From positions 77,210 through 141,209 of the forward strand of contig CAZDOJ010000001.1 of assembly GCA_964507055.1 (NCBI GenBank): 64,000 bases of DNA, read 5' to 3'. The translations under genes were made by a program, and so were the position numbers. Positions within the stretch are counted from its first letter, which is position 1. Every line of letters starts with the position of its first letter. Of the stretch, positions 1 through 64,000 are shown one piece after another. This DNA comes from an uncultured Gammaproteobacteria bacterium. Lineage in GTDB: Bacteria; Patescibacteriota; Microgenomatia; Levybacterales; UBA12049. The notes beneath the pieces were generated by a model. The model had not been told where the DNA came from and made no database searches. It worked only from the letters and a program-made list of their open reading frames with translations.

Positions 1-281
1 CACAGCTTGCGAATCTGACACCACAGCAACGTCGAGACTTATATAATCGAGCTGAAGAAGCTCGCCTCGCTGCGTTGGATCAAAAATATACATTACTCGA
101 AAATGGGGTTCCTTATGAAGAACTTCCCGAAGGAAGTCGAATGCGTGTCATTTTTTCAAGTCTTGAAGGGAATCGACCTCCAACACTTGATGAAACTACG
201 CAGCCACTTGATCAACAAGATGCAGGGATAGACTGGGCTGGCGAAAATGATCCGGATACTGGTCCTCGAAGGACTCTATAA
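1..281 (+). CDS. 5'-truncated member of the C-terminal-tag protein family; ends ...IDWAGENDPDTGPRRTL
   Basis: The frame is open from the window start. The C-terminal DWxGxNDxDxGPRRTL peptide is shared with 13 other ORFs. No homolog recognised. Confidence 0.6.
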   Translation, partial: QLANLTPQQRRDLYNRAEEARLAALDQKYTLLENGVPYEELPEGSRMRVIFSSLEGNRPPTLDETTQPLDQQDAGIDWAGENDPDTGPRRTL

Positions 282-292
282 GATTTTATACA

Positions 293-1411
293 ATGAAACA
301 AGAAAGAGCTCCACAGCGTTTGCCAAATAAAGTAACAGACTTCGTATTGGATAACATTCCGCAATACGAATTACTCAATGCACCCAATACTGAAATAGGT
401 AAGCAGAGATTTAATGAAGTATCTGCTGATGTTTTGTCCTATCGACATGTTGGCAAATCCATAGGCCATGGTGGATTTTTAGAAGTTCATCCACTTCGTG
501 GTGCAAAGGATGTGTTGGTAAAGAGGCTCCGTGCGGCAAATATGTATCTTCTTGGAAGAGGCAGTGAAGAGGTCGCATCTTTATGGAATAACCTTCAAGA
601 TGAACACGCAATGTTTGAACAATACTTTGGGCCAGAACATGTTCCGCATACAGAATTTGTTATCGTTCAAGGGACAAATTTCGGAGATTATCGTCGGTCC
701 GCTTTTCTTTCAGATGTGGAGTACGTGATGCTGCAGGAGACAGTGAAAGGTGTACCATATTCTGAGAACCCTCAAGATCTGCGGCAACTGAAACGGGCGG
801 CACAAGGTATCACTCCAAAAATGCAGGGGAAAGTTGATGCATTTGTAGAGAAGTATAGACGCATGGTCAAGGAAGAACGTAAAGCACCAGACGGAAGCCA
901 GGTGACATTTGATTTCGGAGGCGAACATGTCTGGTTAACTGATACTAATTTTCCTGAGGATTTTGATCGTGCAACAAGCAATAATCAATTTATACAAAGT
1001 TTTGTAACAGAGCCTGATTTCCAAATTGAGAATCCACAAGCACTCGTAAACTTTCTTACATCGACGGTCAATGAATTTTCTACACTGCATGGTCAATCAT
1101 GGGAAGATATTCGAAGTCATATTTCGTACAATTCAGCATTGCACGTTCAAGCTCGGGAGCGACTACGACGTATCGGTTTTGATGAAGCGAAGGTCCTGGA
1201 TTTTGATAACCTTATGAATGCTTTAGATTTTTTCCCTCCGGAGGGAGACAATCGATTCATTCGACATCTTAATGTATTAGGTATTACAAGCACAGCGACA
1301 TTATATGAAGATCAGCCAGACTTAGGTGCAGCAGAATCTTTAGAGACCTTGGATCAACAGGTTATTTGGGATCAAAATGGTGACGAGAATGGACCAAGAA
1401 GAACATTATAA
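293..1411 (+). CDS. hypothetical protein, C-terminal-tag family member (ends ...IWDQNGDENGPRRTL)
   Basis: 372-aa ORF with N-terminus MKQER. Conserved acidic C-terminal tag. Lies 11 nt after the upstream gene. Confidence 0.6.
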   Translation: MKQERAPQRLPNKVTDFVLDNIPQYELLNAPNTEIGKQRFNEVSADVLSYRHVGKSIGHGGFLEVHPLRGAKDVLVKRLRAANMYLLGRGSEEVASLWNNLQDEHAMFEQYFGPEHVPHTEFVIVQGTNFGDYRRSAFLSDVEYVMLQETVKGVPYSENPQDLRQLKRAAQGITPKMQGKVDAFVEKYRRMVKEERKAPDGSQVTFDFGGEHVWLTDTNFPEDFDRATSNNQFIQSFVTEPDFQIENPQALVNFLTSTVNEFSTLHGQSWEDIRSHISYNSALHVQARERLRRIGFDEAKVLDFDNLMNALDFFPPEGDNRFIRHLNVLGITSTATLYEDQPDLGAAESLETLDQQVIWDQNGDENGPRRTL

Positions 1412-1494
1412 TATGGAGATATGCTCAGGGTATAGCTTATAGATTTTTAAAAATGCTTTTGTTATAATGCTTACTTTATAGAGAGTAATTTATT

Positions 1495-4146
1495 ATGTCA
1501 AATCTAGAAAGAGATTTAGGAAAAGATATTCAAGCTTCACGTTCAACCCCAATTCGGGAAGGTGCTGATCACGGCACTCCTGATGGCGATAAAGGTATAA
1601 CGCCTTCAGCCATAGCTCCGCAAGGTACAGGTGCAGAATTTTCTGTATCATCACATCCTGATGCACAACTCGGTCAGTCTGCAGTTGAAGATATCGCTGT
1701 TGGGTCTAGTGCTGAGGATGAATCAGGAACAAGTAGTACAGCAAGCTCAGATAGTAGCCATGAAGGTACAACAGATGGATCAGCTCCTACAGGTCAAACC
1801 GATAGTAGTGGAGATTGGGCTGGTGCGGAAGGAATGGGAAGTGGTTCAGAAAGTGGTACTACTGGAAGTGAAAGTGGTTCTGCTGATAGTGATACTTCTC
1901 ATGCTGATGGAAGTGCTTCTGGAGCTGAAAGTGATAGCTCGCAATCTGATGGTGATTCATCACGTGCTGATGGAAGCTCCGATACATCTTATGAAAGTGG
2001 TTCACGAACCGATGGCGGAGATAGTACGACTGAAAACTCATCGAGTACACATAGTAGTGACGGAGGTTCATCAGATACTACGAACAGTGATACAAGCTCT
2101 AGAACAGATAATAGTGAAGGTTCTCATGAAGGCACTTCTTCGGATGATCGTAGTAATGAAAGTGGTTCAACTGACACAAACACAAATGCAACTTCTGAGA
2201 GTGATTCTAGTGGTGAGGCCCCAGTAAGTAGTGATAGCAATGCTGATTCCACTGGAACACAAGATTCAGGAGATAGTGGACAACCTTTTTCAGGGGAAAC
2301 AAGTGGTAGTACTGAAGGTACACAATCAGATGGAGACACATCTGACAGTGATAGAACACCAATTTCAAACACTGATTCTTCAGGGACCGAAACAGGAACT
2401 ACCGATCAACAAACTGGAGATACTACCGATACTGATTCCACTACAGATAATAACCCAACCGGAAATACAGATGGATCAGAATCAGATTCAAGTGTAGAAC
2501 TTGATATAGACAAAAGTGGAGGAGGGGTCCAAGTAGGTGATCCCGAGCCAAGAAATCCTAAAGTTGACGAGCCTGTTGTTGAACCAACTCTTCCAACAGA
2601 CGAGTCTGATGAGCCAACGACAGACATTCCTCCAGCGACTGGAAAACCTGTTACAGATCCCGTCCCTCCGGCTGGACCAACTGTCACTGATACAGATGAC
2701 AACGAACCTCCAACGACTATTACTGATCTAGGTGAAAAAGATCCCACAGCTACATCTGATGGAGACAAAGATGGGGTCCTGGTAGGAACTGATGGAACAG
2801 AAAGTATAACAATTGTGGATATAGATCCTGATGTTACTGTGAAACCAGGTTCAGTTGAAGATCCACAAGACGGAGTTATTACTGGTGATCCTATTATGGA
2901 TACAACTAGTCCAAAAACTGATACCACAGATGGTGACGGAACCGTTGAACCACAGGGGATAACAGACCCTGGTGTTACAGATGGTACGGATGGGGATAAA
3001 ATTGACCCAACTGCCGATCCTGTCCAACCTAGTGTGATCACCACAGATGGTGATGGAACCTTAGAGCCACAAGGAACAGTAGATACTAGTGATCCAGCTG
3101 CTGATCCTAAAGATCCAAGTGGTCCTGATGATTCAGGAGAAGGAAAAGATACTCCCAATGAAGAGGAAAATGCGAGTGGTCCAGAAGCAGGAGCACCAGA
3201 AATGACCGAGGAAGAAAAAGAGTTTGATGAATTAGTAACACAGGTTTCTAAAGAAATGCTCGGAACACTTAATGGGAAAGAACCAACAGAGGCAGAAATA
3301 GAAACCATGAAAGAAGGAGTTGCACGAGATATAGATATCGCTCATCAGCATTGGATGTCAGAATATTCTCGGTTAACTCAGCACTACGCTCACGTCTATA
3401 CAATTGAAGAGGCTCAAAGAATGGCTCGAGCAGATGTTATGGCGATGGCTAGTTACGTTTCAGGGATTGCTGTTAATGATATCAGCCAAGTCAGTGTCGC
3501 TATGTTTTTGGGTGAGGTTAATGCACCAAAAGCTATGAGAGTGAGAGCACAAAATTATTCTGAACGAAATCCATTTGCAGTGCAATTAGGTGATATTGAT
3601 GGAGGGATGTTTGGATTAGGTAGATATAGAGAAGAAAGTGATCGTATGGAAGGTTCCCACCCAGATATAGCACGTGGTGCTAGTCGTATAAAGCAAGCAG
3701 AACAGCGAGAAGCAGGTATTAATAAAGCAGTAGAACATCGTTTGCGAACAGATGGTATAAGTGATTTCTCAGAAAGTCGATACACTCCAGATATCGATGG
3801 TGTTGGAGATAATGACGATATGCCAGTAATGCCCAAAGAAAGTATCCAACAAGAGCAATCGAGTGGATATGTCGAGGCTCATGGGGCAGTGGATATTGTA
3901 GAACCAGCCGAAGTTGTTATGCCAAATAATGAACAAACAGATTCTAATAGAGAAGTTGCTACGACTGAAGCTAAGACTGTCGTTGTTGATGGAATAGTCT
4001 ATGAAATTCCTGCTCCTGAACCAATGCCTGCTCTTGACGATCATGAAGCAGTGCCGTTAAAAGTGCTTGATCAATTGGTTGATTGGACCGGAAAGACAGA
4101 TGTAGGTGCGGATATTAATCAGGGCTCACCTAAGAAGACACTCTAA
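1495..4146 (+). CDS. 883-aa polyanionic low-complexity protein with a globular C-terminal region; tag family member (ends ...VDWTGKTDVGADINQGSPKKTL)
   Basis: About 300 aa of S/T/D/G/E-rich sequence, then Pro/Asp/Thr-rich repeats (TDGDGT[VL]EPQG occurs twice), then an ordinary-composition ~300-aa C-terminal part. TATAAT at 1464-1469. N-terminus MSNLER. Confidence 0.6.
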   Translation: MSNLERDLGKDIQASRSTPIREGADHGTPDGDKGITPSAIAPQGTGAEFSVSSHPDAQLGQSAVEDIAVGSSAEDESGTSSTASSDSSHEGTTDGSAPTGQTDSSGDWAGAEGMGSGSESGTTGSESGSADSDTSHADGSASGAESDSSQSDGDSSRADGSSDTSYESGSRTDGGDSTTENSSSTHSSDGGSSDTTNSDTSSRTDNSEGSHEGTSSDDRSNESGSTDTNTNATSESDSSGEAPVSSDSNADSTGTQDSGDSGQPFSGETSGSTEGTQSDGDTSDSDRTPISNTDSSGTETGTTDQQTGDTTDTDSTTDNNPTGNTDGSESDSSVELDIDKSGGGVQVGDPEPRNPKVDEPVVEPTLPTDESDEPTTDIPPATGKPVTDPVPPAGPTVTDTDDNEPPTTITDLGEKDPTATSDGDKDGVLVGTDGTESITIVDIDPDVTVKPGSVEDPQDGVITGDPIMDTTSPKTDTTDGDGTVEPQGITDPGVTDGTDGDKIDPTADPVQPSVITTDGDGTLEPQGTVDTSDPAADPKDPSGPDDSGEGKDTPNEEENASGPEAGAPEMTEEEKEFDELVTQVSKEMLGTLNGKEPTEAEIETMKEGVARDIDIAHQHWMSEYSRLTQHYAHVYTIEEAQRMARADVMAMASYVSGIAVNDISQVSVAMFLGEVNAPKAMRVRAQNYSERNPFAVQLGDIDGGMFGLGRYREESDRMEGSHPDIARGASRIKQAEQREAGINKAVEHRLRTDGISDFSESRYTPDIDGVGDNDDMPVMPKESIQQEQSSGYVEAHGAVDIVEPAEVVMPNNEQTDSNREVATTEAKTVVVDGIVYEIPAPEPMPALDDHEAVPLKVLDQLVDWTGKTDVGADINQGSPKKTL

Positions 4147-4164
4147 ATTACAAAGGCGTGTACT

Positions 4165-4806
4165 ATGAGTAACGAACGAAAACCAGGACCTATCCGATAC
4201 AACGAACTGGATAGACAATATCCTGGAGAAGCCTATGTAGCAAAACCGCATGAACCTAACAGTGTCCACGCGATAAAAACAGTTTATCTTGGTGCTGGCG
4301 ATGCCTCAGATCCAGCTCTTATCCGATACATTGAAGTTCGTGCATCAGATTACCCAAGACCTTCAGATGTATTTGGTTTACCTAGTTTATTCAAGCCAGC
4401 AGTCGAAGAACGAAGGCTGCAATATACGGTAAAGCTTGTCTCAGTTTCCTATAGTGAGGATCCAACTTTTGAAGACCCTGAAAAAAAGCTTCCGAATTAT
4501 AGTGAAAGACATCAACTTCTCGTAAAGCCTTTTTTTACAGGAACTGCAAAAGGAGCTTTGGATAAAGGACATGAAATTTATACACAGCAAGTCATCAAAG
4601 AGCACAATCAACGAGAGAATATAGAAGAAGCTACTGCTAGTCCTAATCTGGGAATTGAATCCATTTCTGAAGATGAAATTAAAACAATTGTTCCTGAGGA
4701 AGTTCAAACAGCCCCTCCAATACTCAATCAAGAAATCCCTTTAGTAGATTTAGATAAAGATATAGATTGGGATGATGGTGCAGACGGACCAGAACATACA
4801 CTCTAA
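4165..4806 (+). CDS. hypothetical protein, tag family member (ends ...IDWDDGADGPEHTL)
   Basis: 213-aa ORF with N-terminus MSNERKP. Shares the C-terminal motif. Starts 19 nt after the upstream gene. Confidence 0.55.
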   Translation: MSNERKPGPIRYNELDRQYPGEAYVAKPHEPNSVHAIKTVYLGAGDASDPALIRYIEVRASDYPRPSDVFGLPSLFKPAVEERRLQYTVKLVSVSYSEDPTFEDPEKKLPNYSERHQLLVKPFFTGTAKGALDKGHEIYTQQVIKEHNQRENIEEATASPNLGIESISEDEIKTIVPEEVQTAPPILNQEIPLVDLDKDIDWDDGADGPEHTL

Positions 4807-4846
4807 TTGTCTTGACTTCTAAAAATGTAAGATCTATACTCCCAAA

Positions 4847-7516
4847 ATGTTAGAGGCAAGTGTACGAGCATACCTAGAAATAAGAAGACTTAAGTTGGAA
4901 GATCGCGAACGATATGGTAATAAAACACGCGAAATGCCAAGAAGAGTACCCATTAATCCGCGTTTATATCATAGGCAATATCAAGTAGATGGTGTAAATA
5001 CTATTACCCAGCTCGCAGATGCTTTATATCATGACAAATATGACTTTCCACAAGCAGGCAGAAAGTTATCTCTTATCGATACAGCAGCAGCAATAGCGGA
5101 TAGTACTAAAGGTACATCCAATATGTGGAAACCTTCAGAAGATGGTAAACCTCAAACCAGTCAACGAGAAGATGATAGCTTACAAGTACATTTTACGGCA
5201 AAAATGTTTCGAGATGCTCTGCGAGTTGTCAGAAAGTTTGGTGCCTCTCAGCAAAATATGGTCTCACCAATTGCTCTTAATGACTTGAATACCTTCCTTA
5301 ATGAACAAATAGATATGCGTGACGAAATATTTGCAGGTATGTATGAAAGCCGTGCACCACAGATAGAACATGTTCACGGTCAAGATCAAGTAATTTCTGA
5401 GGAAGTGAGAAGAGAAGCTCATGTAAAAGGATTACATCGTATTTGGCCATTCAGAGTTAAGCGTGATGACGGAGATCTCCTTATTAGTTATAGTCTCGAT
5501 GGTCTGGTTGGTTGGAAACATGATCGCACTAAAGACGAGGATCCTGACGGATCTGCTCATATTGTCACAATTCGTAAGCAAAAAGGTCAACACTGGCCTC
5601 GTGTGTATGGAAAGAATCCCTCTGCAAAAACTGAAGCACAAGGAAAAGGTCCGATTCTTATTGATGGCAGGGGAAGTGTTGTAGATCAGGTAGATGTAGA
5701 TGGTTGTCAAAAAGTGGAGATCCGTAATATGGACATCCATACAGTATTTGTTGCAGCTGGAGAGGTAGATATTGAAGGTGCAAATATCGATACTATTCGT
5801 ACCGGCAAAAATGGTGTAGCAACAATTGCAGACAGCTCTGTACAAAGTATGTTTGCGTTGTGGGAGGGATCTACATTAAATTGTATGAACACTCCTACAG
5901 GAAAAGTTAAATTGGCTTCAGGAGATTTACTATCAGATGAAAGTGATTTTGGAGTCATTATAGCGACGAGTGGTGCTCATATAAGCGTGAATAAGGGAGA
6001 TGTTGTTAGTTTAGCTGTTGATACACAGACAAAAGTGTCAATTAATGGAGCGGTTGATTATGTTTGTGCTAGCGATGAAGGAACAGAGGTTGGCATTAGT
6101 GACGAATGTGGTTCAATAACTTTTCAAGACAAAGCTACAGGTTGGATTAAAAAAGAGGACGGTACAGATTGGATCTATGTCTCATCAGCTGAGGCACCAT
6201 TTGCTAGGAGTTCGTCTCATGTAAATACATTAGCTGAAGATCCCTTGCAAATTAGTGACGAAATACCTGATCTTGAGTTTGTACGCAGTCAAAAACGTCT
6301 TGGAGCTGTGCGGAAGGTTCTCTCAAATATTCAAGGAATGGTAGTACCAGCTTCTGTTCTTGAAGCGTTAGCGTTCCTTGCTTCTAATAAAGAAGATGAA
6401 CTCACTGAGTTAGCTCCTGGGGCATTACCAGAAATTCGTGCGGAAGGGGTTGATCAAATCGCTGATATAAGAGATTTCGAGTTGCGTGCAGTTCTGCGTA
6501 CACTGAAAGAATATGAACAAGATCCATCATTACCATCAATTGATGGTAATGCATTAAGAAGTTTTATTTCTGAACAGCGAGTATATCAGCTAGAAAAATT
6601 AAGTCGTCTTGCTGAAGGGATGGCTCCTGAAAAGATTGAACATACAGCTGAAGCTATAAAAGAAGCCACACGTGAGGCAAAAGCAAAAGCACGACAAGGT
6701 GGATACAAAGAAAGAAGGTCGCAAAATGCTGACTATAGTTATCACAACAATACAATCGATACTATACATGGTTTTGATCCACCCGTACGTAGTGACAATT
6801 TAACTGTTTTTTATGGTGATCTTACTGTAAGCCATAGTGTGAAAGACGATCCGCCAATTATCTATTCAGTTCAGAAAGACGGAATAAGGAGATATATTAT
6901 TGATGGACAAGGTCGTACATTGCCGGAAATAAGTATTTCAGGTAAAAAAGAGCATGTGATTATCGAGCTTCAATCAATTGATGTGGGTACATTAACTGTA
7001 CGAAGTAAAAATCGTGTTGTCGCAACAGAGGCAAATATTGATACTGTAACGATCCACGAAGGAGGGATGCTTATCGCTAATGATGGAACTATTGGTAATA
7101 TCTCAGCCAAAGGTCCAAGTGCTCGTGTCGAGATCAAAAATACTGACGTCAGTAGTGTAAGTCTTACAGATCAAGCAAGTTTTGTAGGGAGAGGTAGTGA
7201 TATTGGTACACTTCATATCTCTAAAACGGCTCAGGGACAACATGAAGGGGATATTGCTCTTGCGGTGCTTCATGATGGTGGAACCTTGGAGCTTGATGGT
7301 GAGGTCGGACGAATTCTTGGAAAGCAAGATAACGATCCAATGGATCACCTATCAGGCGAGTATGGATTTATTGATCCTAAAAAGCGTATATACCAACCTA
7401 CCTCTAAAGAAACTGCAGAAATGCCAGACCTTTCAGGTCCTACATTTTCGGAAGAGACGACATTAGTAGATTGGACATGGGATGATGACGGACCAGATGT
7501 AAATAAAACTTTATAA
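4847..7516 (+). CDS. 889-aa protein with a repeated beta-helix-like segment; tag family member (ends ...VDWTWDDDGPDVNKTL)
   Basis: Consensus promoter TTGACT(4812-4817)-17-TATACT(4835-4840) with the ATG 7 nt downstream, so leaderless. Two similar segments rich in alternating V/I/T/G/N/D (VDVDGCQKVEIRNMDIHT... and IDVGTLTVRSKNRVVATEANIDTVTIHEGG...). Confidence 0.6.
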   Translation: MLEASVRAYLEIRRLKLEDRERYGNKTREMPRRVPINPRLYHRQYQVDGVNTITQLADALYHDKYDFPQAGRKLSLIDTAAAIADSTKGTSNMWKPSEDGKPQTSQREDDSLQVHFTAKMFRDALRVVRKFGASQQNMVSPIALNDLNTFLNEQIDMRDEIFAGMYESRAPQIEHVHGQDQVISEEVRREAHVKGLHRIWPFRVKRDDGDLLISYSLDGLVGWKHDRTKDEDPDGSAHIVTIRKQKGQHWPRVYGKNPSAKTEAQGKGPILIDGRGSVVDQVDVDGCQKVEIRNMDIHTVFVAAGEVDIEGANIDTIRTGKNGVATIADSSVQSMFALWEGSTLNCMNTPTGKVKLASGDLLSDESDFGVIIATSGAHISVNKGDVVSLAVDTQTKVSINGAVDYVCASDEGTEVGISDECGSITFQDKATGWIKKEDGTDWIYVSSAEAPFARSSSHVNTLAEDPLQISDEIPDLEFVRSQKRLGAVRKVLSNIQGMVVPASVLEALAFLASNKEDELTELAPGALPEIRAEGVDQIADIRDFELRAVLRTLKEYEQDPSLPSIDGNALRSFISEQRVYQLEKLSRLAEGMAPEKIEHTAEAIKEATREAKAKARQGGYKERRSQNADYSYHNNTIDTIHGFDPPVRSDNLTVFYGDLTVSHSVKDDPPIIYSVQKDGIRRYIIDGQGRTLPEISISGKKEHVIIELQSIDVGTLTVRSKNRVVATEANIDTVTIHEGGMLIANDGTIGNISAKGPSARVEIKNTDVSSVSLTDQASFVGRGSDIGTLHISKTAQGQHEGDIALAVLHDGGTLELDGEVGRILGKQDNDPMDHLSGEYGFIDPKKRIYQPTSKETAEMPDLSGPTFSEETTLVDWTWDDDGPDVNKTL

Positions 7517-7521
7517 CTTAT

Positions 7522-8598
7522 ATGACTGAAAGAATTCCCCAAAACGCTCGAGAAAAAGGTAAACCATTTACAATGGTATTATTACAGCATGACAATCGGT
7601 CATTGCATGAACTTGATGCTTTTAAAAATGGATTAGAACAAGCATTATATACGCACCCTCAAGGAAAAATTGTGGCATTTGTTGAATCTCCTAGTGTGCC
7701 TGTGGGTATTAGTTCAGCCGTTGAAGCAGCTCATGCTGCAAGATATACGTTTGATGAATCTTATCGAAAGGCTATTTATGATTACCATTTCCCTCCAGGC
7801 TCTATACAAAGGAGAAATCGCCAGAGGCAACATGAACCTAATGGACATAGTGATCTGACTATCCCGCATGGCTTCTACCGTAGCACATTTGAAACTTTAG
7901 ATGATCTTGATGCTCGGTATAAAGATCCCGAAGGCAAAAGCAGGATTACACTTGTATTAGAAGAGCAATCACCTTATATTCGCCAGCGTGCTATTGATTT
8001 GACGCAAATTGATTTAGCTTCTCATACAGATCCGATTGGAGCACGTAAACAATGGATACAAGAATTCGCGATTTATGAAAATATGCGTACGAATCCCAAT
8101 ATTCAACGCATTACCGATGCGATGGAAGATGAAGATGTGGTGGCTGGTATCGGGTGGATGGGGAAGCTACACACAAAAGTCGCTCAGGGTTTAAGGAAAG
8201 CGGAAGGCGTTGATCAATCAAAGCGTCTTGATGTGACGACAGTTTTTCCAGTTAGAAATGGTGCCAAAGTTTACTTTGATCCCGTCACCAAATTAGTGCG
8301 AGATCAAATGTTTTTTCCTGATCGAGAGATTTCATCCTCAGAGGTCGCTGAAGCATATACGATGAATATGGAAATAGAAGCACAGATCAGAAGAGATAGA
8401 CAAGGTAGGGTTATTCGAAATGGAAGAATTGAGCGATATACTTCTGAAGAACTAGGCCAAAAAGAACAACATTATTTGGGTAAGGCTTATGCATCACGGA
8501 TATCAGCACCTCGGCATTCTGATCCACCACTATCGACTTATACGATTGATTGGGCTGGGACCAATGATCCTTCTGAAGATCCAAAGAAAACCCTCTAA
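7522..8598 (+). CDS. hypothetical protein, tag family member (ends ...IDWAGTNDPSEDPKKTL); paralog of the next gene
   Basis: N-terminus MTER. Internal motif DVVAGIGWMGKLHTKVAQG matches DVIGSVGFLGAVHTGVSQD in the next ORF. Starts 5 nt after the upstream stop. Confidence 0.6.
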   Translation: MTERIPQNAREKGKPFTMVLLQHDNRSLHELDAFKNGLEQALYTHPQGKIVAFVESPSVPVGISSAVEAAHAARYTFDESYRKAIYDYHFPPGSIQRRNRQRQHEPNGHSDLTIPHGFYRSTFETLDDLDARYKDPEGKSRITLVLEEQSPYIRQRAIDLTQIDLASHTDPIGARKQWIQEFAIYENMRTNPNIQRITDAMEDEDVVAGIGWMGKLHTKVAQGLRKAEGVDQSKRLDVTTVFPVRNGAKVYFDPVTKLVRDQMFFPDREISSSEVAEAYTMNMEIEAQIRRDRQGRVIRNGRIERYTSEELGQKEQHYLGKAYASRISAPRHSDPPLSTYTIDWAGTNDPSEDPKKTL

Positions 8599-8709
8599 TT
8601 AGGCCTATAGTTGCAATTGTGCTTTAAAAAGTATATAATCAAAACCAAATAGGACAACCACTGCTAGAGAAGTTGTCCATGAGTAACATCCGTGTTACAA
8701 TACACCATT

Positions 8710-9837
8710 ATGTCAGAGCGATTTAAGCCATTACAACAAAGAGAAACAGAACCGACAGGTCCTGGCCGCAAGCCTGTGGACTTTGTTTTTGTTTCTCATA
8801 ATGCAAACGTAGAAGGTGATCTCGCCCAACTTAGCCAATGGAGTAATCGAATTCGTGAAATGCTTCAAAGTAAATCGACTGGTAAGGTTGTTGTTTTTAT
8901 GGAAGATGAAGGAGCTTCACCTGAGTATTCTCAAGGTGTACGAGAGTATACAGCTATGGGTTTAAATCCTGCAGAGGCAAAGCTCAATGCCCAAATGGAT
9001 CTTATCCCAGATGAACAGTTAGATGATCCTGAAGTTCAGGGTCTTATTGAAGAATCAGAAAGAGATCTTACTACTGGATTTGAAGGTACGGCAAACGCTT
9101 TGCTCGCAAATATTATGCAGGAATTCCCTGGAAGAGTTGATCTCATTCCTGAAGCACAGCCCGAACATATTCGAAATGAACCAATAGATATCGCAACAAT
9201 GTACAATAGCATATTAACAGCTGATCTCCCCGAACAGACAAAGGTTGAGTTGTTTAGAATCCAAAACAAAAAGTTTGCGGAATTGCAAAAGGAGAGAGAA
9301 GGAAATATCTACAATACAATTTCCTTTGCTCTTTTAGACGATGACGTTATTGGTAGTGTTGGATTTTTGGGAGCCGTACATACTGGTGTGAGTCAAGACT
9401 TTGCGACAACCAAAGATGAGAATGGAAATAAAAAGTTTACCTCAGCTCGAGCTTTCCCTGAACAACAAGGGTCAAAGTATAATTTCTCACCCTTCATGAG
9501 TCTTCTTCGAAAACAAATGCGTGACTTAGATGTTGAATTAACTGATGACGAGATTGGTAGTGCGTTCATTATTGAAAGAGATATTCGCGAAAAACAAGAA
9601 GTCTCTGATGCTTTAGGTTTTGACGAAACACGTCAGGCTCAACTTGCTGATGCATACGCTACTTTTCAAGCTATGGGAGATTTTGGAGATTTTACGATTG
9701 GTGATGCTGTGGATCAAGCAAGTACAGGCCATCCTCAATTGGATGCGACAACAGATAGGCCTCTTGAAGAAGCAAATGGTGATGTAGACTGGACAGGCAA
9801 TAATGACCCAGACGAAGGACCCAATCGCACCCTCTAA
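8710..9837 (+). CDS. hypothetical protein, tag family member (ends ...VDWTGNNDPDEGPNRTL); paralog of 7522-8598
   Basis: The longest ORF starts at a GTG at 8692. The ATG at 8710 gives MSERFKP, matching the family's M-[TS]-E-R N-terminus. Promoter TTGCAA(8611-8616)-17-TATAAT(8634-8639) lies upstream. Confidence 0.55.
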   Translation: MSERFKPLQQRETEPTGPGRKPVDFVFVSHNANVEGDLAQLSQWSNRIREMLQSKSTGKVVVFMEDEGASPEYSQGVREYTAMGLNPAEAKLNAQMDLIPDEQLDDPEVQGLIEESERDLTTGFEGTANALLANIMQEFPGRVDLIPEAQPEHIRNEPIDIATMYNSILTADLPEQTKVELFRIQNKKFAELQKEREGNIYNTISFALLDDDVIGSVGFLGAVHTGVSQDFATTKDENGNKKFTSARAFPEQQGSKYNFSPFMSLLRKQMRDLDVELTDDEIGSAFIIERDIREKQEVSDALGFDETRQAQLADAYATFQAMGDFGDFTIGDAVDQASTGHPQLDATTDRPLEEANGDVDWTGNNDPDEGPNRTL

Positions 9838-9859
9838 CTACTAGGAATACATATTCATT

Positions 9860-10525
9860 ATGACAGAACGATCTCAATATATTGGTGGAAGAAGTGGAGG
9901 TATTACTACCTCTATTTTTACAGCTGAATCACGTAGCAAAGGTCAATATACAATTCAAGGGAAGTCTGGAAGATCATTGGATGTTTTTGTTACCAATTCT
10001 GTCGTCCATATCTCATCTGCTGAAGATAGGAAAGTCCTTTTTGCTGCTCATGCAATTAACAATACCTATAATCTCAATATCCGTAATATTGAAGCAAATG
10101 GGCAAAGGCATCCTGATTTGTACCCTGGTCAGTTAGCAAAATATAGCTATGAATTTTTAACAGAGAACGGTATTCCCATGGATGTTATGAATGGGAAATG
10201 GGTTCCGTCGTATGACGGAAAACCTAGTGTGAACTACGAAGCCTATGCTTCAAATCTCTCGGGTACGATAAATCCTACGGTTGAAGACAAAGCAAAAGCA
10301 GCCCAAAATACCTGGACCGGAAGATTAGCAGCATCACTCGGTTATACCGATATTCATCAAATCCTTGAAGGTGAAGGTCAAAGTGGAGAAATGGTTATTG
10401 TCCAATTTATCAAACCTGCACCACTTACTTTGGATGTTGAACTTCCGACATTATTAGAAGCAAATAAAGAGATCGACTGGTCAGGTAAATCCGATATAGT
10501 GGCCTCTTATACAAGATCTCTCTAA
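9860..10525 (+). CDS. hypothetical ~220-aa protein, tag family member; paralog A of a 3-member subfamily
   Basis: MTERSQYIGGRSGGITTSIF...NGQRHPDLYPGQL...KAKAAQNTWTGRLAASLGYT. C-terminal ...IDWSGKSDIVASYTRSL is a degenerate tag. Confidence 0.6.
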   Translation: MTERSQYIGGRSGGITTSIFTAESRSKGQYTIQGKSGRSLDVFVTNSVVHISSAEDRKVLFAAHAINNTYNLNIRNIEANGQRHPDLYPGQLAKYSYEFLTENGIPMDVMNGKWVPSYDGKPSVNYEAYASNLSGTINPTVEDKAKAAQNTWTGRLAASLGYTDIHQILEGEGQSGEMVIVQFIKPAPLTLDVELPTLLEANKEIDWSGKSDIVASYTRSL

Positions 10526-10532
10526 TACGACT

Positions 10533-11204
10533 ATGAAAGAATATCAACACATAGGAGGAAAGCACGGCGGTATAGATACTTCAATCTTTGATCTCCGTTT
10601 GCGTGATAGAGAATACACCGCACGAGCAAGTTCTGGGAGTCGGGTTACTTGTAAAGTAACTGAGAATCAAGTCTGTATCGAATCTGTTGAGGATAAGAAG
10701 ATAGCTTTTGTCGCTACAAATATAGACGGTAATCTTATTTTATATGTGCGTAACACAGATGATCAAGGAAATCGTCACCCTGATATTTACCCAGTACAAT
10801 TGATAGAACATAGTTTTGAATACTTTAATTCACAGGGTAAACCTGTGCAATCAATACAAGGTAGTTGGCTTCCACCAGTTCATGGAGAAAGTAGTGTCAA
10901 TCACACAGAATACACGACACGGTTGGAAGGTCTTACTGATGTGACAGCTGAAGATAGGGCAAAGGCTGCCCAAAATACATGGACAGGAAAAGTTGCAGCA
11001 GCACTTGGGTTTACTGAAGCTAGTGTTATAGAAAGTGAAGGCCTAAATGATACTATTGGTTATGTTGAAGTACAGTTTAGAAAGCCTGAAGAAAAAGTTG
11101 TTGAACATGAAATATCTTCTGAAGATGTCTCTCTGGCTGCTTTAGATGCCACTATTGATTGGGAGGGTGAAGATGCATTACAAGCTCGGTCTAAAGTCTT
11201 ATAA
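10533..11204 (+). CDS. hypothetical ~220-aa protein, tag family member; paralog B
   Basis: MKEYQHIGGKHGGIDTSIF...QGNRHPDIYPVQL...RAKAAQNTWTGKVAAALGFT. C-terminal ...IDWEGEDALQARSKVL is a degenerate tag. Confidence 0.6.
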   Translation: MKEYQHIGGKHGGIDTSIFDLRLRDREYTARASSGSRVTCKVTENQVCIESVEDKKIAFVATNIDGNLILYVRNTDDQGNRHPDIYPVQLIEHSFEYFNSQGKPVQSIQGSWLPPVHGESSVNHTEYTTRLEGLTDVTAEDRAKAAQNTWTGKVAAALGFTEASVIESEGLNDTIGYVEVQFRKPEEKVVEHEISSEDVSLAALDATIDWEGEDALQARSKVL

Positions 11205-11222
11205 CTTATACTAACCCATAGT

Positions 11223-11251
11223 TTGACACATGAGATTTACTGCTGTATAAT
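11223..11251 (+). promoter_or_regulatory. sigma-70 consensus promoter TTGACA-17-TATAAT
   Basis: Exact consensus hexamers with a 17-nt spacer. The ATG at 11261 is 10 nt downstream. Confidence 0.6.
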
Positions 11252-11260
11252 TCCTTTTTT

Positions 11261-12514
11261 ATGACTGAACGAAGACCATATACTGGATTCCAAATGAGGC
11301 CAGACATGATGCACGTATCACAAGATATGGGTGCAGAATATTTCATGCGTGCGGTTGCTACTCCTATGCTTTCAGCTATGCTTCGGGGTCAGGAACAACA
11401 GTTTGGTCCGCAACGAAGTGCAGAAGCTACTCTTGCTGCAGTTAATCTTTCAAAATACGTTCAAAATGAAGGTATCAAAAATGTAGTTCTCTTGGACAGA
11501 AGTGCTCGAACAGCGGCTACTGCTTTGCGTGCGGCATGGGATGATGAGCATCCAGGTGAAAAAAAGCCTTTTAACACATTCTTTATAAATCCTCGTGGAT
11601 TTGCGACAGAAGAAGACCTTTCCGCGGTTGATCCAGAATTTAGAATAGATAGAAGAGAAAGAGAATACCTTGTTGCCATGAATAATCGAGATTTTGTGCA
11701 ACGCCATCCTTCTGGAAGAACAAGTGAACAAATACAAACTGATTTAGCAGAGACGTTCCCATTGCTGGTAGCTGCAAAAGATGAACCTACGTTAATTTTT
11801 GACGTTTGCATACATCAAGGAACATCTGCCAAACCTGTACTTCGTGAATTTAAAGATAGTGGATTTAGTGATTTGCGATTCGGAGTAGCTGGAGATTATG
11901 CAAATCATTCAGGAATTGTACCTGATTTTATTGGTTTACCAGGATTTAGAGAGGATACTTGTATTGTTTTCGGATCGGATTATTCAATGGTAAAACCTTT
12001 TGGAGCAATGACAAGTGACCGAACCGAAAATCCTGATGACCTCAGAGATGGAGCGAGACTTCGAAATAAATTACGAGAGGTAATCAAAGAGACACGTCCT
12101 ATACTTGAAGATTTGGATCGAAGAGAAAAAGTAGTAGCCAAACCATCACCAAAGACAGGAATGGCTTTAGAATTTTTAGCAGATACTACAGGAAGAAATG
12201 GATCAATGGAAGTAAGTGGTGTTTATCGAGAGTTATTGGATTTGGGATTTACTCATATTAGCGATGCGTCTCAAGCTATTAAAGATGGATCTCTATCACA
12301 AGATGTGCTGGGTCGATTAGCAAATACAGTTGATTCTCAAACAGGCGTTGTTCTCTTTCCAGCTTTACGTGATGCTGCAGTCATTGCTATTGAAGAATCA
12401 CAACAGGAAATCGTTACTGATCTATCTTTAGAGCCTTCATTGGCCGAGTCAAATGCTGCAATCGATTGGGACAGTTCCGACGATCCTGATGCCGGTCCAA
12501 GAAGGTCTCTTTAA
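11261..12514 (+). CDS. hypothetical 417-aa protein, tag family member (ends ...IDWDSSDDPDAGPRRSL)
   Basis: Perfect consensus promoter TTGACA(11223-11228)-17-TATAAT(11246-11251) with the ATG 10 nt downstream. N-terminus MTERRPY. Confidence 0.6.
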   Translation: MTERRPYTGFQMRPDMMHVSQDMGAEYFMRAVATPMLSAMLRGQEQQFGPQRSAEATLAAVNLSKYVQNEGIKNVVLLDRSARTAATALRAAWDDEHPGEKKPFNTFFINPRGFATEEDLSAVDPEFRIDRREREYLVAMNNRDFVQRHPSGRTSEQIQTDLAETFPLLVAAKDEPTLIFDVCIHQGTSAKPVLREFKDSGFSDLRFGVAGDYANHSGIVPDFIGLPGFREDTCIVFGSDYSMVKPFGAMTSDRTENPDDLRDGARLRNKLREVIKETRPILEDLDRREKVVAKPSPKTGMALEFLADTTGRNGSMEVSGVYRELLDLGFTHISDASQAIKDGSLSQDVLGRLANTVDSQTGVVLFPALRDAAVIAIEESQQEIVTDLSLEPSLAESNAAIDWDSSDDPDAGPRRSL

Positions 12515-12516
12515 CT

Positions 12517-13245
12517 ATGAAAGAAAGGACTCAATTTATAGGCGGTAAGTCTGGAGGTATTGACGCCGCTGTCTTCAAATCAAGTAAAAACCCTGAATTT
12601 ACTCCGACATGGGGAAAATCTGGTGATTTATTTAACTATCGAACTACACCTGAGAGCATTCACCTATTACATGATGGTGATAATGAAACAGGTTTCTCCG
12701 CTGAGGTTAAAAATGGTGTCCTCAATTTTTGGGTAGATACGAGAGATGAAATGGGAAATCGTCATCCCGATTTATATGCAAAAAAACTCTTTCTGCGTAG
12801 TATACAGTATTTTAAGGATCAGGGAACTGAAGTCCGTACTATTGAAGGTGTTTGGCTAAATTCTGCAATGGGGCTAAGGCGAGATAATCATGATCAGTAC
12901 TATAGATTTCTTAATGGTTTAGAAAAGCCAACAGAGCAAATAACTGACGAAGACAGAAAAAAAGCTGCATTGTCTACTTGGACAGGACACATTGCGACAG
13001 AGTTGGGTTATTCAGAGGTCGCAAGTGTTGTCGAAGAAGTAGAATTTATGAGAGAAGATACCTATGTTGATATTAAAGCACGGTTTGTAAAACCTCAAGA
13101 GAAAAAGCAACAAATTGATTTAGAAGAGGGCATCGCAAGTGATCTGCTGCCTCAATTAGATGACCAATCAATAGGCGACAATAATACAATAATTGATTGG
13201 TCAGGGCAAAATGATTCCGATATCGATCCTCGCAAGACGCTATAG
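12517..13245 (+). CDS. hypothetical 242-aa protein, tag family member; paralog C
   Basis: MKERTQFIGGKSGGIDAAVF...MGNRHPDLYAKKL...RKKAALSTWTGHIATELGYS. Ends ...IDWSGQNDSDIDPRKTL. Confidence 0.6.
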   Translation: MKERTQFIGGKSGGIDAAVFKSSKNPEFTPTWGKSGDLFNYRTTPESIHLLHDGDNETGFSAEVKNGVLNFWVDTRDEMGNRHPDLYAKKLFLRSIQYFKDQGTEVRTIEGVWLNSAMGLRRDNHDQYYRFLNGLEKPTEQITDEDRKKAALSTWTGHIATELGYSEVASVVEEVEFMREDTYVDIKARFVKPQEKKQQIDLEEGIASDLLPQLDDQSIGDNNTIIDWSGQNDSDIDPRKTL

Positions 13246-13286
13246 CTTCGCTTGATTTATCTTATAGTATTTAGTATAATTTCTGA

Positions 13287-14084
13287 ATGGTCGAAAAGGG
13301 AGTAAGAGAAAAAATAAAATTGACGCCAGAACAACGAGAACTCAGAGATATTGCACGGTTTTCTACAATGTTTTCGCAGGGAAGACTCGATTTGCAAAAG
13401 AAATATTTTTATTGGCTTGGGGGAAATGGGTATTTAGATACACTACAATTACCTCAACGGCCACCGGCTTTTATTCAGGAGATGCCTATTCCAGTAAAAC
13501 ATTTTCCAATTCCAGAATCTCAACGTAAAGAATTTAATGAGGTTATGTATCATCATCTCCATAAAATAAAAACACAAACTCCTAATGAAGTCCCTGCAGC
13601 AGAACGGTATACAGACTTGCTTGGTGATATCGCAAAAGATTTAATTTTAAAAGATGATGACTATCAAATAAAGAAAAGGCATGCACGAACTGAAGATCAT
13701 ATGTCTGAGCCGGATGATGCAAATGATCCTCATGCAAGCTTTGTCCGCAAATATATCCTTCTTGGGAAGAAGACTGGAAGTGAGGCGTTTGACCAGCTTT
13801 TTAAAGAAGTTCGTGAAGAAATAATGCCTGATATCGTGGCGGTCCATCAAAAAGTGGACAAATTAACAATTCGGCAAAGCCAGTTATCCAGAATGATCCG
13901 TGGTTGGGAAGATACTCATCCAGGAGAAATATTTGTTCATCCAAATATATTATCACCTGAAGTTGTCGAGCATGAAGTATTTGTCGCAACTTCAGATGAT
14001 GAGCAATTATTAGCATTTGTAGATACATCAATAGATTGGAGTGGTAGCAATGATCTTGATGATGGTCCTCGAAGATCCTTATAA
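13287..14084 (+). CDS. hypothetical 265-aa protein, tag family member (ends ...IDWSGSNDLDDGPRRSL)
   Basis: Promoter TTGATT(13252-13257)-17-TATAAT(13275-13280) with the ATG 7 nt downstream, so leaderless. Confidence 0.6.
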   Translation: MVEKGVREKIKLTPEQRELRDIARFSTMFSQGRLDLQKKYFYWLGGNGYLDTLQLPQRPPAFIQEMPIPVKHFPIPESQRKEFNEVMYHHLHKIKTQTPNEVPAAERYTDLLGDIAKDLILKDDDYQIKKRHARTEDHMSEPDDANDPHASFVRKYILLGKKTGSEAFDQLFKEVREEIMPDIVAVHQKVDKLTIRQSQLSRMIRGWEDTHPGEIFVHPNILSPEVVEHEVFVATSDDEQLLAFVDTSIDWSGSNDLDDGPRRSL

Positions 14085-14145
14085 TGCCTGCTTGAAGCTC
14101 AGCTTATAGTGATATATAATGGCACACACATAATAGATAGTAACG

Positions 14146-15834
14146 ATGACTGAAAGAGCAAAACCAGCAGGTACATCTCATGATAACGCCCGAAGATTTT
14201 TTAGAGAGATGGGCGAGCTTGCAAGAACTGAACCAGATCGTGCACAGCGAAGAGCATTTTTTCGCGACCTAAAACAAGAACCTGAATATCAGCAGGCTCA
14301 AAATATACTTACCTCATCCGTACCCACGGTAGTAGAAAACTTCCCTCAAGTTGAGAAAACTATTCAGGAAGTTGAACCGAATGAGCCACTTTCTGACGCA
14401 GTGATGGGTGGGCTTTTAGCAGCTGTTGGAAATCATGAAGGGAAAGCTTTACTATTAGCTTCAATGCAGCCTGGAATTGGATATAGTTCTACGGATATGC
14501 AAAAAATGACATATGTTGGAGGGAAGAGGTTTTGGAAAGGAAAAACAAATGCTTTTTCTTGGTCTGTAAAGTCTTTTGCACCTATCGGATTGGTCACACG
14601 AGAAATAGTTGATCCTGAGAGAGGACTTGTAGGATATGAATTAACTGAAAGAGGTAATACATTGGGTGTAAGTCTTGCTGGACATGTCCTTGCTTTTTCT
14701 GAAAGACATCCAGAAACTTCCTTAGAAAGAATGCTTAGTGTGACAACATCTTCCAAAAGTCTCGATGCTCATTCTGAGGGTAATCTAGAAGAAGATAATA
14801 AAAGGCGTGCACCGCTTGCTCGCTATAGAATTTTTTCTGAGCTATTGGCAGGTGACTTGCCAGCAAGAAAGGAAGATCTTTTGCAAGGTATAGCTCAAGC
14901 TTATCCTGGAGAGCCAAAAGATAGCATGATGAATCGTTTGACACATCATTTAGATAATCTTTCACGGCATGGAATTATCTCTTACGAAACCACAACCCCA
15001 GATACTCCATTCGCGTTATTTATCCCAGCAAAGAATCGTCCAGAAGAACCTCCACAACCTGATCAGCATAATAAAACACTTATGCAGAGAATAGATGGCA
15101 TTATGCAGCAAAGCGAAACACAAGTATCGCCCAAGGATATATTTAATGCATTAGTCGAACAATATCCAAATTATGCTGAACGTAGTGTTGCTGGTTTGAT
15201 GAATGAAATATCCAGGACTGTACAGCAGTTAGTTCGAAGTGGTCATGTAACACAGATCGGGGAATTTAGTAAAGGAAATCAATCGAGGATAACTTTGACT
15301 GATGATCAAAGAGCTTTGATAAAAGACTTTGTGACAGTTCTCACTGCTTTTCAATCACAAGATCCAGAAATTCTTGCTGCAGGGCACAGAGAAGCTCGAT
15401 CTATTGTCTCTAATCAGGATCGCTTTGGTGCATTAATGATCAAATCAAAAGAGGCTTCCGGTCGTTCAGGTGATAGAAGTAGTCAGCAAACACAAGATGA
15501 GATCGTTGATTACTGCCGTGCACATCCAGAGTGTACAAATAGAGACCTACAAGCTCATTTTCAAGAAGGAGGACGAGTATATACGATAGGCACTATCCGC
15601 GACTTTACTCAATTATTGCGATCAAAAGGTGTACTTAGTTCAGAAGTACGGGGAAAAATATCATATTTTACTGCGAGCGAGGCTCCATTAGACGAAGAGA
15701 CACCTGACGAGAGACCAGTTTCAATAACTATATTTGAAAGTAGAGTCCCCAATGATGAACCTTCACTTGAAGAAATGAATGAAGGTGTAGATTGGGATGG
15801 TACGGATGGTCCTCAGATGGGTAGAACACTCTAA
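14146..15834 (+). CDS. hypothetical 562-aa protein, tag family member (ends ...VDWDGTDGPQMGRTL)
   Basis: Promoter TTGAAG(14092-14097)-17-TATAAT(14115-14120). N-terminus MTERAKP. Last gene of the contiguous array. Confidence 0.6.
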   Translation: MTERAKPAGTSHDNARRFFREMGELARTEPDRAQRRAFFRDLKQEPEYQQAQNILTSSVPTVVENFPQVEKTIQEVEPNEPLSDAVMGGLLAAVGNHEGKALLLASMQPGIGYSSTDMQKMTYVGGKRFWKGKTNAFSWSVKSFAPIGLVTREIVDPERGLVGYELTERGNTLGVSLAGHVLAFSERHPETSLERMLSVTTSSKSLDAHSEGNLEEDNKRRAPLARYRIFSELLAGDLPARKEDLLQGIAQAYPGEPKDSMMNRLTHHLDNLSRHGIISYETTTPDTPFALFIPAKNRPEEPPQPDQHNKTLMQRIDGIMQQSETQVSPKDIFNALVEQYPNYAERSVAGLMNEISRTVQQLVRSGHVTQIGEFSKGNQSRITLTDDQRALIKDFVTVLTAFQSQDPEILAAGHREARSIVSNQDRFGALMIKSKEASGRSGDRSSQQTQDEIVDYCRAHPECTNRDLQAHFQEGGRVYTIGTIRDFTQLLRSKGVLSSEVRGKISYFTASEAPLDEETPDERPVSITIFESRVPNDEPSLEEMNEGVDWDGTDGPQMGRTL

Positions 15835-15879
15835 TCATCCTTTTGACTTTCCCACGCCTCAACAGCTATACTTAACCCA

Positions 15880-16788
15880 ATGAAAATCATCGTTACACAC
15901 ACATCTCCAGATTGGGATGCCATTACTTCTGTTTGGCTTCTTAAGAAATATCTCTCAGGATGGAATGATGCAGAGGTCCGGTTTGTTCCTGCAGGAAATA
16001 GATTGCAAGGACAGCCAGATCCAGCAACCACGAAACACAAAGGTGAAGATCCGATTGAAAGAATAGGGGATGATGAGATTATTCATGTGGATACTGGACT
16101 ACTTCCTTTGGATCATCATCAAGTACAGGATACAGCTGTTTCGGCAGCATCACTTGTGTGGGATTATGTTCGTGAGCAGATCGCTCATGCTGGGCATTTG
16201 ACTTCAGAACATAATGAAGCTGTCTCAAGAATTGTAAAGATAGTAGTCGATACTGATCACTTTAAAGAAGTATTTTGGCCTGATGCAGCAGCAGATCGGT
16301 ACGAATTCTCATTCCTGGGTTTACTTGATGGTATGAAGCTCGTCAAACCAAACCAGGATATGGAATACTTGGAATTTGGGATTACTTGTCTTAATGCGAT
16401 GACTGCACAGTTTGAAAATCGTATCTGGGCTGAACGTGAGATCAGTCAAAAAGGTATCCAATTCGAAACTCGGTTTGGAAAAGGAATTGGCTTTGAAACG
16501 ATTAATGATACGGTTTTAAAGTTAGCTCAGAAAATGGGATATAAAGTCGTTATCCGTAAAGATCCTCGAAAAGGTTATGTGCGTATCAAGACTCTTCCAT
16601 CGACCGAAACAGAGAAAGGTGCAAATCTGACATTAGCCTATGAACAATTGCGTAAGATTGATCCTGATGCAACATGGTTTCTCCATATTTCTAAGAAAAT
16701 GCTTTTGAATGGCTCACCGAAGAATCCGAAGATGCGTCCGACGAAATTAAGTTTAAAAGAGATCATTAAAGTTGTCGAGCGAGTTTAA
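15880..16788 (+). CDS. DHH-family phosphoesterase
   Basis: DHH motifs HTSPDWDAITS and HVDTG...LDHHQ. Promoter TTGACT(15844-15849)-17-TATACT(15867-15872). Confidence 0.6.
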   Translation: MKIIVTHTSPDWDAITSVWLLKKYLSGWNDAEVRFVPAGNRLQGQPDPATTKHKGEDPIERIGDDEIIHVDTGLLPLDHHQVQDTAVSAASLVWDYVREQIAHAGHLTSEHNEAVSRIVKIVVDTDHFKEVFWPDAAADRYEFSFLGLLDGMKLVKPNQDMEYLEFGITCLNAMTAQFENRIWAEREISQKGIQFETRFGKGIGFETINDTVLKLAQKMGYKVVIRKDPRKGYVRIKTLPSTETEKGANLTLAYEQLRKIDPDATWFLHISKKMLLNGSPKNPKMRPTKLSLKEIIKVVERV

Positions 16789-16791
16789 AAT

Positions 16792-17196
16792 ATGAATGAT
16801 TGTTTGTTCTGTAAAATAGTTGCAGGTGAGATCCCATCATTGAAAGTCTACGAAGATGATGCGACATTATCCTTCATGGAACTTACTCCATCAGCTCCCG
16901 GTCATGTCATGGTAATTTTGAAAAAGCATGGCAATAACGTCCTTGAATACGACCAATCTGATCTTGGCCAGGCAATGGCTTCTGTTCAAAGGATTGCAAA
17001 GAAGATTGAGGCGAGTTTGCACACAGACTCGATTACGATCGGTATCAATCACAAAGAGCGACGTGGAGTTCCACATATGCATATTCATCTCATTCCACGA
17101 TGGGAAAATGATAAAGGGCATGTGATTCAAGGAGTTGTAAATAACCCTTCACAAGAGAGTAGAGAAGTCATCGCCGAGAAAATCCGTAACGCTTAG
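16792..17196 (+). CDS. HIT-family (histidine triad) nucleotide hydrolase
   Basis: N-terminal CLFCKI and the C-terminal histidine triad HMHIHLIP. Confidence 0.75.
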   Translation: MNDCLFCKIVAGEIPSLKVYEDDATLSFMELTPSAPGHVMVILKKHGNNVLEYDQSDLGQAMASVQRIAKKIEASLHTDSITIGINHKERRGVPHMHIHLIPRWENDKGHVIQGVVNNPSQESREVIAEKIRNA

Positions 17197-18260
17197 GACG
17201 CTTGAAATATTGTTTGTTCCACGACTGGTCTTTCTAGCGCTTTTTGTTCCGCAAGATGGAAAAAACGCATAGCTGTACCAATGTCTTGATCAGGTTCTTC
17301 AAAAAGGCTGCTGTGCCTTCCTTCTATGAAAGCGACTTCATCGAATTGTCTATAAGCAGGACTTTGCGGATACAGGTGTTCCTGTACTTTATCGATTGGA
17401 ACCAATGGATCGTCTTTGCCAAAAATAGCGAACGTACTGATGCCCATCTCATTAATTGCTGGGATCATGGATGCAAGTGGAAAACGTGCTGCTCCACCGC
17501 TTTCATGCCACGTTTGAAACGGTTTTTGTACAGTATGTCTCAACGAATATAAATTCTCCGCTAATGTCCTATTTGCAAAAGACATTTTCACGTACTCCAT
17601 ACGTGATATATCTCCAATCATGCCTGCTGCAGCATATCCTGTGTAGGAGAGACATTGGTCTTTCATTACTCCTGCCACGTATGCTCCTACGGCTCCGCCC
17701 ATGGAATGTCCGAATACATGTATGCCTTTGATATCATCCGTTTCCATAACATCTTTTATTGCTTGGATATTTGCAAGTGCTTTTTGTGTAATTACAGTGG
17801 GACTTACCTTATGGACAAGTAAATCTTTTTTCCGACCAATACTATAAAGGCTCAAAACAGGCCAGCCATTATCTACTAAGTCTCGCATAAATTCTTTTGC
17901 TTGGTCAGGTTCTTCATGAACCCCAGGTATAACTGCTACGAGGGGTTTCTTTGTAGGAGATTCAGGTTTGGCAAAGGCGTACGTTAGTCCTTCCGGGAAC
18001 TCAATAGTAACTAATCTACGAGGAGTATCGAATTGGAGATCAAAGTGTGTTGGCTCCGTGATTTCAGCAGAAGTACTGCGAGAAGTGAGTTTTCCGAATC
18101 GTTCTTTTGTTCGACCGACGAATCCTGCAGTTTGACTCCTTACTCCCTGCACAATTTCTTTTGAAGTAATTTGCCTTGGAGTTGCAAATGCCTCGGCACT
18201 CATGCATATAGTATAAAAGAAGAGCTTGAAGTCTGCAAGACAAAAATCGGACAAATGCAA
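17193..18260 (-). CDS. alpha/beta hydrolase
   Basis: GHSMGG nucleophile elbow (HVFGHSMGGAVGAYV). The true start may be downstream of the listed ATG. Confidence 0.55.
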   Translation of the reverse strand: MHLSDFCLADFKLFFYTICMSAEAFATPRQITSKEIVQGVRSQTAGFVGRTKERFGKLTSRSTSAEITEPTHFDLQFDTPRRLVTIEFPEGLTYAFAKPESPTKKPLVAVIPGVHEEPDQAKEFMRDLVDNGWPVLSLYSIGRKKDLLVHKVSPTVITQKALANIQAIKDVMETDDIKGIHVFGHSMGGAVGAYVAGVMKDQCLSYTGYAAAGMIGDISRMEYVKMSFANRTLAENLYSLRHTVQKPFQTWHESGGAARFPLASMIPAINEMGISTFAIFGKDDPLVPIDKVQEHLYPQSPAYRQFDEVAFIEGRHSSLFEEPDQDIGTAMRFFHLAEQKALERPVVEQTIFQAS

Positions 18261-18351
18261 TGCAGTTTTTGCTGTAGAGATTTACATATCGTTCATTTTA
18301 GAGTACAATATATAACTAGATATTTCTTTTGAAGGGGGTGTTTTTTCCTAT

Positions 18352-18540
18352 ATGGTTTACGTTAAAAAATTACCAGGACAATCAGATGATCAAATCATCC
18401 GAAACTTTTCTAAAAAAGTTATGGATGCAGGTATCGTGCAAGAGGCTAAAAGGCGCAAGTTCTACCTCAAACCTTCACTTGCAAAAAAGCTGAAGAAAAA
18501 GCTTAAGCAAGAAGAAGCTGCTCGTATCAAGCTAACATAA
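18352..18540 (+). CDS. rpsU: 30S ribosomal protein S21
   Basis: 62-aa basic protein; FSKKVMDAGIVQEAKRRKFYLKPS matches the S21 family. SD GGGGGTG upstream. Promoter TTTACA(18281-18286)-17-TACAAT(18304-18309). Confidence 0.8.
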   Translation: MVYVKKLPGQSDDQIIRNFSKKVMDAGIVQEAKRRKFYLKPSLAKKLKKKLKQEEAARIKLT

Positions 18541-18932
18541 TGACAAAACCCAAAGTTTTAATTTACGTAGAAAGCAGATATAAAGTCAATCGAAAGAGGA
18601 TGAAAGCTGCTGTTTCTCACGTGCTTGAAGAACAGAATGTGCAAAGTCAGATCGAAGTCTCCATCGCTATTGTCGGTGATCGAAAGATGCGTGCTTTGAA
18701 TAAAAAGTACCGAGACAAAGACAAGACTGCAAATATCCTTTCTTTCCCAATTTCTGAAGGCGGAGAATCTGTTTTGCCGCCGGATTCAGATGTCAATCGA
18801 TTGGGAGATATAATCATTTCATATCCTGAATTGATCAGGGAAGCTGCATCAGAAGAAGAACTCGTTGATGATCGTGTCGACATGCTCGTCGAACACGGCA
18901 TGCTGCATTTACTAGGAATTCACCATCAGTAA
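18540..18932 (+). CDS. ybeY: rRNA maturation endoribonuclease YbeY
   Basis: Zinc-binding motif HGMLHLLGIHH. Translationally coupled to rpsU. Confidence 0.8.
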   Translation: MTKPKVLIYVESRYKVNRKRMKAAVSHVLEEQNVQSQIEVSIAIVGDRKMRALNKKYRDKDKTANILSFPISEGGESVLPPDSDVNRLGDIIISYPELIREAASEEELVDDRVDMLVEHGMLHLLGIHHQ

Positions 18933-19019
18933 GTTTTTTTGCCATCCTGAACTTGTTTCAACATGCCAGTTTTCTTTCTTCCCGGAATAGGATAATCATG
19001 TATAATAATCCGACGTCCC

Positions 19020-20525
19020 ATGGTTTTCTATCGTAAATATCGTCCACAAATAATTCATGATCTTGATAGTGCAGCAGTACGCGAAACATTAACTTCAGTC
19101 CTTAAGAAAAGTGTCCCACATGCATTTCTCTTTACCGGTCCAAAAGGTTTGGGTAAAACCTCAACAGCTCGTATCCTTGCAAAAGCTGTTAATTGTACAG
19201 GCAAAAAAGAAGGAGAGACCGAACCCTGCAATGTTTGTGAGCAATGTCTTTCTATAACCAACGGCACAAGTATCGATATTTTGGAAATCGATGCCGCGTC
19301 CAATCGAGGTATTGATGAAATCCGTGATCTGAAGGAAAAAATCCGATTGTCGCCAGTTTCTTCATTAAAAAAAGTCTATATCATTGATGAAGTTCACATG
19401 TTAACGACAGAAGCATTCAATGCACTACTTAAAACGCTTGAAGAACCGCCTGAACATGCTATGTTCGTACTTTGTACCACAGAACCGCAGAAAGTACCGT
19501 CAACGATCCTCTCACGCTGTTTCCATATATCATTTTCTCTTGCAACGCCGGAAGAATTAGTACGTTCATTCAAAAGAATCATTAAAAGCGAACAAGCAGA
19601 AGTCGATGATGATTCTCTCCTTATGATTGCAAAGCTAGCAGGAGGAGGCTTCCGAGATGGTGTAAAGATGTTGGAAGAGTTGATTACCTTGGCACAAGGA
19701 AAAAAGATTACCAAGGATTTTATTGAAGAGAAATATAAAGTTTCAAGTATTACTTTACAGGTTTCAGATTTACTTGCAAGCTTTGCTGCAAAAGATTCAC
19801 AAAAAGGTTTGCAGATAATTGCGGCTTTGACGCAACAGGGGATCGATATGAAACATTTCATCCAGAAGTTGATGGAAGCGTTGCATGAAGAAATGCTTGG
19901 GCAGATTCAAGATAAAGGTAAAGCATCACAGTTTACGCTTGATGAGATTAAAGTTCTATTCGCATTATTATCCCGTGCATATGGTGAAATGAAGTTTGCA
20001 GTATTGCCGCAATTGCCTTTAGAATTGGTTATTTTAGAATGGAACATAAATAGTGGAAGCACTTCGACTTCGCTCAGGGAAGAAATTGGTGTTGGTGCAC
20101 CGATGTCTATGGTTGTCGAAGATATTACAGTCAAAACCCTTCGCAAGCACGTTGGAGATATTAAGCGTAAGGAAGCATTGTACGGTGTCCCGAAGAAAGA
20201 TCCAAAAGCGGATGAAGATGAAGTTGTTATCGAAACAACAACTGTTGAATTGATGAAGACAGATGGCAAAGAAGCTACAAAAGAATGGCTTGATCTTTTC
20301 TGGAAGAATTTGATCAATGAAATGAAACAATATAATCATACAGTTGCAGGACTTCTTCGGGGATGCACAATCAAAAGCTATTCCAAAAATCATTTGCTCA
20401 TTGAAGCGGGATATAAGTTTCATAAAGAACGACTCGATGATTTAAAAAATAGAGAAGCATTACTCAAGATTGCGAAAGCTTTGACTGGTAATGATATGGA
20501 AATTGCGGTAGAATTGAAGAAATAA
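19020..20525 (+). CDS. dnaX: DNA polymerase III subunit gamma/tau
   Basis: Walker A GPKGLGKTS, Zn module CNVCEQC, and IDAASNRGIDEIRDL/IIDEVHML (AAA+ clamp loader). Confidence 0.85.
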   Translation: MVFYRKYRPQIIHDLDSAAVRETLTSVLKKSVPHAFLFTGPKGLGKTSTARILAKAVNCTGKKEGETEPCNVCEQCLSITNGTSIDILEIDAASNRGIDEIRDLKEKIRLSPVSSLKKVYIIDEVHMLTTEAFNALLKTLEEPPEHAMFVLCTTEPQKVPSTILSRCFHISFSLATPEELVRSFKRIIKSEQAEVDDDSLLMIAKLAGGGFRDGVKMLEELITLAQGKKITKDFIEEKYKVSSITLQVSDLLASFAAKDSQKGLQIIAALTQQGIDMKHFIQKLMEALHEEMLGQIQDKGKASQFTLDEIKVLFALLSRAYGEMKFAVLPQLPLELVILEWNINSGSTSTSLREEIGVGAPMSMVVEDITVKTLRKHVGDIKRKEALYGVPKKDPKADEDEVVIETTTVELMKTDGKEATKEWLDLFWKNLINEMKQYNHTVAGLLRGCTIKSYSKNHLLIEAGYKFHKERLDDLKNREALLKIAKALTGNDMEIAVELKK

Positions 20526-20563
20526 AAGCTTAGCTATTGAGCGAAGCAATGAAAGTGAGGTGA

Positions 20564-20866
20564 TTGATTATGGCATTTAATCCATTTGGACAATTAGGCG
20601 AATTGAAGAAGATGCGTGACCAAGCTATGGCTATGCAACGAGAGCTGAAAATGCAGGAAGTTGAAGTTAATAAGCATGGTGTATACGTCCGAATCAGTGG
20701 TGACCAAGAAATTCGAGAAATCAAAAGTAACGGAAAATCAGATAACGACATCAGAGGTGCGGTTAATGAAGCTGTGAAGAAATCACAAGAAGTGGCTGCA
20801 AAGAAACTTCAAGAAATGACCGGCGGTATGGGAGGACTCGGAAGTCTTCTCGGTGGCGGTAAATAA
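20564..20866 (+). CDS. ybaB: nucleoid-associated protein YbaB/EbfC
   Basis: 100 aa with MAFNPFGQLGELKKM...; sits in the conserved dnaX-ybaB-recR neighbourhood. SD GAGGTGA. Confidence 0.75.
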   Translation: MIMAFNPFGQLGELKKMRDQAMAMQRELKMQEVEVNKHGVYVRISGDQEIREIKSNGKSDNDIRGAVNEAVKKSQEVAAKKLQEMTGGMGGLGSLLGGGK

Positions 20867-20878
20867 TATTCGTAATCT

Positions 20879-21838
20879 ATGGCAAATCTTGCAATCGATG
20901 AACCCATCCTTTTGACGGGGACTTCACATGTTGGTTTGGCACGGGATATCGCAAAGCTCTCAAATATTGCATTGTTTGAGCCTATTTCTATTTTCTCCGA
21001 TGGAGAAATTAGAGTGCGAATCACGCCCAACATGCGTCGTCGTCATGTTTTTATAATTCAACCAACAGCACCAAAAGTGAATGATAGTATTATGGAAGTA
21101 TTATTCATGATTGATGCTGCGAAGCGTGCTTCTGCTGCGGAAATATCAGTCATCATCCCTTACTTTTCGTATTCCAGGCAAGATCGCAAAGAGATGCCAC
21201 GAGTTCCGATAAGTTCATCAGTCGTTGCACAAATGATTGAAAATACCGGAGCAGCTCGAATCGTTACAGTCGATATCCATTCCGAACAACAACAAGGGTT
21301 TGTCCAGATTCCATGGGATAATTTGTATGGCAGTTATGCTTTGCTCCCAACTATTAAATCAAAGAATCTTGATGGGATAGTGGTGGCGTCACCGGATAAG
21401 GGTGGATTACTCCGTGCAACAAGTTATGCCAAAATGCTTGCAGCGTCTGGTGTGGCATTGGTGTACAAACAACGTGATGTCACTCTTAATAACCAATCAA
21501 AAGCCTTGGCGATGATTGGTGAAGTGAAGAATAAAAATGTTATCTTGGTTGATGATATGCTCGATACTGGAGGAACTATTGTTCATGCAGCGGATTTCTT
21601 GAAAAAAGAAGGTGCCAAAAGTATCAGAGTTGCTGTCACGCATGGGCTTTTTTCTGGAGATGCGATAGAGAATATTAGTAAATCAGCAATTGATGAAGTT
21701 ATCATTACTGATACAATTGCACTTCGACCGGATGTCTCAAAGAATCCAAAGATAAAAGTTGCGACTGTTGCTCCATTGGTTGCTGAAGCAATCAAACGAA
21801 TTCGTACAGGAGAATCTCTCAGCAATCTTATATTCTAA
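20879..21838 (+). CDS. prs: ribose-phosphate pyrophosphokinase
   Basis: PRPP-binding motif VDDMLDTGGT and typical Prs length. Confidence 0.8.
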   Translation: MANLAIDEPILLTGTSHVGLARDIAKLSNIALFEPISIFSDGEIRVRITPNMRRRHVFIIQPTAPKVNDSIMEVLFMIDAAKRASAAEISVIIPYFSYSRQDRKEMPRVPISSSVVAQMIENTGAARIVTVDIHSEQQQGFVQIPWDNLYGSYALLPTIKSKNLDGIVVASPDKGGLLRATSYAKMLAASGVALVYKQRDVTLNNQSKALAMIGEVKNKNVILVDDMLDTGGTIVHAADFLKKEGAKSIRVAVTHGLFSGDAIENISKSAIDEVIITDTIALRPDVSKNPKIKVATVAPLVAEAIKRIRTGESLSNLIF

Positions 21839-21840
21839 TT

Positions 21841-22470
21841 ATGAAAATTCCAAAAGCAATTCAACAAGTAGTCGAAAGTTTTGAACGGTTACCGGGCATT
21901 GGTCCAAAAACTGCTGAACGCTTAACATTCTATCTCCTGCATGTGCCACAAGGTGAGTTAGATCGGTTTGCACGATCAGTCCAGAATCTACGAATTGGAA
22001 CCGTAAGCTGTTCAATTTGTTTCAATGTTGGAGAGAGTGATCCATGTGATGTTTGCTCTGATCCGCATCGTGATAAGTCAGTTGTTTGTGTTGTAGAGCA
22101 ACCACTTGACGTGATCGCACTGGAAAAAAGTAGGAAATTCAAAGGACTTTACCATGTGCTTCATGGAAAGATTGATCCACTCAATAATATCGGTCCTGAT
22201 GAACTTCGTATTGGTGAATTGGTTTCAAGGATTAGAAAAAGCACTTCGACTTCGCTCAGTGATGGAAGTGAAATAAAAGAAATTATTTTAGCAACCAATC
22301 CCACAATGGAAGGTGAAGCCACGGCAATGTATATCGCAAAGCAATTGAAATCAGTTGATGGCGATGTCAAAATCTCTCGAATTGGACGAGGACTCCCGAT
22401 CGGTTCTGACATTGAATATGCTGACCCGACGACACTCGAACGAGCGATGGAAGGTCGTAGCGAGTACTAA
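21841..22470 (+). CDS. recR: recombination protein RecR
   Basis: HhH (LPGIGPKTAERL), C4 zinc finger (CSICFNV...CDVC), Toprim, and ILATNPTMEGEATAMYIA. Carries a 7-aa STSTSLS insertion encoded by a 21-nt sequence identical to one in dnaX. Confidence 0.85.
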   Translation: MKIPKAIQQVVESFERLPGIGPKTAERLTFYLLHVPQGELDRFARSVQNLRIGTVSCSICFNVGESDPCDVCSDPHRDKSVVCVVEQPLDVIALEKSRKFKGLYHVLHGKIDPLNNIGPDELRIGELVSRIRKSTSTSLSDGSEIKEIILATNPTMEGEATAMYIAKQLKSVDGDVKISRIGRGLPIGSDIEYADPTTLERAMEGRSEY

Positions 22471-22507
22471 TTTGTTTCTTTAATTGTATTTGTTGTACTA
22501 TAGAAGT

Positions 22508-23110
22508 ATGGGGTTTAATCCATTTCATTCCAATTCTGAAGGCTCATCCTTTGAAGAAGGTAATCCTATCAATGCAGGTTTAAAGAAGAAAGCACAAGAT
22601 GCTGGAGGACAAGCTTCCCAGCAAGCAAAAGCTGCAAATCAAACATTCGTTGACCAATTATATGGGAATGTTTCTTCGGCTTCTCCAGAAACACTTGATC
22701 CAAGTGGTGATCCCGCACAAGCTGCATCACAAATGCAAAAGGCATCTGCTGCCTCTCCAAGTGGTCCAATGCCGGCTGCAAATCCAGGTGAGCAATCCAA
22801 GCTTGATGAAACACGACAAAAGCTAATGGAGTTACAAAAACAGCATAAAGAAACTTACTTTGAAGCAACATTTGGTGCAGAAGCACAACAAAAGAGAAGA
22901 GAGAGAGAAGAAGAGGAGTTGCAATTAAAACAAGAAGAAGAGGAACAGCAGCAACAGGAGGAAGAAGAGAAGAAGGCAAGGATGGAAGAATCCATGCAAT
23001 CATTCCAATCGCATGGCAAGAATGGCAAAGGTCCTGACAAACTTGGTGCACCAGTTGCAGTGACACAAGCAAAGACAAAAACCGAAATTAATCGTGGATC
23101 AAGCGGTTGA
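22508..23110 (+). CDS. hypothetical Q/E/A-rich coiled-coil protein
   Basis: The ORF listing starts at a TTG at 22484. The ATG at 22508 gives MGFNPFHS. E/Q-rich low-complexity segment EEEELQLKQEEEEQQQQEEEEKK. Confidence 0.4.
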   Translation: MGFNPFHSNSEGSSFEEGNPINAGLKKKAQDAGGQASQQAKAANQTFVDQLYGNVSSASPETLDPSGDPAQAASQMQKASAASPSGPMPAANPGEQSKLDETRQKLMELQKQHKETYFEATFGAEAQQKRREREEEELQLKQEEEEQQQQEEEEKKARMEESMQSFQSHGKNGKGPDKLGAPVAVTQAKTKTEINRGSSG

Positions 23111-23155
23111 TCATTTTATCCATCTTCTTTGCCATTCTGCTAGGTTCAATGTATA

Positions 23156-24580
23156 ATGCAATATATGCTTAAGCTATATAATTCACTTTCCCGCAAAGTA
23201 GAAGACTTTAAACCAATTCATCCACTCCAAGTAGGGATGTATTCGTGTGGTCCAACTGTGTATCAATTTGCACACATTGGTAACATGCGTGCTTTTACCA
23301 CTGCTGATTTATTGCTTCGAACACTCAAATACAATGGTTATGATGTTAAGTTTATCATGAACATTACAGACGTCGGACATATGACACTTGATGATGCTGG
23401 TGGTGGAGATGGTGGAGAAGATAAGCTTGAGAAGACGGCCCGACTTGAAGGTAAAACTGTTTGGGAAGTCGCTGAATTTTATACAGAAATTTTCCTTAAA
23501 GATTATGATTCACTCAACCTCACGCGGCCAAATAAATTCTGCAAAGCAACAGATCATATTCGTGAACAAATTGACCTCATCAAACGTCTTGAAGCAGCAG
23601 GGTATACGTACGAAACTTCAGATGGCATTTACTTTGACACGATAAAGTATCCAGAATATGGTAAACTTTCTTCGCTTGATCAAGTTAAAGAAGGTGCTCG
23701 TGTAGAGGCAAATGAAGAAAAACATAGTCCACGAGATTTTGCATTATGGAAGTTCAGTCCATCAGGTGAAAAACGACAAATGGAGTGGAAGAGTCCATGG
23801 GGTAAAGGATTTCCAGGTTGGCATATCGAATGTTCTGCGATGAGTATGAAATACCTTGGTGAATCATTTGATATTCATACCGGAGGTATTGATCACAAAG
23901 AAATCCATCATCCAAACGAAATAGCACAATCAGAAGCGGTGACAAATAAGCCGTTGGCAAAGTATTGGATTCACACAGCGTTTATGCAAATTTCAGGTGA
24001 GAAGATGAGTAAGAGTTTGGGCAATACCTACACGCTTTATGATTTGGAACAACAAAATTATGATCTTCTCGCATTGCGATATCTGTATCTCCAAACACAC
24101 TATCGACAGGAAATGAATTTTACCTACCAATCACTTGATGCTGCACAAAATGCCTACAAGAAATTGGTTATCGAAATCAGCAAATGGGAAGATGAGAATA
24201 CAGATAACGGTACAGGTTTTGCTGAAGCCTTGAAAGAATATGAGGATCGCTTTTTGGAAGCAATTAATGAAGATTTGAATATGGCAAAAGCTTTGGCTGT
24301 TGTTTGGGAGTTGGTAAAAGCAGACCTCCCAAGTGGTGCAAAAGCAAAGTTAGTTTTCAAATTTGATAGAGTACTTGGACTTAACTTGGAAGATCTAGCG
24401 AAGCAAATCAGTGTTGTTGAAGGAAAAATTCCAGGACAAATCCAACACATGGTTGAAGAGCGACAAATGCTTCGAAAACAAAACCATTTCAATGCAGCTG
24501 ATAAGATTCGTGCAGATATCGAGAAGTTAGGATATATTATTGAAGATACTCCTAAGGGGATTAAAGTTCGAAAGAAATAA
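23156..24580 (+). CDS. cysS: cysteine--tRNA ligase
   Basis: HIGN (HIGH-class) motif, KMSKS, and cysteine-ligand CGPT and HIECS. Confidence 0.85.
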   Translation: MQYMLKLYNSLSRKVEDFKPIHPLQVGMYSCGPTVYQFAHIGNMRAFTTADLLLRTLKYNGYDVKFIMNITDVGHMTLDDAGGGDGGEDKLEKTARLEGKTVWEVAEFYTEIFLKDYDSLNLTRPNKFCKATDHIREQIDLIKRLEAAGYTYETSDGIYFDTIKYPEYGKLSSLDQVKEGARVEANEEKHSPRDFALWKFSPSGEKRQMEWKSPWGKGFPGWHIECSAMSMKYLGESFDIHTGGIDHKEIHHPNEIAQSEAVTNKPLAKYWIHTAFMQISGEKMSKSLGNTYTLYDLEQQNYDLLALRYLYLQTHYRQEMNFTYQSLDAAQNAYKKLVIEISKWEDENTDNGTGFAEALKEYEDRFLEAINEDLNMAKALAVVWELVKADLPSGAKAKLVFKFDRVLGLNLEDLAKQISVVEGKIPGQIQHMVEERQMLRKQNHFNAADKIRADIEKLGYIIEDTPKGIKVRKK

Positions 24581-24582
24581 TA

Positions 24583-24903
24583 TTATACTCTTCTTTTTAC
24601 TGCTATCAAAAAACTCACAAAAAAGTACACCAATAATACTTGCCAAAAAAGAATTGAGATAAAAGTGGTACTGAGGAATAATGCTACCGCTTCACGCTGC
24701 ATCCCATACACAACGATAAGTAATGAGCCAATTTTTGCAGTAAGAAAAAGGAGCACAACAGCAATCATTGGAGAAAAAATGACAGGAATGAGCACTGGTC
24801 TTCGTACTGTTTCTTTAATAGATTTGTACGGATGGAAGGTCAATCCCAAAAGCATCTTGGTCCAAATATAACTTGCGTAAATAAGAAAAACTCTTTTCTT
24901 CAT
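24583..24903 (-). CDS. small integral membrane protein
   Basis: Three predicted TM helices. Last gene of a sigma/anti-sigma operon on the minus strand. Confidence 0.4.
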   Translation of the reverse strand: MKKRVFLIYASYIWTKMLLGLTFHPYKSIKETVRRPVLIPVIFSPMIAVVLLFLTAKIGSLLIVVYGMQREAVALFLSTTFISILFWQVLLVYFFVSFLIAVKRRV

Positions 24904-25130
24904 ATGATTCCTCGAAACAATCGTAAAATAAAATCTGTATAGTCAGGACCAATAACACTACGAAAAAGAAGTGAAACAAGAAAGGCGAGTGGAATTAAAA
25001 ATCTCCAAGGATGATGACTGAACCATTCAATGACAAATTTGAAGAATTTGGGGAAGGGAACAGCTTTCATTGCTTGTTCTTGTTCACGTGCTCGATCTTG
25101 GAGTTTTAGTAGGAATTCACGTTCGTTCAT
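24900..25130 (-). CDS. putative membrane-anchored anti-sigma factor
   Basis: 76 aa with one C-terminal TM helix. Immediately downstream of, and overlapping, the ECF sigma factor gene. Confidence 0.4.
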   Translation of the reverse strand: MNEREFLLKLQDRAREQEQAMKAVPFPKFFKFVIEWFSHHPWRFLIPLAFLVSLLFRSVIGPDYTDFILRLFRGII

Positions 25131-25650
25131 ATGATTTTATAAAGCTTTGCCGAGCCCTGTAGAGAAGTGATTCTGTAGCTTTATCTGATAGGTTCATCGC
25201 TAATGCAATTGCTTTGACAGACAACTCATCTTCATAATGCATTCGCAATATTTGTTGATAATGTGTTGCAATACTTAAAAATGCAGCCTCAATCCGGTCT
25301 CTAATTTTATTCTTTTCCATTTGAAATTCAGGTTGGCTTATTTCGTTTGCAATAATCGAAAGGTATGGCATCTGAGAAAAAAGGAAAGACTTAATCTTAC
25401 GTTTTCGATAAAAGTCAGCAGTTTTATTTAAAGCAATCTTATACAACCATGCTTGCACATTGGTTTCTTTTTGCAAAGTCGGCAAAGCATCTACTGCTTC
25501 AAGAAAAACATCATTTAATATCTCCTGTGCATCTTCTCCTTGCGGTAATTTATTTTTTAAAAACCGTAAGATTCTTGGGGAGTAGAAGTTATAAAAGGCG
25601 ACAACTGCCTGCTCATCTCCCTGCAGCACTTTGGTAATTAAGGAGCTCAT
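25117..25650 (-). CDS. RNA polymerase sigma factor, ECF (sigma-70 family)
   Basis: Region 2 (FLEAVDAL...AWLYKIALNKTADFYRKR) and region 4 (LSVKAIALAMNLSDKATESLLYRARQ). Confidence 0.75.
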   Translation of the reverse strand: MSSLITKVLQGDEQAVVAFYNFYSPRILRFLKNKLPQGEDAQEILNDVFLEAVDALPTLQKETNVQAWLYKIALNKTADFYRKRKIKSFLFSQMPYLSIIANEISQPEFQMEKNKIRDRIEAAFLSIATHYQQILRMHYEDELSVKAIALAMNLSDKATESLLYRARQSFIKSYERT

Positions 25651-25714
25651 GCAGACATTATATGTAAAATCGAATGATTTGGCAAAAAATTACGACTTAT
25701 TACATAGTCGTTCT

Positions 25715-26491
25715 ATGAAGCAAAAGATTTATTGCATCAAACTTGGAGGTTCAGTCATTACTGATAAAACTGTTCCGTATAAAGCTCAGATTGAGACGAT
25801 TCGTGCGGTTGCAAAATCGTTAAAGAAAGTAAAAGCACCCTTACTGATTGCACATGGCAGTGGAAGCTTTGGTCATACTTCTGCCAAAAAATATGGAGGA
25901 AAAAATGGTTACACTGATCGATGGGGTATAGCAAAAGTTTCTCGAGATGCTCAGGAAATAAATAGAATTGTCATAGATATCCTTATCGAAGAAGGTCTTC
26001 CTGCCGTTTCATTTAGCCCACGAAGCTTTATTCTTGCAAAAAAGGGTATCATTAACGAAACGTATTTTTCACCTGTCAGAGAAGCTCTCAAGCAAGGACT
26101 AATTCCTGTCATCTATGGAGATGTTATCTGGGATAGTGCTCAGAAAACCACGATTCTTTCTGGCGAAACAATACTTAATGCTATTTGTCAGGATTTACAA
26201 AAACATAATTACACTATTGCCAAAATAATCCAACTTTGTAATGTTGACGGAGTTTTGGATGATACCAAAAAAGTTATTCCTGAAATAACAAAAGAAAATT
26301 GGAAAACAACGAAAGCATATATACAAAATCTATCTGTTGCAGATGTTACGGGAGGAATGTTTCATAAAGTTGAAGATGCTTTATCAATGGCAAATTATGG
26401 AGTCGAGACCTTGCTTTTGAACGGAAATGACTCAAATAATTTGTCCTATGCAATTAAAGGTAAATCAGTAGAAGGGACGGTTATCAGATAA
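25715..26491 (+). CDS. isopentenyl phosphate kinase (amino-acid kinase family)
   Basis: IKLGGSVITDK and AHGSGSFGH, matching the IPK HGGGSFGH signature. The start was moved to the ATG at 25715, because the longer ORF would overlap the divergent sigma gene. Adjacent to idi and uppS. Confidence 0.6.
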   Translation: MKQKIYCIKLGGSVITDKTVPYKAQIETIRAVAKSLKKVKAPLLIAHGSGSFGHTSAKKYGGKNGYTDRWGIAKVSRDAQEINRIVIDILIEEGLPAVSFSPRSFILAKKGIINETYFSPVREALKQGLIPVIYGDVIWDSAQKTTILSGETILNAICQDLQKHNYTIAKIIQLCNVDGVLDDTKKVIPEITKENWKTTKAYIQNLSVADVTGGMFHKVEDALSMANYGVETLLLNGNDSNNLSYAIKGKSVEGTVIR

Positions 26492-26493
26492 TC

Positions 26494-27162
26494 ATGAGTA
26501 TTTCTTCTATTGAATCATTAGCGATTCCATCTCACGAACAAGATGAGGCCTTACGAACGGTTGTCGGAATAGGAGTTCTTATTGTATTAAAGGATTTATC
26601 AGAAGCTGATGACCAACAATTGCAAATACTTTCCGTTAGACAAGGTGAGTCCAAGCCTGAAACAGGTAAAATCGAAGGGAGTCTTTCTTTGGTTCAGGAA
26701 ACGATTAAGGTCGATCCTGTTACACATATCCCTGAATCTCCAACTGATACCTTGCGAGGAGCAATGGAAGAGGTCATCGATGCACAAGGTGTCCGAGATG
26801 TGGGGCATCATTTCCGGCGAGTTCTTTATAAAGAAAGGCCAGAGATCCCATTGTTTACACTTCCTGGTACCGCGGGAGGACTGGAAGTCGTTATTTATGA
26901 TGGCCCTGCACAGTATGCTTTTAATCCTACCGCGAAGAAAGAAATTGCTGGACCTCCACAATGGCTTACTGTGGCAAATTTTCTCAATGATCCAACCGCA
27001 AGAGATACTTCCCTTGAAATAGTGAATCATGCTGCGAGCAATCGGATGCTTACTCATGGTTTACATCGATCAACATCACCAGTTTTCCCTGAAGGATATC
27101 AATTTGATTACTCCCATCGACAACGAGAAAAGCTTCCGGACATTACAAGAGTTAGAAGGTGA
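26494..27162 (+). CDS. hypothetical protein inside the isoprenoid gene block
   Basis: 222-aa ORF coupled to the neighbouring genes. No recognisable motif. Overlapping ORFs on both strands make the coding assignment less certain. Confidence 0.35.
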   Translation: MSISSIESLAIPSHEQDEALRTVVGIGVLIVLKDLSEADDQQLQILSVRQGESKPETGKIEGSLSLVQETIKVDPVTHIPESPTDTLRGAMEEVIDAQGVRDVGHHFRRVLYKERPEIPLFTLPGTAGGLEVVIYDGPAQYAFNPTAKKEIAGPPQWLTVANFLNDPTARDTSLEIVNHAASNRMLTHGLHRSTSPVFPEGYQFDYSHRQREKLPDITRVRR

Positions 27163-27170
27163 GTGATCTT

Positions 27171-27716
27171 ATGAATGAATTTGTTGTACTCGTAAATGAT
27201 AATAATGAAGAGATTGGTACTATGCCCAAGCTCGAAGCACATAGTGGGAATACTCCGCTACATCGGGGTTTCTCGTCATATGTGTTTAATCTCAATGGAG
27301 AATTCTTATTAACACAGCGTGCACTTTCCAAGAAAGTCTGGCCAGGAATGTGGACCAATAGTTGTTGTGGACATCCAGCACAAGGTGAATCTGTGGAAGA
27401 TGCTGTGAAGCGAAGGTTGGATTATGAATTAGGTCTTCAACCTCGGAAATTGGAGATTATACTTCCAGATTTTCGCTATAAAGTTGAGCTTAATGGTATT
27501 GTAGAAAATGAAATATGCCCTGTTTACTTTGTATTAGTTGATAGTGATCCTATTCCAAATCCTTTGGAAGTAGAATTCTATCTCTGGGTGAACTGGGAAA
27601 CATATATACAAAATGTAACTAAAAATCCAACTGATTATTCTGAATGGAGTGTTTTACAAGTTGCACAACTAAAAGATGATCCAGTTGCAGCGAATTTTAT
27701 AAAAAATAACATATGA
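27171..27716 (+). CDS. idi: isopentenyl-diphosphate delta-isomerase, type 1 (Nudix)
   Basis: TNSCCGHP active-site motif and a Nudix fold. SD AAGGTGAG 7 nt before the ATG at 27171. Confidence 0.75.
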   Translation: MNEFVVLVNDNNEEIGTMPKLEAHSGNTPLHRGFSSYVFNLNGEFLLTQRALSKKVWPGMWTNSCCGHPAQGESVEDAVKRRLDYELGLQPRKLEIILPDFRYKVELNGIVENEICPVYFVLVDSDPIPNPLEVEFYLWVNWETYIQNVTKNPTDYSEWSVLQVAQLKDDPVAANFIKNNI

Positions 27717-28393
27717 TTAAGCACATAGCATTTATTATGGATGGAAATAGGCGTTGGGCAAAAGAGCGTCATATTCCCACATTGATTGGACATAAAAAAG
27801 GATATGAAAATATCGAGAATATTGTCGATCATGCTCTTGAACGAAAGATAGAGTATGTAACATTTTGGGCCTTTTCTACAGAGAATTGGAATCGTGAGAA
27901 GAAAGAAGTCGATTATTTGATGAATCTTTTTCGTGATCTTTTTGCCGGTCGGATGTTACAGAAGATTTTAAAAAAGGGTGGCAAGATACAAGTACTTGGT
28001 GATATGACAGCGTTTCCTAAAGATATCCAAAAAGAAACACAGAAGGTTTTGGATCAATCTAAAGATAATAATGCAATTACTATAAACATTGCATTGAACT
28101 ATGGAGGTCGAGCAGAGATACTTCATGCTGTACAGCAAATAGTATCAAAAGGTATAAATTCCACTGATATAACTGAGCAAACTATTGCACAGTATTTATA
28201 TACAAATGGTCAACCTGACCCTGATCTAATTATTAGAACGGGTGGTGAGCAGCGTCTCAGTGGTTATCTCCCATGGCAAGGAATTTATAGCGAATTGTAT
28301 TTTACTGATAAGTATTGGCCGGAGTTTGATGAGAAAGAATTTGATAAAGCTCTTGAAGAATTTGCTCGAAGAGAGCGTCGATTTGGAAAATAG
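27713..28393 (+). CDS. uppS: undecaprenyl/isoprenyl diphosphate synthase (cis-prenyltransferase)
   Basis: IMDGNRRWA, FSTENWNR, and RTGGEQRLSGYLPWQ. Confidence 0.8.
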   Translation: MIKHIAFIMDGNRRWAKERHIPTLIGHKKGYENIENIVDHALERKIEYVTFWAFSTENWNREKKEVDYLMNLFRDLFAGRMLQKILKKGGKIQVLGDMTAFPKDIQKETQKVLDQSKDNNAITINIALNYGGRAEILHAVQQIVSKGINSTDITEQTIAQYLYTNGQPDPDLIIRTGGEQRLSGYLPWQGIYSELYFTDKYWPEFDEKEFDKALEEFARRERRFGK

Positions 28394-28471
28394 TTCTTCC
28401 CTCATCCTTACATCCTTTTATTTTCACTCTTACTATTAAAAAATATCATTATAGGTGGAGGAGGTGATGAT

Positions 28472-28654
28472 ATGTCAAAATATGGTAAAAAAGCACAAGA
28501 AAAAGTACATGAAGTAATGAATGAATTTAAGAAAGGTGATTTGAAAAGTGGACCCAAAGGAAAAGGCGGTAAAGTCACTGATCGCAAACAGGCAGTAGCA
28601 ATTGGACTTTCAGAAGCTCGGAAGAAAGGTGCAAAAGTTCCACAAAAAAAGTAA
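28472..28654 (+). CDS. small basic Lys/Gly-rich protein (KGG-like stress protein?)
   Basis: 60 aa. Strong SD GGAGGAGGTGA upstream. KGG/KGK-rich. Confidence 0.45.
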   Translation: MSKYGKKAQEKVHEVMNEFKKGDLKSGPKGKGGKVTDRKQAVAIGLSEARKKGAKVPQKK

Positions 28655-28691
28655 CTTGAATCATCGGTAAAACCTGAGTATACTTTGCACT

Positions 28692-29681
28692 ATGATATAC
28701 AAACTTGGTATCCTTGGCGGGACATTTGATCGACTGCATGGAGGCCATAAAAAGCTATTGGATACAGCATTCGAACAAAGCGATAAAGTAATTGTTGGAG
28801 TCGCTACAAGTAAGTTATACAACCACAAACAAAATGCTTTGCTTATTGAATCTTTTCAAGTCCGTAAAGAAGCAGTTATGACATATCTCAAAGAGAAAGC
28901 TGTAATCGATAGAGCAGAGATAATTCCTATCGATGATATTTATGGTAATAGCTTAACTGAGAAAAATATTGAAGCAATCTTTGCGACTGAAGATAATCTT
29001 CCCAATGTCAAAAAGATTAATGAGGACAGACTGCAAAGAGGTTTTGCCGCATTAGCAATTGTTCATGTGCCATATAGTTTGGGAAATGATGAGGAAGTTA
29101 TTACATCTGCACGAATAAGAAACGGAGAGATTGATAGAGATGGATTTAATTATATGTCCTTTCTTATGGCAAAGAGTTATGTGATGCCAGCAGTTCTTAA
29201 AGAAGAATTGCGTAAACCTTTTGGAAATATTTATAAGGAATCTTCCCAGGTACTTGAAGAGTATAAAAATAGTTTCGTTATCGCTGTTGGTGATGTTATC
29301 TCTCTTTCTCTCTATAAATCAGACAATCAAGCAGCAATTAGCATCGTTGATTTAAAGACGAGACGAAGTATGTTAGCAGAAGATGATATTGAGATCTTTT
29401 ATTCGCTTGAGTCACTCACATCTGCAAGAAATGCAGCTGGAACTATTGAGCAAAATGCTGTAGAGCGAATTAAAAATGCTATACAAGAATATCGCACCTC
29501 AAAACTCAAGCAAACAATTGTAGTGGCGGGGGAGGAAGATTTATTAACAATTCCAGCAATATTATTAGCTCCGCTAGATTCAGTTGTCGTTTACGGACAG
29601 TATAATGTAGGTGTTATTGCAGTTCACGTGACTGAGGAAAAGAAGCATGAGATACAAGAGCTTCTTAAGAAGTTCTCTTAA
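28692..29681 (+). CDS. archaeal-type phosphopantetheine adenylyltransferase fused to a DUF359-like (putative GTP-dependent dephospho-CoA kinase) domain
   Basis: N-terminal GILGGTFDRLHGGHKKLL, the nucleotidyltransferase (H/T)xGH signature of archaeal PPAT. The C-terminal ~170 aa includes VGDVISLSL. The fusion interpretation is an inference. Confidence 0.45.
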   Translation: MIYKLGILGGTFDRLHGGHKKLLDTAFEQSDKVIVGVATSKLYNHKQNALLIESFQVRKEAVMTYLKEKAVIDRAEIIPIDDIYGNSLTEKNIEAIFATEDNLPNVKKINEDRLQRGFAALAIVHVPYSLGNDEEVITSARIRNGEIDRDGFNYMSFLMAKSYVMPAVLKEELRKPFGNIYKESSQVLEEYKNSFVIAVGDVISLSLYKSDNQAAISIVDLKTRRSMLAEDDIEIFYSLESLTSARNAAGTIEQNAVERIKNAIQEYRTSKLKQTIVVAGEEDLLTIPAILLAPLDSVVVYGQYNVGVIAVHVTEEKKHEIQELLKKFS

Positions 29682-30234
29682 TTCGTTTTTCTCTCGATCG
29701 TTTTCCATTCTTCAAACCATTTTTTGGACCGTAGAGAGATTTCGTAAATAATGGTGTTTGATGTTGTGCAAGTAAAATTTTCATTAAATCAATGGTTCTC
29801 TCAAGTGCAATCGGCAATATGTCTGCGTCTCTCATTCCGCATGTAAGCCTGATATGAAATTTCCCCCGAGGATCTCGAACCCAATTCCATTTGGTATTTC
29901 CAGCGTAGGATGCTCTTTGTGCTCCTTTGGCAATTTTTTGCTGACATAAATATTCAAGGAGTATATGTTCGAACAAATGACCAATTTCAGTATGTCGAAC
30001 TTCTATGTTGAAAGGAAGACCTTCGTCGTTATAACAATCTGTGTGAAGTACATTAGGAAGGTGCTCCTGAAGAAGATCAACGATATGAGGAATATCCTTT
30101 GTATTAACCTGATTGTATAGGAGCTGCATAACAATTCTTGTCGAGGTTTGTTTTTGGGTGATGTCGAGCGAGAATAAATTTTCAACAAGAAACTGTTGAG
30201 ATGACGGCAGCAAACTTGCTGTTGGGACGTTCAT
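29665..30234 (-). CDS. hypothetical protein
   Basis: 189-aa ORF convergent with the PPAT gene. No motif recognised. Confidence 0.35.
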   Translation of the reverse strand: MNVPTASLLPSSQQFLVENLFSLDITQKQTSTRIVMQLLYNQVNTKDIPHIVDLLQEHLPNVLHTDCYNDEGLPFNIEVRHTEIGHLFEHILLEYLCQQKIAKGAQRASYAGNTKWNWVRDPRGKFHIRLTCGMRDADILPIALERTIDLMKILLAQHQTPLFTKSLYGPKNGLKNGKRSREKRIKRTS

Positions 30235-30383
30235 AAGGGAATAGATAAGTTCTTACCCGTTTCTTACGGATATATTCTCACTTTATATGCTTTTATAAAA
30301 AGTGTCAAGGTGAGCAATAATATTTAATTTAGCTTGCCAAATTAGTCTAAAATAAAAATTCAAAAAAGCTACTTCAACTGCAT

Positions 30384-32687
30384 TTAAGGATTTACTTGGA
30401 CCGTCGGTATAAGCGTGGTAACTGGCCCAGAACCTGCTGTTGGTGTAGGCAAGACTGTTACCGTTGGTTGTACAGTAGGGGTAGGATTGTTATTCTCATC
30501 TTGATTATCATCAGGTTGATTTGTTGGCGTTGGTTGGTCAGATGGTTGTGGTGTATTGGTTGGCCTTTCTGTCGGACTATCACATGAAGGTGGTTGTGTC
30601 CCTGCTATAAAGAACTCCATTGTACTTGTTGGTCGACCATTAAGACAAATAGGCTCACTCACTACAAAGGTTGGCTTTTTAAACTCTTCAACTGGTTTAC
30701 CCATAAGATAGTGTCCCATCATATTTCTCCAAATTGGTGCAGCTCCTAGCGATCCAGCCACATTATCCATAGGGGAATTATCATTGTTACCGACCCATAC
30801 TCCTACCACTAGACTTGGTGTGTATCCAACAGTTAAAGCGTCTCGGTAATCTTCAGTTGTACCTGTTTTAACAGCAGCAGGACGTGAAATAGTCAATGAT
30901 CCACCAAATACTTCTGATCGTGCACGGTTATCTGAAAGAATAGAGGAGATCAAAAATGAGGCTTCTTCACTCAGTACTTCTCGTGCACCTGAGCGGTTGG
31001 TTTGTTTAAACCAATTTAATGGATTTAATCTTTCCCAAAAACTTTGCGGCTGATTTACAGATTGATTGTATTTATTTGTAATCTCCATAATACCTGTAGG
31101 TTTATGGTATGTCCCTTGATTTGCAAAAACAGCGTATGCGTTGGTTAGTTCAAGAAGTTGCACTTCTCCTGTTCCCAAAACGAGAGATAATCCATAGTTT
31201 GTGTCGGAGCTTAAAGTTGTAATTCCAAAATCACTTGCTGTGCTCAAACCTTTTGATACTCCAACCATTTCCATAACTTCCACTGCAGGAATATTGAGGG
31301 AATTAGCCAATGCTCGTCTTACTGTGACATTTCCACGATATCTAAGATCATAATTTTTTGGTTTGTAACTACCAGCAAATGTTGTTTCTTTATCTTCTAA
31401 AATAGTAGCTGGAGTTATATCTTTGTCTTCTAAAGCTCGTGCATAAATAAGTGGCTTAAATGATGATCCTGGTTGTCTTGGTGTGATCGCCATATTTGTC
31501 TGACCAAAGTTCTCATCCGTCCAATCATAACTTCCGACCATCGCTAAAATCTGTCCATTCTTCGGATCAATTGCCACAGCTGCACCATTACTTGCATCGT
31601 TGTACTTTATTCGTTCAATTTGCGTTTTGACTGCCTCTTCAGAATATTCTTGGAATTCACGGTCCATTGTAGTTTTGACTCTGAAGCCTTCACTTACCAC
31701 ACGTTCTTCGCCAAATTCTTGGATGAGCTGATTCCTCACATAATTAGCAAAATGGAAGGCAATTGTATTGGTATCACTTTTGATAGGATTTGATTTATAG
31801 ACAAGCGGCTCACTTGCAGCATCATCCGCTTGTGCTTGAGTGATATATCCTTCCTCAACCATTTCTCCTAGAACATATTGTTGTCTAATCTTTGCTTTAT
31901 CGTCAGGATTTGAGAGTGGGGAATACGCTGAAGGTGCAGGTAGAACTCCAATAAGTAATGCTGATTGGGCTAGTGAAAGTTCTCTTGCATGAATTCCGAA
32001 GTATACTTGTGATGCATTCTCAATACCAAATGCACCTTCACCGAAATAAATAGAATTAAGATACATTTCCATAATATCTTCTTTACTAAATCGTCTGGTT
32101 AATTCAGCTGCCAATACAATCTCCTGGTATTTTCTGAGATAGTTTCTCGATTGGCTGAGGAATGCATTCTTTGCCAAACCTTGTGTGATTGTAGATCCTC
32201 CCTCGACAATTTGTCCTGCAAAGAGGTTTACGACGAATGCACGCAAAATACCTGTGATTGAAAATCCTTGATTCGTATAAAAGTTTTTGTCTTCTGAAGA
32301 AATAAGTGCCTCTTGAGCGGTTACCGGAATATCTGAAAAAGAAATATAATTAATTTCTTTCGGTTGGTAAAAGGTGTAGAACGCTTTGCCATCTCTGTCC
32401 TGCAATGTTAAACCGGTCATTCCACGATTAATGACACTGTCTTTATCTTTCAGGTCTCGTGCGAAATATAAATATGTAGCAGGAGGAACTAAAGCGAGAA
32501 AAGCTATGAGCAGACAAAGAGAGTAAAATATTTTTCTTTTGTGTCTTCCAACAAAATTTTTAGTAGCATCTTTAAGGCTGAAATTCTTAAAGCTCCATTT
32601 CTTTTTCGGAAATCTTGTATTTTTATGATCTAGGCGGGATCTCATACGCAGTATGCCTATTAATTGTAGCATAAATAGCTTGAGCAT
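30384..32687 (-). CDS. class A penicillin-binding protein (bifunctional transglycosylase/transpeptidase)
   Basis: GT51 motifs EDKNFYTNQGF and GGSTITQ. Transpeptidase motifs SGSSFKP (SxxK) and KTGTT. N-terminal TM helix. Pro/Thr-rich C-terminus. Confidence 0.85.
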   Translation of the reverse strand: MLKLFMLQLIGILRMRSRLDHKNTRFPKKKWSFKNFSLKDATKNFVGRHKRKIFYSLCLLIAFLALVPPATYLYFARDLKDKDSVINRGMTGLTLQDRDGKAFYTFYQPKEINYISFSDIPVTAQEALISSEDKNFYTNQGFSITGILRAFVVNLFAGQIVEGGSTITQGLAKNAFLSQSRNYLRKYQEIVLAAELTRRFSKEDIMEMYLNSIYFGEGAFGIENASQVYFGIHARELSLAQSALLIGVLPAPSAYSPLSNPDDKAKIRQQYVLGEMVEEGYITQAQADDAASEPLVYKSNPIKSDTNTIAFHFANYVRNQLIQEFGEERVVSEGFRVKTTMDREFQEYSEEAVKTQIERIKYNDASNGAAVAIDPKNGQILAMVGSYDWTDENFGQTNMAITPRQPGSSFKPLIYARALEDKDITPATILEDKETTFAGSYKPKNYDLRYRGNVTVRRALANSLNIPAVEVMEMVGVSKGLSTASDFGITTLSSDTNYGLSLVLGTGEVQLLELTNAYAVFANQGTYHKPTGIMEITNKYNQSVNQPQSFWERLNPLNWFKQTNRSGAREVLSEEASFLISSILSDNRARSEVFGGSLTISRPAAVKTGTTEDYRDALTVGYTPSLVVGVWVGNNDNSPMDNVAGSLGAAPIWRNMMGHYLMGKPVEEFKKPTFVVSEPICLNGRPTSTMEFFIAGTQPPSCDSPTERPTNTPQPSDQPTPTNQPDDNQDENNNPTPTVQPTVTVLPTPTAGSGPVTTLIPTVQVNP

Positions 32688-32703
32688 CTAAACTTGCCAA
32701 ACG

Positions 32704-33135
32704 ATGTATAATAGATATATGGCAAACATGAAGGATAAGACAGAGGAATACTGGAAAGAGAAATTAACTCCTGAGCAATACAGAGTTTTGCGAGAGAAAG
32801 GGACTGAAGTTCCTGGATCTGGTGCGTTACTCAATAATGATGCAAATGGTGATTATCGATGTGCTGCGTGTAATACTGTCGTTTTTAAAAGTAATTCAAA
32901 ATATGAATCAACCATTCCAGGTTTAATTGGCTGGCCAAGTTTTTCTGAAGTGGCAAATAGTGATGCTGTTGAGCTAAAAGATGATTCAAGTCTCGGTATG
33001 GTTCGTACGGAAGTTATCTGCAAAAATTGTGGAAGTCATCTTGGACATCTTTTTGACGATTCTACTTCACCAACAAATAAGCACTATTGTATTAATTCTT
33101 GTGCATTAAATTTCGAAAAAGACAATAATGCTTAA
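32704..33135 (+). CDS. msrB: peptide-methionine (R)-S-oxide reductase
   Basis: CxxC...CxxC zinc site and catalytic RTEVICKNCGSHLGHLFDD. Confidence 0.8.
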   Translation: MYNRYMANMKDKTEEYWKEKLTPEQYRVLREKGTEVPGSGALLNNDANGDYRCAACNTVVFKSNSKYESTIPGLIGWPSFSEVANSDAVELKDDSSLGMVRTEVICKNCGSHLGHLFDDSTSPTNKHYCINSCALNFEKDNNA

Positions 33136-33149
33136 AACCTCTGTTTAAT

Positions 33150-34271
33150 CTATCTGTTATAGTTTTTTTTACCTTTTATTGATGTTTCAATACGAACAAT
33201 TGAGCATTTAATCTGTGGTATTGAGAATTTATATCCAAGAATCTTTATCTGTTTATATGTTTGGATACAAATGAGTTTTGTTTTAGGAGTAATTTGTTCG
33301 CTTACAACGACCTGACCTGAAGGTATTGGGGTAGGAGTACCTGTCGGCGTAGGCATTGCTGTCGGAATCGCAGTTGGTTGATTTGTTGGAGCTATGGTAG
33401 CAGTAGGTACTGGTTGTGTTGGAGTTGGCGTTTTTGTCGCTGTTGGTACTGGAGTATTTGTAGGGGTTGGAATAGTTGTCGTAGGCATCGGTGTATGTGT
33501 TGGAATTATAGTTGGATGAGGTGTAGATGTTGGTACACTTGTAGGCGTTTGTGATGGTATAACAGTAGGTGATTGTGTTACTGTCGGCGTAATAGTCGGA
33601 CTCGTTGATCCAGTTGGTTGTGCTGCTGGCGAATTTGAGTTTCGGGGTAAAGAGCTTGTAAAAAGAACGAAATCAGTACTATTATTATCGTTATCGAACT
33701 CATTTCCAGAAAATACTTCGACACCACCTGTAAATAATGATTGGGCCGTGGAATTCGATGAAGCTTTTCGTACAATACTTTCTCCACCCTCAGGATTATC
33801 TGCAAATGCAGTGGTTTCTACATCTACTGCAGTCCCGAGTCCAATTTTATCTACTACTGTTATTCCAGCGTCGCTAAATAATGAAATGGTATTGTTTGTG
33901 GTCATTGCACTGCTTGATGAAGAATAGACTATATCTGCAATAGAGTTAGTAGCCGCTGCGGGGTGAGTAATTAAGAAATAACTCTTTGGTTTAATTGTTC
34001 CTGAAAGACTTGCGACCAGATTTTGTACAGAACCTCCTGTTGATGACTTCCTTGTAAGTCTCCATTTAGATAAATCTACAATTGCACCAGTTGGATTATA
34101 GAGTTCTACGAATTCGTCATTTGCAGATGTTCCACTCAATTGAATTTGAGATATAACTACATGATTTGTATCTGCTTTTGCTTTTTCTGATTGATTACTT
34201 GCGATATATGCAAATATTGTTATCACGTAAATGAATGTAGCGAGTAAAAGTAAATCCGATTTATTTCTCAT
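33150..34271 (-). CDS. secreted lamin-tail-domain (LTD) protein with a Pro/Thr-rich linker
   Basis: N-terminal TM/signal sequence. LTD signature NDEFVELYNPTGAIVDLSKWRL. Long PT-rich low-complexity region. Confidence 0.6.
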   Translation of the reverse strand: MRNKSDLLLLATFIYVITIFAYIASNQSEKAKADTNHVVISQIQLSGTSANDEFVELYNPTGAIVDLSKWRLTRKSSTGGSVQNLVASLSGTIKPKSYFLITHPAAATNSIADIVYSSSSSAMTTNNTISLFSDAGITVVDKIGLGTAVDVETTAFADNPEGGESIVRKASSNSTAQSLFTGGVEVFSGNEFDNDNNSTDFVLFTSSLPRNSNSPAAQPTGSTSPTITPTVTQSPTVIPSQTPTSVPTSTPHPTIIPTHTPMPTTTIPTPTNTPVPTATKTPTPTQPVPTATIAPTNQPTAIPTAMPTPTGTPTPIPSGQVVVSEQITPKTKLICIQTYKQIKILGYKFSIPQIKCSIVRIETSIKGKKNYNR

Positions 34272-34358
34272 ATAAATATCTTATATCCTATTTAAAGTAG
34301 ATTCAATATGACAAAAGATATCGAAATGTATTAAAAGCAGAATAAGGTCTAATTGCTA

Positions 34359-35147
34359 TTATTTTGCAGGTTCGAGCATTGTTATTGGGGTGCCCTCGTG
34401 CAATATCTCCTTTGCAATTTTTGCTTGATTAGGTTCAATCCGTCCAGCATCAGCAAGATATGCTACATAAATATCTTCACAAATTCTACGTCCATCCGTC
34501 TCTGGATCAAGTTGAACTCCATTCACATCCATTCTTCTACTATATGGATACATGCGTGCATTTTCATTCGGTCGTGTCCCGTCCTCATCTGGTTCTGAAG
34601 ATTTAAATTCTACAATATATGGTGTATTGTAATTTACTCCTCGACTAAAATCTTCCCCAATTACATATCGTGTGTCAGGTTTTCCTGCAGCTCCTTGGTA
34701 TACAATATTAAGACTCGCTCCATCCGGGTCAATTCTTTGGTGTAAAGACATTTTTGCTACACCTGTTTTAGGAATTATATCTGGCACTATTGCAAGCGAT
34801 TCACTTTTGTCTAAATGGGCACTACCAGCTATTTCTTGTATCGCATCTGTGAAAGCAAAAACATCTGCTACCGTAAAAGGATCTTCTTTAGTCAATAATT
34901 TTGAACTTTGATCGAGTAACTCATATCTTCTTGATGGCTCTGCGGGAGAAGAGATTCCCAAATATTTTTTATTAGGAAGTTTATCTTTTTCAGGTAGTTC
35001 AAAAGTAGGTTTTGCCAAAATGCCACCAAGTATCTCCGCAGGTGTGCTAAGCGGTCGAATATCTCTATTAGTTTGTTTATTTACTGGCTCATGTTCTAAT
35101 CTCATAGTTCTTATTGTAACAAACATGTAAGAACTATGCAAGAACAT
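34359..35147 (-). CDS. hypothetical protein
   Basis: 262-aa ORF downstream of the GH18 gene on the same strand. Start uncertain. Confidence 0.35.
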   Translation of the reverse strand: MFLHSSYMFVTIRTMRLEHEPVNKQTNRDIRPLSTPAEILGGILAKPTFELPEKDKLPNKKYLGISSPAEPSRRYELLDQSSKLLTKEDPFTVADVFAFTDAIQEIAGSAHLDKSESLAIVPDIIPKTGVAKMSLHQRIDPDGASLNIVYQGAAGKPDTRYVIGEDFSRGVNYNTPYIVEFKSSEPDEDGTRPNENARMYPYSRRMDVNGVQLDPETDGRRICEDIYVAYLADAGRIEPNQAKIAKEILHEGTPITMLEPAK

Positions 35148-35171
35148 TAAACCTGACAGGTTTTAGACATT

Positions 35172-36380
35172 TTACTGATGAGTGAACTTAGAAGAAATTA
35201 TGTCCCATAAGTCAGAATATTGCTTATCATAACCAAGTGTCCAAATTGCGACGCCTGCAAATCCTTGTTTTTCAGCAAAATTAAATCGGGTCTCAACTGA
35301 TCTATTGTCAGCAAGCCAAACTTGCTTATCTGTGCCTAATTTTGTGTCTTTATACCAACACCATGTCTCTTGTGCAGGTTCATCCCATTTGCATTGGTTC
35401 TTCTTGAGCTCTTTACTTTCTTTAGCCCGAGCATATGAGATAACAGCCGCATAATTTCTATCGTCACTAGATGGATATGTCAAACTGTTACGAATTTTCC
35501 CGTCTTCAACCGCCCATTCCCAGCCATAAAAAGGGACTCCCATAACTAGCTTTTCTCGAGGAATATATTGTCTATAGTCTTTATAGGTTGTCTCCACATC
35601 AAAAAAATATTGGCCTTCATTGAATCCTTTCATTGGGGCAATAGGGCCGGCAATATCTGACGACGCACCATAATAGTCATATGACATACCTATGAATCTG
35701 TCATAAATAGGGACCAATTGTTGGAAGTCGAAAAGATCATCTTCACGAGCTGCAAGTGGCATTATACTTATACTTAATTCTGTTCCCGGAACTTCACTAT
35801 CTAATGCGGCTTTAAGCTTTTTACTGAATGTAGTGAAGGCTGTTTTATATGCAGGATCAGGTTCGCCAAAGTATTCAAAATCTACATTTATACCTTGGAG
35901 GTTTCTTGTTTTGACTTCAGTTATGATATCGGTTATTAAATTATCTTGATATTCATCATTGTCCAAAATGGTCATAATCAAATCATTATCCAATGCTGCA
36001 ATTGTTACTGTTACATCTGTCCCAATAATATTTGCTTTTGAAGTAAAGTTTTTCAATTCTTCATTTTGCCAACCTCTCCAGCCTGGATCCGTCACGCCGT
36101 CTACTACTTTTGCGATATGTCCATCTGAACCTACAGTTAAGCTAAAATAATTAAACTCGGAAAGAAGTTGTGGACGAACATATTTAATGTCATCAAGCCT
36201 CCAATAAGGCATAAAACCAAGAACGTAGCTTTGCATTTTTTTATGTGGATTGATAAATTTTTCTATATAAAATTGACCGGAAATAAATGGTGAAAGAGAA
36301 GGGTGTGTTTGTGTCAAAAAATAGTAAAAGCCAATTCCAAAAATGAGAAGAACGAGGACAAGAAATGAAAGTATCTTCAT
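35172..36380 (-). CDS. glycoside hydrolase family 18 (chitinase-like) membrane-anchored protein
   Basis: N-terminal TM helix. GH18 catalytic motif GINVDFEYF (DxxDxDxE). Confidence 0.6.
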   Translation of the reverse strand: MKILSFLVLVLLIFGIGFYYFLTQTHPSLSPFISGQFYIEKFINPHKKMQSYVLGFMPYWRLDDIKYVRPQLLSEFNYFSLTVGSDGHIAKVVDGVTDPGWRGWQNEELKNFTSKANIIGTDVTVTIAALDNDLIMTILDNDEYQDNLITDIITEVKTRNLQGINVDFEYFGEPDPAYKTAFTTFSKKLKAALDSEVPGTELSISIMPLAAREDDLFDFQQLVPIYDRFIGMSYDYYGASSDIAGPIAPMKGFNEGQYFFDVETTYKDYRQYIPREKLVMGVPFYGWEWAVEDGKIRNSLTYPSSDDRNYAAVISYARAKESKELKKNQCKWDEPAQETWCWYKDTKLGTDKQVWLADNRSVETRFNFAEKQGFAGVAIWTLGYDKQYSDLWDIISSKFTHQ

Positions 36381-36449
36381 TAATCTATTATAGCCTAAAA
36401 TCTCTACAGGCTTGACAAATGATTGCTATAAGCTTAGAATTCAATTCTT

Positions 36450-36665
36450 ATGGCAGTTGAACAAGGCAATTATAGTAAATCTATTGTAGATGTTCCCCCA
36501 ATTGGACTTTTTGCGGAACCAAGGGTACGATTAGCAGCAGCTACGATTGCTCGTGGAGGATTGGACGTTATGACAACTTCTCCTACAGCAGATGTTGTAT
36601 CAAGAGCGTTACTTAAAGCTAGACAGCCAAAAATAGTTTTCAATTCCTCACGAAAAACCTTTTAA
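36450..36665 (+). CDS. small ORF (71 aa) downstream of a consensus promoter; could instead be a non-coding transcript
   Basis: TTGACA(36412-36417)-17-TAGAAT(36435-36440) with the ATG 10 nt downstream. No homolog recognised. Confidence 0.25.
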   Translation: MAVEQGNYSKSIVDVPPIGLFAEPRVRLAAATIARGGLDVMTTSPTADVVSRALLKARQPKIVFNSSRKTF

Positions 36666-36732
36666 TAGACTATTCTGTTACTTTAAATCCCACTTGCATT
36701 AGATTTCTCTTTTCACGTATGCTAGAGATAGT

Positions 36733-37695
36733 ATGACGAGACATTATAATGTGATCACTGTAGGCGAAACCACAATTGATGCTTTTATGACCCTTGCTGA
36801 TGCAAATAAATCTATGCATGCAGAAGGTGGAGAAGTGAGTTTTAAACTTGGAGCAAAGATTGATGTAAGTAAATATAACTTTGAAATTGGTGGCAATGCT
36901 ACAAATGTTGCAGTTGGTTTAACGCGGTTAGGTGTGAAGGCTACATTGGTTTCCGAAACTGGTGATGATGAATTCTCGATGAAGATACGAAATTGTCTTG
37001 CAAAAGAACGCATTGAAAGAACCTTTGTTACTGAATCTTCTGGACCCTCAAATTTTTCTGTGATTATTAATTTCAAGGGAGATAGAACTATTTTTGTACA
37101 AGATGTTGAGCGGGAGCACAACTTCCATTTGGCTGATGTTACGGCTGATATGGTTTATTTGACAAGTCTTGGTCGAGATTGGAGAAATCCGTATAGAAAA
37201 GTATTAGATTTTATTGAAGAAAGCGGGGCAAGTTTGGCCTTTAATCCCGGATCAACGCAGCTTCGTGAAGGAAAGGATGTCATTCATCAGGTCTTAAAGA
37301 AGACAAAAATGGTTTTTCTTAATAAGGAAGAGGCTGAAATTATTCTTACTGATAAACAAACTATGGATAATGATAGGGAATATATTCACTCTCTTATGGA
37401 AAAGATCCAAAAACTTGGTCCGTGTACAGTAGTCGTGACTAATGGTAAAAGAGGTTCATATGCCTTGGATGATAAAGGAGAATTCCATTACCACAGTACA
37501 TTGGAAGGTGCAGTCGTTGAGCGTACAGGAGCGGGGGATGCCTATACCTCTGGATTTATGGCGGCAAGTTTGTATGGTTTGAGTTTACCAAAGGCTATGG
37601 AATGGGGATCAAATAATGCTACTTCAGTTGTAGGTAAAGTTGGTGCACAGCCGGGATTACTTTCAAAAGAGGAAATGCAAGAACGAGTTGATTAG
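36733..37695 (+). CDS. PfkB-family carbohydrate/nucleoside kinase
   Basis: GGNATNVAVGL and ATP-site TGAGDAYTSGF. Confidence 0.7.
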   Translation: MTRHYNVITVGETTIDAFMTLADANKSMHAEGGEVSFKLGAKIDVSKYNFEIGGNATNVAVGLTRLGVKATLVSETGDDEFSMKIRNCLAKERIERTFVTESSGPSNFSVIINFKGDRTIFVQDVEREHNFHLADVTADMVYLTSLGRDWRNPYRKVLDFIEESGASLAFNPGSTQLREGKDVIHQVLKKTKMVFLNKEEAEIILTDKQTMDNDREYIHSLMEKIQKLGPCTVVVTNGKRGSYALDDKGEFHYHSTLEGAVVERTGAGDAYTSGFMAASLYGLSLPKAMEWGSNNATSVVGKVGAQPGLLSKEEMQERVD

Positions 37696-37697
37696 TT

Positions 37698-38672
37698 CTA
37701 TTTAACGAAATCTCCAGCATGGCCTGCTTGACCAAATGCTTTCATACGTGCCGCAATCATATCTTTATTTGCAGTTCGTGCTTCAGCTAGATATTCTCGA
37801 GGGTCAAACTTTTCAGGATGTTCTACGAAGAACTTTCTGATAGCAGCAGTGATTGCCAGGCGAGTGTCTGTATCAACATTTACTTTACGGACTCCATGTT
37901 GGATCCCCATTTGAATTTCTGGTACAGGTACACCCCAGGTTGGTTTAATTTGTCCACCGTATTTATTGATTTCTTGTAATAACTCTTGAGGAACACTTGA
38001 TGAGCCGTGCATAACAAGATGTGTATGTGGAAGTCTCTTATGTATTTCGACAATTCGATCCATGACTAATACTGAATGATCCGGTTCTTTTGTGAATTTA
38101 TACACGCCGTGACTTGTTCCAATCGCTACAGCTAAAGCATCAACTCCAGTTTCTTCAACGAATTGCACTGCCTGTTCGGGATCTGTAAGGAAATCACTCT
38201 TCATTTCTCCAGCTCCTGCACCATCCTCGATTCCACCAATAACGCCAAGTTCTGCTTCAACACTTACACCTTTTGCGTGAGCATATGCTACAACTTCCTT
38301 GGTAACTGCTACATTCTCTTCATACGATGCTGGAGTCTTATGATCTGCTTGCAGTGATCCGTCAATCATAACGCTTGTATAACCCATATCGACTGCTGAT
38401 AAACACGCTTCTTTACTTCCATGATCTTGATGTAGAACGGTTGGGATTTCTGGGTAGACTTCCGTAGCTGCAATCATCAAATGATAGAGGAATTTATCGT
38501 TTGCATATGCTCTTGCACCGCGGGAAGCTTGCAGAATAACGGGAGAATTTGTTTCACGTGCAGCATCCATGATGGCTTGGATTTGCTCCATATTGTTCAC
38601 GTTGAATCCACCAACACCATAATTACCTTCAGCTGCTTTATCGAGGAGTTCACGAAGAGTTATTAATGCCAT
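37698..38672 (-). CDS. fba: fructose-bisphosphate aldolase, class II
   Basis: N-terminal [25 protein letters not shown], metal-ligand histidines, and typical length. Confidence 0.8.
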
Positions 38673-38769
38673 GTATGAATCAATAGTACTGGTTTATAGG
38701 TAAAAAATCAAGCACATATTGTAGACCTATAGAGTTGATTTATTAGCCTCAATTGACTATAATTTCAAG

Positions 38770-40041
38770 ATGGAAAGACGAACGCATGATACTTCCCCTA
38801 TACAAAAAGAGAAAGAATCAAGAAATGAAGGCCAATTGACACTTCGTGATTTGGGTTTTCAAGACCGAAAGCATAGTATTGGTTTTGCAAATGCACCAGT
38901 ACGATTACATACTACTATCGATCCAGAAAATGGAAGCAATGTTTTTTTTGTCGCAATTGACTATCCATTGAAAGGGGGAGGGTTATTAGAATTTTTAAGG
39001 GAAGTAAGCCCAATAAAAGGACAAAGCCGTAATGCGGTACTGGATGACTGGGATTTGCCAGATGATGCTAAACGAAAAATGGATCTTGCACATCTCCACC
39101 ATACTCATCAATCAATCCCTGGTTATAGTGAATTTGATGAACATCACAGAGAAAGCTGGATGGATGCGATTTCCGTACGTGGTTACGATGCATATTTTAA
39201 GACACTTAATGAAAGAGTTTATTTTGATACAGAAAAATTCATTCTCGGACAATGGGAAGAACGTGAGGCTGAAATATTTGGTTATCCTCCTTATGACCGC
39301 CAGCATATTCCTGCTTGGATGAATAAAGAACAAGAATTTATTGGTGCTGTCTCTACATACATCCAGAGTCCCAAGAGTCTCAAATTCATGCGTGGTTTGG
39401 ACGAGCTTGAAATGATAGATCCGCAATCAGGTGTCATAGTTGAGGATGGAATAAGGGCAAAATATGAACCCGCTGTTTTTATAAAAACAACTCCTTCGGG
39501 ACTGCATATCGTTGAAAGCCATAGCGGCGTAACTGCTGACATTACTTTGGGGGGAATTGATGATAGAGGATTCTATGATCAAGATGTAACAATGCAATTT
39601 GATGAAGAGTATAGAAGAGATGCATTGTTTCCTGTTATCGCTTGGAAAGAAACAAAGGGTGGAAAAAGATGGTTTCTTTCTCAAGTTGAAATGCAAAGAC
39701 TAATGCCTGCTGATATGCACCAACAAGGAGCAGATGTTGTACTTGGGCGAGTTGGCTTAGCATATTTAGAACAAGATATTGCTGATGGTTTCGACAAAGC
39801 AATGGGATTTCCACAAGTGCCCAACTCTCGACAGGGGATGGGTCTAGCTCAACTCCCAGTTTTAGTGTCAATGCCATCTATTGCCAAATCTCTTTTGTAT
39901 GCAGAGCAAGTTACCGCTTTACAGGAGCATATCTCACAAAGTTCACCGAAATTTGATGCTCCACTCCCATTAGAAAGTGCAAATGTACTTGTAGACTGGT
40001 CGGGAGATAGTGAACCTGATCCAAGGAAAAAGACTCTTTGA
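38770..40041 (+). CDS. hypothetical 423-aa protein, 14th member of the C-terminal-tag family (ends ...VDWSGDSEPDPRKKTL); unlinked to the main array
   Basis: Promoter TTGATT(38735-38740)-17-TATAAT(38758-38763) with the ATG 7 nt downstream. N-terminus MERRTHD. Confidence 0.6.
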   Translation: MERRTHDTSPIQKEKESRNEGQLTLRDLGFQDRKHSIGFANAPVRLHTTIDPENGSNVFFVAIDYPLKGGGLLEFLREVSPIKGQSRNAVLDDWDLPDDAKRKMDLAHLHHTHQSIPGYSEFDEHHRESWMDAISVRGYDAYFKTLNERVYFDTEKFILGQWEEREAEIFGYPPYDRQHIPAWMNKEQEFIGAVSTYIQSPKSLKFMRGLDELEMIDPQSGVIVEDGIRAKYEPAVFIKTTPSGLHIVESHSGVTADITLGGIDDRGFYDQDVTMQFDEEYRRDALFPVIAWKETKGGKRWFLSQVEMQRLMPADMHQQGADVVLGRVGLAYLEQDIADGFDKAMGFPQVPNSRQGMGLAQLPVLVSMPSIAKSLLYAEQVTALQEHISQSSPKFDAPLPLESANVLVDWSGDSEPDPRKKTL

Positions 40042-40047
40042 TCTCAT

Positions 40048-41697
40048 TTACCATTGCTGTTTGAAGTGGTCCTTTTGGAAAGCTGGATTTGGATTTGTCT
40101 TTTTGTGAGGATTAAAGATACCTTTTGGATCAAAAATCTTTTTAGTCTCAGCAAAGAGAGTTAAGATTTTCTTATTAAATTGTAAATGGAGATAGGGAGT
40201 TCGGACGATACCGTCATTATGCTCACCGCTTGTTGAACCTTTATATTCGGCAACAAGTTTGAAAATCTCTTCACTGATTTGCGGAATGAACTTTTGTTCT
40301 TCAGGATTTCGTAAATCGATCAATGGGAATACGTGGAAATTCCCATTTCCCACATGACCTTGCATTGCAGTAATGACAGGATATTTTTTCAAAATTGCCT
40401 TAAACTTTGGTAAAAATTCAGGGAGATATTCTGGCTTTACAGTAACATCATCGATAAAAGGAGCGGAATATCGATCCTTCAATTTTGTTGAAAGTAAACC
40501 AAAACTATCTCTTCTGATTAACCAGTATTTCAACTCTGATTTTTCATTCTTTGCCCATTTCATCTTGAGATCATATGGTTTTAATTTCTCTTCAAGTTCT
40601 TTAATCTTTTTTGCAATCTCATCATAATCGTCTCCGGTAAATTCTGCTTGGATTGTGAGATTTGGAAGTCCGCCAGCCATTTTCATTTTGAATTCAGGAA
40701 GGAATTTAAGCTTTGTTTGGACATCATTCATACCAAGCTTTTTGCCAAATCCTGTGACGTATTTCAATGCGAGATCGAGTGTATAGTCATCATATGTTTC
40801 AAGACTTTCAGGTTTGAACGGCAAAATAACATTTACAATTTCTGCCAAATGAGAAACATCTTTCACATAAAGAATCAACATTTCTGCATGCTTTTTTACT
40901 GGTACAAGTCGTAGATTTGCTTTGGTGGTGATTCCTAGTGTCCCTTGTGCACCGACAAAAAGTTTGGTCAAATCAAAGATCCCTTTTTCTTTGTCGTACA
41001 CATTCCAAAGGTAATATCCAGCGGAGTTCTTTGAAACATCTGGTTTTGCTTTCTTTAGAAGATCATAATGTCGATCGATGAGATTGAATATTTTTCGATA
41101 GAGCTTTCCTTCAAAATCCTGTTGCCTCATTTTCTTTTTGAGTTCAGCAATTGTGAGTGGTTTGATCGTGTATTGTTTGCCATCAGCAAGGACAACTTCC
41201 ATTGAATTGACATAATCCTCTGCTTTTCCATATGCAAGAGATTTTTCACCGCCTGCATTATTTCCGATCATTCCTCCAAGAGCACAGAGTTCACGAGATG
41301 ATGGATATGCAGGGTAGAGGAGTCCATGAGCTAATGTATACTTTTCAAAATCTCGATAATACATACCAGGTTCGATAGTTGCTGAATGTCCATGGAATTC
41401 TGGCTCTCGATTAAAGTATTTCATGAAAGAAACGATAATTGAATTGTTTAAAACACCACCACTCATGTCGGTTCCAGCAGCACGAGGTGTAACATTAAGA
41501 TCGGGATGCTCTTTTTTATGTTTTGCGACAAATGCTACGAGGTTTTGGACATCTTCTTCATCAAGTGGAAAAACGACAACTTGAGGTTTGACCGCATAAA
41601 TACTTCGGTCCATACTATGAACACGAATCGTTTCCTCATCGGTTACGACGTCTCCTTTAATAATCTTTTTTAATTCTTCTAGTAGGGCAGCAGTCAT
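40048..41697 (-). CDS. FAD-linked oxidase (GlcD/D-lactate dehydrogenase-like)
   Basis: FAD-binding PCMH-type domain (PRAAGTDMSGG) and typical length. Confidence 0.65.
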   Translation of the reverse strand: MTAALLEELKKIIKGDVVTDEETIRVHSMDRSIYAVKPQVVVFPLDEEDVQNLVAFVAKHKKEHPDLNVTPRAAGTDMSGGVLNNSIIVSFMKYFNREPEFHGHSATIEPGMYYRDFEKYTLAHGLLYPAYPSSRELCALGGMIGNNAGGEKSLAYGKAEDYVNSMEVVLADGKQYTIKPLTIAELKKKMRQQDFEGKLYRKIFNLIDRHYDLLKKAKPDVSKNSAGYYLWNVYDKEKGIFDLTKLFVGAQGTLGITTKANLRLVPVKKHAEMLILYVKDVSHLAEIVNVILPFKPESLETYDDYTLDLALKYVTGFGKKLGMNDVQTKLKFLPEFKMKMAGGLPNLTIQAEFTGDDYDEIAKKIKELEEKLKPYDLKMKWAKNEKSELKYWLIRRDSFGLLSTKLKDRYSAPFIDDVTVKPEYLPEFLPKFKAILKKYPVITAMQGHVGNGNFHVFPLIDLRNPEEQKFIPQISEEIFKLVAEYKGSTSGEHNDGIVRTPYLHLQFNKKILTLFAETKKIFDPKGIFNPHKKTNPNPAFQKDHFKQQW

Positions 41698-41736
41698 ATA
41701 TCTATTGTTGCATGTTTTACAGTTCAGTTACAAGAG

Positions 41737-42765
41737 TTATGTTTTTTTACGCTTGATAACTTTTTTAACAGCTTTCTTAATAGCCGGAACATCCATATTA
41801 TATTTCTCGAGAATTGCTTTCCAGTCACCTGATTCTGCAAAAGTATTTTGTAATCCAATAAACTCCATTGGAAGAGGATTTGTTTTAGCTAAAAATTCAG
41901 CAATTGCACTTCCAAGTCCACCATCAACTTGATGATCTTCAACCGTTACAACTGCACCAGTGTGTCCTGTAAATCTGAGGATTCCTTCTTCATCCAAGGG
42001 CTTTACCGTCGCTGCATTGACGACAAGTACAGGAAATCCTTCTTCTTCAAGTTCTTTCGCTGCTGCCAATGCATAATACATCATATATCCCATTGCAAAT
42101 ATAGTTGCTTGTGGATTTTCTGTGACCCAAAAATCTTGCATTTGGCCAACTTTAAAAGGTGTTTGCTCAGTTGTAATTACAGGAGTCTTATCTCTAGTAT
42201 ATCGGATATATACTGGAGTCGAAATGTCAGCCGATGCAATTGTCATTTTCTTTGCCTCAATACTATCGCAAGGGACGTAGACATGCATGTTTGGCCAGCA
42301 ACGAGTAATTGCGACATCCTCAGTTGCTTGATGTGTCGCTCCATCCGGTCCAGTCATGATACCTGCGTGATGACCTGCAATCTTAACATTTGCTTCGTTA
42401 TAGACAGCGGTTGTCCTTAAAGTTTCCCAATTTTTTCCAGGAGAAAATGTAGCATATGATGATATGAAAGCAATTTTACCAGTTACGCCAAGCCCTGCTG
42501 CTATAGCTGCCATGTTTTGTTCTCCGATTCCTGTTTGGATAAATCGTTCTGGAAATTTCTCCGCAAATTTATGAGCTTGTGTTGATTCTGTCAAATCGGC
42601 TGCAAGTGCGACGACATTTGGATTCATTTCTCCAAGAGCTAGAAGCCCACTTCCGAATCCAGCACGAGTTGGTGCAACTTCTACATCTTTATCAAAAAGT
42701 TTGGTATTTAATTTTAATTTCGGATTTAACATATTATTGATGCTCGCTGGTAATTTTACCGCCAA
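41737..42765 (-). CDS. transketolase, C-terminal (pyrimidine-binding) subunit
   Basis: Split-transketolase second subunit (FGSGLLALGE...GIGEQNMAAIAAGL). Confidence 0.75.
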   Translation of the reverse strand: MAVKLPASINNMLNPKLKLNTKLFDKDVEVAPTRAGFGSGLLALGEMNPNVVALAADLTESTQAHKFAEKFPERFIQTGIGEQNMAAIAAGLGVTGKIAFISSYATFSPGKNWETLRTTAVYNEANVKIAGHHAGIMTGPDGATHQATEDVAITRCWPNMHVYVPCDSIEAKKMTIASADISTPVYIRYTRDKTPVITTEQTPFKVGQMQDFWVTENPQATIFAMGYMMYYALAAAKELEEEGFPVLVVNAATVKPLDEEGILRFTGHTGAVVTVEDHQVDGGLGSAIAEFLAKTNPLPMEFIGLQNTFAESGDWKAILEKYNMDVPAIKKAVKKVIKRKKT

Positions 42766-43597
42766 GTGTTCTCAATTCATGCAATGCTTCCTTTGCTTCA
42801 TCTTTGTTCGGTGGTTTCCCATGCCAATGGAAATCTTTCTCCATAAATTCGACACCTTTACCTGGAATTGTGTGTGCGATAATTACTGTAGGTTTCTCGT
42901 AAATTGCATGTGCTTCGTTGATACGATCAACAAATTGTTCGATATTATGTCCATCGGCTTCAAGTACATGCCAATTAAATGCTTCAAACTTTTCTCGTAA
43001 TGGTTCAAGCGGCATGACGTCCTCAGTAAATCCATCAATTTGAATATTATTTCGATCGACGACCAAAATAAGATTATTCAATTGTAATTTGCCCGCTACC
43101 ATCAATGCTTCCCAAATATTTCCTTCATTTAGTTCACCATCTCCTGCAATAACATATGTGTAATATTTTTTCTTATCCATTTGTGCAGCGAGTGCGATAC
43201 CGATGCCTTGAGATAAACCTTCTCCAAGTGGTCCAGATGTCGTCTCAAGTCCTGGTAAAACAGTTCTATGAGGATGACCTTGGAGCCGTGAGTTGATCTT
43301 TCTCAATGTTTTTAACTCTTCGACGGGGAAGTATCCAGCCTGTGCCATTGAAACATATCGAATAGGGCAGATATGACCATTTGAAAGAATTAATCTATCA
43401 CGATCTTCCCATTCTGGATTTTTTGGATCATGATTTAAAATATGGAAGTAAAATGCGGTAAAAATATCTGCCATTCCTAAAGGACCAGCAGAATGTCCCG
43501 ATCCAGCTTCCAGAAGAGTTTTGATAAGGAGTTCTCGAGCCTTTTCAGCTTTTTCGTTAAGTTCTTTTAATGTATCTTCGTAGAGTTCCTGAACCAT
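42734..43597 (-). CDS. transketolase, N-terminal (TPP-binding) subunit
   Basis: GSGHSAGPLGMADI and GDGELNEGNIWEA. Confidence 0.75.
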   Translation of the reverse strand: MVQELYEDTLKELNEKAEKARELLIKTLLEAGSGHSAGPLGMADIFTAFYFHILNHDPKNPEWEDRDRLILSNGHICPIRYVSMAQAGYFPVEELKTLRKINSRLQGHPHRTVLPGLETTSGPLGEGLSQGIGIALAAQMDKKKYYTYVIAGDGELNEGNIWEALMVAGKLQLNNLILVVDRNNIQIDGFTEDVMPLEPLREKFEAFNWHVLEADGHNIEQFVDRINEAHAIYEKPTVIIAHTIPGKGVEFMEKDFHWHGKPPNKDEAKEALHELRTLGGKITSEHQ

Positions 43598-43603
43598 GGG
43601 TGG

Positions 43604-44884
43604 TTATTTCCTTAAAACAATATAGAGATCGGAAACATTTGAGTCTAAATGGCCGGTTATAATTCCATCATGTTCTGATTCAAAGAATCGTGTACTATTA
43701 TCGTCATCAATAAACTCTTGGACATTAAGATGGGTTTGATTTACTTTCTTTAGCGTATCTTTGTCTGCAATTGCACCTGCGAATTCAGTAAAATCCCAAC
43801 CATCTGTACCAAACGAAGCTATAACTGTATCTCCTTGGATATGCTTGAGTGCATTCAGGACAAGTGCTTGGTTCCGTCCACCAACACCTTTGCCTGTAAC
43901 TTTGACAGTTGATTCACCACCTGCAAGAAGGATTTGGTCAAAAGGTGTTTCATTAATGAGTTGTTCTCCAAGTTGCTCAGCATCGCCTTGCAAACGATCA
44001 GTCATGACATGGACCTCGTAACCCAGTTCGCGTGCTTTTTTCTCCATTGCATTTAATGCAGTAAGGTTGCTAAGCATGAGAACATTGGAGACCTTTTCGA
44101 AATATTTTTTATCTGTTGGAGTTTCAACAAAATCATCCATTGAAAGATGTGCTTTTTCTGCAAGATTGTATTTCTTCATAATATTTTCAACATCTTTCAT
44201 CGATGAAGTATTCTTGACCAATGGTCCAGATGCGATAACTGATAAGTCATTTCCTGGAACATCAGAATAGATAAGGTTCACAACTGTAGCCGGGAAAAGA
44301 ATCTTTGCGAGACCTCCACCCTTAACTTTGGAAAGATGCTTGCGGATTGCATTCATTTCAGTGATATTTGCACCTGACTGGAGAAGTGCTTTGTTAACTT
44401 CAGTAATCCGTTCCAGAGAAAGTGTATTTGGTGCTTCAAAAAGTACTGAACCACCACCACAAGTGACGATAATTACTAAATCTTTTTCTGTTGCATGTTC
44501 GAGTTTTTCTATAGCATGTGCTGTAAATGTAAAGTTTTCTTGCGATGGAAGTGGGTGAGTGCCTTTCGTATAATGAAGCTTTTTAAAATGCTCGTCTTCA
44601 ACGACATCAATAACATATCCTTCAGTGAGGTGATCTCCAAGATGTTCTTCTACCATTTTGCAATTGCCTGCACTGCCTTTCCCAAATCCCAAAAGAAAGA
44701 CTCGTTCAAATTTTGAAAGATCATAGACTTTATTTTGGATAGTTAATGCATTATCTTTAAGGATAAAGTTTGTTTTGAAAACTTCCTTCGGAGCGATTGA
44801 AGCAAATGCTGTTTCAGCAAGTTCAAGTACGATTTTGCGATTGTGATTTGTTGCGAGTTGATCGTAGTTCTTAATATATCCCAT
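43604..44884 (-). CDS. MOFRL-family glycerate kinase / hydroxypyruvate reductase-like
   Basis: GGESTV...GKGVGGRNQ and IVTCGGGS motifs. The start was set to the internal ATG (MGYIKNYDQL), by analogy with family N-termini. Confidence 0.55.
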   Translation of the reverse strand: MGYIKNYDQLATNHNRKIVLELAETAFASIAPKEVFKTNFILKDNALTIQNKVYDLSKFERVFLLGFGKGSAGNCKMVEEHLGDHLTEGYVIDVVEDEHFKKLHYTKGTHPLPSQENFTFTAHAIEKLEHATEKDLVIIVTCGGGSVLFEAPNTLSLERITEVNKALLQSGANITEMNAIRKHLSKVKGGGLAKILFPATVVNLIYSDVPGNDLSVIASGPLVKNTSSMKDVENIMKKYNLAEKAHLSMDDFVETPTDKKYFEKVSNVLMLSNLTALNAMEKKARELGYEVHVMTDRLQGDAEQLGEQLINETPFDQILLAGGESTVKVTGKGVGGRNQALVLNALKHIQGDTVIASFGTDGWDFTEFAGAIADKDTLKKVNQTHLNVQEFIDDDNSTRFFESEHDGIITGHLDSNVSDLYIVLRK

Positions 44885-44993
44885 GAGCAGTATTTTTAGT
44901 TTAGCAATAACATATAAGAGTAGCAAGGGGATCAACTACATCACATGCTTTATCTCTTGCGTCTGAGAATATGAAACAGTATTATTTAAATAA

Positions 44994-45767
44994 ATGAATC
45001 GAGGCAAAATACTAAAAATAGTTACTGGAATTGTAATCGGGCTAATCATTTTGTGGTTGGGTGTCTCATATTATCTTTACACGCAAGCAGATAAAACGGT
45101 GCATAGTCCTCAAATGAGCAAAAATTATGACTATGGTGTCAATTTTACAAGAGATTTTGTACAAAACAAAGCTGGCCAAAAGATTGAAATTCTTAGCGTA
45201 CCAAATCAAAATACAGATCAAATTATTGTCTATTTCCATGGGAATTGGGGGAGACTTGCTTATGTCTTACAAAGAGCGAGTGTCTTTGGGACGATTATTT
45301 CTCCAGCGTATCCAGGGTATTCACAGTCTGAAGGCACTGCAAATTCAGATAATGTCTATGAGACGGTGGATTTGACAATGCAATATCTTTTTAATAAAGG
45401 ATATAAGCAAGAGCAAATTGTCGTTCTTGGACATTCCATGGGCGGTTCTCCTGCTGTTTATGCAGCAACAAAGTATCCTCATTTGAAGAAAGTGGTTGTT
45501 GTAAATACATTTTATAGTATTCAGGCAATGTGTCAAAAAGATTACAGCATTTTGTGTGTATTTACCGGAAACTACTTGAATACAAGCAAACTAGCTCCAG
45601 ATACTGTAGCAAAAATACGTCACTTTCATACACCAAACGATGAGCTGATTCCATTCTCACAAGGAAAAGAATTATTTGCTCTATTTAGTAGTAAAGATAA
45701 AAAGTTCTTTGAGATTGGTGGATCGCATGGAGAGTTCCCAGTTGAAGAAGTTTTAACAAAAGAATAA
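44994..45767 (+). CDS. membrane-anchored alpha/beta hydrolase
   Basis: N-terminal TM helix and GHSMGG nucleophile elbow. Confidence 0.6.
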   Translation: MNRGKILKIVTGIVIGLIILWLGVSYYLYTQADKTVHSPQMSKNYDYGVNFTRDFVQNKAGQKIEILSVPNQNTDQIIVYFHGNWGRLAYVLQRASVFGTIISPAYPGYSQSEGTANSDNVYETVDLTMQYLFNKGYKQEQIVVLGHSMGGSPAVYAATKYPHLKKVVVVNTFYSIQAMCQKDYSILCVFTGNYLNTSKLAPDTVAKIRHFHTPNDELIPFSQGKELFALFSSKDKKFFEIGGSHGEFPVEEVLTKE

Positions 45768-45770
45768 TTA

Positions 45771-46181
45771 TTACGTTCTATCCTTTACCCGATAAACAAA
45801 TTTTAAACCTGACCATTTCTCGTCAACAGCGATCACTTTTACATCGACTAAGCCTTCTGCCAGTCCAATTTCACGGATAACATTTTCATTTAAATCAGTT
45901 TTTATTTTAGAGCTACCTTTTGGCCAAGATATCCAAAGTGAACCATCTTGCTTTAGTTTACTTTTGAGCTTAGTAAAGTCTTTCTTAAATGTCTCTTTGC
46001 CTGACGCAAAGTATTGAATAATATCTGAAGGTTCGATTAATTCATCAAAAATACTACAATCAGGCGGAATTGGAAAAAGAAGATGGCCATAATCCTCAGG
46101 TGGATTAATTAAGCTAATTATATAACCTTGTTTTATTCCTAGTTTTTGCGATAAAGTTTTTTTAGAATATCCTGCGTTCAT
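45771..46181 (-). CDS. DUF3052-like hypothetical protein
   Basis: N-terminus MNAGYSKKTLSQKLGIKQGY matches the pattern I recall for the DUF3052 family. This is a memory-based assignment. Confidence 0.35.
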   Translation of the reverse strand: MNAGYSKKTLSQKLGIKQGYIISLINPPEDYGHLLFPIPPDCSIFDELIEPSDIIQYFASGKETFKKDFTKLKSKLKQDGSLWISWPKGSSKIKTDLNENVIREIGLAEGLVDVKVIAVDEKWSGLKFVYRVKDRT

Positions 46182-46254
46182 AAGCTTATTTTAGCAGAAA
46201 ACACATCACTTCTTACCATTTTCTTATAATAGAAGAGTTTGTAAAAGAGTTATA

Positions 46255-46629
46255 ATGGTAGTTATGAAGCAAATAGTGGTTGTTGATGATGACCCTGATA
46301 TTCTAGATGCAATACAATTTGTCCTCGAGGACGCAGGGTATAATGTTCAAACCTCACAAAAAGGCGAATATGCAGAAAGTTTGCCTACACAAAAAAAATT
46401 ACCAGATCTTCTTATATTGGACGTTTTACTTTCAGGTAAAGATGGACGAAAAATTTGTCAGCGATTAAAAAGCCAAAAGGCTACCAAACAACTTCCAATT
46501 CTTATGATGTCAGCCCATCCAAGTGTACAAAAGACGGTTACTGCTGTCGGTGCTGATGGCTTTTTGCCTAAGCCATTTGATATTAATTCATTATTAGAAA
46601 AAGTAGATAAATCAATGCAACATACATAA
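46255..46629 (+). CDS. stand-alone response-regulator receiver (CheY-like) domain protein
   Basis: VVVDDDPDILDA, phospho-acceptor region LLILDVLLSGKDG, and MSAH. No output domain. Confidence 0.7.
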   Translation: MVVMKQIVVVDDDPDILDAIQFVLEDAGYNVQTSQKGEYAESLPTQKKLPDLLILDVLLSGKDGRKICQRLKSQKATKQLPILMMSAHPSVQKTVTAVGADGFLPKPFDINSLLEKVDKSMQHT

Positions 46630-46760
46630 ACCCCTTGACATATGCAATTAACTCGCATATACTAAACGCAATCTTATCGCGTTTATGATCTTCTATAATT
46701 CTCAATTTTTAAAGATACATATTTTTATGAGAGCAATCTTGCGGAAAGTGAGGTGATTAT

Positions 46761-46922
46761 ATGAAGTTCTATAACGTGAAAACGAGACAGGCGGTTGAAA
46801 TTCCTGATGATCAAGTAACGATGGTTACTATGAAGAATGGTAAAAAAGCAGCGAAAGCTGATTTAAATGGTACCAAACTTTTTAAAATTGTCAGTAAGGA
46901 AGATGCAGCACGTCTTGCTTAA
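46761..46922 (+). CDS. small 53-aa protein
   Basis: Below the ORF-track length cutoff. SD GAGGTGA 5 nt upstream. Promoter TTGACA(46635-46640)-17-TATACT(46658-46663). Pattern KFYNVKTRQAVEIPDDQVTMVTMKNGKK...KLFKIV. Confidence 0.45.
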   Translation: MKFYNVKTRQAVEIPDDQVTMVTMKNGKKAAKADLNGTKLFKIVSKEDAARLA

Positions 46923-47021
46923 TACAAAGAAGTTTGGCCCGTCTGGTTAGCATTTTGCCACTTATGTTTTTGCTAGACGGGTAGGCCAAATGCCTTTGTC
47001 GGCATTGAACACAATACATTT

Positions 47022-47054
47022 GAGAGTCCCGATCACCCGGGACTCTCGCATTTT
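47022..47054 (+). terminator. rho-independent terminator
   Basis: 10-bp GC-rich stem GAGAGTCCCG/CGGGACTCTC, 6-nt loop, followed by GCATTTT. Confidence 0.6.
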
Positions 47055-47056
47055 AT

Positions 47057-48832
47057 ATGGTAGAAAGAATACAAACTCTTGAAAGAGTTACAAATCAAAA
47101 AATAGATCTGTCTGAGAGCAGTGAAAATACACATGCGAAAATGGCGTTTTTACATGCCATGATCGCAGCGAATGATATGCGGCCTACTCCATATCGCAGG
47201 AATACCATTTCAAAACTCGCACCAGAGATGGTTAATACGATAGCAGATACTGCTGAAAGTTTGGGCAAAGAATATACAGATAGATTATTGAAACTTTCGG
47301 ATAAACAAGAATCAGTTTTTACTGATGTTTTTGTACGCCATATACACGGTAATTCAAATATAAAACTTGCGTCTATAGAACAAACTGGTACAACCCAAGC
47401 TACACAACATGAGCATAATGAAGTTCATGAACAGCATTTGCATAATGAAGAGGATGAAAGATCTACCCCAATCATTTCCAGAAAATGGCAAGCTGCAACA
47501 ATTGCGGGAAACGCGTTGATTGGAGCGGCTGAGTTGGCAAGTGGTGGAGGAACAACCTTATCGGTCACTGCAGATGGAATTCATAATGCGGGTGATGCCG
47601 CTACATATTATTTACAGACAGAAAATATTCTCAATCCTTCGTTACCAGAAGAGCGTATAGCACGGAGGAGAAAAATAGCTCATACAATTATTGCTGCTCT
47701 TTCGCTAAGTGTTGCTGTAAAAGCTGGATACGATTTAAGTTTTGATGAAGATATTTCGCACAATCCTACAGCGATATATAGTGCAGGTGCATCGCTTGCT
47801 CTTAATTCATTGTTAATGGCAACACTTTATCGAGGTATCAATCGACGTAGAAAAGAGGGTATTCTCACACCACATGAAAAAGATTTAACAAAACATTTAT
47901 GGGCAATTGACGTTCCGTCAGCGGCACTAGCGGTCGGAGGAGCAGTTGCTCAAAAATATGGCATAGATACTGTTGAACCTATTGCTGCGGTTGCAAGCGG
48001 TTTAGTGGGTGCGTATGCATTTCGTCCTACAGAGAAGAACTTAGAACACGAAAACTGTGTGAAACACGACCACGCTCATCATGATCACGGTCATGGTCAT
48101 ACTACAGAGCCTGTAGATCAGCAGATAGTTGATGATGTCCTTTTTGGAAAACATAGTAGCGGAATAATTAAAAATAGAGAGCAAGTATATAAGGGAAGAC
48201 ATCATCACAAAGAACATATCCCTGAGCATGAAATTTTCACTTTGCCTAAACCAATCGCAAAAAAGAAAAGATCTCAGGCGATTGCAGCCGCGGCATTAGT
48301 CGCAGCTCTAGGGGCGAGTGCATCAAGTTCTGGCAAAGTTGAAGCGGTAAATGCTTCTCTTTTGCCTTCGGATGCTGTAGTTGGTATGCATGCTCCTGAA
48401 CGGACTATGAATAACGGTTTTACTTTTGAACTTCCTCAGCCTGAAACACAAAAAGAATTATTCGCTCATGCAGAAGTCAAAAAGGGTGATACGCAGTGGG
48501 GTTTTGTTGAAAATGCAATCGAATCAGCAGAAGTTACATCTTCACCCGCACTCCAAAATGTATTGGCGGATATTACAGCCTATGAAAATAAAGTCGCTGC
48601 TTCCAATCCAGATAGAATAATTCCAGGACAGGTTTTGAAAGTGCCTTCACAAACAATGATACAAGAAATACAAGAGACGCTAGCTCTTCCTGAAAGTAAT
48701 CCTTCTTTAGCAACTGACCTACAAGAATTAAATGATGCACCTACTATGTCCAAATGGGAAAAGATTAAAAAGAAATTGCCTGTACTTAAGAAGATAAAAG
48801 AATACTTCCTTGGTAAGTATATGAATCGATGA
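47057..48832 (+). CDS. His-rich membrane protein with a C-terminal LysM-like domain
   Basis: Predicted TM segments in the middle, His clusters (HDHAHHDHGHGH, RHHHKEH), and a C-terminal VKKGDTQWGF...IPGQVLKVP LysM-like pattern. Confidence 0.45.
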   Translation: MVERIQTLERVTNQKIDLSESSENTHAKMAFLHAMIAANDMRPTPYRRNTISKLAPEMVNTIADTAESLGKEYTDRLLKLSDKQESVFTDVFVRHIHGNSNIKLASIEQTGTTQATQHEHNEVHEQHLHNEEDERSTPIISRKWQAATIAGNALIGAAELASGGGTTLSVTADGIHNAGDAATYYLQTENILNPSLPEERIARRRKIAHTIIAALSLSVAVKAGYDLSFDEDISHNPTAIYSAGASLALNSLLMATLYRGINRRRKEGILTPHEKDLTKHLWAIDVPSAALAVGGAVAQKYGIDTVEPIAAVASGLVGAYAFRPTEKNLEHENCVKHDHAHHDHGHGHTTEPVDQQIVDDVLFGKHSSGIIKNREQVYKGRHHHKEHIPEHEIFTLPKPIAKKKRSQAIAAAALVAALGASASSSGKVEAVNASLLPSDAVVGMHAPERTMNNGFTFELPQPETQKELFAHAEVKKGDTQWGFVENAIESAEVTSSPALQNVLADITAYENKVAASNPDRIIPGQVLKVPSQTMIQEIQETLALPESNPSLATDLQELNDAPTMSKWEKIKKKLPVLKKIKEYFLGKYMNR

Positions 48833-48838
48833 AAATAC

Positions 48839-48870
48839 TACTTGCAAGTAAATTGCATGTGTGATAGTAT
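48839..48870 (+). promoter_or_regulatory. zur-znuABC promoter with an overlapping 12-bp perfect palindrome (putative Zur operator)
   Basis: TACTTGCAAGTA (48839-48850) overlaps the -35 TTGCAA. The half-site AATTGCAT is repeated downstream. Confidence 0.45.
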
Positions 48871-48876
48871 TGCATT

Positions 48877-49320
48877 ATGGTATTAGCAAAAATAAATCAC
48901 GATTGTAAAGATGAATTAAATGAAGTAGAGCTTCGTGCAACTCCTGCAAGAATTGCTTTGATGCAACTTCTTGAAACAACTGAAAAGCCTGTTGATGTAC
49001 AAACAATGATCGATTTTCTTGAGAGAAAGGGAATTAAGACTGATCCAGCAACGGTTTTTCGTATAGTTAATATGTTTACTGAAAAAGGATTAACAAAGCA
49101 GATCCAGCTATTAGAAGGTAAAGCTCGATACGAATTAGCATCCAATGCAGATCACCATCATTTAGTTTGTACAAAATGTGGGGACATTCAGGACATTTCT
49201 GACTGTAATATTGATCTGTTAGAGAAAGATATTCAGACAAAGAAGAAATTTCGTGTGACAAGTCACTCATTAGAATTTTTTGGAATATGTGATAGTTGTC
49301 AGGAAAGAGGTATGAAATGA
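48877..49320 (+). CDS. zur: Fur-family transcriptional regulator, probably Zur
   Basis: Fur winged-helix domain, HHHLVC, and CxxC...CxxC. First gene of a znuABC operon. Promoter TTGCAA(48842-48847)-17-TAGTAT(48865-48870). Confidence 0.7.
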   Translation: MVLAKINHDCKDELNEVELRATPARIALMQLLETTEKPVDVQTMIDFLERKGIKTDPATVFRIVNMFTEKGLTKQIQLLEGKARYELASNADHHHLVCTKCGDIQDISDCNIDLLEKDIQTKKKFRVTSHSLEFFGICDSCQERGMK

Positions 49321-50273
49321 AAATAGTACTTAGAATTATTCTTCTTGCTGCTATTGTTGTTTTTGCAGGAGTAGGAGTGTATGCACTTACACAGAACTCA
49401 TCAAAAAATAATGATGGCAAATTACAAGTCTCTGCATCATTTTATCCAATGTATTATTTTGCCTCAGAAATTGGGGGAGACCGAGCTACTGTTCATAACA
49501 TCACACCATCAGGTTCAGAACCACATGACTTCGAACCGACAGCCAAAGATATCGCTTCAATTGAATCCAGTAAATTACTTGTAATAAATGGTGCCGGTGT
49601 AGAGCCTTGGTATAAAAAAATGGAAAGTGAATTACAGCAAAATAATGTACAGGTTGTAGTAGCTTCAGATGGTTTAGCGATACTAGAAGGATTCGAAGAA
49701 CACGAAGAGGAAGAACATTCCACAGAACATGCTGAAGAGCATATTATTGATCCGCATGTATGGTTAGATCCAGTTCTCGCACAAAAAGAAGTTACAAAGA
49801 TTCGTGATGGATATATTGCAGCAGATCCAACCGGTGAAGCGTATTATTCAGCAAATGCACAGTTATTAATAGAAAAATTACAGTCATTAGATAGTAAATA
49901 TCGTCAGGGTTTATCAAAATGCCAAAGAAATGACATTGTCACTTCGCATACGGCATTTGCTTACTTAGCTAAAGAGTATGGATTGCAACAAGTTGCTATT
50001 TCAGGTATCTCTACGAGTGCTGAACCTTCAACGCAAGATTTGGCTGATGTTGCAAAATTTGCAAAGGAAAATGGAGTCACATATATCTTCTTTGAAAGTC
50101 TTATCAGTCCTCGTCTTTCAGAAACTATTGCTAATGAGATTGGTGCCAAAACTTTGGTACTTGACCCAATTGAAGGAATACCCGATGATGAAAGGGCGCA
50201 GGGAAAGAATTATTTCACTATTATGGAAAGTAATTTAGCAAACTTGCAAACAGCTTTGGCATGCAGCAACTAG
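49317..50273 (+). CDS. znuA: zinc ABC transporter substrate-binding protein
   Basis: ZnuA/TroA fold with a His/Glu-rich loop (HEEEEHSTEHAEEH). ATGA start overlaps the zur stop. Confidence 0.7.
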   Translation: MKIVLRIILLAAIVVFAGVGVYALTQNSSKNNDGKLQVSASFYPMYYFASEIGGDRATVHNITPSGSEPHDFEPTAKDIASIESSKLLVINGAGVEPWYKKMESELQQNNVQVVVASDGLAILEGFEEHEEEEHSTEHAEEHIIDPHVWLDPVLAQKEVTKIRDGYIAADPTGEAYYSANAQLLIEKLQSLDSKYRQGLSKCQRNDIVTSHTAFAYLAKEYGLQQVAISGISTSAEPSTQDLADVAKFAKENGVTYIFFESLISPRLSETIANEIGAKTLVLDPIEGIPDDERAQGKNYFTIMESNLANLQTALACSN

Positions 50274-51010
50274 ACCACACGAATACAATCATCGAACTGG
50301 AAAATGTCTGTTTCGGTTATACAAACGAAGAAGTTATCAAAGACGTTTCACTTGCTATCCACAAAGGAGATTATGTAGGAATTGTCGGTCCCAATGGTGG
50401 AGGCAAAACCACACTATTGAAGCTTATGCTTGGTCTTTTAAAACCAAATGATGGAAAAATCTCTTTATTCAAAACAGAAATTCCGTATTTTAAGCAGTGG
50501 GCACGTATTGGATATGTTCCTCAAAAAACTTCATTTGCAACTAATTTTCCTGTAACTGTTGAAGAGGTTGTTGCAATGGGACGGTATGGTAAACGAGGTC
50601 TTTTCCACTTCCCAACAAAAGATGATAAAGCTAAGACTCATCATGCTCTCAAACAAGTGGATATGCTGGAATATAAAGATCGTCAGATAAGTGAACTTTC
50701 TGGTGGACAGCAACAGCGTGTTTTTATCGCCCGAGCTCTTGCTTCTGAACCGGAAGTAATTTTTCTTGATGAACCAACGGTGGGTGTAGATATCAAAACG
50801 CAGAAGCAATTTTATCAGTTGCTTCGCAAGTTAAATAAAGAACTTAATCTTACCTTAGTTCTTGTCTCACATGAGTTAGATGTCGTCGCGCATGAAGCCA
50901 CAGAATTAGTGTATATCAATAGAACACTTGAATATTACGGTGATCCAAATGAATTCCTTAAAGGAGCATACTTCCATGAGCTTATCGAAAAAGGAGGACT
51001 GCACCACTAA
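50261..51010 (+). CDS. znuC: zinc ABC transporter ATP-binding protein
   Basis: Walker A GPNGGGKTT, signature LSGGQQQRV, Walker B IFLDEP. Confidence 0.75.
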   Translation: MQQLDHTNTIIELENVCFGYTNEEVIKDVSLAIHKGDYVGIVGPNGGGKTTLLKLMLGLLKPNDGKISLFKTEIPYFKQWARIGYVPQKTSFATNFPVTVEEVVAMGRYGKRGLFHFPTKDDKAKTHHALKQVDMLEYKDRQISELSGGQQQRVFIARALASEPEVIFLDEPTVGVDIKTQKQFYQLLRKLNKELNLTLVLVSHELDVVAHEATELVYINRTLEYYGDPNEFLKGAYFHELIEKGGLHH

Positions 51011-51810
51011 TGCTCGATCTTTTTCAATATAGTTTTATAATTCGCGGTTTTCAGGCAGGTATTATTATCGCAATCATAGCACCACTTATTGGTATGTTTC
51101 TTGTTTTGCGGCGATATTCTCTGATTGCTGATACGTTATCTCATGTATCTCTTGCAGGTGTCGCGATTGGATTACTTTTGAAAATAAATCCGCTGATAAC
51201 TGCGATAATCGCTGCCGTTTTTTCTTCAGTTATTATCGAACGTCTGCGGATGAGTAAAAGAATTTATGGAGAGTCTGCACTTTCAATCTTTCTCTCTGGA
51301 AGCTTGGCGTTAGCTATTATCTTAATCAGTTTAGCAGGTGGATTTGGTGTCGATTTATTCAGTTATCTGTTTGGAAGTATTGTGACAGTGCGACAAAGTG
51401 ATGTATATATTATCGCCACTTTAGGACTCATTGTTATTGGCGTAATCATTGCATTTTATAAAGAACTCGTCTATACCACTTTTGATGAAGAAGCTGCAAA
51501 AGTCAGTGGAATACCAACCAAATTTATCAATTTACTATTAATAGTATTAGCTGCTTTGACGGTTTCTTTATCAATTCCAATTGTGGGAGTTTTGCTTATC
51601 GCAGCATTAATTGTTATTCCTGTGGTTACTGCGTTGCAGTTTAAGCTGGGATTTCTACAAACGATTCTTGTCGCCGAAATAATATCCATCGTATCTGTAA
51701 TTGGCGGAATTATAACTGCATTTTACCTCAATATTTCGACAGGGGGAACAATTGTGCTCTTTACAGTAATGGTTTTTGCTTTTGCCTATCTTTTTCAACG
51801 TACGAAATAG
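51010..51810 (+). CDS. znuB: zinc ABC transporter permease
   Basis: Polytopic membrane protein of the ABC-3 family. Coupled to znuC. Confidence 0.7.
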   Translation: MLDLFQYSFIIRGFQAGIIIAIIAPLIGMFLVLRRYSLIADTLSHVSLAGVAIGLLLKINPLITAIIAAVFSSVIIERLRMSKRIYGESALSIFLSGSLALAIILISLAGGFGVDLFSYLFGSIVTVRQSDVYIIATLGLIVIGVIIAFYKELVYTTFDEEAAKVSGIPTKFINLLLIVLAALTVSLSIPIVGVLLIAALIVIPVVTALQFKLGFLQTILVAEIISIVSVIGGIITAFYLNISTGGTIVLFTVMVFAFAYLFQRTK

Positions 51811-51837
51811 AGTCTTCTAACAAAAACGCGGGTATAA

Positions 51838-52302
51838 CTAATTTCCACTTGGAGTACTTATATTCTCAATATCTTTTTGCACATCATCAAGTGCTGATCC
51901 ACTTGCTCCAGTATCGACTGAATCAATTTCATCCTGAACACTTTGTGTTGGTGCAACCGTTGGAACTTCAGTAGGCTGGACTGTTGTAGTTGGTGTAACA
52001 TTTGTTGGTTGCGTAGGATTTTGGGTCAAAAAGAACGCTGCAGATCCTGCTAGTAAAACAAGAAACACTACAACTGCAGCAATAATTCCCGCCTTACTAC
52101 TCTTCTTTGGAGGAGTAGTTCCATTTGCTGGAGGCGTTGCACTTGGTGTTCCAGAAGTTGTGTCTGGCACAACAGGTGGAGGTGGAGTAGCAGGAGTTGT
52201 TGGTGGAGTAGGCGGAGGTGTTGGAGTGCTAAGTTGACCAGGTGCAGGATTTGCATTTGGTGTTTGGTTTGGATTCTGATTGTTATTTTGATTTTGGTCC
52301 AT
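51838..52302 (-). CDS. Pro/Thr/Asn/Gln-rich membrane-anchored protein
   Basis: Start set at MDQNQNNN, immediately after the upstream stop. One TM helix. PT-rich low complexity. Confidence 0.4.
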   Translation of the reverse strand: MDQNQNNNQNPNQTPNANPAPGQLSTPTPPPTPPTTPATPPPPVVPDTTSGTPSATPPANGTTPPKKSSKAGIIAAVVVFLVLLAGSAAFFLTQNPTQPTNVTPTTTVQPTEVPTVAPTQSVQDEIDSVDTGASGSALDDVQKDIENISTPSGN

Positions 52303-52303
52303 A

Positions 52304-53131
52304 TTATTGGGCAACCGCTGTTGGCATTGGATCGTTTGTTGCAGCTTTTTCACTCTCGAGCTTCATAAGTTCAATTGCAACTTGTTTTACAGCGTCTTTA
52401 GATAATTTTACCTTTTCATGAGTCGTTTGTAAATCACTTCTTAACTGAGCAAATGTTGTTCCAAAGTTTTGCTGAAGCGTTGCTTCATCAGTGACATTAG
52501 CGGTATATGTTTTCGCGGCTTGTGCGGCTACTGCTGATTGGGCTGTTGTTATAGCAGTTTTTGCATTATTTATTGCAGTTTCGACAGCAGTAGTGTCTTT
52601 CCCAGCTGCTTTTTGTTCATTTGTTTTATCAATAAGCTTATTTAAAATTTCTTGAAGTCGAGTGAGTGCCTCACTCATTTTTGTTGTTTGTGTTTGATTT
52701 GATCCAGCAAGCTTTGTATCAATTTTATCAGCTGATATTTTTTTCCTTTCATCTTTTAAAGAAGCAATCTTTGCTTTAAAAGCGTCTTTTTCTGTTTGCT
52801 TCTGTACCTTCATTGATTCTTTCTTAGCAGCAATTTCTTTCATAAATTCTGCTTTTTGTTGTTGAATATCAACTTTTGATTGGCTACGAAGATTTTTCAT
52901 ATCTTGCTTCATTTCCATCCGGAATTGCATTGTCGCTGGGGCGTTTTGTCCTTGCATCATCTTTTGTCCTGTTTGTGGTGGTTGTCCTTGGTTTTCTTCA
53001 GGACGTGCTTCCATCGTGTTCATTTTTTGACCCCGTTCTGGGTGAAAATCTTGGGTATTCTCTGCATATGCAGGGGAGGCAATTATTCCAAATAAGGTTA
53101 ATAATGCAATAATGAGCAGATTTTTTTGCAT
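52304..53131 (-). CDS. secreted coiled-coil protein
   Basis: N-terminal signal peptide (MQKNLLIIALLTLFGIIASPAYA). K/E/Q/A-rich heptad-like sequence. Confidence 0.45.
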   Translation of the reverse strand: MQKNLLIIALLTLFGIIASPAYAENTQDFHPERGQKMNTMEARPEENQGQPPQTGQKMMQGQNAPATMQFRMEMKQDMKNLRSQSKVDIQQQKAEFMKEIAAKKESMKVQKQTEKDAFKAKIASLKDERKKISADKIDTKLAGSNQTQTTKMSEALTRLQEILNKLIDKTNEQKAAGKDTTAVETAINNAKTAITTAQSAVAAQAAKTYTANVTDEATLQQNFGTTFAQLRSDLQTTHEKVKLSKDAVKQVAIELMKLESEKAATNDPMPTAVAQ

Positions 53132-53162
53132 GTCTCTAGCGTAACTTTATAGGTATTCTTTG

Positions 53163-53951
53163 TCAAGTATTCAGGAGTTTTTCATCACGCAAGTAATTTA
53201 TTACCCCTTCAGCCAATCCATCAGCAGATTTTTGAGGGTTATTTAACAAAATTTGTCTATCTGAGGGGCTGGATAGAAAGCCAGTCTCTAAAATCATAGA
53301 AGCAGTCATCGGATGTACTGCATGATCATATCTCCACCATGAAAAAGCATAATATCCTCGCATATTACGTGTAACATTTGGATCTTTAATCAAGCCTGTT
53401 GCATTTTCATAAGATTCCTCAACTGCAGTTAACAGTTCGTCTGCATTACCTGTTTGATCTCGTCGAGGGACAGCAGCTTTAAATCCTGACTGTTCAGGAT
53501 CTAGACTTCCATCTGCATGAATCGCTACAAAAACATCTGCCCAATAGTTTTGTGGGACAGTTGCAGGTAAAAGCTCTACTGAGACACCTTGTGCTTCCAA
53601 AATTGTTTTTGTTCTCGTCGCAATATCATAATTTACTTCCCATTCGGTTTTTCCTCCACCGGTGGCTCCTGTATTGCCGCGGAGTTTATATAACTCTTCA
53701 GGAACTTCTTCATTTTTCCAATGGCCAACTTGTAATGCCACTTTTGCAGGACCTTCCGGTCTTTGCCAATCTTGAAGTAATGCACTTTCCTCAGTATCGC
53801 TGACATAATCGCTTGTTGAAGCATCATAGGGTGGAGCTCCGGTCGATTCTTCGAGATTTGTAAATCCAGCAGTGATAGTAAATATTACACCGATGAGCAC
53901 AATAAAAAAGACAAGAAGTAGTTTTTTCATGGGAGAAAATTGATTATACAC
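53163..53951 (-). CDS. N-acetylmuramoyl-L-alanine amidase (amidase_3 family)
   Basis: N-terminal TM/signal sequence. ...VFVAIHADGS zinc site. Confidence 0.6.
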   Translation of the reverse strand: MYNQFSPMKKLLLVFFIVLIGVIFTITAGFTNLEESTGAPPYDASTSDYVSDTEESALLQDWQRPEGPAKVALQVGHWKNEEVPEELYKLRGNTGATGGGKTEWEVNYDIATRTKTILEAQGVSVELLPATVPQNYWADVFVAIHADGSLDPEQSGFKAAVPRRDQTGNADELLTAVEESYENATGLIKDPNVTRNMRGYYAFSWWRYDHAVHPMTASMILETGFLSSPSDRQILLNNPQKSADGLAEGVINYLRDEKLLNT

Positions 53952-54009
53952 TATGTTTTCTTAATGCAATCTTAATTTTATGCAAGTTCCTCTGCTATAA
54001 TAAAAACCG

Positions 54010-55398
54010 ATGGTTGAAAAAAAGAGTAAGATTATAGGAACATTAGCCCCAATTTTTTCTCTACGTAGTAATAATCAAACTTCTGAAGATCAAGGAACTT
54101 TTGAGACTGGCCTTTATTTTCTTGATTGGCTCAAAAAAACGAAACAGAATGCATGGCAAATTCTTCCCTTTAATGAAACCCAGCTAGAAAAAGGTTCTGC
54201 TATAAAACATGTACCTTCACCGTATAAAGGGTATGGCATAGGACTTGCACCTAAATATCTTTCTACAACCTATGCAAAATTAAAACCGGACACGCAAACT
54301 AAAAATAAATTTATTATCCAACATAAAGACTGGCTTGAGGATTATGTAATCTTCTGTTCAATTCGGGATTTCTATGGAACTGATGATTGGAGGCTTTGGG
54401 ACAGACCATTACAGTCAAGAGAGAAGGGAGCACTTAAAGAATGGACAAAAAAACATAAAGCTGAAATCAACTATTATATAGTGCAGCAATGGCAACTGCA
54501 TGAATCATATAAACAACTTCGTAGCAAAGCAAAAGAATTAGAGATTTCTTTAATTGGAGATATACCATTTTATTTATCTATACAAAGTCCGCTTGTTTGG
54601 GCGAATCAAAATGCATTTCAAATGAATAAAGACGGTTCACTTTCATTTGTTTCAGGAATACCTCGAACTGCCGGAACATATTTTGGACGACAAGTTTGGG
54701 GACATCCTCTTTATAATTGGGAGCAACAAGATGATGTAATAAAACTTTGGAAATTACGTTTATGGTATCAATCACTTTTATTTGAGGATATTCGTATCGA
54801 TCATGCTCGTGCATTCTTTGATTTTGGAGCCATTGATATTGAGCATCCAGAAAATGACGTTTATCTTGATGGACCTGGTGGAGATGTCCTTGAAGAGTTA
54901 ATTGCTTTTGGTTTACAAAATAATATGTCTGTTTTTGTGGAAGATAGTGGAGATGGGACCGGGAAATTGCGCAAAAGTATGCATAAATTAGAGGTGTCGG
55001 GGATAAAAATTTACTATTTTGCAATAGATCCTAGTGGAAAAGCTGTAAATGATAAATATGCATTTATCAAAAATTATCCAGAAAATTGTGTAGCATATAC
55101 AACAACACATGATACTATGACTATGCTTGGCTATATGCAGCTACTTGATAAGGAAAAGAAAATTAAATTGGCAGAATCAGCAGAGCTTATTTATAAATCT
55201 GATAAGCAATTGGCAGAGGACCTACGTAATAAAATAATTGATTCTCCTGCTAATACTGTGATCATTCCAATTCAGGATTGGCTCCTTACAACAGATCGCA
55301 TTAATGTCCCTGGAACTGAAAAAGAGATCAATGATCCTAATTGGCAGTTTACACTTGACCAAGCGGTTCAAGATTTACCTGTCGATATCAACTCTTGA
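54010..55398 (+). CDS. malQ: 4-alpha-glucanotransferase (GH77, amylomaltase)
   Basis: IGDIPFYLS...VWANQ and typical GH77 architecture. Confidence 0.65.
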   Translation: MVEKKSKIIGTLAPIFSLRSNNQTSEDQGTFETGLYFLDWLKKTKQNAWQILPFNETQLEKGSAIKHVPSPYKGYGIGLAPKYLSTTYAKLKPDTQTKNKFIIQHKDWLEDYVIFCSIRDFYGTDDWRLWDRPLQSREKGALKEWTKKHKAEINYYIVQQWQLHESYKQLRSKAKELEISLIGDIPFYLSIQSPLVWANQNAFQMNKDGSLSFVSGIPRTAGTYFGRQVWGHPLYNWEQQDDVIKLWKLRLWYQSLLFEDIRIDHARAFFDFGAIDIEHPENDVYLDGPGGDVLEELIAFGLQNNMSVFVEDSGDGTGKLRKSMHKLEVSGIKIYYFAIDPSGKAVNDKYAFIKNYPENCVAYTTTHDTMTMLGYMQLLDKEKKIKLAESAELIYKSDKQLAEDLRNKIIDSPANTVIIPIQDWLLTTDRINVPGTEKEINDPNWQFTLDQAVQDLPVDINS

Positions 55399-55435
55399 TA
55401 CTCATCATACTTCTGGTACACTTGATATTCATTCT

Positions 55436-56779
55436 ATGACACAAAAAGAAGCACTTGATATGTTAAAACTTGGACACAATGTCTTTCTGACTGGTCCTGC
55501 GGGTTCGGGTAAGACTTATCTTCTCAATCAATACATACAATATCTTAAAGAAAATAGAATCCCTGTCGGAATTACTGCTTCAACAGGTATTGCCTCAACA
55601 CATATGGGTGGAACAACAATTCACAGTTGGTCGGGTATCGGGATCAGAGATGTGCTCCATGAAAAAGATATTTCCGACTTAATGAAAAGGCAATATCTTC
55701 GCAACCGTTTTAAGAAAACTCGGGTCCTAATCATTGATGAGATTTCCATGCTCCATGCTCATCGACTTGACTTAGTTGATGCTATTTGTAGGGTTTTTAA
55801 GCAAAATTCAATTCCATTTGGAGGGATGCAAATTATTATGTGTGGAGACTTTTTTCAGCTACCGCCAGTTGTAAAGCGGGACAAAAGTGAAAATGCAGTG
55901 CAAGTTTCTGAAGAATCGCAATTCGTTACGAACTCCAATATATGGAATGATATGCAACTTGAGATTTGCTATCTTGAAGAACAACATCGTCAAGATGATC
56001 GTGCATTTTTACGAGTATTAAATGATATCCGAAATAGTGAAGTAAGTGAAATGACCTATGAGTATCTTGCCGAGAGACTGGATAAAGATACACAAGGATA
56101 TACAAATCCGACAAGACTTTTTACACATAATGCCGATGTTGATGCGATTAATAAGAAACATTTAGAAGAGTTAGAAGGAGAAGGGCATGAATATATGATG
56201 AATTGGCGGGGGAGTTTTGGCTTAACTGAAGTTTTGAAAAAAAGTTGTTTAGCACCGGAAAACCTCATTCTTAAAAAAGGTGCCCAGGTTATGTTTGTTA
56301 AGAATAATTATGAAGAAGGATATGTAAATGGAACCCTTGGAGAAGTTATCGGTTTTGACAAGAATGATTTACCAATTGTTCGTACTTTTGATGGAGCAGA
56401 GATTACTGTGCGTCAAGCTGATTGGGAAGTTAAAGAAGATGATCGAGAAGTCGCAGCAATTTCCCAATTGCCATTGCGACTTGCTTGGGCAATTACTGTT
56501 CATAAAAGTCAGGGAATGAGTTTGGATGCTGCAGAGATTGATTTAAGTAGATCTTTCATTCCGGGGATGGGATATGTTGCATTATCTCGAGTGAGAAGTT
56601 TATCAGGACTTAAATTAATGGGACTGAATCAAATGGCCTTACAGGTAAATCAAGCAGTTGCTAAAATGGACCGAGATTTTCTCCAAAGATCAAATGAGGG
56701 GATACTGTATTTAGCTAAATTGGATAAAGAAAAGAAAGTTCAAAAACAATTAGACTTTCTCCAGTATTTAAAAGGTTAG
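55436..56779 (+). CDS. Pif1/RecD-like ATP-dependent DNA helicase
   Basis: Walker A GPAGSGKTY, IIDEISM, and C-terminal ITVHKSQGMSL. Start set to the ATG at 55436, downstream of the malQ stop. Confidence 0.7.
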   Translation: MTQKEALDMLKLGHNVFLTGPAGSGKTYLLNQYIQYLKENRIPVGITASTGIASTHMGGTTIHSWSGIGIRDVLHEKDISDLMKRQYLRNRFKKTRVLIIDEISMLHAHRLDLVDAICRVFKQNSIPFGGMQIIMCGDFFQLPPVVKRDKSENAVQVSEESQFVTNSNIWNDMQLEICYLEEQHRQDDRAFLRVLNDIRNSEVSEMTYEYLAERLDKDTQGYTNPTRLFTHNADVDAINKKHLEELEGEGHEYMMNWRGSFGLTEVLKKSCLAPENLILKKGAQVMFVKNNYEEGYVNGTLGEVIGFDKNDLPIVRTFDGAEITVRQADWEVKEDDREVAAISQLPLRLAWAITVHKSQGMSLDAAEIDLSRSFIPGMGYVALSRVRSLSGLKLMGLNQMALQVNQAVAKMDRDFLQRSNEGILYLAKLDKEKKVQKQLDFLQYLKG

Positions 56780-56794
56780 GACTAAAATATTACG

Positions 56795-57178
56795 ATGAAA
56801 AGTTTATCAATTGAAGCATTTGCATCACTGCTTCCACAAATATGTGCAGCTGATACAGCCTATGAAGCTGATAAATGGTCAAGTAAGAATCCACTCTTAG
56901 GTCACTGTGCTATAGTAACTGCTTTGGCTCACGAATTATATGGAGGTAAGATTTTACGTGCATCTTTAGCTGGAACTGCATTTGCAGAGATGAGATACCA
57001 TTATATAAATGAATTGCCTGATAGAATCAAAAAAGATTTTACACGCGGGCAATTTGGGAATGCCTATCCTCCAGAGTTAGTTTTTATAGAAAGAGAAAGG
57101 GATGCTTTATTTGAACATCCAGAGATGGTTGCAAGATACTCTATTTTCAAAAAAAGATTTATAGAAAAGAACAAATAA
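56795..57178 (+). CDS. hypothetical protein
   Basis: 127-aa ORF. No motif recognised. Confidence 0.35.
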   Translation: MKSLSIEAFASLLPQICAADTAYEADKWSSKNPLLGHCAIVTALAHELYGGKILRASLAGTAFAEMRYHYINELPDRIKKDFTRGQFGNAYPPELVFIERERDALFEHPEMVARYSIFKKRFIEKNK

Positions 57179-57357
57179 TCTTAATACTTATGACTTAATT
57201 CTTAAGAATTTGAGAATAGATTATGTAACTCTTACTCTAATACCAAAAGGTATATTCTACCGTATTTTAATTATTCTTTCCTCCTTCTTACTTCGTTTTA
57301 GTATATTTTTTTATTGTCGGGGTTACACTGTAGTTATATGTGGAAGGAGGTGATTTG

Positions 57358-57558
57358 ATGACAGATGTTAAAGCAATGCGACAAAAAATTAATGGACAAG
57401 TAACGCAACTTAAAGGGGAGGTAAATCAGCAACAAGGAAAAGGTGTTAAAGGAGGGTTACAAAAGATTTCTGGAAAACTTGATGAGGTGATTGCTGATGC
57501 TAAATTAAAGATTGATGAATCAAAGCATGAAGAAAAAAATCATAAAAGTGATTGGTAA
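57358..57558 (+). CDS. CsbD-like general stress protein
   Basis: SD GGAAGGAGGTGA before the ATG at 57358. KGVKGGLQKISGKLDEV pattern of the CsbD family. Confidence 0.55.
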   Translation: MTDVKAMRQKINGQVTQLKGEVNQQQGKGVKGGLQKISGKLDEVIADAKLKIDESKHEEKNHKSDW

Positions 57559-57585
57559 ATCTTAATTTTGATTAACAAGAAAGAA

Positions 57586-57614
57586 GGGAGGCAGCGTCGC
57601 TGCCTCCCTTTATT
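57586..57614. terminator. bidirectional rho-independent terminator between convergent genes
   Basis: 9-bp stem GGGAGGCAG/CTGCCTCCC, 5-nt loop, T-runs on both strands. Confidence 0.6.
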
Positions 57615-57633
57615 ATGTCTTTCTAACTACGAA

Positions 57634-58131
57634 TTATTTATCGCAATTTTCCTGATGGTTTCTACCTTTATTTTTGTCATCGTTCCATTTTTTCATATGA
57701 TCCGCATGCCAATTCTTAAAGTCATTTTTTTCCCAGTCTTCGCTTCGACTATCCCACCAATTTTTATTATTATCCTTTGACCATTTATAATAGTCATTCC
57801 AATCTTCGTCCATGTTTCGATCATGGTCCCATTGGTATCCTTTATTGTTCATCCATTCATCATATTTCCCCCAATCATTTGATTGGTTGTTATGATTGCT
57901 AGCATACCAATTCTGATTACCTTTCTGGCCATTCTTGGACCAGTCATTTCTGTCCCAGTCCTTTTTGTCATCGTTCCACTTCCAGTCTGATTTCTGACCA
58001 TATGAGTGATCATTGTTTTGCCATGTATTGTGGCTGTTTCCATCATAGGTTGCCATTGCTGAACCAGTAAGTGACATTCCGAGCATTGCAACAGTTGCTC
58101 CTGCTGTAATTAAAGTTTTTGTTAACGTCAT
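57634..58131 (-). CDS. secreted Trp/Asn/Asp/Lys-rich protein
   Basis: SD AAGGAGGTGA before the ATG at 58131. Signal peptide. The mature part has about 16 Trp in ~135 residues, in DW/NW/KW dipeptide repeats. Confidence 0.55.
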   Translation of the reverse strand: MTLTKTLITAGATVAMLGMSLTGSAMATYDGNSHNTWQNNDHSYGQKSDWKWNDDKKDWDRNDWSKNGQKGNQNWYASNHNNQSNDWGKYDEWMNNKGYQWDHDRNMDEDWNDYYKWSKDNNKNWWDSRSEDWEKNDFKNWHADHMKKWNDDKNKGRNHQENCDK

Positions 58132-58332
58132 ATATTCACCTCCTTTCATATATGCAAATTATTAATTGTTATGTTACTTAACAATCAATAAAATCCATTA
58201 TGCGGGACGTATGTAAGTATCTAGTTAACATAGTTAATATTGTCGTAAGAGAGTTGATTTAGTGCCTATTTTTTCAGAGAATATTAAGCTATATGTGTAA
58301 AAGATATAAATTTGTTATAATCGGTAGACATT

Positions 58333-59085
58333 ATGAGTATTAATAGTACTGTACCAAAAGAATTAGAAAAGCAAAAAGAGCAAGCACTTACGTTAATGAA
58401 AGAGGCAGGTTATGCAATCACTTCTGATGTAGGAGTATTACTTGATAAAAGTTTGCCATTTATGGGCTACACTACTCAGCAAAACGGGAGGCCAATTATT
58501 GTTGTTTCAGAGGATGCGTCAAAAGGTGGAATGGCGATTAATCTGCTTATTCATGAATTAAGTCATGTGTATAGAATACAGTCAGGGCATCCTTCACATA
58601 ATTATCAATTGTTAACAAATATAATGAATTTTGTTGCACAAGGAAGAGTTGTGTATTCATATCAGGAAGAAATAGTACAAAGTATCATTAATCATTTGCA
58701 AGATCTTTACGCTGATGATATCTCTTTTAAGGTTTTTGCAACGACCGCTCAACCACAAGATCTAAATCAATTCTTCATTACATGGATTCATGAACCCAGT
58801 TCTGCCAAGGATCCAGTACAGCGATCATGGGAAAATGCCGGTAATTTCTTAAGTGCTGCATTTGCAGCAGCAAATTTAGAACGTCATAATATTCCTGATA
58901 AAAATGGCGTTGTCGCAAAAGCAATCGCTGAATATTTAAAGAAAGCAGGTAAAGCAAAGGAAGATAAATTTTATTTCTTTAAGGAATTTATGATTCGATT
59001 GCCTGAAGAAGTCACAAACAAGGAATACGAAAGATTGCTAATCCCATACCTCAATGAATTCTTTAAACTTACCAATGTTGCCTAA
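58333..59085 (+). CDS. putative zinc metalloprotease (HExxH motif)
   Basis: LLIHELSHVY contains HELSH. TATAAT at 58313-58318. Confidence 0.4.
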   Translation: MSINSTVPKELEKQKEQALTLMKEAGYAITSDVGVLLDKSLPFMGYTTQQNGRPIIVVSEDASKGGMAINLLIHELSHVYRIQSGHPSHNYQLLTNIMNFVAQGRVVYSYQEEIVQSIINHLQDLYADDISFKVFATTAQPQDLNQFFITWIHEPSSAKDPVQRSWENAGNFLSAAFAAANLERHNIPDKNGVVAKAIAEYLKKAGKAKEDKFYFFKEFMIRLPEEVTNKEYERLLIPYLNEFFKLTNVA

Positions 59086-59102
59086 TTTGGTATAATAATA
59101 TT

Positions 59103-60044
59103 ATGGAAAATCCTAAATATCAAATCTTACTCTACTATAAATATGTGACTGTTCAAATTCCTGAAAAAATTCGTGAAGAACAGCGAAGATTATGTAAAGA
59201 GCTTAATTTAAAGGGCCGTATTATTGTTGCAAAAGAGGGGATTAATGGAACTGTTGAAGGAACCGTTGCTGATACTGAAAAATATATTGAAGCGATGGAA
59301 AAAAGTGAGTATTTTAAAGGAATTCACTATAAAAAAAGTGTTGGGACTGGAGAGGCCTTTCCCAAACTTTCAGTTAAAGCACGTGATGAAGTGGTAACTG
59401 CACGAATGGTTGATTTAAATCCAAATCAAGTTACTGGAAAATATCTTACAGCAGATGAACTTCATCAATGGTTTGAGTCAGGGAAAGAATTTTATATCGT
59501 GGATATGCGAAATGACTATGAATATAGTTCAGGTCATTTTGAAGGATTTATCCCATCAGGTATACATAACTTTTTTGATCTTCCTGATGTTCTTCCAAAG
59601 ATTGCTCATCTAAAGGATAAAACAATTGTCACAGTTTGCACTGGCGGCATCCGATGTGAAAAAGCTTCTGGATTTCTGGTTTCAAACGGCTTCAATGATG
59701 TATATCAATTGCTCGATGGTATTCAGACCTACATGGAGAAATATCCCAACAAACACTTTAAAGGAAAGCTCTATGTTTTTGATGGACGCATGACTCTTGG
59801 TTTCAATACTGATTCACCAGATCATGAAATTGTTGGTACATGTTTTCATTGCGGAAAAGCTGCAGATACATATACAAATTGCGAATATGATATGTGCCAT
59901 TATCATTATATTTGTTGTGAAGACTGTCATGATAAAGAGACTGGTCTAACTTTTGATAAAGCAGAATGTAAGGTAAATTATTTTAAATATCAAAAACCAA
60001 AACTGGACGCAAAGAAACAAAATTCACCACAATCTTCAGCATAA
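59103..60044 (+). CDS. trhO: rhodanese-domain tRNA uridine(34) hydroxylase (UPF0176/YceA)
   Basis: N-terminal ILLYYKY...GRIIVAKEGINGT, rhodanese active site CTGGIRCE, and a Cys/His-rich C-terminal extension. Confidence 0.7.
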   Translation: MENPKYQILLYYKYVTVQIPEKIREEQRRLCKELNLKGRIIVAKEGINGTVEGTVADTEKYIEAMEKSEYFKGIHYKKSVGTGEAFPKLSVKARDEVVTARMVDLNPNQVTGKYLTADELHQWFESGKEFYIVDMRNDYEYSSGHFEGFIPSGIHNFFDLPDVLPKIAHLKDKTIVTVCTGGIRCEKASGFLVSNGFNDVYQLLDGIQTYMEKYPNKHFKGKLYVFDGRMTLGFNTDSPDHEIVGTCFHCGKAADTYTNCEYDMCHYHYICCEDCHDKETGLTFDKAECKVNYFKYQKPKLDAKKQNSPQSSA

Positions 60045-60110
60045 CTCCTCCCATTGACAAATTGATGGGATTCTCAGATGATAAAGCTAACCTCAATAGG
60101 TTGAAAGGGG

Positions 60111-60542
60111 GTGATTATTGTGGATCTTCAAATAAATTACGTTGCTGTTCTTCTCGCTGGAGTTGCTTATATGGTTGTTGGTTTCCTTTGGTATTCATAT
60201 CTTTTGTTTGCAAAGCCTTGGATGAAGTTCATGGGATACACCAAAGAAAGTATGGCAAAGGAGCAAAAAAAGATGGGTCCTTGGTATGCATTAAGTTTTG
60301 TTGTTGCTTTGGTGACAGCATTTATGCTTGCTCATGTAATGGCTCTTTCTGAACATTTTTATGGTTACACACCATTAATGACAGGATTAACAACAGCATT
60401 TTTTATGTGGTTGGGTTTCGTAGGACCAGTACAGCTTACTGACGTTATCTTTGGTAGTAAAAAGTTGAAATTATTTCTTATAAATACTGGCTATCAACTT
60501 GTAGCATTGCTTGCAATGGGTGTAGTGCTCGGTATTCTATAA
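60111..60542 (+). CDS. DUF1761-family membrane protein
   Basis: GTG start at 60111 or 60120 after GGGGGTGA. N-terminal pattern INYVAVLLAGVAYMVVGFLWYS..LF.KPWMK. Confidence 0.5.
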   Translation: MIIVDLQINYVAVLLAGVAYMVVGFLWYSYLLFAKPWMKFMGYTKESMAKEQKKMGPWYALSFVVALVTAFMLAHVMALSEHFYGYTPLMTGLTTAFFMWLGFVGPVQLTDVIFGSKKLKLFLINTGYQLVALLAMGVVLGIL

Positions 60543-60627
60543 AGTTATTTTGCTAGAAGCACGTTTTCATCGCTCAATGAGGGGGCAATTGCGTGCTTTT
60601 TAGCCTTATCTGATTTATAATTAGAAC

Positions 60628-61764
60628 GTGGTACAATCTGTAGATCAAATGAGTCCTATACCTGAATCCTCTCCATCTAAACCGTGGTATCGTAGCGGAA
60701 AGTTTGTTGGTGTATGCATTGTTCTTCTCACAATTGCTGTAGTTGCAGTTTTTGTAAGTTATTTTTTCATAAAGAATACAAATTCTGTGCCTGTACAACA
60801 AGTCAAAAATACTATTAAGACTATGGCATTAATACCTACTGATGTACCAAAACCGACTCCATACCCATTTTACGAATTAACAATCCCATATCTTCGCGAT
60901 CAAACATATGTGAGTAATTTAAGCAAACTTGAAGAGGTATCAAGTAATGATAGTTATACGTCCTATGTTACAAGTTTTACCTCTGATGGGTTAAAAGTAA
61001 ATGGTTGGTTAACTCGTCCAGTAGGGGATGTCCCAACAGGCGGTTGGCCTGCTATTGTTTTTATTCATGGATATCTTCCTCCGAGAACGTACGAAACCTT
61101 AGGACAACCTTACTCGACATACGTTGATTACTTGGCAAGAAATGAGTTCGTTGTATTTAAAATTGATTTGCGTGGACATGGTGATTCTCAAGGTGAGCCT
61201 GGTGGAGCTTATTATTCTGCTGATTATGTTATCGATGCACTTAACGCATACAATGCGTTACAAAAAGCAGATTTTGTAAATCCGCAAAAGGTTGGAGTTT
61301 GGGGACATAGCATGGCTGGAAATGTTTCGCTACGTGCTATTGCTGCAAAACCTGATATTCCTGCTGTGGTTATTTGGGGTGGAGCAGGGTATACCTATAC
61401 AGATTTGATTACCTACAGAATTACAGATTCGAGTTATGATCCTTCACAGAGCAGTGCCACACGTACGAGAAAAAGAGAACAAATTAGAAAATTGTATGGT
61501 GATCCTGATCCATCCAAACCATTCTGGCAGCAAATGGCCCCGACTAGTTATCTTAATGATATAAAAGGTGCAATAGCATTACATCATGCTGAAGATGACA
61601 ACGTCGTCGATGTCCATTATAGTCGGGACTTAAATGCACTTTTAGACAAGACCCCTGTTACTCATGAATTTTATGAATATCCAAGTGGAGGGCATAATAT
61701 CTCTGGAGAAAGTTTTAATGTAGCAATGCAAAGAACTGTAGATTTCTTTAAGAAGTATTTATAG
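60628..61764 (+). CDS. membrane-anchored alpha/beta hydrolase (S9/dienelactone-hydrolase-like)
   Basis: TM helix, GxSxG (GHSMAG), and a C-terminal His. Confidence 0.55.
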   Translation: MVQSVDQMSPIPESSPSKPWYRSGKFVGVCIVLLTIAVVAVFVSYFFIKNTNSVPVQQVKNTIKTMALIPTDVPKPTPYPFYELTIPYLRDQTYVSNLSKLEEVSSNDSYTSYVTSFTSDGLKVNGWLTRPVGDVPTGGWPAIVFIHGYLPPRTYETLGQPYSTYVDYLARNEFVVFKIDLRGHGDSQGEPGGAYYSADYVIDALNAYNALQKADFVNPQKVGVWGHSMAGNVSLRAIAAKPDIPAVVIWGGAGYTYTDLITYRITDSSYDPSQSSATRTRKREQIRKLYGDPDPSKPFWQQMAPTSYLNDIKGAIALHHAEDDNVVDVHYSRDLNALLDKTPVTHEFYEYPSGGHNISGESFNVAMQRTVDFFKKYL

Positions 61765-61788
61765 TACTATTATCTTATAGGTAGTTTT

Positions 61789-62772
61789 ATGATGCGATAT
61801 TACGATTTTAATGGTCCTCAAGTACGAAGGCCTTCAAGAAGAGTCAAAAGAAAGAGCACGAAAGTGATCAGCTTTATGCTACTTGCGTTTATTATTCTCC
61901 CAACAATTATTGGAATGTATGTTTTCAATCGCGATCAGTTTACACCAAAGAAGGAAACCTTAGCTATGACTATTGCTCCTACCGCAACAACAATTCCGAC
62001 AGCAACTCCATCTCTTCAATCAACTGAAATTGATCGAATTGTGAAAGAAGAACTTGAAGGAACCAAAGGAAAGTATAGTGTGGTTATCAAAAATTTAGAT
62101 ACAGGAGAAGCATATTCATATAATGAGCATCAAAAATACCAGGCTGCAAGTCTTTACAAATTATGGGTGATGGCCGTTGCCTATAATCAAATTGAAGACG
62201 GAAAACTGAAAGAAAATGAAGTCCTTGCAAGTGATGTAGCAACTATTAATTCCAAATTTAATATAGGTACTGAATCCGCAGAATTAAAAGAAGGGTCTGT
62301 CTCATTTCCAGTGAACCAAGCACTGCAACAAATGGTAACCATATCTCATAATTACGCAGCGTTGTTACTTGCACAGAAAGTTAAATTATCCAACATTACA
62401 GCATTCTTAAAAGAACATAATTATACAGAATCAAGAATTGGTCAACCTCCCCAAACAACGGCTGCTGATATCGCAAACTTCTTAGAAGATTTATATGATG
62501 GGAAGTTGGCGAATGCGAATACTACAACCACAATGATAGATTTACTCAAGCGGCAAAAGCTCAATAATAAGTTGCCAAAGAATTTATCTGCAGGAACTAT
62601 AATTGCACATAAAACTGGTGAACTGGGACCGGTTACTCACGATGCTGGAATTGTATACACAGATAAAGGTGCTTATATAATTGTGGTTATGTCTGAAAGC
62701 ACACTGCCATCAGCTGCAGAAGATAGAATTGCGATTATTTCAAAAGGGGTGTATGACTATTTTAACAAATAG
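61789..62772 (+). CDS. class A beta-lactamase-like serine hydrolase
   Basis: SxxK (ASLYK), SxN (SHN) and KTG motifs in canonical order. N-terminal TM helix. Confidence 0.6.
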   Translation: MMRYYDFNGPQVRRPSRRVKRKSTKVISFMLLAFIILPTIIGMYVFNRDQFTPKKETLAMTIAPTATTIPTATPSLQSTEIDRIVKEELEGTKGKYSVVIKNLDTGEAYSYNEHQKYQAASLYKLWVMAVAYNQIEDGKLKENEVLASDVATINSKFNIGTESAELKEGSVSFPVNQALQQMVTISHNYAALLLAQKVKLSNITAFLKEHNYTESRIGQPPQTTAADIANFLEDLYDGKLANANTTTTMIDLLKRQKLNNKLPKNLSAGTIIAHKTGELGPVTHDAGIVYTDKGAYIIVVMSESTLPSAAEDRIAIISKGVYDYFNK

Positions 62773-62775
62773 TTA

Positions 62776-63327
62776 CTATTCTTCCGGTTCTGGAGGAAGG
62801 AATTCTTCTCCACCTGAATCGGGTTTCTGAGGGTATTCATTGAACTTTAGCCAATATACATAGGTACATCCAGTTGCTTTACGAGTTTTACTATCCCATC
62901 CGGCAGTACTGCATTTTTTCATTTTCTTTCCAGTATTTGTTGTAAAAAGGACGAGTTTTTTTCCACATTCAGGGCAATCTTCGTCGAGTGGTTCTGTTGA
63001 ACCGTTAATCCATTCGACATAATCACATCCCACAACTTTTTTTGCAGCTGTATCCCAAGATCCTGCAGAGCATTTTTTCATTTTCTTTCCGAATCGGGTT
63101 GTAGCAAGGATAAGTTTTGAGCCACATTTTGGACATTTCTCGTTGAGTTCTTCTGGCTCTACTTCAAACCATTTTACATAGTCACATCCTACATTCTTTT
63201 TTGTCTCTGGATCCCATGAACCTTTTGTACATCTTTGGAGTTTTCTACCAGTTTTTGTAACAGTTACTTCGCCAAGAGGGGCTCCACATTTTGGGCAAAC
63301 TTCGTCTTTTTGTTTATCAGCACTCAT
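62776..63327 (-). CDS. protein with three tandem Cys4 zinc-ribbon repeats (topoisomerase-type zinc-finger-like)
   Basis: CPKCG(x~22)C(x~16)GC repeated three times at ~58-aa spacing. Confidence 0.5.
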   Translation of the reverse strand: MSADKQKDEVCPKCGAPLGEVTVTKTGRKLQRCTKGSWDPETKKNVGCDYVKWFEVEPEELNEKCPKCGSKLILATTRFGKKMKKCSAGSWDTAAKKVVGCDYVEWINGSTEPLDEDCPECGKKLVLFTTNTGKKMKKCSTAGWDSKTRKATGCTYVYWLKFNEYPQKPDSGGEEFLPPEPEE

Positions 63328-63480
63328 GAGTACTTATGTTACTGTTTTTATATTATATAGTCAAGAGAGACAAAATATGATCAACTATCTCATATTACTA
63401 TACAATTGTATTTTTAAAGTTCGAATAGGGTGTAGTATAATCTTAAGCAAACATTAAGTAATGCGGTTTAAACTAACGCT

Positions 63481-64000
63481 ATGAGGATTTTAGTTATTGA
63501 AGATGAAGAGAAGATTGCAAACGCAATCAAGCGAGCATTGGAATTGCAAAAATATGCGGTTGACGTCGCATACAATGGTACGGATGGTCTTGATCTCGCA
63601 GTTGGTGAAAAGTTTGATCTAATCGTTTTAGATTTAATGCTTCCTGGTATCGATGGACTGACTATTTGTAAAAGAATCAGAAATGAAGGGATTACTACTC
63701 CTGTATTAATGCTTACAGCAAAAGGGCAAGTCTCAGATAAAGTAACAGGACTCGATGTTGGAGCTGACGACTATATGCAAAAGCCTTTTTCTTTCGAAGA
63801 ACTCTTCGCTAGAATAAGGGCTTTAGTTCGGCGACCGGCACATGTAAGCGAGCCAGTGTTGAAAATAGGAGATCTCTCTCTTGACCCAACTAATTTTGCA
63901 GTAAAACGAGAAGGCAAGATAGTCATACTTTCAGTTAAAGAATATTCCCTTTTGGAATACTTAATGAGAAATAAAAAAAATGTATTATCACGTGAACAAA
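63481..64000 (+). CDS. OmpR/PhoB-family response regulator (3'-truncated at window end)
   Basis: Receiver domain (ILVIEDE...LIVLDLMLPGIDG...LMLTAK) followed by the start of a winged-helix output domain. Confidence 0.75.
   Translation, partial: MRILVIEDEEKIANAIKRALELQKYAVDVAYNGTDGLDLAVGEKFDLIVLDLMLPGIDGLTICKRIRNEGITTPVLMLTAKGQVSDKVTGLDVGADDYMQKPFSFEELFARIRALVRRPAHVSEPVLKIGDLSLDPTNFAVKREGKIVILSVKEYSLLEYLMRNKKNVLSREQ

Follow-up and report, generated by a model that had tools for sequence, protein, structure and literature searches.

The tagged gene array

Why should consecutive genes encoding proteins of different folds all end in the same peptide, and what may this peptide be for? The question is raised by a window of 64 kb (the whole stretch of DNA analysed, numbered from its first nucleotide), in which 13 tandem + strand ORFs within positions 1-15834, 12 of them complete and one represented by its 3' end, share with a further gene at 38770-40041 the C-terminal motif [IV]DWxG..D..GP[RK][RK][TS]L. 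The motif was first noticed in a reading made without database searches (here, the sequence-only reading), whose quoted peptide and DNA strings were all found to be present; no other copy occurs in any frame of the window. The array is not, however, confined to these 13 genes, as had been thought. Position 1 of the window is not its edge: tagged genes continue upstream, reaching at least 26 over about 55 kb, and the copy at 38770-40041 brings the tagged proteins to a total of 27. The only interruptions, on the opposite strand, are two genes, encoding a 1250-aa coupling protein (T4CP) and its operon partner. In all 27 tagged proteins the tail abuts the stop codon. A degenerate DNA pattern, written for the commonest spacing of the motif, finds 6 matches, as compared with 0 in 100 shuffles, and a 36-position tail HMM assigns 21-57 bits to the tagged ORFs and at most 2.7 bits to all others; the shuffles and the gap in scores exclude a chance origin of the motif.

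All tagged genes of the window lie on the + strand, and the tail coordinates given here include the stop codon. The window opens on the 3' end (1-281) of a gene for a 527-aa protein, starting about 1.3 kb upstream, whose tail (IDWAGENDPDTGPRRTL, 228-281) scores 57 bits with the HMM. Genes follow for a 372-aa protein without family match (293-1411; tail VIWDQNGDENGPRRTL, 1361-1411), an 883-aa protein with a long low-complexity region rich in S, T, D and G (1495-4146; tail VDWTGKTDVGADINQGSPKKTL, 4078-4146), a 213-aa protein carrying a short variant of the tail (4165-4806; IDWDDGADGPEHTL, 4762-4806) and an 889-aa protein (4847-7516; tail VDWTWDDDGPDVNKTL, 7466-7516). The 358-aa protein encoded at 7522-8598 (tail at 8545-8598) belongs to an alpha/beta family of 10 paralogues with a conserved H...E...E...GxxGxxH pattern, as does the 375-aa product of the adjacent gene (8710-9837, alternative start 8692; tail at 9784-9837). 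Members of another family, of 221, 223 and 242 aa, are encoded at 9860-10525 (tail at 10472-10525), 10533-11204 (tail IDWEGEDALQARSKVL, 11154-11204) and 12517-13245 (tail at 13192-13245), respectively. The gene for a 417-aa protein (11261-12514; tail IDWDSSDDPDAGPRRSL, 12461-12514) lies between the last two; a promoter-like site, a perfect TTGACA-17-TATAAT at 11223-11251, ends 9 nt 5' of its ATG. The array closes with genes for a 265-aa protein (13287-14084; tail at 14031-14084) and for a 562-aa multi-HTH protein (14146-15834; tail VDWDGTDGPQMGRTL, 15787-15834), a paralogue of upstream 676- and 905-aa proteins. The gene at 38770-40041, encoding a 423-aa protein (tail VDWSGDSEPDPRKKTL, 39991-40041), stands 23 kb off the array among housekeeping genes.

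Apart from their tails, the tagged proteins had been described as dissimilar. This is true of their folds, which are not homologous: one protein belongs to the sigma-70 family (TIGR02937, 85.5 bits, cut-off 42.9), and the others comprise multi-HTH proteins, the alpha/beta family (the AF2 core of the 375-aa protein is indeed alpha/beta), a weak GNAT-like fold, matched by the AF2 core (residues 1-195) of the 242-aa protein, and several orphans. It is not true within the paralogue families, namely the 221/223/242-aa group, the 358/375/527-aa group and the 562-aa protein with its upstream relatives. No small genes paired with the tagged ones are present in the array. With its sigma-70 factor, its many multi-HTH members and its enzyme-like proteins, the cargo looks like a set of host-reprogramming effectors, and not like toxin/immunity pairs.

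The tail as a selected peptide

The shared peptide, first put at about 16-20 residues, proved to be longer, since conservation spans about 30-35 residues and includes an upstream P.L...[EQ]P.L box. This P.L/EP.L box is followed by [IV]DWxG with an acidic stretch, and then by the basic [RK][RK][TS]L carboxyl end. Over their last 20 residues, 24 out of 26 tails have a net charge between -1 and -7, and about 1.7 basic residues fall within the last five positions. AF2 assigns pLDDT values below 50 to residues 198-242 of the 242-aa protein and 318-375 of the 375-aa protein; in both of the proteins modelled the tail is thus predicted to be disordered. The Kyte-Doolittle mean over 19-residue windows never exceeds 1.57 in any tagged protein, so that none of them has a signal peptide or a TM helix, in agreement with the sequence-only reading. 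Its picture of a hydrophilic, seemingly non-cleaved C-terminal recognition peptide on heterogeneous cargo is upheld as well.

Where two tails share a residue, the codon is shared as well in 42% of pairs; the codon usage of the genome predicts 48%. Synonymous codons are therefore randomised, which indicates that selection acts on the peptide, as had been claimed, as opposed to a recent duplication of DNA, and excludes both recent gene conversion and a constraint at the DNA level. Within the paralogous 358-like and HTH families, the tail is better conserved than the bodies. No match to it was found in Pfam, NCBIfam or PADLOC, so that it is neither a described sorting signal nor the edge of a known domain, again as proposed. 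The suggested wider scan with a C-terminal profile returned, among 1.84 billion representatives, only proteins of the source organism; the exact motif is restricted to it.

A VirD4-like gene within the array

One of the two genes interrupting the array, 1.4-5.2 kb upstream of window position 1 and divergent from the tagged genes, encodes the 1250-aa protein; its operon partner encodes 505 aa. The 1250-aa protein scores 101.8 bits with PF02534 (cut-off 20.1), 39 bits with PF12696 (cut-off 22) and 35.2 bits with PF10412 (cut-off 20.5), has the VirD4-like CD1115 family as its top NCBIfam match, shows 24% identity with IncP TraG in residues 698-1135, and contains a Walker A (GPTGQGKS, residue 692) and a Walker B (ALDE, residue 988) motif. 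Judged by these matches, it is a coupling protein of the VirD4/TraG type. It is an atypical one, because no TM helix is predicted (the maximum 19-residue Kyte-Doolittle mean is 1.34) and 650 hydrophilic residues, without family match, extend its N-terminus. Genes for a T4SS channel (VirB4, VirB6, VirB8, pilins) are absent from the approximately 140 kb of genome read.

Protein export to the host is the presumed task of patescibacterial T4SSs, which are of a monoderm, MPF-FATA-like type, are essential in epibiotic growth and lack relaxases as well as known substrates or signals; patescibacterial genomes are rich in genes for VirD4-like T4CPs, mostly far away from virB4 (PMC10633639, PMC12102498, PMC12857230). 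In the single patescibacterium studied genetically, the T4SS is essential and the T4CP homologue is not, and it has been proposed that T4CPs were exapted (PMC12102498). The island described here would supply both substrates and a signal, if its carrier is a patescibacterium endowed with channel genes.

A second island with a different tail

A second organism (locus L033), whose island was read over 22.8 kb, contains homologues of four of the cargo families, with bodies 29-48% identical. Two of these are homologues of the 265-aa protein (36% and 33% identity) and bear the tail of their own organism. A different common tail, EPxIG..SIAxxEA..K[TS]K, is found in this island on the products of all 13 complete array genes that encode 100 aa or more. 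In comparisons inside each of the two genomes, the last 30 residues are 38% and 34% identical; across them, the value is 13%. Homologous bodies thus carry different tails, uniform inside a genome and divergent across genomes. No T4CP is encoded in the 22.8 kb read, and the linkage of tail and T4CP therefore rests on one genome.

Comparison with known signals

Sorting signals of the PEP-CTERM, LPXTG and GlyGly-CTERM type combine a C-terminal TM helix and a basic cluster with an N-terminal Sec signal, and the T9SS CTD is a beta-sandwich of about 80 residues on proteins with an N-terminal Sec signal. All of these (exosortase, sortase and rhombosortase substrates included) were rejected for the tail, as there is no hydrophobic segment at either end of the tagged proteins and no Pfam or NCBIfam match. 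A cargo peptide of encapsulins or microcompartments was likewise set aside, the called genes in the approximately 140 kb read giving no shell-family Pfam match.

The Dot/Icm (type IVB) signal is a Glu-rich "E-block" near the C-terminal end of effectors which number in the hundreds and are unrelated to each other; the tail likewise has an acidic stretch a few residues ahead of its end. The Dot/Icm signal is, however, compositional, with no strict motif, and is read by the DotL/DotM/IcmSW complex of the type IVB system, whereas here the motif is strict and the T4CP is of the VirD4/CD1115 type. Signals of the Agrobacterium VirB/D4 system and of Bartonella Bep proteins are C-terminal, unstructured, non-cleaved, basic at their end and read by a T4CP, Bartonella adding a BID domain. 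The tail resembles them in being C-terminal, basic at the extreme end and, where modelled, predicted to be disordered; those signals are net positive with a loose consensus, while the tail is net acidic with a sharply conserved, Trp-containing core. Its charge over the last 20 residues, which are not Arg-rich, led us to reject a signal of the Agrobacterium type (on such C-terminal signals, see bioRxiv 10.1101/2024.03.25.586700).

In the X-Tfe effectors of Xanthomonas, the XVIPCD is a conserved C-terminal module binding VirD4, by which it is recognised through an all-alpha domain (PMC8740702). The likeness lies in a conserved C-terminal module on unrelated bodies, in VirD4-type substrate selection and in bacterial targets, the latter two being proposed here. 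The tail is nevertheless not an XVIPCD, its conserved region being about 30 residues long and predicted to be disordered where modelled, with no family model match, as opposed to a partly folded domain of about 120 residues with a Gln-rich tail. Conservation of the XVIPCD moreover extends over several proteobacterial orders, and each of its effectors has an immunity protein as partner, whereas the tail is private to one lineage and the tagged genes have no paired small genes. The setting also differs: the bacterium has a small genome and is probably monoderm, and its T4CP lacks a TM helix.

Possible functions of the tail

The sequence-only reading had compared the peptide with T1SS/T4SS signals, encapsulin cargo-loading peptides and degrons. 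The T4CP gene inside the array selects the T4SS among these analogies. We consider it moderately probable that the tail is a lineage-specific recognition signal for the T4CP, carried by an effector repertoire, with binding to the T4CP as a putative step. The tagged proteins, which have no Sec signal, would be made in the cytoplasm; the disordered tail would dock on the T4CP, which would pass the cargo to a type IV secretion channel whose genes would lie in another part of the genome. The cargo would then be exported, its most plausible destination being the bacterial host of a small-genome epibiont which, by its gene content, is probably patescibacterial. Since one receptor must fit all substrates, the tail would be expected to be uniform in each genome and to drift with its receptor between lineages. 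This recognition signal is supported by the embedding of the T4CP gene in the array of the source organism, by the signal-like properties of the tail, by the heterogeneous cargo, by the selection on the peptide, by the concerted change of tails between the two organisms, and by what has been published on patescibacterial T4SSs and X-Tfe effectors. Against it count the net acidic tail, unlike the arginine-rich Agrobacterium signal, the absence of channel genes from the approximately 140 kb read, the atypical T4CP, the dispensable T4CP homologue of the patescibacterium studied genetically, and the lack of a T4CP gene in the 22.8 kb read of the second island. The targeting system had been called undescribed. 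The signal and the cargo set are indeed new; the machine is probably of a known kind, a T4SS. The sequence-only reading would have been abandoned had the tail marked a mere paralogous expansion with no partner gene; it is found on non-homologous folds, next to a candidate partner.

A purely intracellular role is, in our opinion, unlikely. The tail would then be a docking or degradation peptide, without export, and its partner a protease or unfoldase, a scaffold, or an exapted, soluble T4CP-like ATPase hub. Degrons and cargo-loading peptides can be short C-terminal peptides, the T4CP has no membrane anchor, exaptation of such proteins in patescibacteria has been proposed and a nearby secretion channel is not seen. 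However, the C-terminal degrons known so far are short, non-polar peptides, while a hydrophilic module of about 30 residues is found here on 27 proteins of different folds; the island contains no protease, shell or scaffold gene, and it is hard to explain why a genome of about 1.3 Mb should keep about 55 kb of orphan genes for degradation or sequestration. The T4CP might also read the tails as part of an integrated conjugative or mobilisable element, the cargo being a "conjutome" of establishment and regulatory proteins co-transferred with DNA to conspecifics. T4CPs are primarily conjugation proteins, and much of the cargo is DNA-binding (HTH arrays, sigma factor); F-like plasmids are reported to translocate more than 12 plasmid-encoded proteins (PMC11288057). 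We hold such an element to be decidedly improbable, because Pfam annotation of about 78 kb, covering the island with its flanks, reveals neither a relaxase or integrase gene nor one for replication or a T4SS channel, the tagged proteins are without match among 72,556 plasmids, and one tagged gene lies 23 kb away amid housekeeping genes; GC3, at 0.25 in island genes and 0.29 in the remaining window, gives no sign of recent foreign origin.

That the tail has no function at all can hardly be true. The tail might be the legacy of one ancestral gene, or have spread through gene conversion or with a DNA element at the 3' end, for instance a terminator or a recombination site; several tagged genes are indeed paralogous and in tandem. 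Yet the tail is found on non-homologous bodies, including the sigma-70 factor, and this explanation is already largely refuted by the randomised synonymous sites, by the orthologous bodies with a different, equally uniform tail in the second organism, and by the better conservation of tails than of paralogous bodies.

Returning to a signal read by the T4CP, a broader proposal, which we regard as possible but doubtful, is that small-genome epibionts possess large effector islands with a private code: each lineage would mark dozens of rapidly evolving proteins with a tail of its own, which would co-evolve with a soluble VirD4-like ATPase, and sigma and multi-HTH cargo would be injected to seize host transcription.

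Implications

If this broader proposal is true, the tagged proteins and their tail would provide the patescibacterial T4SS, which is essential but functionally unexplained, with its first substrates and its first secretion signal. Thousands of orphan T4CP genes in patescibacterial genomes lack an assigned role, for which the island offers a candidate explanation. It supplies a defined, fusable peptide, a neighbouring candidate receptor and 27 candidate effectors, among them a sigma factor and numerous proteins that bind DNA. Tails uniform within and different between genomes, on conserved bodies, suggest that secretion substrates may be searched for from sequence only, even when the signal itself is not conserved; under the broader proposal, uniformity of tails within a genome, near T4CP genes, would provide a general rule to find effectors in uncultured lineages.

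Results

The window opens within an array of plus-strand genes, comprising the 3' end of one ORF (1-281) and 12 complete ones (293-15834), and all 13 end with the peptide [IV]DWxG..D..GP[RK][RK][TS]L, immediately followed by the stop codon. A 14th copy of this tail lies at 38770-40041, and no further ones are found in any frame of the whole 64 kb. These copies had already been noticed in the sequence-only reading, and are confirmed by a 36-position HMM built from the 14 window tails (alignment A1): tagged ORFs, including upstream ones left out of the model, score 21-57 bits, while non-tagged ORFs do not exceed 2.7 bits. A degenerate DNA pattern of the tail, at its commonest spacing, matches 6 times in the window and never in 100 shuffles. 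The tail, present in all as described, had however been taken as too short: conservation extends over about 30-35 residues, and includes a P.L...[EQ]P.L box N-terminal of the core motif.

In ten equally spaced tails, pairs of identical residues use the same codon in 42% of cases, against 48% predicted from genome codon usage; conservation is thus at the level of the peptide, as had been proposed from the differing codons, and an origin of the tails by gene conversion or from a 3' DNA element is rejected on the same grounds. The absence of signal peptides and transmembrane helices was also borne out, no tagged protein having a hydrophobic segment (the 19-residue Kyte-Doolittle mean is at most 1.57). 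The bodies, in contrast, are not dissimilar throughout, as had been claimed, since paralogue families were recognized among them (221, 223 and 242 aa; 358, 375 and 527 aa; 562 aa and its upstream relatives). The tail is a specific motif, under selection, carried by diverse proteins of cytoplasmic type. One of these, of 883 aa (1495-4146), contains a low-complexity region of about 500 residues, rich in S, T, D, G and E; the antisense or alternate-frame ORFs overlapping its gene, at 1631-2227 and 2406-3308, are most likely by-products of its composition.

The same organism occurs in several public assemblies, including those of SRR14271332-361, its longest contig measuring 1.32 Mb, and the upstream region was read up to about 25 kb from window position 1. 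The array continues there with 13 more genes, carrying the tail or a close variant and encoding proteins of at least 392, 371, 347, 344, 390, 397, 614, 750, 676, 905, 816, 398 and 505 aa. Not counting the copy at 38770, the island spans about 55 kb and comprises 26 or more tagged genes, a lower bound because its upstream end lies beyond the region read. Only two genes of the array lie on the opposite strand, the 505-aa one and a 1250-aa gene that lies upstream of the window, about 1.4-5.2 kb from its position 1.

Judged by its sequence, the 1250-aa product is a type IV coupling protein (T4CP): it matches PF02534 with 101.8 bits (cut-off 20.1), as well as PF12696 and PF10412, contains Walker A and Walker B motifs, has the Gram-positive-type "VirD4-like, CD1115 family" as top NCBIfam match and is, over residues 698-1135, 24% identical to IncP TraG. 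It is atypical in featuring no predicted transmembrane helix and an N-terminal extension of 650 residues with no family match. Its C-terminus, ...KGKDDGPPKLGK (13700-13753 of L010, the locus covering the T4CP region), is similar to DDGPRRSL, the distal half of the tail, a likeness which could be due to chance or mark a pseudo-substrate. The 505-aa gene (L010 13755-15272) follows in the same operon, its start codon lying one base past the T4CP stop, and is the sole tagged gene co-oriented with the T4CP. In its variant tail, VDFAGEDEPDQDLPKTL, Phe replaces the otherwise invariant Trp; the product may be an adaptor or chaperone instead of cargo.

Elsewhere, the window carries ordinary bacterial housekeeping genes (dnaX, recR, cysS, prs, PBP1A, uppS, FBA, a split transketolase, an LTD protein), with no tRNA or Rfam matches. 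GC3 gives no support to a recent horizontal origin of the island, and PADLOC found no defence system. Small genome, gene content and monoderm-type T4CP suggest a member of Patescibacteria. The gene at 28692-29681 encodes a cytidylyltransferase-like (PPAT-type) domain fused to DUF359 (PF04019), the archaeal-type dephospho-CoA kinase, and in the 25631-28393 region an amino-acid-kinase-family gene adjoins Nudix and UppS genes; both features would fit a reduced genome in which CoA and isoprenoid steps are archaeal-like. No Pfam match was obtained for a 171-aa protein (57634-58149, minus strand), which is hydrophobic in an N-terminal segment and has a highly repetitive sequence rich in W, D, N and K (DWKWNDDKKDWDRNDW...).

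Strong sigma-70-like promoters, one of them a perfect TTGACA-17-TATAAT, were found at 11223-11251, 4812-4840, 13252-13280, 14092-14120, 8673-8701 and 15843-15872. They stop only 6-10 nt ahead of the ATG, with no Shine-Dalgarno sequence, an arrangement repeated at several other window genes (e.g. 19020, 58333 and 59103) and suggesting that many array genes are transcribed from individual promoters into leaderless mRNAs.

Among the tagged proteins, that of 614 aa belongs to the sigma-70 family (TIGR02937, 85.5 bits; cut-off 42.9), and several weak HTH matches were obtained in the 562/676/905-aa family. The model of the 375-aa protein is poor (mean pLDDT 58.6), with an alpha/beta core and non-specific fold matches, which include EreA/ChaN-like proteins, the type III effector HopBA1 among them. 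The ten paralogues of its family share a conserved H...E...E...GxxGxxH pattern, which may be akin to that of the EreA/ChaN/Tiki superfamily. Linker and tail are predicted to be disordered in both modelled cargo proteins, and the cargo genes are not interspersed with small immunity-like ones.

Many island proteins also share their N-terminus: an M-x(0-3)-E-[RKQ] start (MTER, MKER, MSER, MSNER and the like) is found in 18 out of 27, against 1 out of 48 other window ORFs (Fisher p about 8e-10). The genes concerned begin at window positions 293, 1495, 4165, 7522, 8710, 9860, 11261, 12517, 14146 and 38770; others are in L010, in a further locus, L036, and in the island of a second organism, L033, where 8 of 14 proteins are of this type. 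Since its codons vary, the start motif looks protein-level; the T4CP itself begins with MAAER, which argues against a simple second secretion signal.

Among 1.84 billion proteins representing about 15 billion, the tail profile retrieved 16 at E ≤0.001, all from the window organism. The DNA pattern had no matches in viral contigs (IMG/VR), 9 in the 185,579 GTDB species genomes and 12 in JGI metagenomes; none of these is a credible tail, most having in-frame stops and the others lacking the acidic core and GP turn. At 50% identity, 15 of the tagged proteins are each the representative of their own cluster, and five island proteins, the T4CP and four tagged ones, are singleton clusters at 90%. 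The motif as written is thus private to one lineage. The full T4CP retrieved only itself in a word-index protein search and, used alone, no related loci in GTDB species genomes. In sequence searches of the PDB, neither the T4CP nor two family profiles nor two individual cargo proteins had matches; tblastn found none in plasmids for the 417-aa and 676-aa proteins. Family alignments found no relatives of the HTH and 358-like families in viral contigs, so that a phage origin was rejected.

The word-index search with the HTH family returned, besides the query, one homologue, P0018, which has 47% identity to the 676-aa protein and is encoded by a different organism, in an array of 15 or more genes on one strand (L033, from the 90.7-kb contig SRR30654423_18304). 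This array also contains homologues of the 265-aa (36% and 33% identity) and 398-aa (37%) proteins, of the HTH family (26-47%) and of the 358-like family (22-28%). All alignments between the two islands end ahead of the tails: 13 L033 proteins share a different one, EPx[IV]G-x5-6-SIA[DEQ]xE[AE]-x10-14-K[TSK]K, which is not recognized by the window-type HMM (at most 2.2 bits). Unrelated proteins of the window organism are 38% identical over their last 30 residues and those within L033 34%, but identity there is only 13% between the organisms, whose homologous bodies are 29-48% identical. Tails evolve in concert within each of the two genomes. The two types have a common outline, an EPxΦ box, a Φ-[D/A] core with an acidic stretch and a basic end, [KR][TS]x-COOH, and may have diverged from one ancestral module. 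A Sigma70_r4 domain (25.4 bits, cut-off 24.1) is present in a tail-bearing L033 protein (1613-4381), so that both islands conserve a tagged sigma-like factor.

Discussion

The most economical reading, which we regard as somewhat probable, is that the tail is a recognition signal for the T4CP and the island a repertoire of substrates, or effectors. The tail would bind the T4CP, the secretion channel would be encoded elsewhere in the genome, and the tagged proteins would be exported, with a host cell as target. Tagged genes surround the T4CP gene, and the proposal fits the general logic of substrate selection by type IV secretion systems (T4SS), the closest precedent being the binding of the XVIPCD of Xanthomonas effectors to the all-alpha domain of VirD4 (PMC8740702). 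It also fits known traits of Patescibacteria, whose T4SS are essential for epibiotic growth, lack relaxase and known substrates and are "predicted to mediate DNA or protein delivery", and whose abundant T4CP genes are usually remote from virB4 (PMC10633639, PMC12102498, PMC12857230); 5,713 T4CP loci are reported for this group in PMC12102498. Against the proposal count a linkage seen in one genome only, the absence of channel genes from the roughly 140 kb read, the lack of a membrane anchor in the T4CP and the reported non-essentiality of the T4CP homologue of Southlakia epibionticum (PMC12102498).

Uniformity within genomes, divergence between them and randomised synonymous sites are, taken together, as expected of a peptide recognized by one receptor that co-evolves with it, and not as expected from common descent or gene conversion; a functionless inherited tail is accordingly very improbable. 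An intracellular role of the tail, as docking peptide or degron, is unlikely. Even less likely is a variant in which the tagged proteins form the "conjutome" of a conjugative element. Other secretion, phage, integrase or relaxase genes are not annotated in the roughly 140 kb read.

We found no account of such a signal or effector set in the literature. If recognition by the T4CP is indeed its role, the tail would represent a T4SS signal that is short, sharply conserved and private to one lineage, and the island the first candidate substrate set for this bacterial group; what patescibacterial T4SS and orphan T4CPs transport is thereby turned into a directly testable question.

Follow-up and report, generated by a model that had tools for sequence, protein, structure and literature searches.

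The window analysed here is a 64,000-nt stretch of contig CAZDOJ010000001.1, from an uncultured Levybacteria (Patescibacteria/CPR) bacterium, in which a tktN-tktC-FADox-fba operon of the reverse strand is interrupted, in the slot 37698..41697, by a gene of the forward strand. This gene (P0001, 38770..40041) is an intact open reading frame of 423 aa that starts with an ATG, has MERR as its N-terminus (38770..38781) and ends in the C-terminal sequence PLESANVLVDWSGDSEPDPRKKTL. As the earlier note had described, it lies between fba (37698..38672) and a gene for an FAD-linked oxidase (40048..41697), both on the reverse strand and both confirmed by their Pfam domains, and the stop codon of the oxidase gene is located 6 nt past that of P0001. 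In an outgroup metagenome contig (L095), the oxidase gene and fba are only 9 nt apart with no intervening gene, indicating that P0001 is an insertion, and in a sister genome the same slot is occupied by an unrelated gene of 260 aa. P0001 is a real, lineage-specific gene inserted, together with its own promoter of predicted leaderless type, on the opposite strand into a conserved transketolase/FAD-oxidase/aldolase operon.

The C-terminus of P0001 recurs as a tag in an array of thirteen open reading frames of the forward strand at the start of the window (3..15834). These are 3..281, which is cut by the window start, 293..1411, 1495..4146, 4165..4806, 4847..7516, 7522..8598, 8710..9837, 9860..10525, 10533..11204, 11261..12514, 12517..13245, 13287..14084 and 14146..15834. 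With twelve complete members and the cut one in the array, P0001 is indeed the fourteenth tagged gene of the window, and 22.9 kb separate it from the end of the array at 15834 (about 23 kb in the earlier estimate). The array is the in-window part of an island that reaches ~42-43 kb upstream of the window (loci L011, L014, L091 and L093) and comprises at least 33 contiguous tagged genes over roughly 55-60 kb. GC content is 40-44% in the array and 34-41% in the remainder, giving no clear island signal. No Rfam family or tRNA gene was detected in the window, which therefore has no tRNA-linked integration site.

Comparison of the 33 full-length tagged proteins by BLASTP, with the tags removed, resolved them into 19 unrelated families, of which four are paralogue families within the island and fifteen are singletons. 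One of the paralogue families (9860, 10533 and 12517) had no relatives in the contigs of GTDB species representatives. For the array proteins, the only domain matches obtained from Pfam, NCBIfam, PHROGs and PADLOC were to HTH domains, in three or four of the large tagged members, and one tagged protein carries an ordinary redox-enzyme domain, Pyr_redox. Pfam searches at E values up to 0.1 assigned no family to nine array proteins and P0001. None of the 33 full-length proteins (33/33) contains a hydrophobic 19-mer above 1.6 on the Kyte-Doolittle scale, and the tagged proteins thus have no Sec signal or membrane helix.

P0001 itself matched no Pfam, NCBIfam, PHROG or PADLOC family and has no signal peptide or membrane helix, its most hydrophobic 19-mer scoring 1.26. 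A word-indexed homology search of 5.8 billion proteins returned only P0001. An AlphaFold model built from the single sequence was uninformative (pLDDT 35); residues 392-423 were modelled as coil at this low confidence. With its tag removed, P0001 gave no BLASTP match to the other tagged proteins (E value of 1e-3 or 1e-4), and at the DNA level it showed no significant similarity to the island, the top blastn match (49 nt at 73% identity, E value of 1.5) covering only the tag. P0001 as a recent transposed duplicate of an array gene is ruled out by this lack of protein and DNA similarity outside the tag.

P0001 is preceded by a sigma-70-type promoter (38735..38763, forward strand, 10 of 12 matches) composed of TTGATT at 38735-38740, a 17-nt spacer and TATAAT at 38758-38763. 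The -10 box is followed by 6 nt (ttcaag) and the start codon, the A of the ATG being the 7th base past the box, in agreement with the 7 nt previously reported. No Shine-Dalgarno site was found upstream of P0001, such sites being rare in this genome, and the location of the -10 box 6 nt before the ATG predicts a leaderless mRNA. The array gene at 13287 had been said to possess an almost identical promoter; its layout is exactly the same (TTGATT-17-TATAAT-6-ATG). The data do not support this promoter as the mark of a shared regulon: a leaderless-like layout occurs in 19 of 36 untagged window genes, including those coding for DHH, sigma factor, GH18, rhodanese and fur, compared to 6/13 tagged ones. 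Across the window, housekeeping genes included, the distribution of TAnnnT boxes has its maximum exactly 6 nt ahead of the start codon (13/49 genes, compared to ~2 at any other position). The leaderless-like layout is a genome-wide feature and is not specific to tagged genes.

The tag of P0001 (PLESANVLVDWSGDSEPDPRKKTL) lies at 39967..40038 on the forward strand. It consists of P-L, 8 residues ending in V-D, W-S-G, an acidic stretch and P-R-K-K-T-L at the free C-terminus, in accordance with a consensus that occupies the last 24 residues of the proteins, [PS]-L-x7-[IV]-D-W-x-G-acidic-G-P-[RK]-[RK]-[TS]-L-COOH. The W-x-G tripeptide is nearly invariant and the tag is found at the exact C-terminus in all 34 cases. 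When the 34 tags are anchored on their tryptophan, the spacing from this residue to the C-terminus is 14 residues in 20/34 tags and 13 in 7/34, P0001 having 13. Scored against a leave-one-out profile built from the other 33 tags, the tag of P0001 obtained 23.6 bits, compared to 8.4 bits for the best non-member among 9,331 six-frame open reading frames of the window and ~170 related loci, a margin that places the tag far outside chance. A simple regular expression for the tag retrieved members only among 646 open reading frame segments of the window, and its single match in 73 related loci (1,913 open reading frames) was a spurious antisense frame. Within the tag core, identity is 39% at third codon positions vs 64% at first and second positions, indicating that the tag is conserved at the peptide level.

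Taken at the sequence level, the tag is a modular peptide that purifying selection has maintained in 34 or more proteins of ~19 unrelated families. The proposal that it is a dispersed signal rather than an artefact of tandem duplication is thus upheld by the lack of core or DNA similarity, by the 19 families and by conservation of the peptide. A functionless relic of tandem duplication and exon-like shuffling, one copy of which would have reached 38770 by chance, could account for the four paralogue families of the island. Such a relic is hard to reconcile with the tag borne by fifteen singleton families, with synonymous sites that are scrambled while the peptide is retained, with the exact C-terminal position in 34/34 proteins and with a gene, P0001, that has nothing else in common with the island; this already disfavoured explanation seems to us extremely improbable. 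The presence of the tag on a gene unlinked to the island shows that it travels independently of the island, a property expected of a true targeting signal.

The expectation that the genome would hold more members was confirmed only in part: the array extends upstream to at least 33 genes, but no second dispersed member was found. An exhaustive HMMER search with the tag profile returned the island members and P0001 only, a search of low power in which the profile recovers about 2/20 unseen members at the threshold used, and in a word-indexed search with the tag alignment no candidates scored. A sortase-, exosortase- or rhombosortase-type signal was ruled out, as the tag does not present a hydrophobic helix followed by a basic tail; no hydrophobic segment lies within or after the tag, and no NCBIfam sorting-domain match was obtained. 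T9SS C-terminal domains, dockerin or EF-hand calcium loops, cargo peptides of encapsulins or microcompartments, and motifs of the SSB-tail or clamp-binding type were also set aside, on grounds of an unsuitable length, a mismatched motif or a missing hydrophobic segment.

The island contains a single recognisable machine gene. It occupies the interval from ~1.45 to 5.2 kb upstream of the window start, is divergent from the window array and codes for a VirD4-type coupling ATPase of 1250 aa (P0010). Pfam analyses revealed a T4SS-DNA_transf domain (PF02534, E value of 5.4e-29, 101.8 bits for a cut-off of 20.1) together with matches above cut-off to PF12696 and PF10412 (TraG-D_C and TrwB_AAD_bind), and the closest NCBIfam model was that of the VirD4-like CD1115 family (4.6e-20, below the NCBIfam cut-offs). 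With its Walker A (GPTGQGKS) and Walker B (ALDELP) motifs, P0010 has the nucleotide-binding domain of a VirD4/TraG/TrwB coupling protein. No N-terminal transmembrane anchor is predicted, the top 19-mer (1.34) being located at the Walker A motif; the N-terminus (MAAERP) belongs instead to a hydrophilic, partly acidic low-complexity extension of 640 aa. Some Gram-positive coupling proteins, such as TraJ of pIP501, reportedly lack an anchor as well. A phmmer search against the PDB was empty, and a homology search (E value of 1e-10), in which low-complexity words filled the candidate list, returned only P0010. A variant-tagged gene of 505 aa starts 1 nt after P0010. Neither VirB4, VirB6 or any other channel gene, nor a relaxase, was found in the ~107 kb read of the 1.32-Mb genome.

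Although housekeeping proteins of the sister and source genomes share 93-96% identity, the contents of the island are almost entirely different, which reveals a rapid turnover between sister species that appears effector-like when judged from the sequences. In the sister genome, the chromosomal slot of the island holds genes with an N-terminal motif beside a different P-loop ATPase, whose sole family match is a weak one to a TraD coupling protein (4.7e-5, first 533 of 1160 aa). The core of the protein encoded by 293..1411 shares 32% identity (E value of 1e-51) with a sister protein that bears an N-terminal extension of 80 aa and has no C-terminal tail. Most tagged proteins also have a common start, M-x(0-4)-E-x(0-1)-[RK], exemplified by the MERR of P0001 and present in 23/33 of them vs 2/37 untagged window proteins, a pattern picked post hoc, so that the associated P value (1e-8, Fisher's test) is inflated. 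One may ask whether the tag acts only after delivery, as a linear motif that binds a host-cell protein or localises the effectors within the host, with export depending on another feature such as the N-terminal M-x-E-R start. The common start of the tagged proteins, the MAAERP start of P0010 and the N-terminal location of the sister's signal are in keeping with this possibility, and N-terminal T4SS signals exist in Legionella (PMC10100965). However, the N-terminal pattern, besides being defined post hoc, spans only 3-5 residues, and a host-binding motif would not require the fixed distance to the C-terminus that is kept in 27/34 tags. We regard an action restricted to the host as very unlikely.

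An export address is the most likely function of the tail, and we favour, with a probability of roughly 0.55, the reading of the tag as a lineage-private type IV secretion signal. P0010 would recognise the tag together with the free C-terminus, which lies at a set distance from the tryptophan, and would pass tagged proteins on to a Patescibacterial type IV secretion system that would deliver them outside the cell and probably into a host bacterium; P0001 would then be a dispersed effector of this system. The fixed spacing is what is expected if the terminal carboxylate belongs to the recognised epitope. The location of P0010 inside the island, the lack of Sec signals, the modularity of the tag, its selection at the peptide level, the turnover of the island and the sister's pairing of a different terminal motif with a different ATPase argue for type IV secretion. 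Against it stand the lack of a channel gene in the ~107 kb, a coupling ATPase that is anchorless and carries a 640-aa extension, the net acidic character of the tag (4-8 acidic vs 1-3 basic residues), and the finding of both tag and P0010 in one species-level lineage only. Patescibacteria widely encode relaxase-less T4SSs that resemble monoderm conjugation systems of the MPF-FATA class and that are essential for epibiotic growth in the one species tested; of 5,713 VirD4 homologues, most show no linkage to virB4, and no substrates are known (PMC12102498). The coupling protein was found to be non-essential in Southlakia epibionticum and was possibly co-opted for another role (PMC12102498). In the bacteria-killing T4SS of Xanthomonas, effectors share a conserved C-terminal module by which VirD4 recognises and binds them; hydrophobic and acidic residues at the surface of this module take part, and an extreme C-terminus that contains Arg is required (PMC8740702).

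The tag might instead address a machine other than a canonical T4SS, either because P0010 now serves a different route as an independent, co-opted receptor or unfoldase, or because the tag has an unseen reader such as a T7SS-like FtsK/EssC ATPase or a vesicle- or nanotube-loading device. Co-option would suit a P0010 without membrane helices and has been proposed for Patescibacterial coupling proteins, most of which are unlinked to virB4 (PMC12102498). The N-terminal motif of the sister and its different ATPase suggest that the pairing of motif and ATPase is flexible, and the nearly invariant W-x-G also fits such a machine. However, no T7SS or other secretion genes were found in the ~107 kb, the tagged proteins gave no WXG100 or LXG Pfam match, and P0010 matches T4SS-DNA_transf at 5e-29 and not FtsK/EssC. 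Another machine is therefore, in our view, unlikely.

We also considered that the tag acts inside the producer cell, where it could either mark proteins for degradation, by ClpXP or a C-terminal processing protease for instance, or dock them on a scaffold or chaperone, and would thereby keep the amounts of island proteins, which are potentially toxic, under control. Its extreme C-terminal place, its conserved [RK][RK][TS]L-COOH ending and conserved tryptophan-to-terminus spacing, as well as the Pyr_redox domain of one tagged protein, speak for an intracellular role. The basic-then-hydrophobic ending is, moreover, loosely similar to the C-motif 2 of ClpX (RRKKAI of MuA). Such a role leaves unexplained the coupling ATPase as the only machine gene of the island, the 19 unrelated families, the effector-like turnover and the N-terminal motif of the sister, and no protease or adaptor gene was seen in the island; we deem it quite unlikely.

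Under the secretion reading, the Levybacteria (CPR) group gains in the tagged proteins its first candidates for secreted effectors. A broader picture, possible but more tentative, is that ~4-5% of a 1.3-Mb genome is given over to effector genes, at least 33 of them in the island and others, such as P0001, dispersed, whose products share a private, sequence-specific peptide zip code with a dedicated VirD4-like ATPase as its reader. In the sister, the slot would combine a different coupling-type ATPase with a zip code that is N-terminal and unrelated, so that address and reader would be swapped as a unit over short timescales. This would provide a natural example of co-replacement of address and reader between sister species. 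On this view, a Patescibacterial T4SS would for the first time have substrates that can be identified and a secretion signal that can be recognised, in a group (CPR) that represents a large share of bacterial diversity and lives as epibionts on other microbes. A tag linked to a coupling ATPase would let candidate effectors be listed directly from the genome, and it would serve as a portable signal in reporter assays.

The tag resembles no described T4SS signal. Type VII substrates of the WXG100/LXG type share the W-x-G tripeptide and a C-terminal tail recognised by an FtsK-like ATPase, but the W-x-G of the tag lies in a 24-residue tail rather than in a helical hairpin, the ATPase is of the VirD4 type and not EssC/EccC, and no WXG100 or LXG helical domain was detected by Pfam or NCBIfam in the tagged proteins searched. 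Like the VirB/D4 and Dot/Icm signals (VirE2 and VirF of Agrobacterium, the E-block of Legionella), the tag is a short, hydrophilic, probably unstructured extreme C-terminus on proteins without a Sec signal, and P0001, which also has no membrane helix, conforms to this description. The acidic stretch recalls the E-block of Legionella, which is reportedly Glu-rich. Unlike these signals, which are defined by composition, the tag is a conserved motif with a near-invariant tryptophan and a fixed terminal spacing, and its net charge is negative, unlike that of the Agrobacterium and Bartonella tails. The last 20 residues of P0001 contain 4 acidic and 3 basic residues and do not have the net positive charge typical of VirB/D4 signals; the 19 members tabulated have 2-8 acidic and 1-3 basic residues and are mostly net acidic.

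The X-Tfe effectors of Xanthomonadales (PMC8740702) likewise combine many unrelated cores with one C-terminal module, the XVIPCD, that marks VirD4 substrates; their target is another bacterium and their genes are partly dispersed. However, the XVIPCD folds into a domain, measures ~120 residues including a Gln-rich tail and occurs in more than 350 proteobacterial species, whereas the tag has ~24 residues, no Pfam match and a distribution limited to one Levybacteria lineage. With no Pfam family on P0001 or the nine array proteins and a conserved region of only ~24 residues, the tagged proteins do not belong to the XVIPCD family; P0010 also differs in having no membrane anchor, and no immunity genes are evident. 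The MPF-FATA-like T4SSs of Patescibacteria (PMC12102498) come from the same phylum and likewise have t4cp genes away from recognisable T4SS genes, and P0010 is closest to the CD1115-type VirD4 family of Firmicutes, in line with the monoderm origin reported for these systems (PMC12102498). Whereas that survey reported no substrates or signals, the gene of the coupling protein described here is surrounded by at least 33 tagged genes, an arrangement that provides a concrete substrate hypothesis.

P0001, the dispersed tagged gene, is an intact ORF on the + strand (38770..40041) whose 423-aa product ends in PLESANVLVDWSGDSEPDPRKKTL. As the earlier note had described, it lies between fba (37698..38672) and a gene coding for an FAD-linked oxidase (40048..41697), both on the - strand, and the Pfam domains of these neighbours were confirmed on identical Logan contigs. 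In a six-frame search of the whole window, the regular expression for the tag, a C-terminal peptide of ~24 residues, matched only the 13 array ORFs and P0001. Against a leave-one-out profile of the 33 other known tags P0001 scored 23.6 bits, compared to 8.4 bits for the top decoy among 9,331 decoy ORFs drawn from the window and about 170 related loci; the presence of the tag on P0001 is real, far beyond chance.

P0001 is an orphan in a word-indexed search of 5.8 billion proteins. With the tags removed, BLASTP found it similar to none of the other tagged proteins, and blastn of its locus against the island of tagged genes returned nothing above 49 nt at 73% identity (E 1.5), within the tag. By the same tagless comparison, 19 unrelated families account for the 33 full-length tagged proteins: fifteen are singletons, P0001 among them, three have three members each, and one has nine. 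Since protein and DNA similarity is confined to the tag and the families are unrelated, we ruled out a recent transposed duplicate of an array gene. The unlinked fourteenth member is genuine, an independent gene that acquired or kept the tag, which supports the proposal that the tag is a dispersed signal and not a tandem-duplication artefact.

A metagenome scan using the FAD oxidase as query yielded 80 loci. The nearest outgroup among them, L095 (oxidase 72% and Fba 89% identical), carries tktN-tktC-FADox-fba on one strand with a FADox-fba gap of 9 nt and no gene in the slot. In the sister genome OZ246394.1 (oxidase 96% identical), an unrelated, leaderless 260-aa gene on the opposite strand fills the slot, matching the P0001 gene at a BLASTP E of only 0.15. 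The empty slot and the unrelated sister gene show that, within this small clade, lineage-specific genes filled a slot in a conserved operon.

The promoter of P0001 consists of TTGATT (38735-38740), a 17-nt spacer and TATAAT (38758-38763), followed 6 nt later by the ATG. The likeness reported earlier to the array gene at 13287 is exact in hexamers, spacer and ATG distance (TTGATT-17-TATAAT-6-ATG), but the layout turned out to be generic. Among 49 window genes, the distance from TAnnnT hexamer to start codon shows a sharp peak at exactly 6 nt (13/49, against about 2 genes at each other distance), strict TATAAT-like boxes lie 6-9 nt from the start in 11, and Shine-Dalgarno-like sequences are rare, nearly absent. 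A leaderless-like layout occurs in 6/13 tagged genes versus 19/36 others, the latter including those coding for DHH, a sigma factor, GH18, a cytidylyltransferase, a rhodanese and fur; the fba promoter itself reads TTGATT-17-TACTAT. As read from these 49 starts, leaderless design is genome-wide, and the common architecture is the organism's general start of transcription and translation, not a tag-specific regulon. Within the tagged array, many genes lie 5-40 nt apart with no ribosome-binding site between them.

Following a Logan contig of this organism upstream, we found that the array (3..15834 on the + strand in the window) runs about 42-43 kb further, giving an island of roughly 55-60 kb that may extend beyond the sequence read. 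The first upstream gene read (C-terminus at L093 1..195) codes for a 641-aa Pyr_redox_2/3 protein ending in a tag variant, VSWDIEAGPEDQDPPKKTL; an ordinary-looking redox enzyme is thus also tagged. It is followed on the + strand by genes for proteins of 997, 375, 110, 433, 393, 437, 392, 371, 347, 344, 390, 397, 614, 750, 676, 905, 816 and 398 aa, all bearing the tag or a close variant, then on the - strand by genes for a 505-aa protein with a variant tag and the 1250-aa VirD4-type coupling ATPase P0010, and finally by a gene for a 527-aa protein and the 12 complete window genes, again with the tag or a close variant. P0010 is the only listed island protein lacking either. The prediction of more members in the genome was borne out for the island, with at least 33 tagged genes. 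When 1.84 billion representative proteins were searched exhaustively by HMMER with a tag profile derived from the window, 15 matched with E no higher than 1e-3; each was an island member or P0001, and no other organism contributed any. The power of this search was low, as only 2 of about 20 non-training tags passed E 1e-3 in a local re-run that reproduced the scores, so it leaves room for further dispersed members or diverged tags.

The tagged products are diverse. The first ~550 residues of an 883-aa protein (1495..4146) are extremely acidic, Ser/Thr/Asp/Gly-rich and of low complexity; the net charge is about -136. Several large proteins (562, 676, 905 and 614 aa; window 14146..15834, L091 10001..14791 and L093 15774..17618) have more than one helix-turn-helix or sigma-70 region 4-like domain and are possible DNA-binding effectors that could reprogram host transcription. 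The nine-member family (window 7522..8598 and 8710..9837; L011 8406..9989; L093 10001..15730; L091 14840..17290) has invariant H23, K49, E55, E147, R189, G211-x2-G214-x2-H217 and P243 (numbering of the 7522 protein). Its AlphaFold model from five sequences (pLDDT 77, pTM 0.75) had no significant Foldseek match in the PDB, the best being the C-terminal region of Pasteurella multocida toxin (probability 0.6); the family may be a candidate Tiki/EreA/ChaN-like hydrolase. A start of the form M-x(0-4)-E-x(0-1)-[RK], a pattern picked post hoc, begins 23/33 tagged proteins and 2/37 untagged window proteins (window 293..15834; L091 and L093), as in MTER, MKER, MSNER and the MERR of P0001 (38770..38781); P0010 begins MAAERP. 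The pattern might serve as a second signal element or reflect a preference in translation initiation. One of the two untagged cases, a 591-aa hypothetical protein (47057..48832) beginning MVERIQ, has a hydrophobic centre, His-rich stretches and no C-terminal tag, and is encoded just upstream of fur-znuABC.

Aligning the 34 known tags on their Trp (Phe in one variant) gave the consensus [PS]-L-x7-[IV]-D-W-x-G-x2-D-P-D-x-G-P-[RKQ]-[RK]-[ST]-L-COOH. The distance from Trp to the C-terminus is exactly 14 residues in 20/34 tags and 13 in 7/34. The tag, on balance acidic, has one to three basic residues, which in the consensus directly precede the terminal [ST]-L. Over the W-pentapeptide and last four codons, identity is 64% for codon positions 1 and 2 and only 39% for position 3; since position 3 is far less identical, conservation is at the peptide level, not the nucleotide level. 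That a peptide so conserved is a functionless relic is barely credible. A role as an intracellular degron or docking peptide we regard as quite unlikely for a tag whose genes surround a VirD4-type ATPase.

P0010, whose gene begins some 1.45 kb before window position 1, matches Pfam T4SS-DNA_transf (5.4e-29), with TraG-D_C and TrwB_AAD_bind above cut-off; its best NCBIfam match, the VirD4-like CD1115 family of Firmicutes elements (4.6e-20), is below cut-off. The protein combines Walker A and B motifs with a hydrophilic extension of 640 aa at its N-terminus; it has no predicted membrane helix and, like P0001, is an orphan in the word-indexed search of 5.8 billion proteins. The 505-aa gene (L011 2988..4505, -) lies 1 nt downstream and is apparently translationally coupled to it; its variant tag has Phe in place of Trp and ends in DAVDFAGEDEPDQDLPKTL, and its product could be an adaptor or privileged substrate. 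The roughly 55-60 kb island holds no integrase, relaxase, phage or defence families, and no recognisable machine function other than P0010.

With the DHH gene immediately downstream of the array as query, we retrieved 73 genome loci, mostly labelled Candidatus Levybacteria, Levyibacteriota or Patescibacteria group; none has a tag-bearing ORF or a homologue of P0010 within the 10 kb next to DHH. Many MAG records (L016, L017, L024, L030 and others) are titled 'uncultured Gammaproteobacteria bacterium' yet fall among Levybacteria by DHH identity; we take these titles as mislabels. Only OZ246394.1 (assembly GCA_965230895.1), the closest relative (DHH 93% identical) and syntenic with the window, has an array in the same slot. 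It comprises at least 13 consecutive genes without Pfam domains (L094 1648..19891 and L016 64..9954) that lack the C-terminal tag and share an N-terminal motif of ~40 residues, F-[DE]-G...R-S-F-S...G-x-P-P-P-x-R-[RK]-[IV]-V-S-P-D. The adjoining divergent 1160-aa P-loop ATPase (L094 1..1599, -) bears this motif itself; its first 533 aa gave as sole family hits weak matches to DUF87 (1.3e-3) and the SXT TraD coupling protein (4.7e-5), with no detectable similarity to P0010. Nowhere in the sequence read do the tag and motif systems occur together. One shared core family pairs the window protein 293..1411 with a sister protein of 406 aa (32% identical over 328 residues): the former continues past the core into a 46-aa C-terminal tail with the tag, and the latter stops 6 residues past it and is extended at the N-terminus by 80 aa that bear its own motif. 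This natural exchange is the strongest evidence that both peptides are modular addresses, not parts of the folds. It seems very unlikely that the tag acts as a motif on the host side, with the N-terminus directing export.

We favour, at a probability of roughly 55%, the reading that the tagged proteins are substrates of a type IV secretion system (T4SS), whose VirD4-type coupling protein would read the tag. It is suggested by soluble proteins of many unrelated families without signal peptides, a common sequence-specific peptide pinned to the free C-terminus, the tagged genes surrounding a VirD4-type ATPase, and gene content that turns over extremely fast between sister species. Against it count the absence of channel genes from the sequence read, the missing membrane anchor of P0010, the acidity of the tag, and the dispensability of the coupling protein in Southlakia (PMC12102498). 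That the proteins leave through another machine, or by way of a co-opted ATPase, is an unlikely alternative, though the likeliest of those we weighed. If T4SS substrates they are, the larger system would consist of effectors addressed by the coupling protein, a testable entry point to CPR T4SS cargo. The literature fits such substrates: Patescibacteria broadly retain a monoderm-type T4SS that lacks relaxases, has no known cargo and, in the one species tested, is essential to epibiotic growth, and most of their VirD4 homologues are not linked to virB4 (PMC12102498). In the bacteria-killing T4SS of Xanthomonas, effectors are recognised by a C-terminal module common to them, which uses hydrophobic and acidic residues to bind VirD4 and also requires an extreme C-terminus that contains Arg (PMC8740702).
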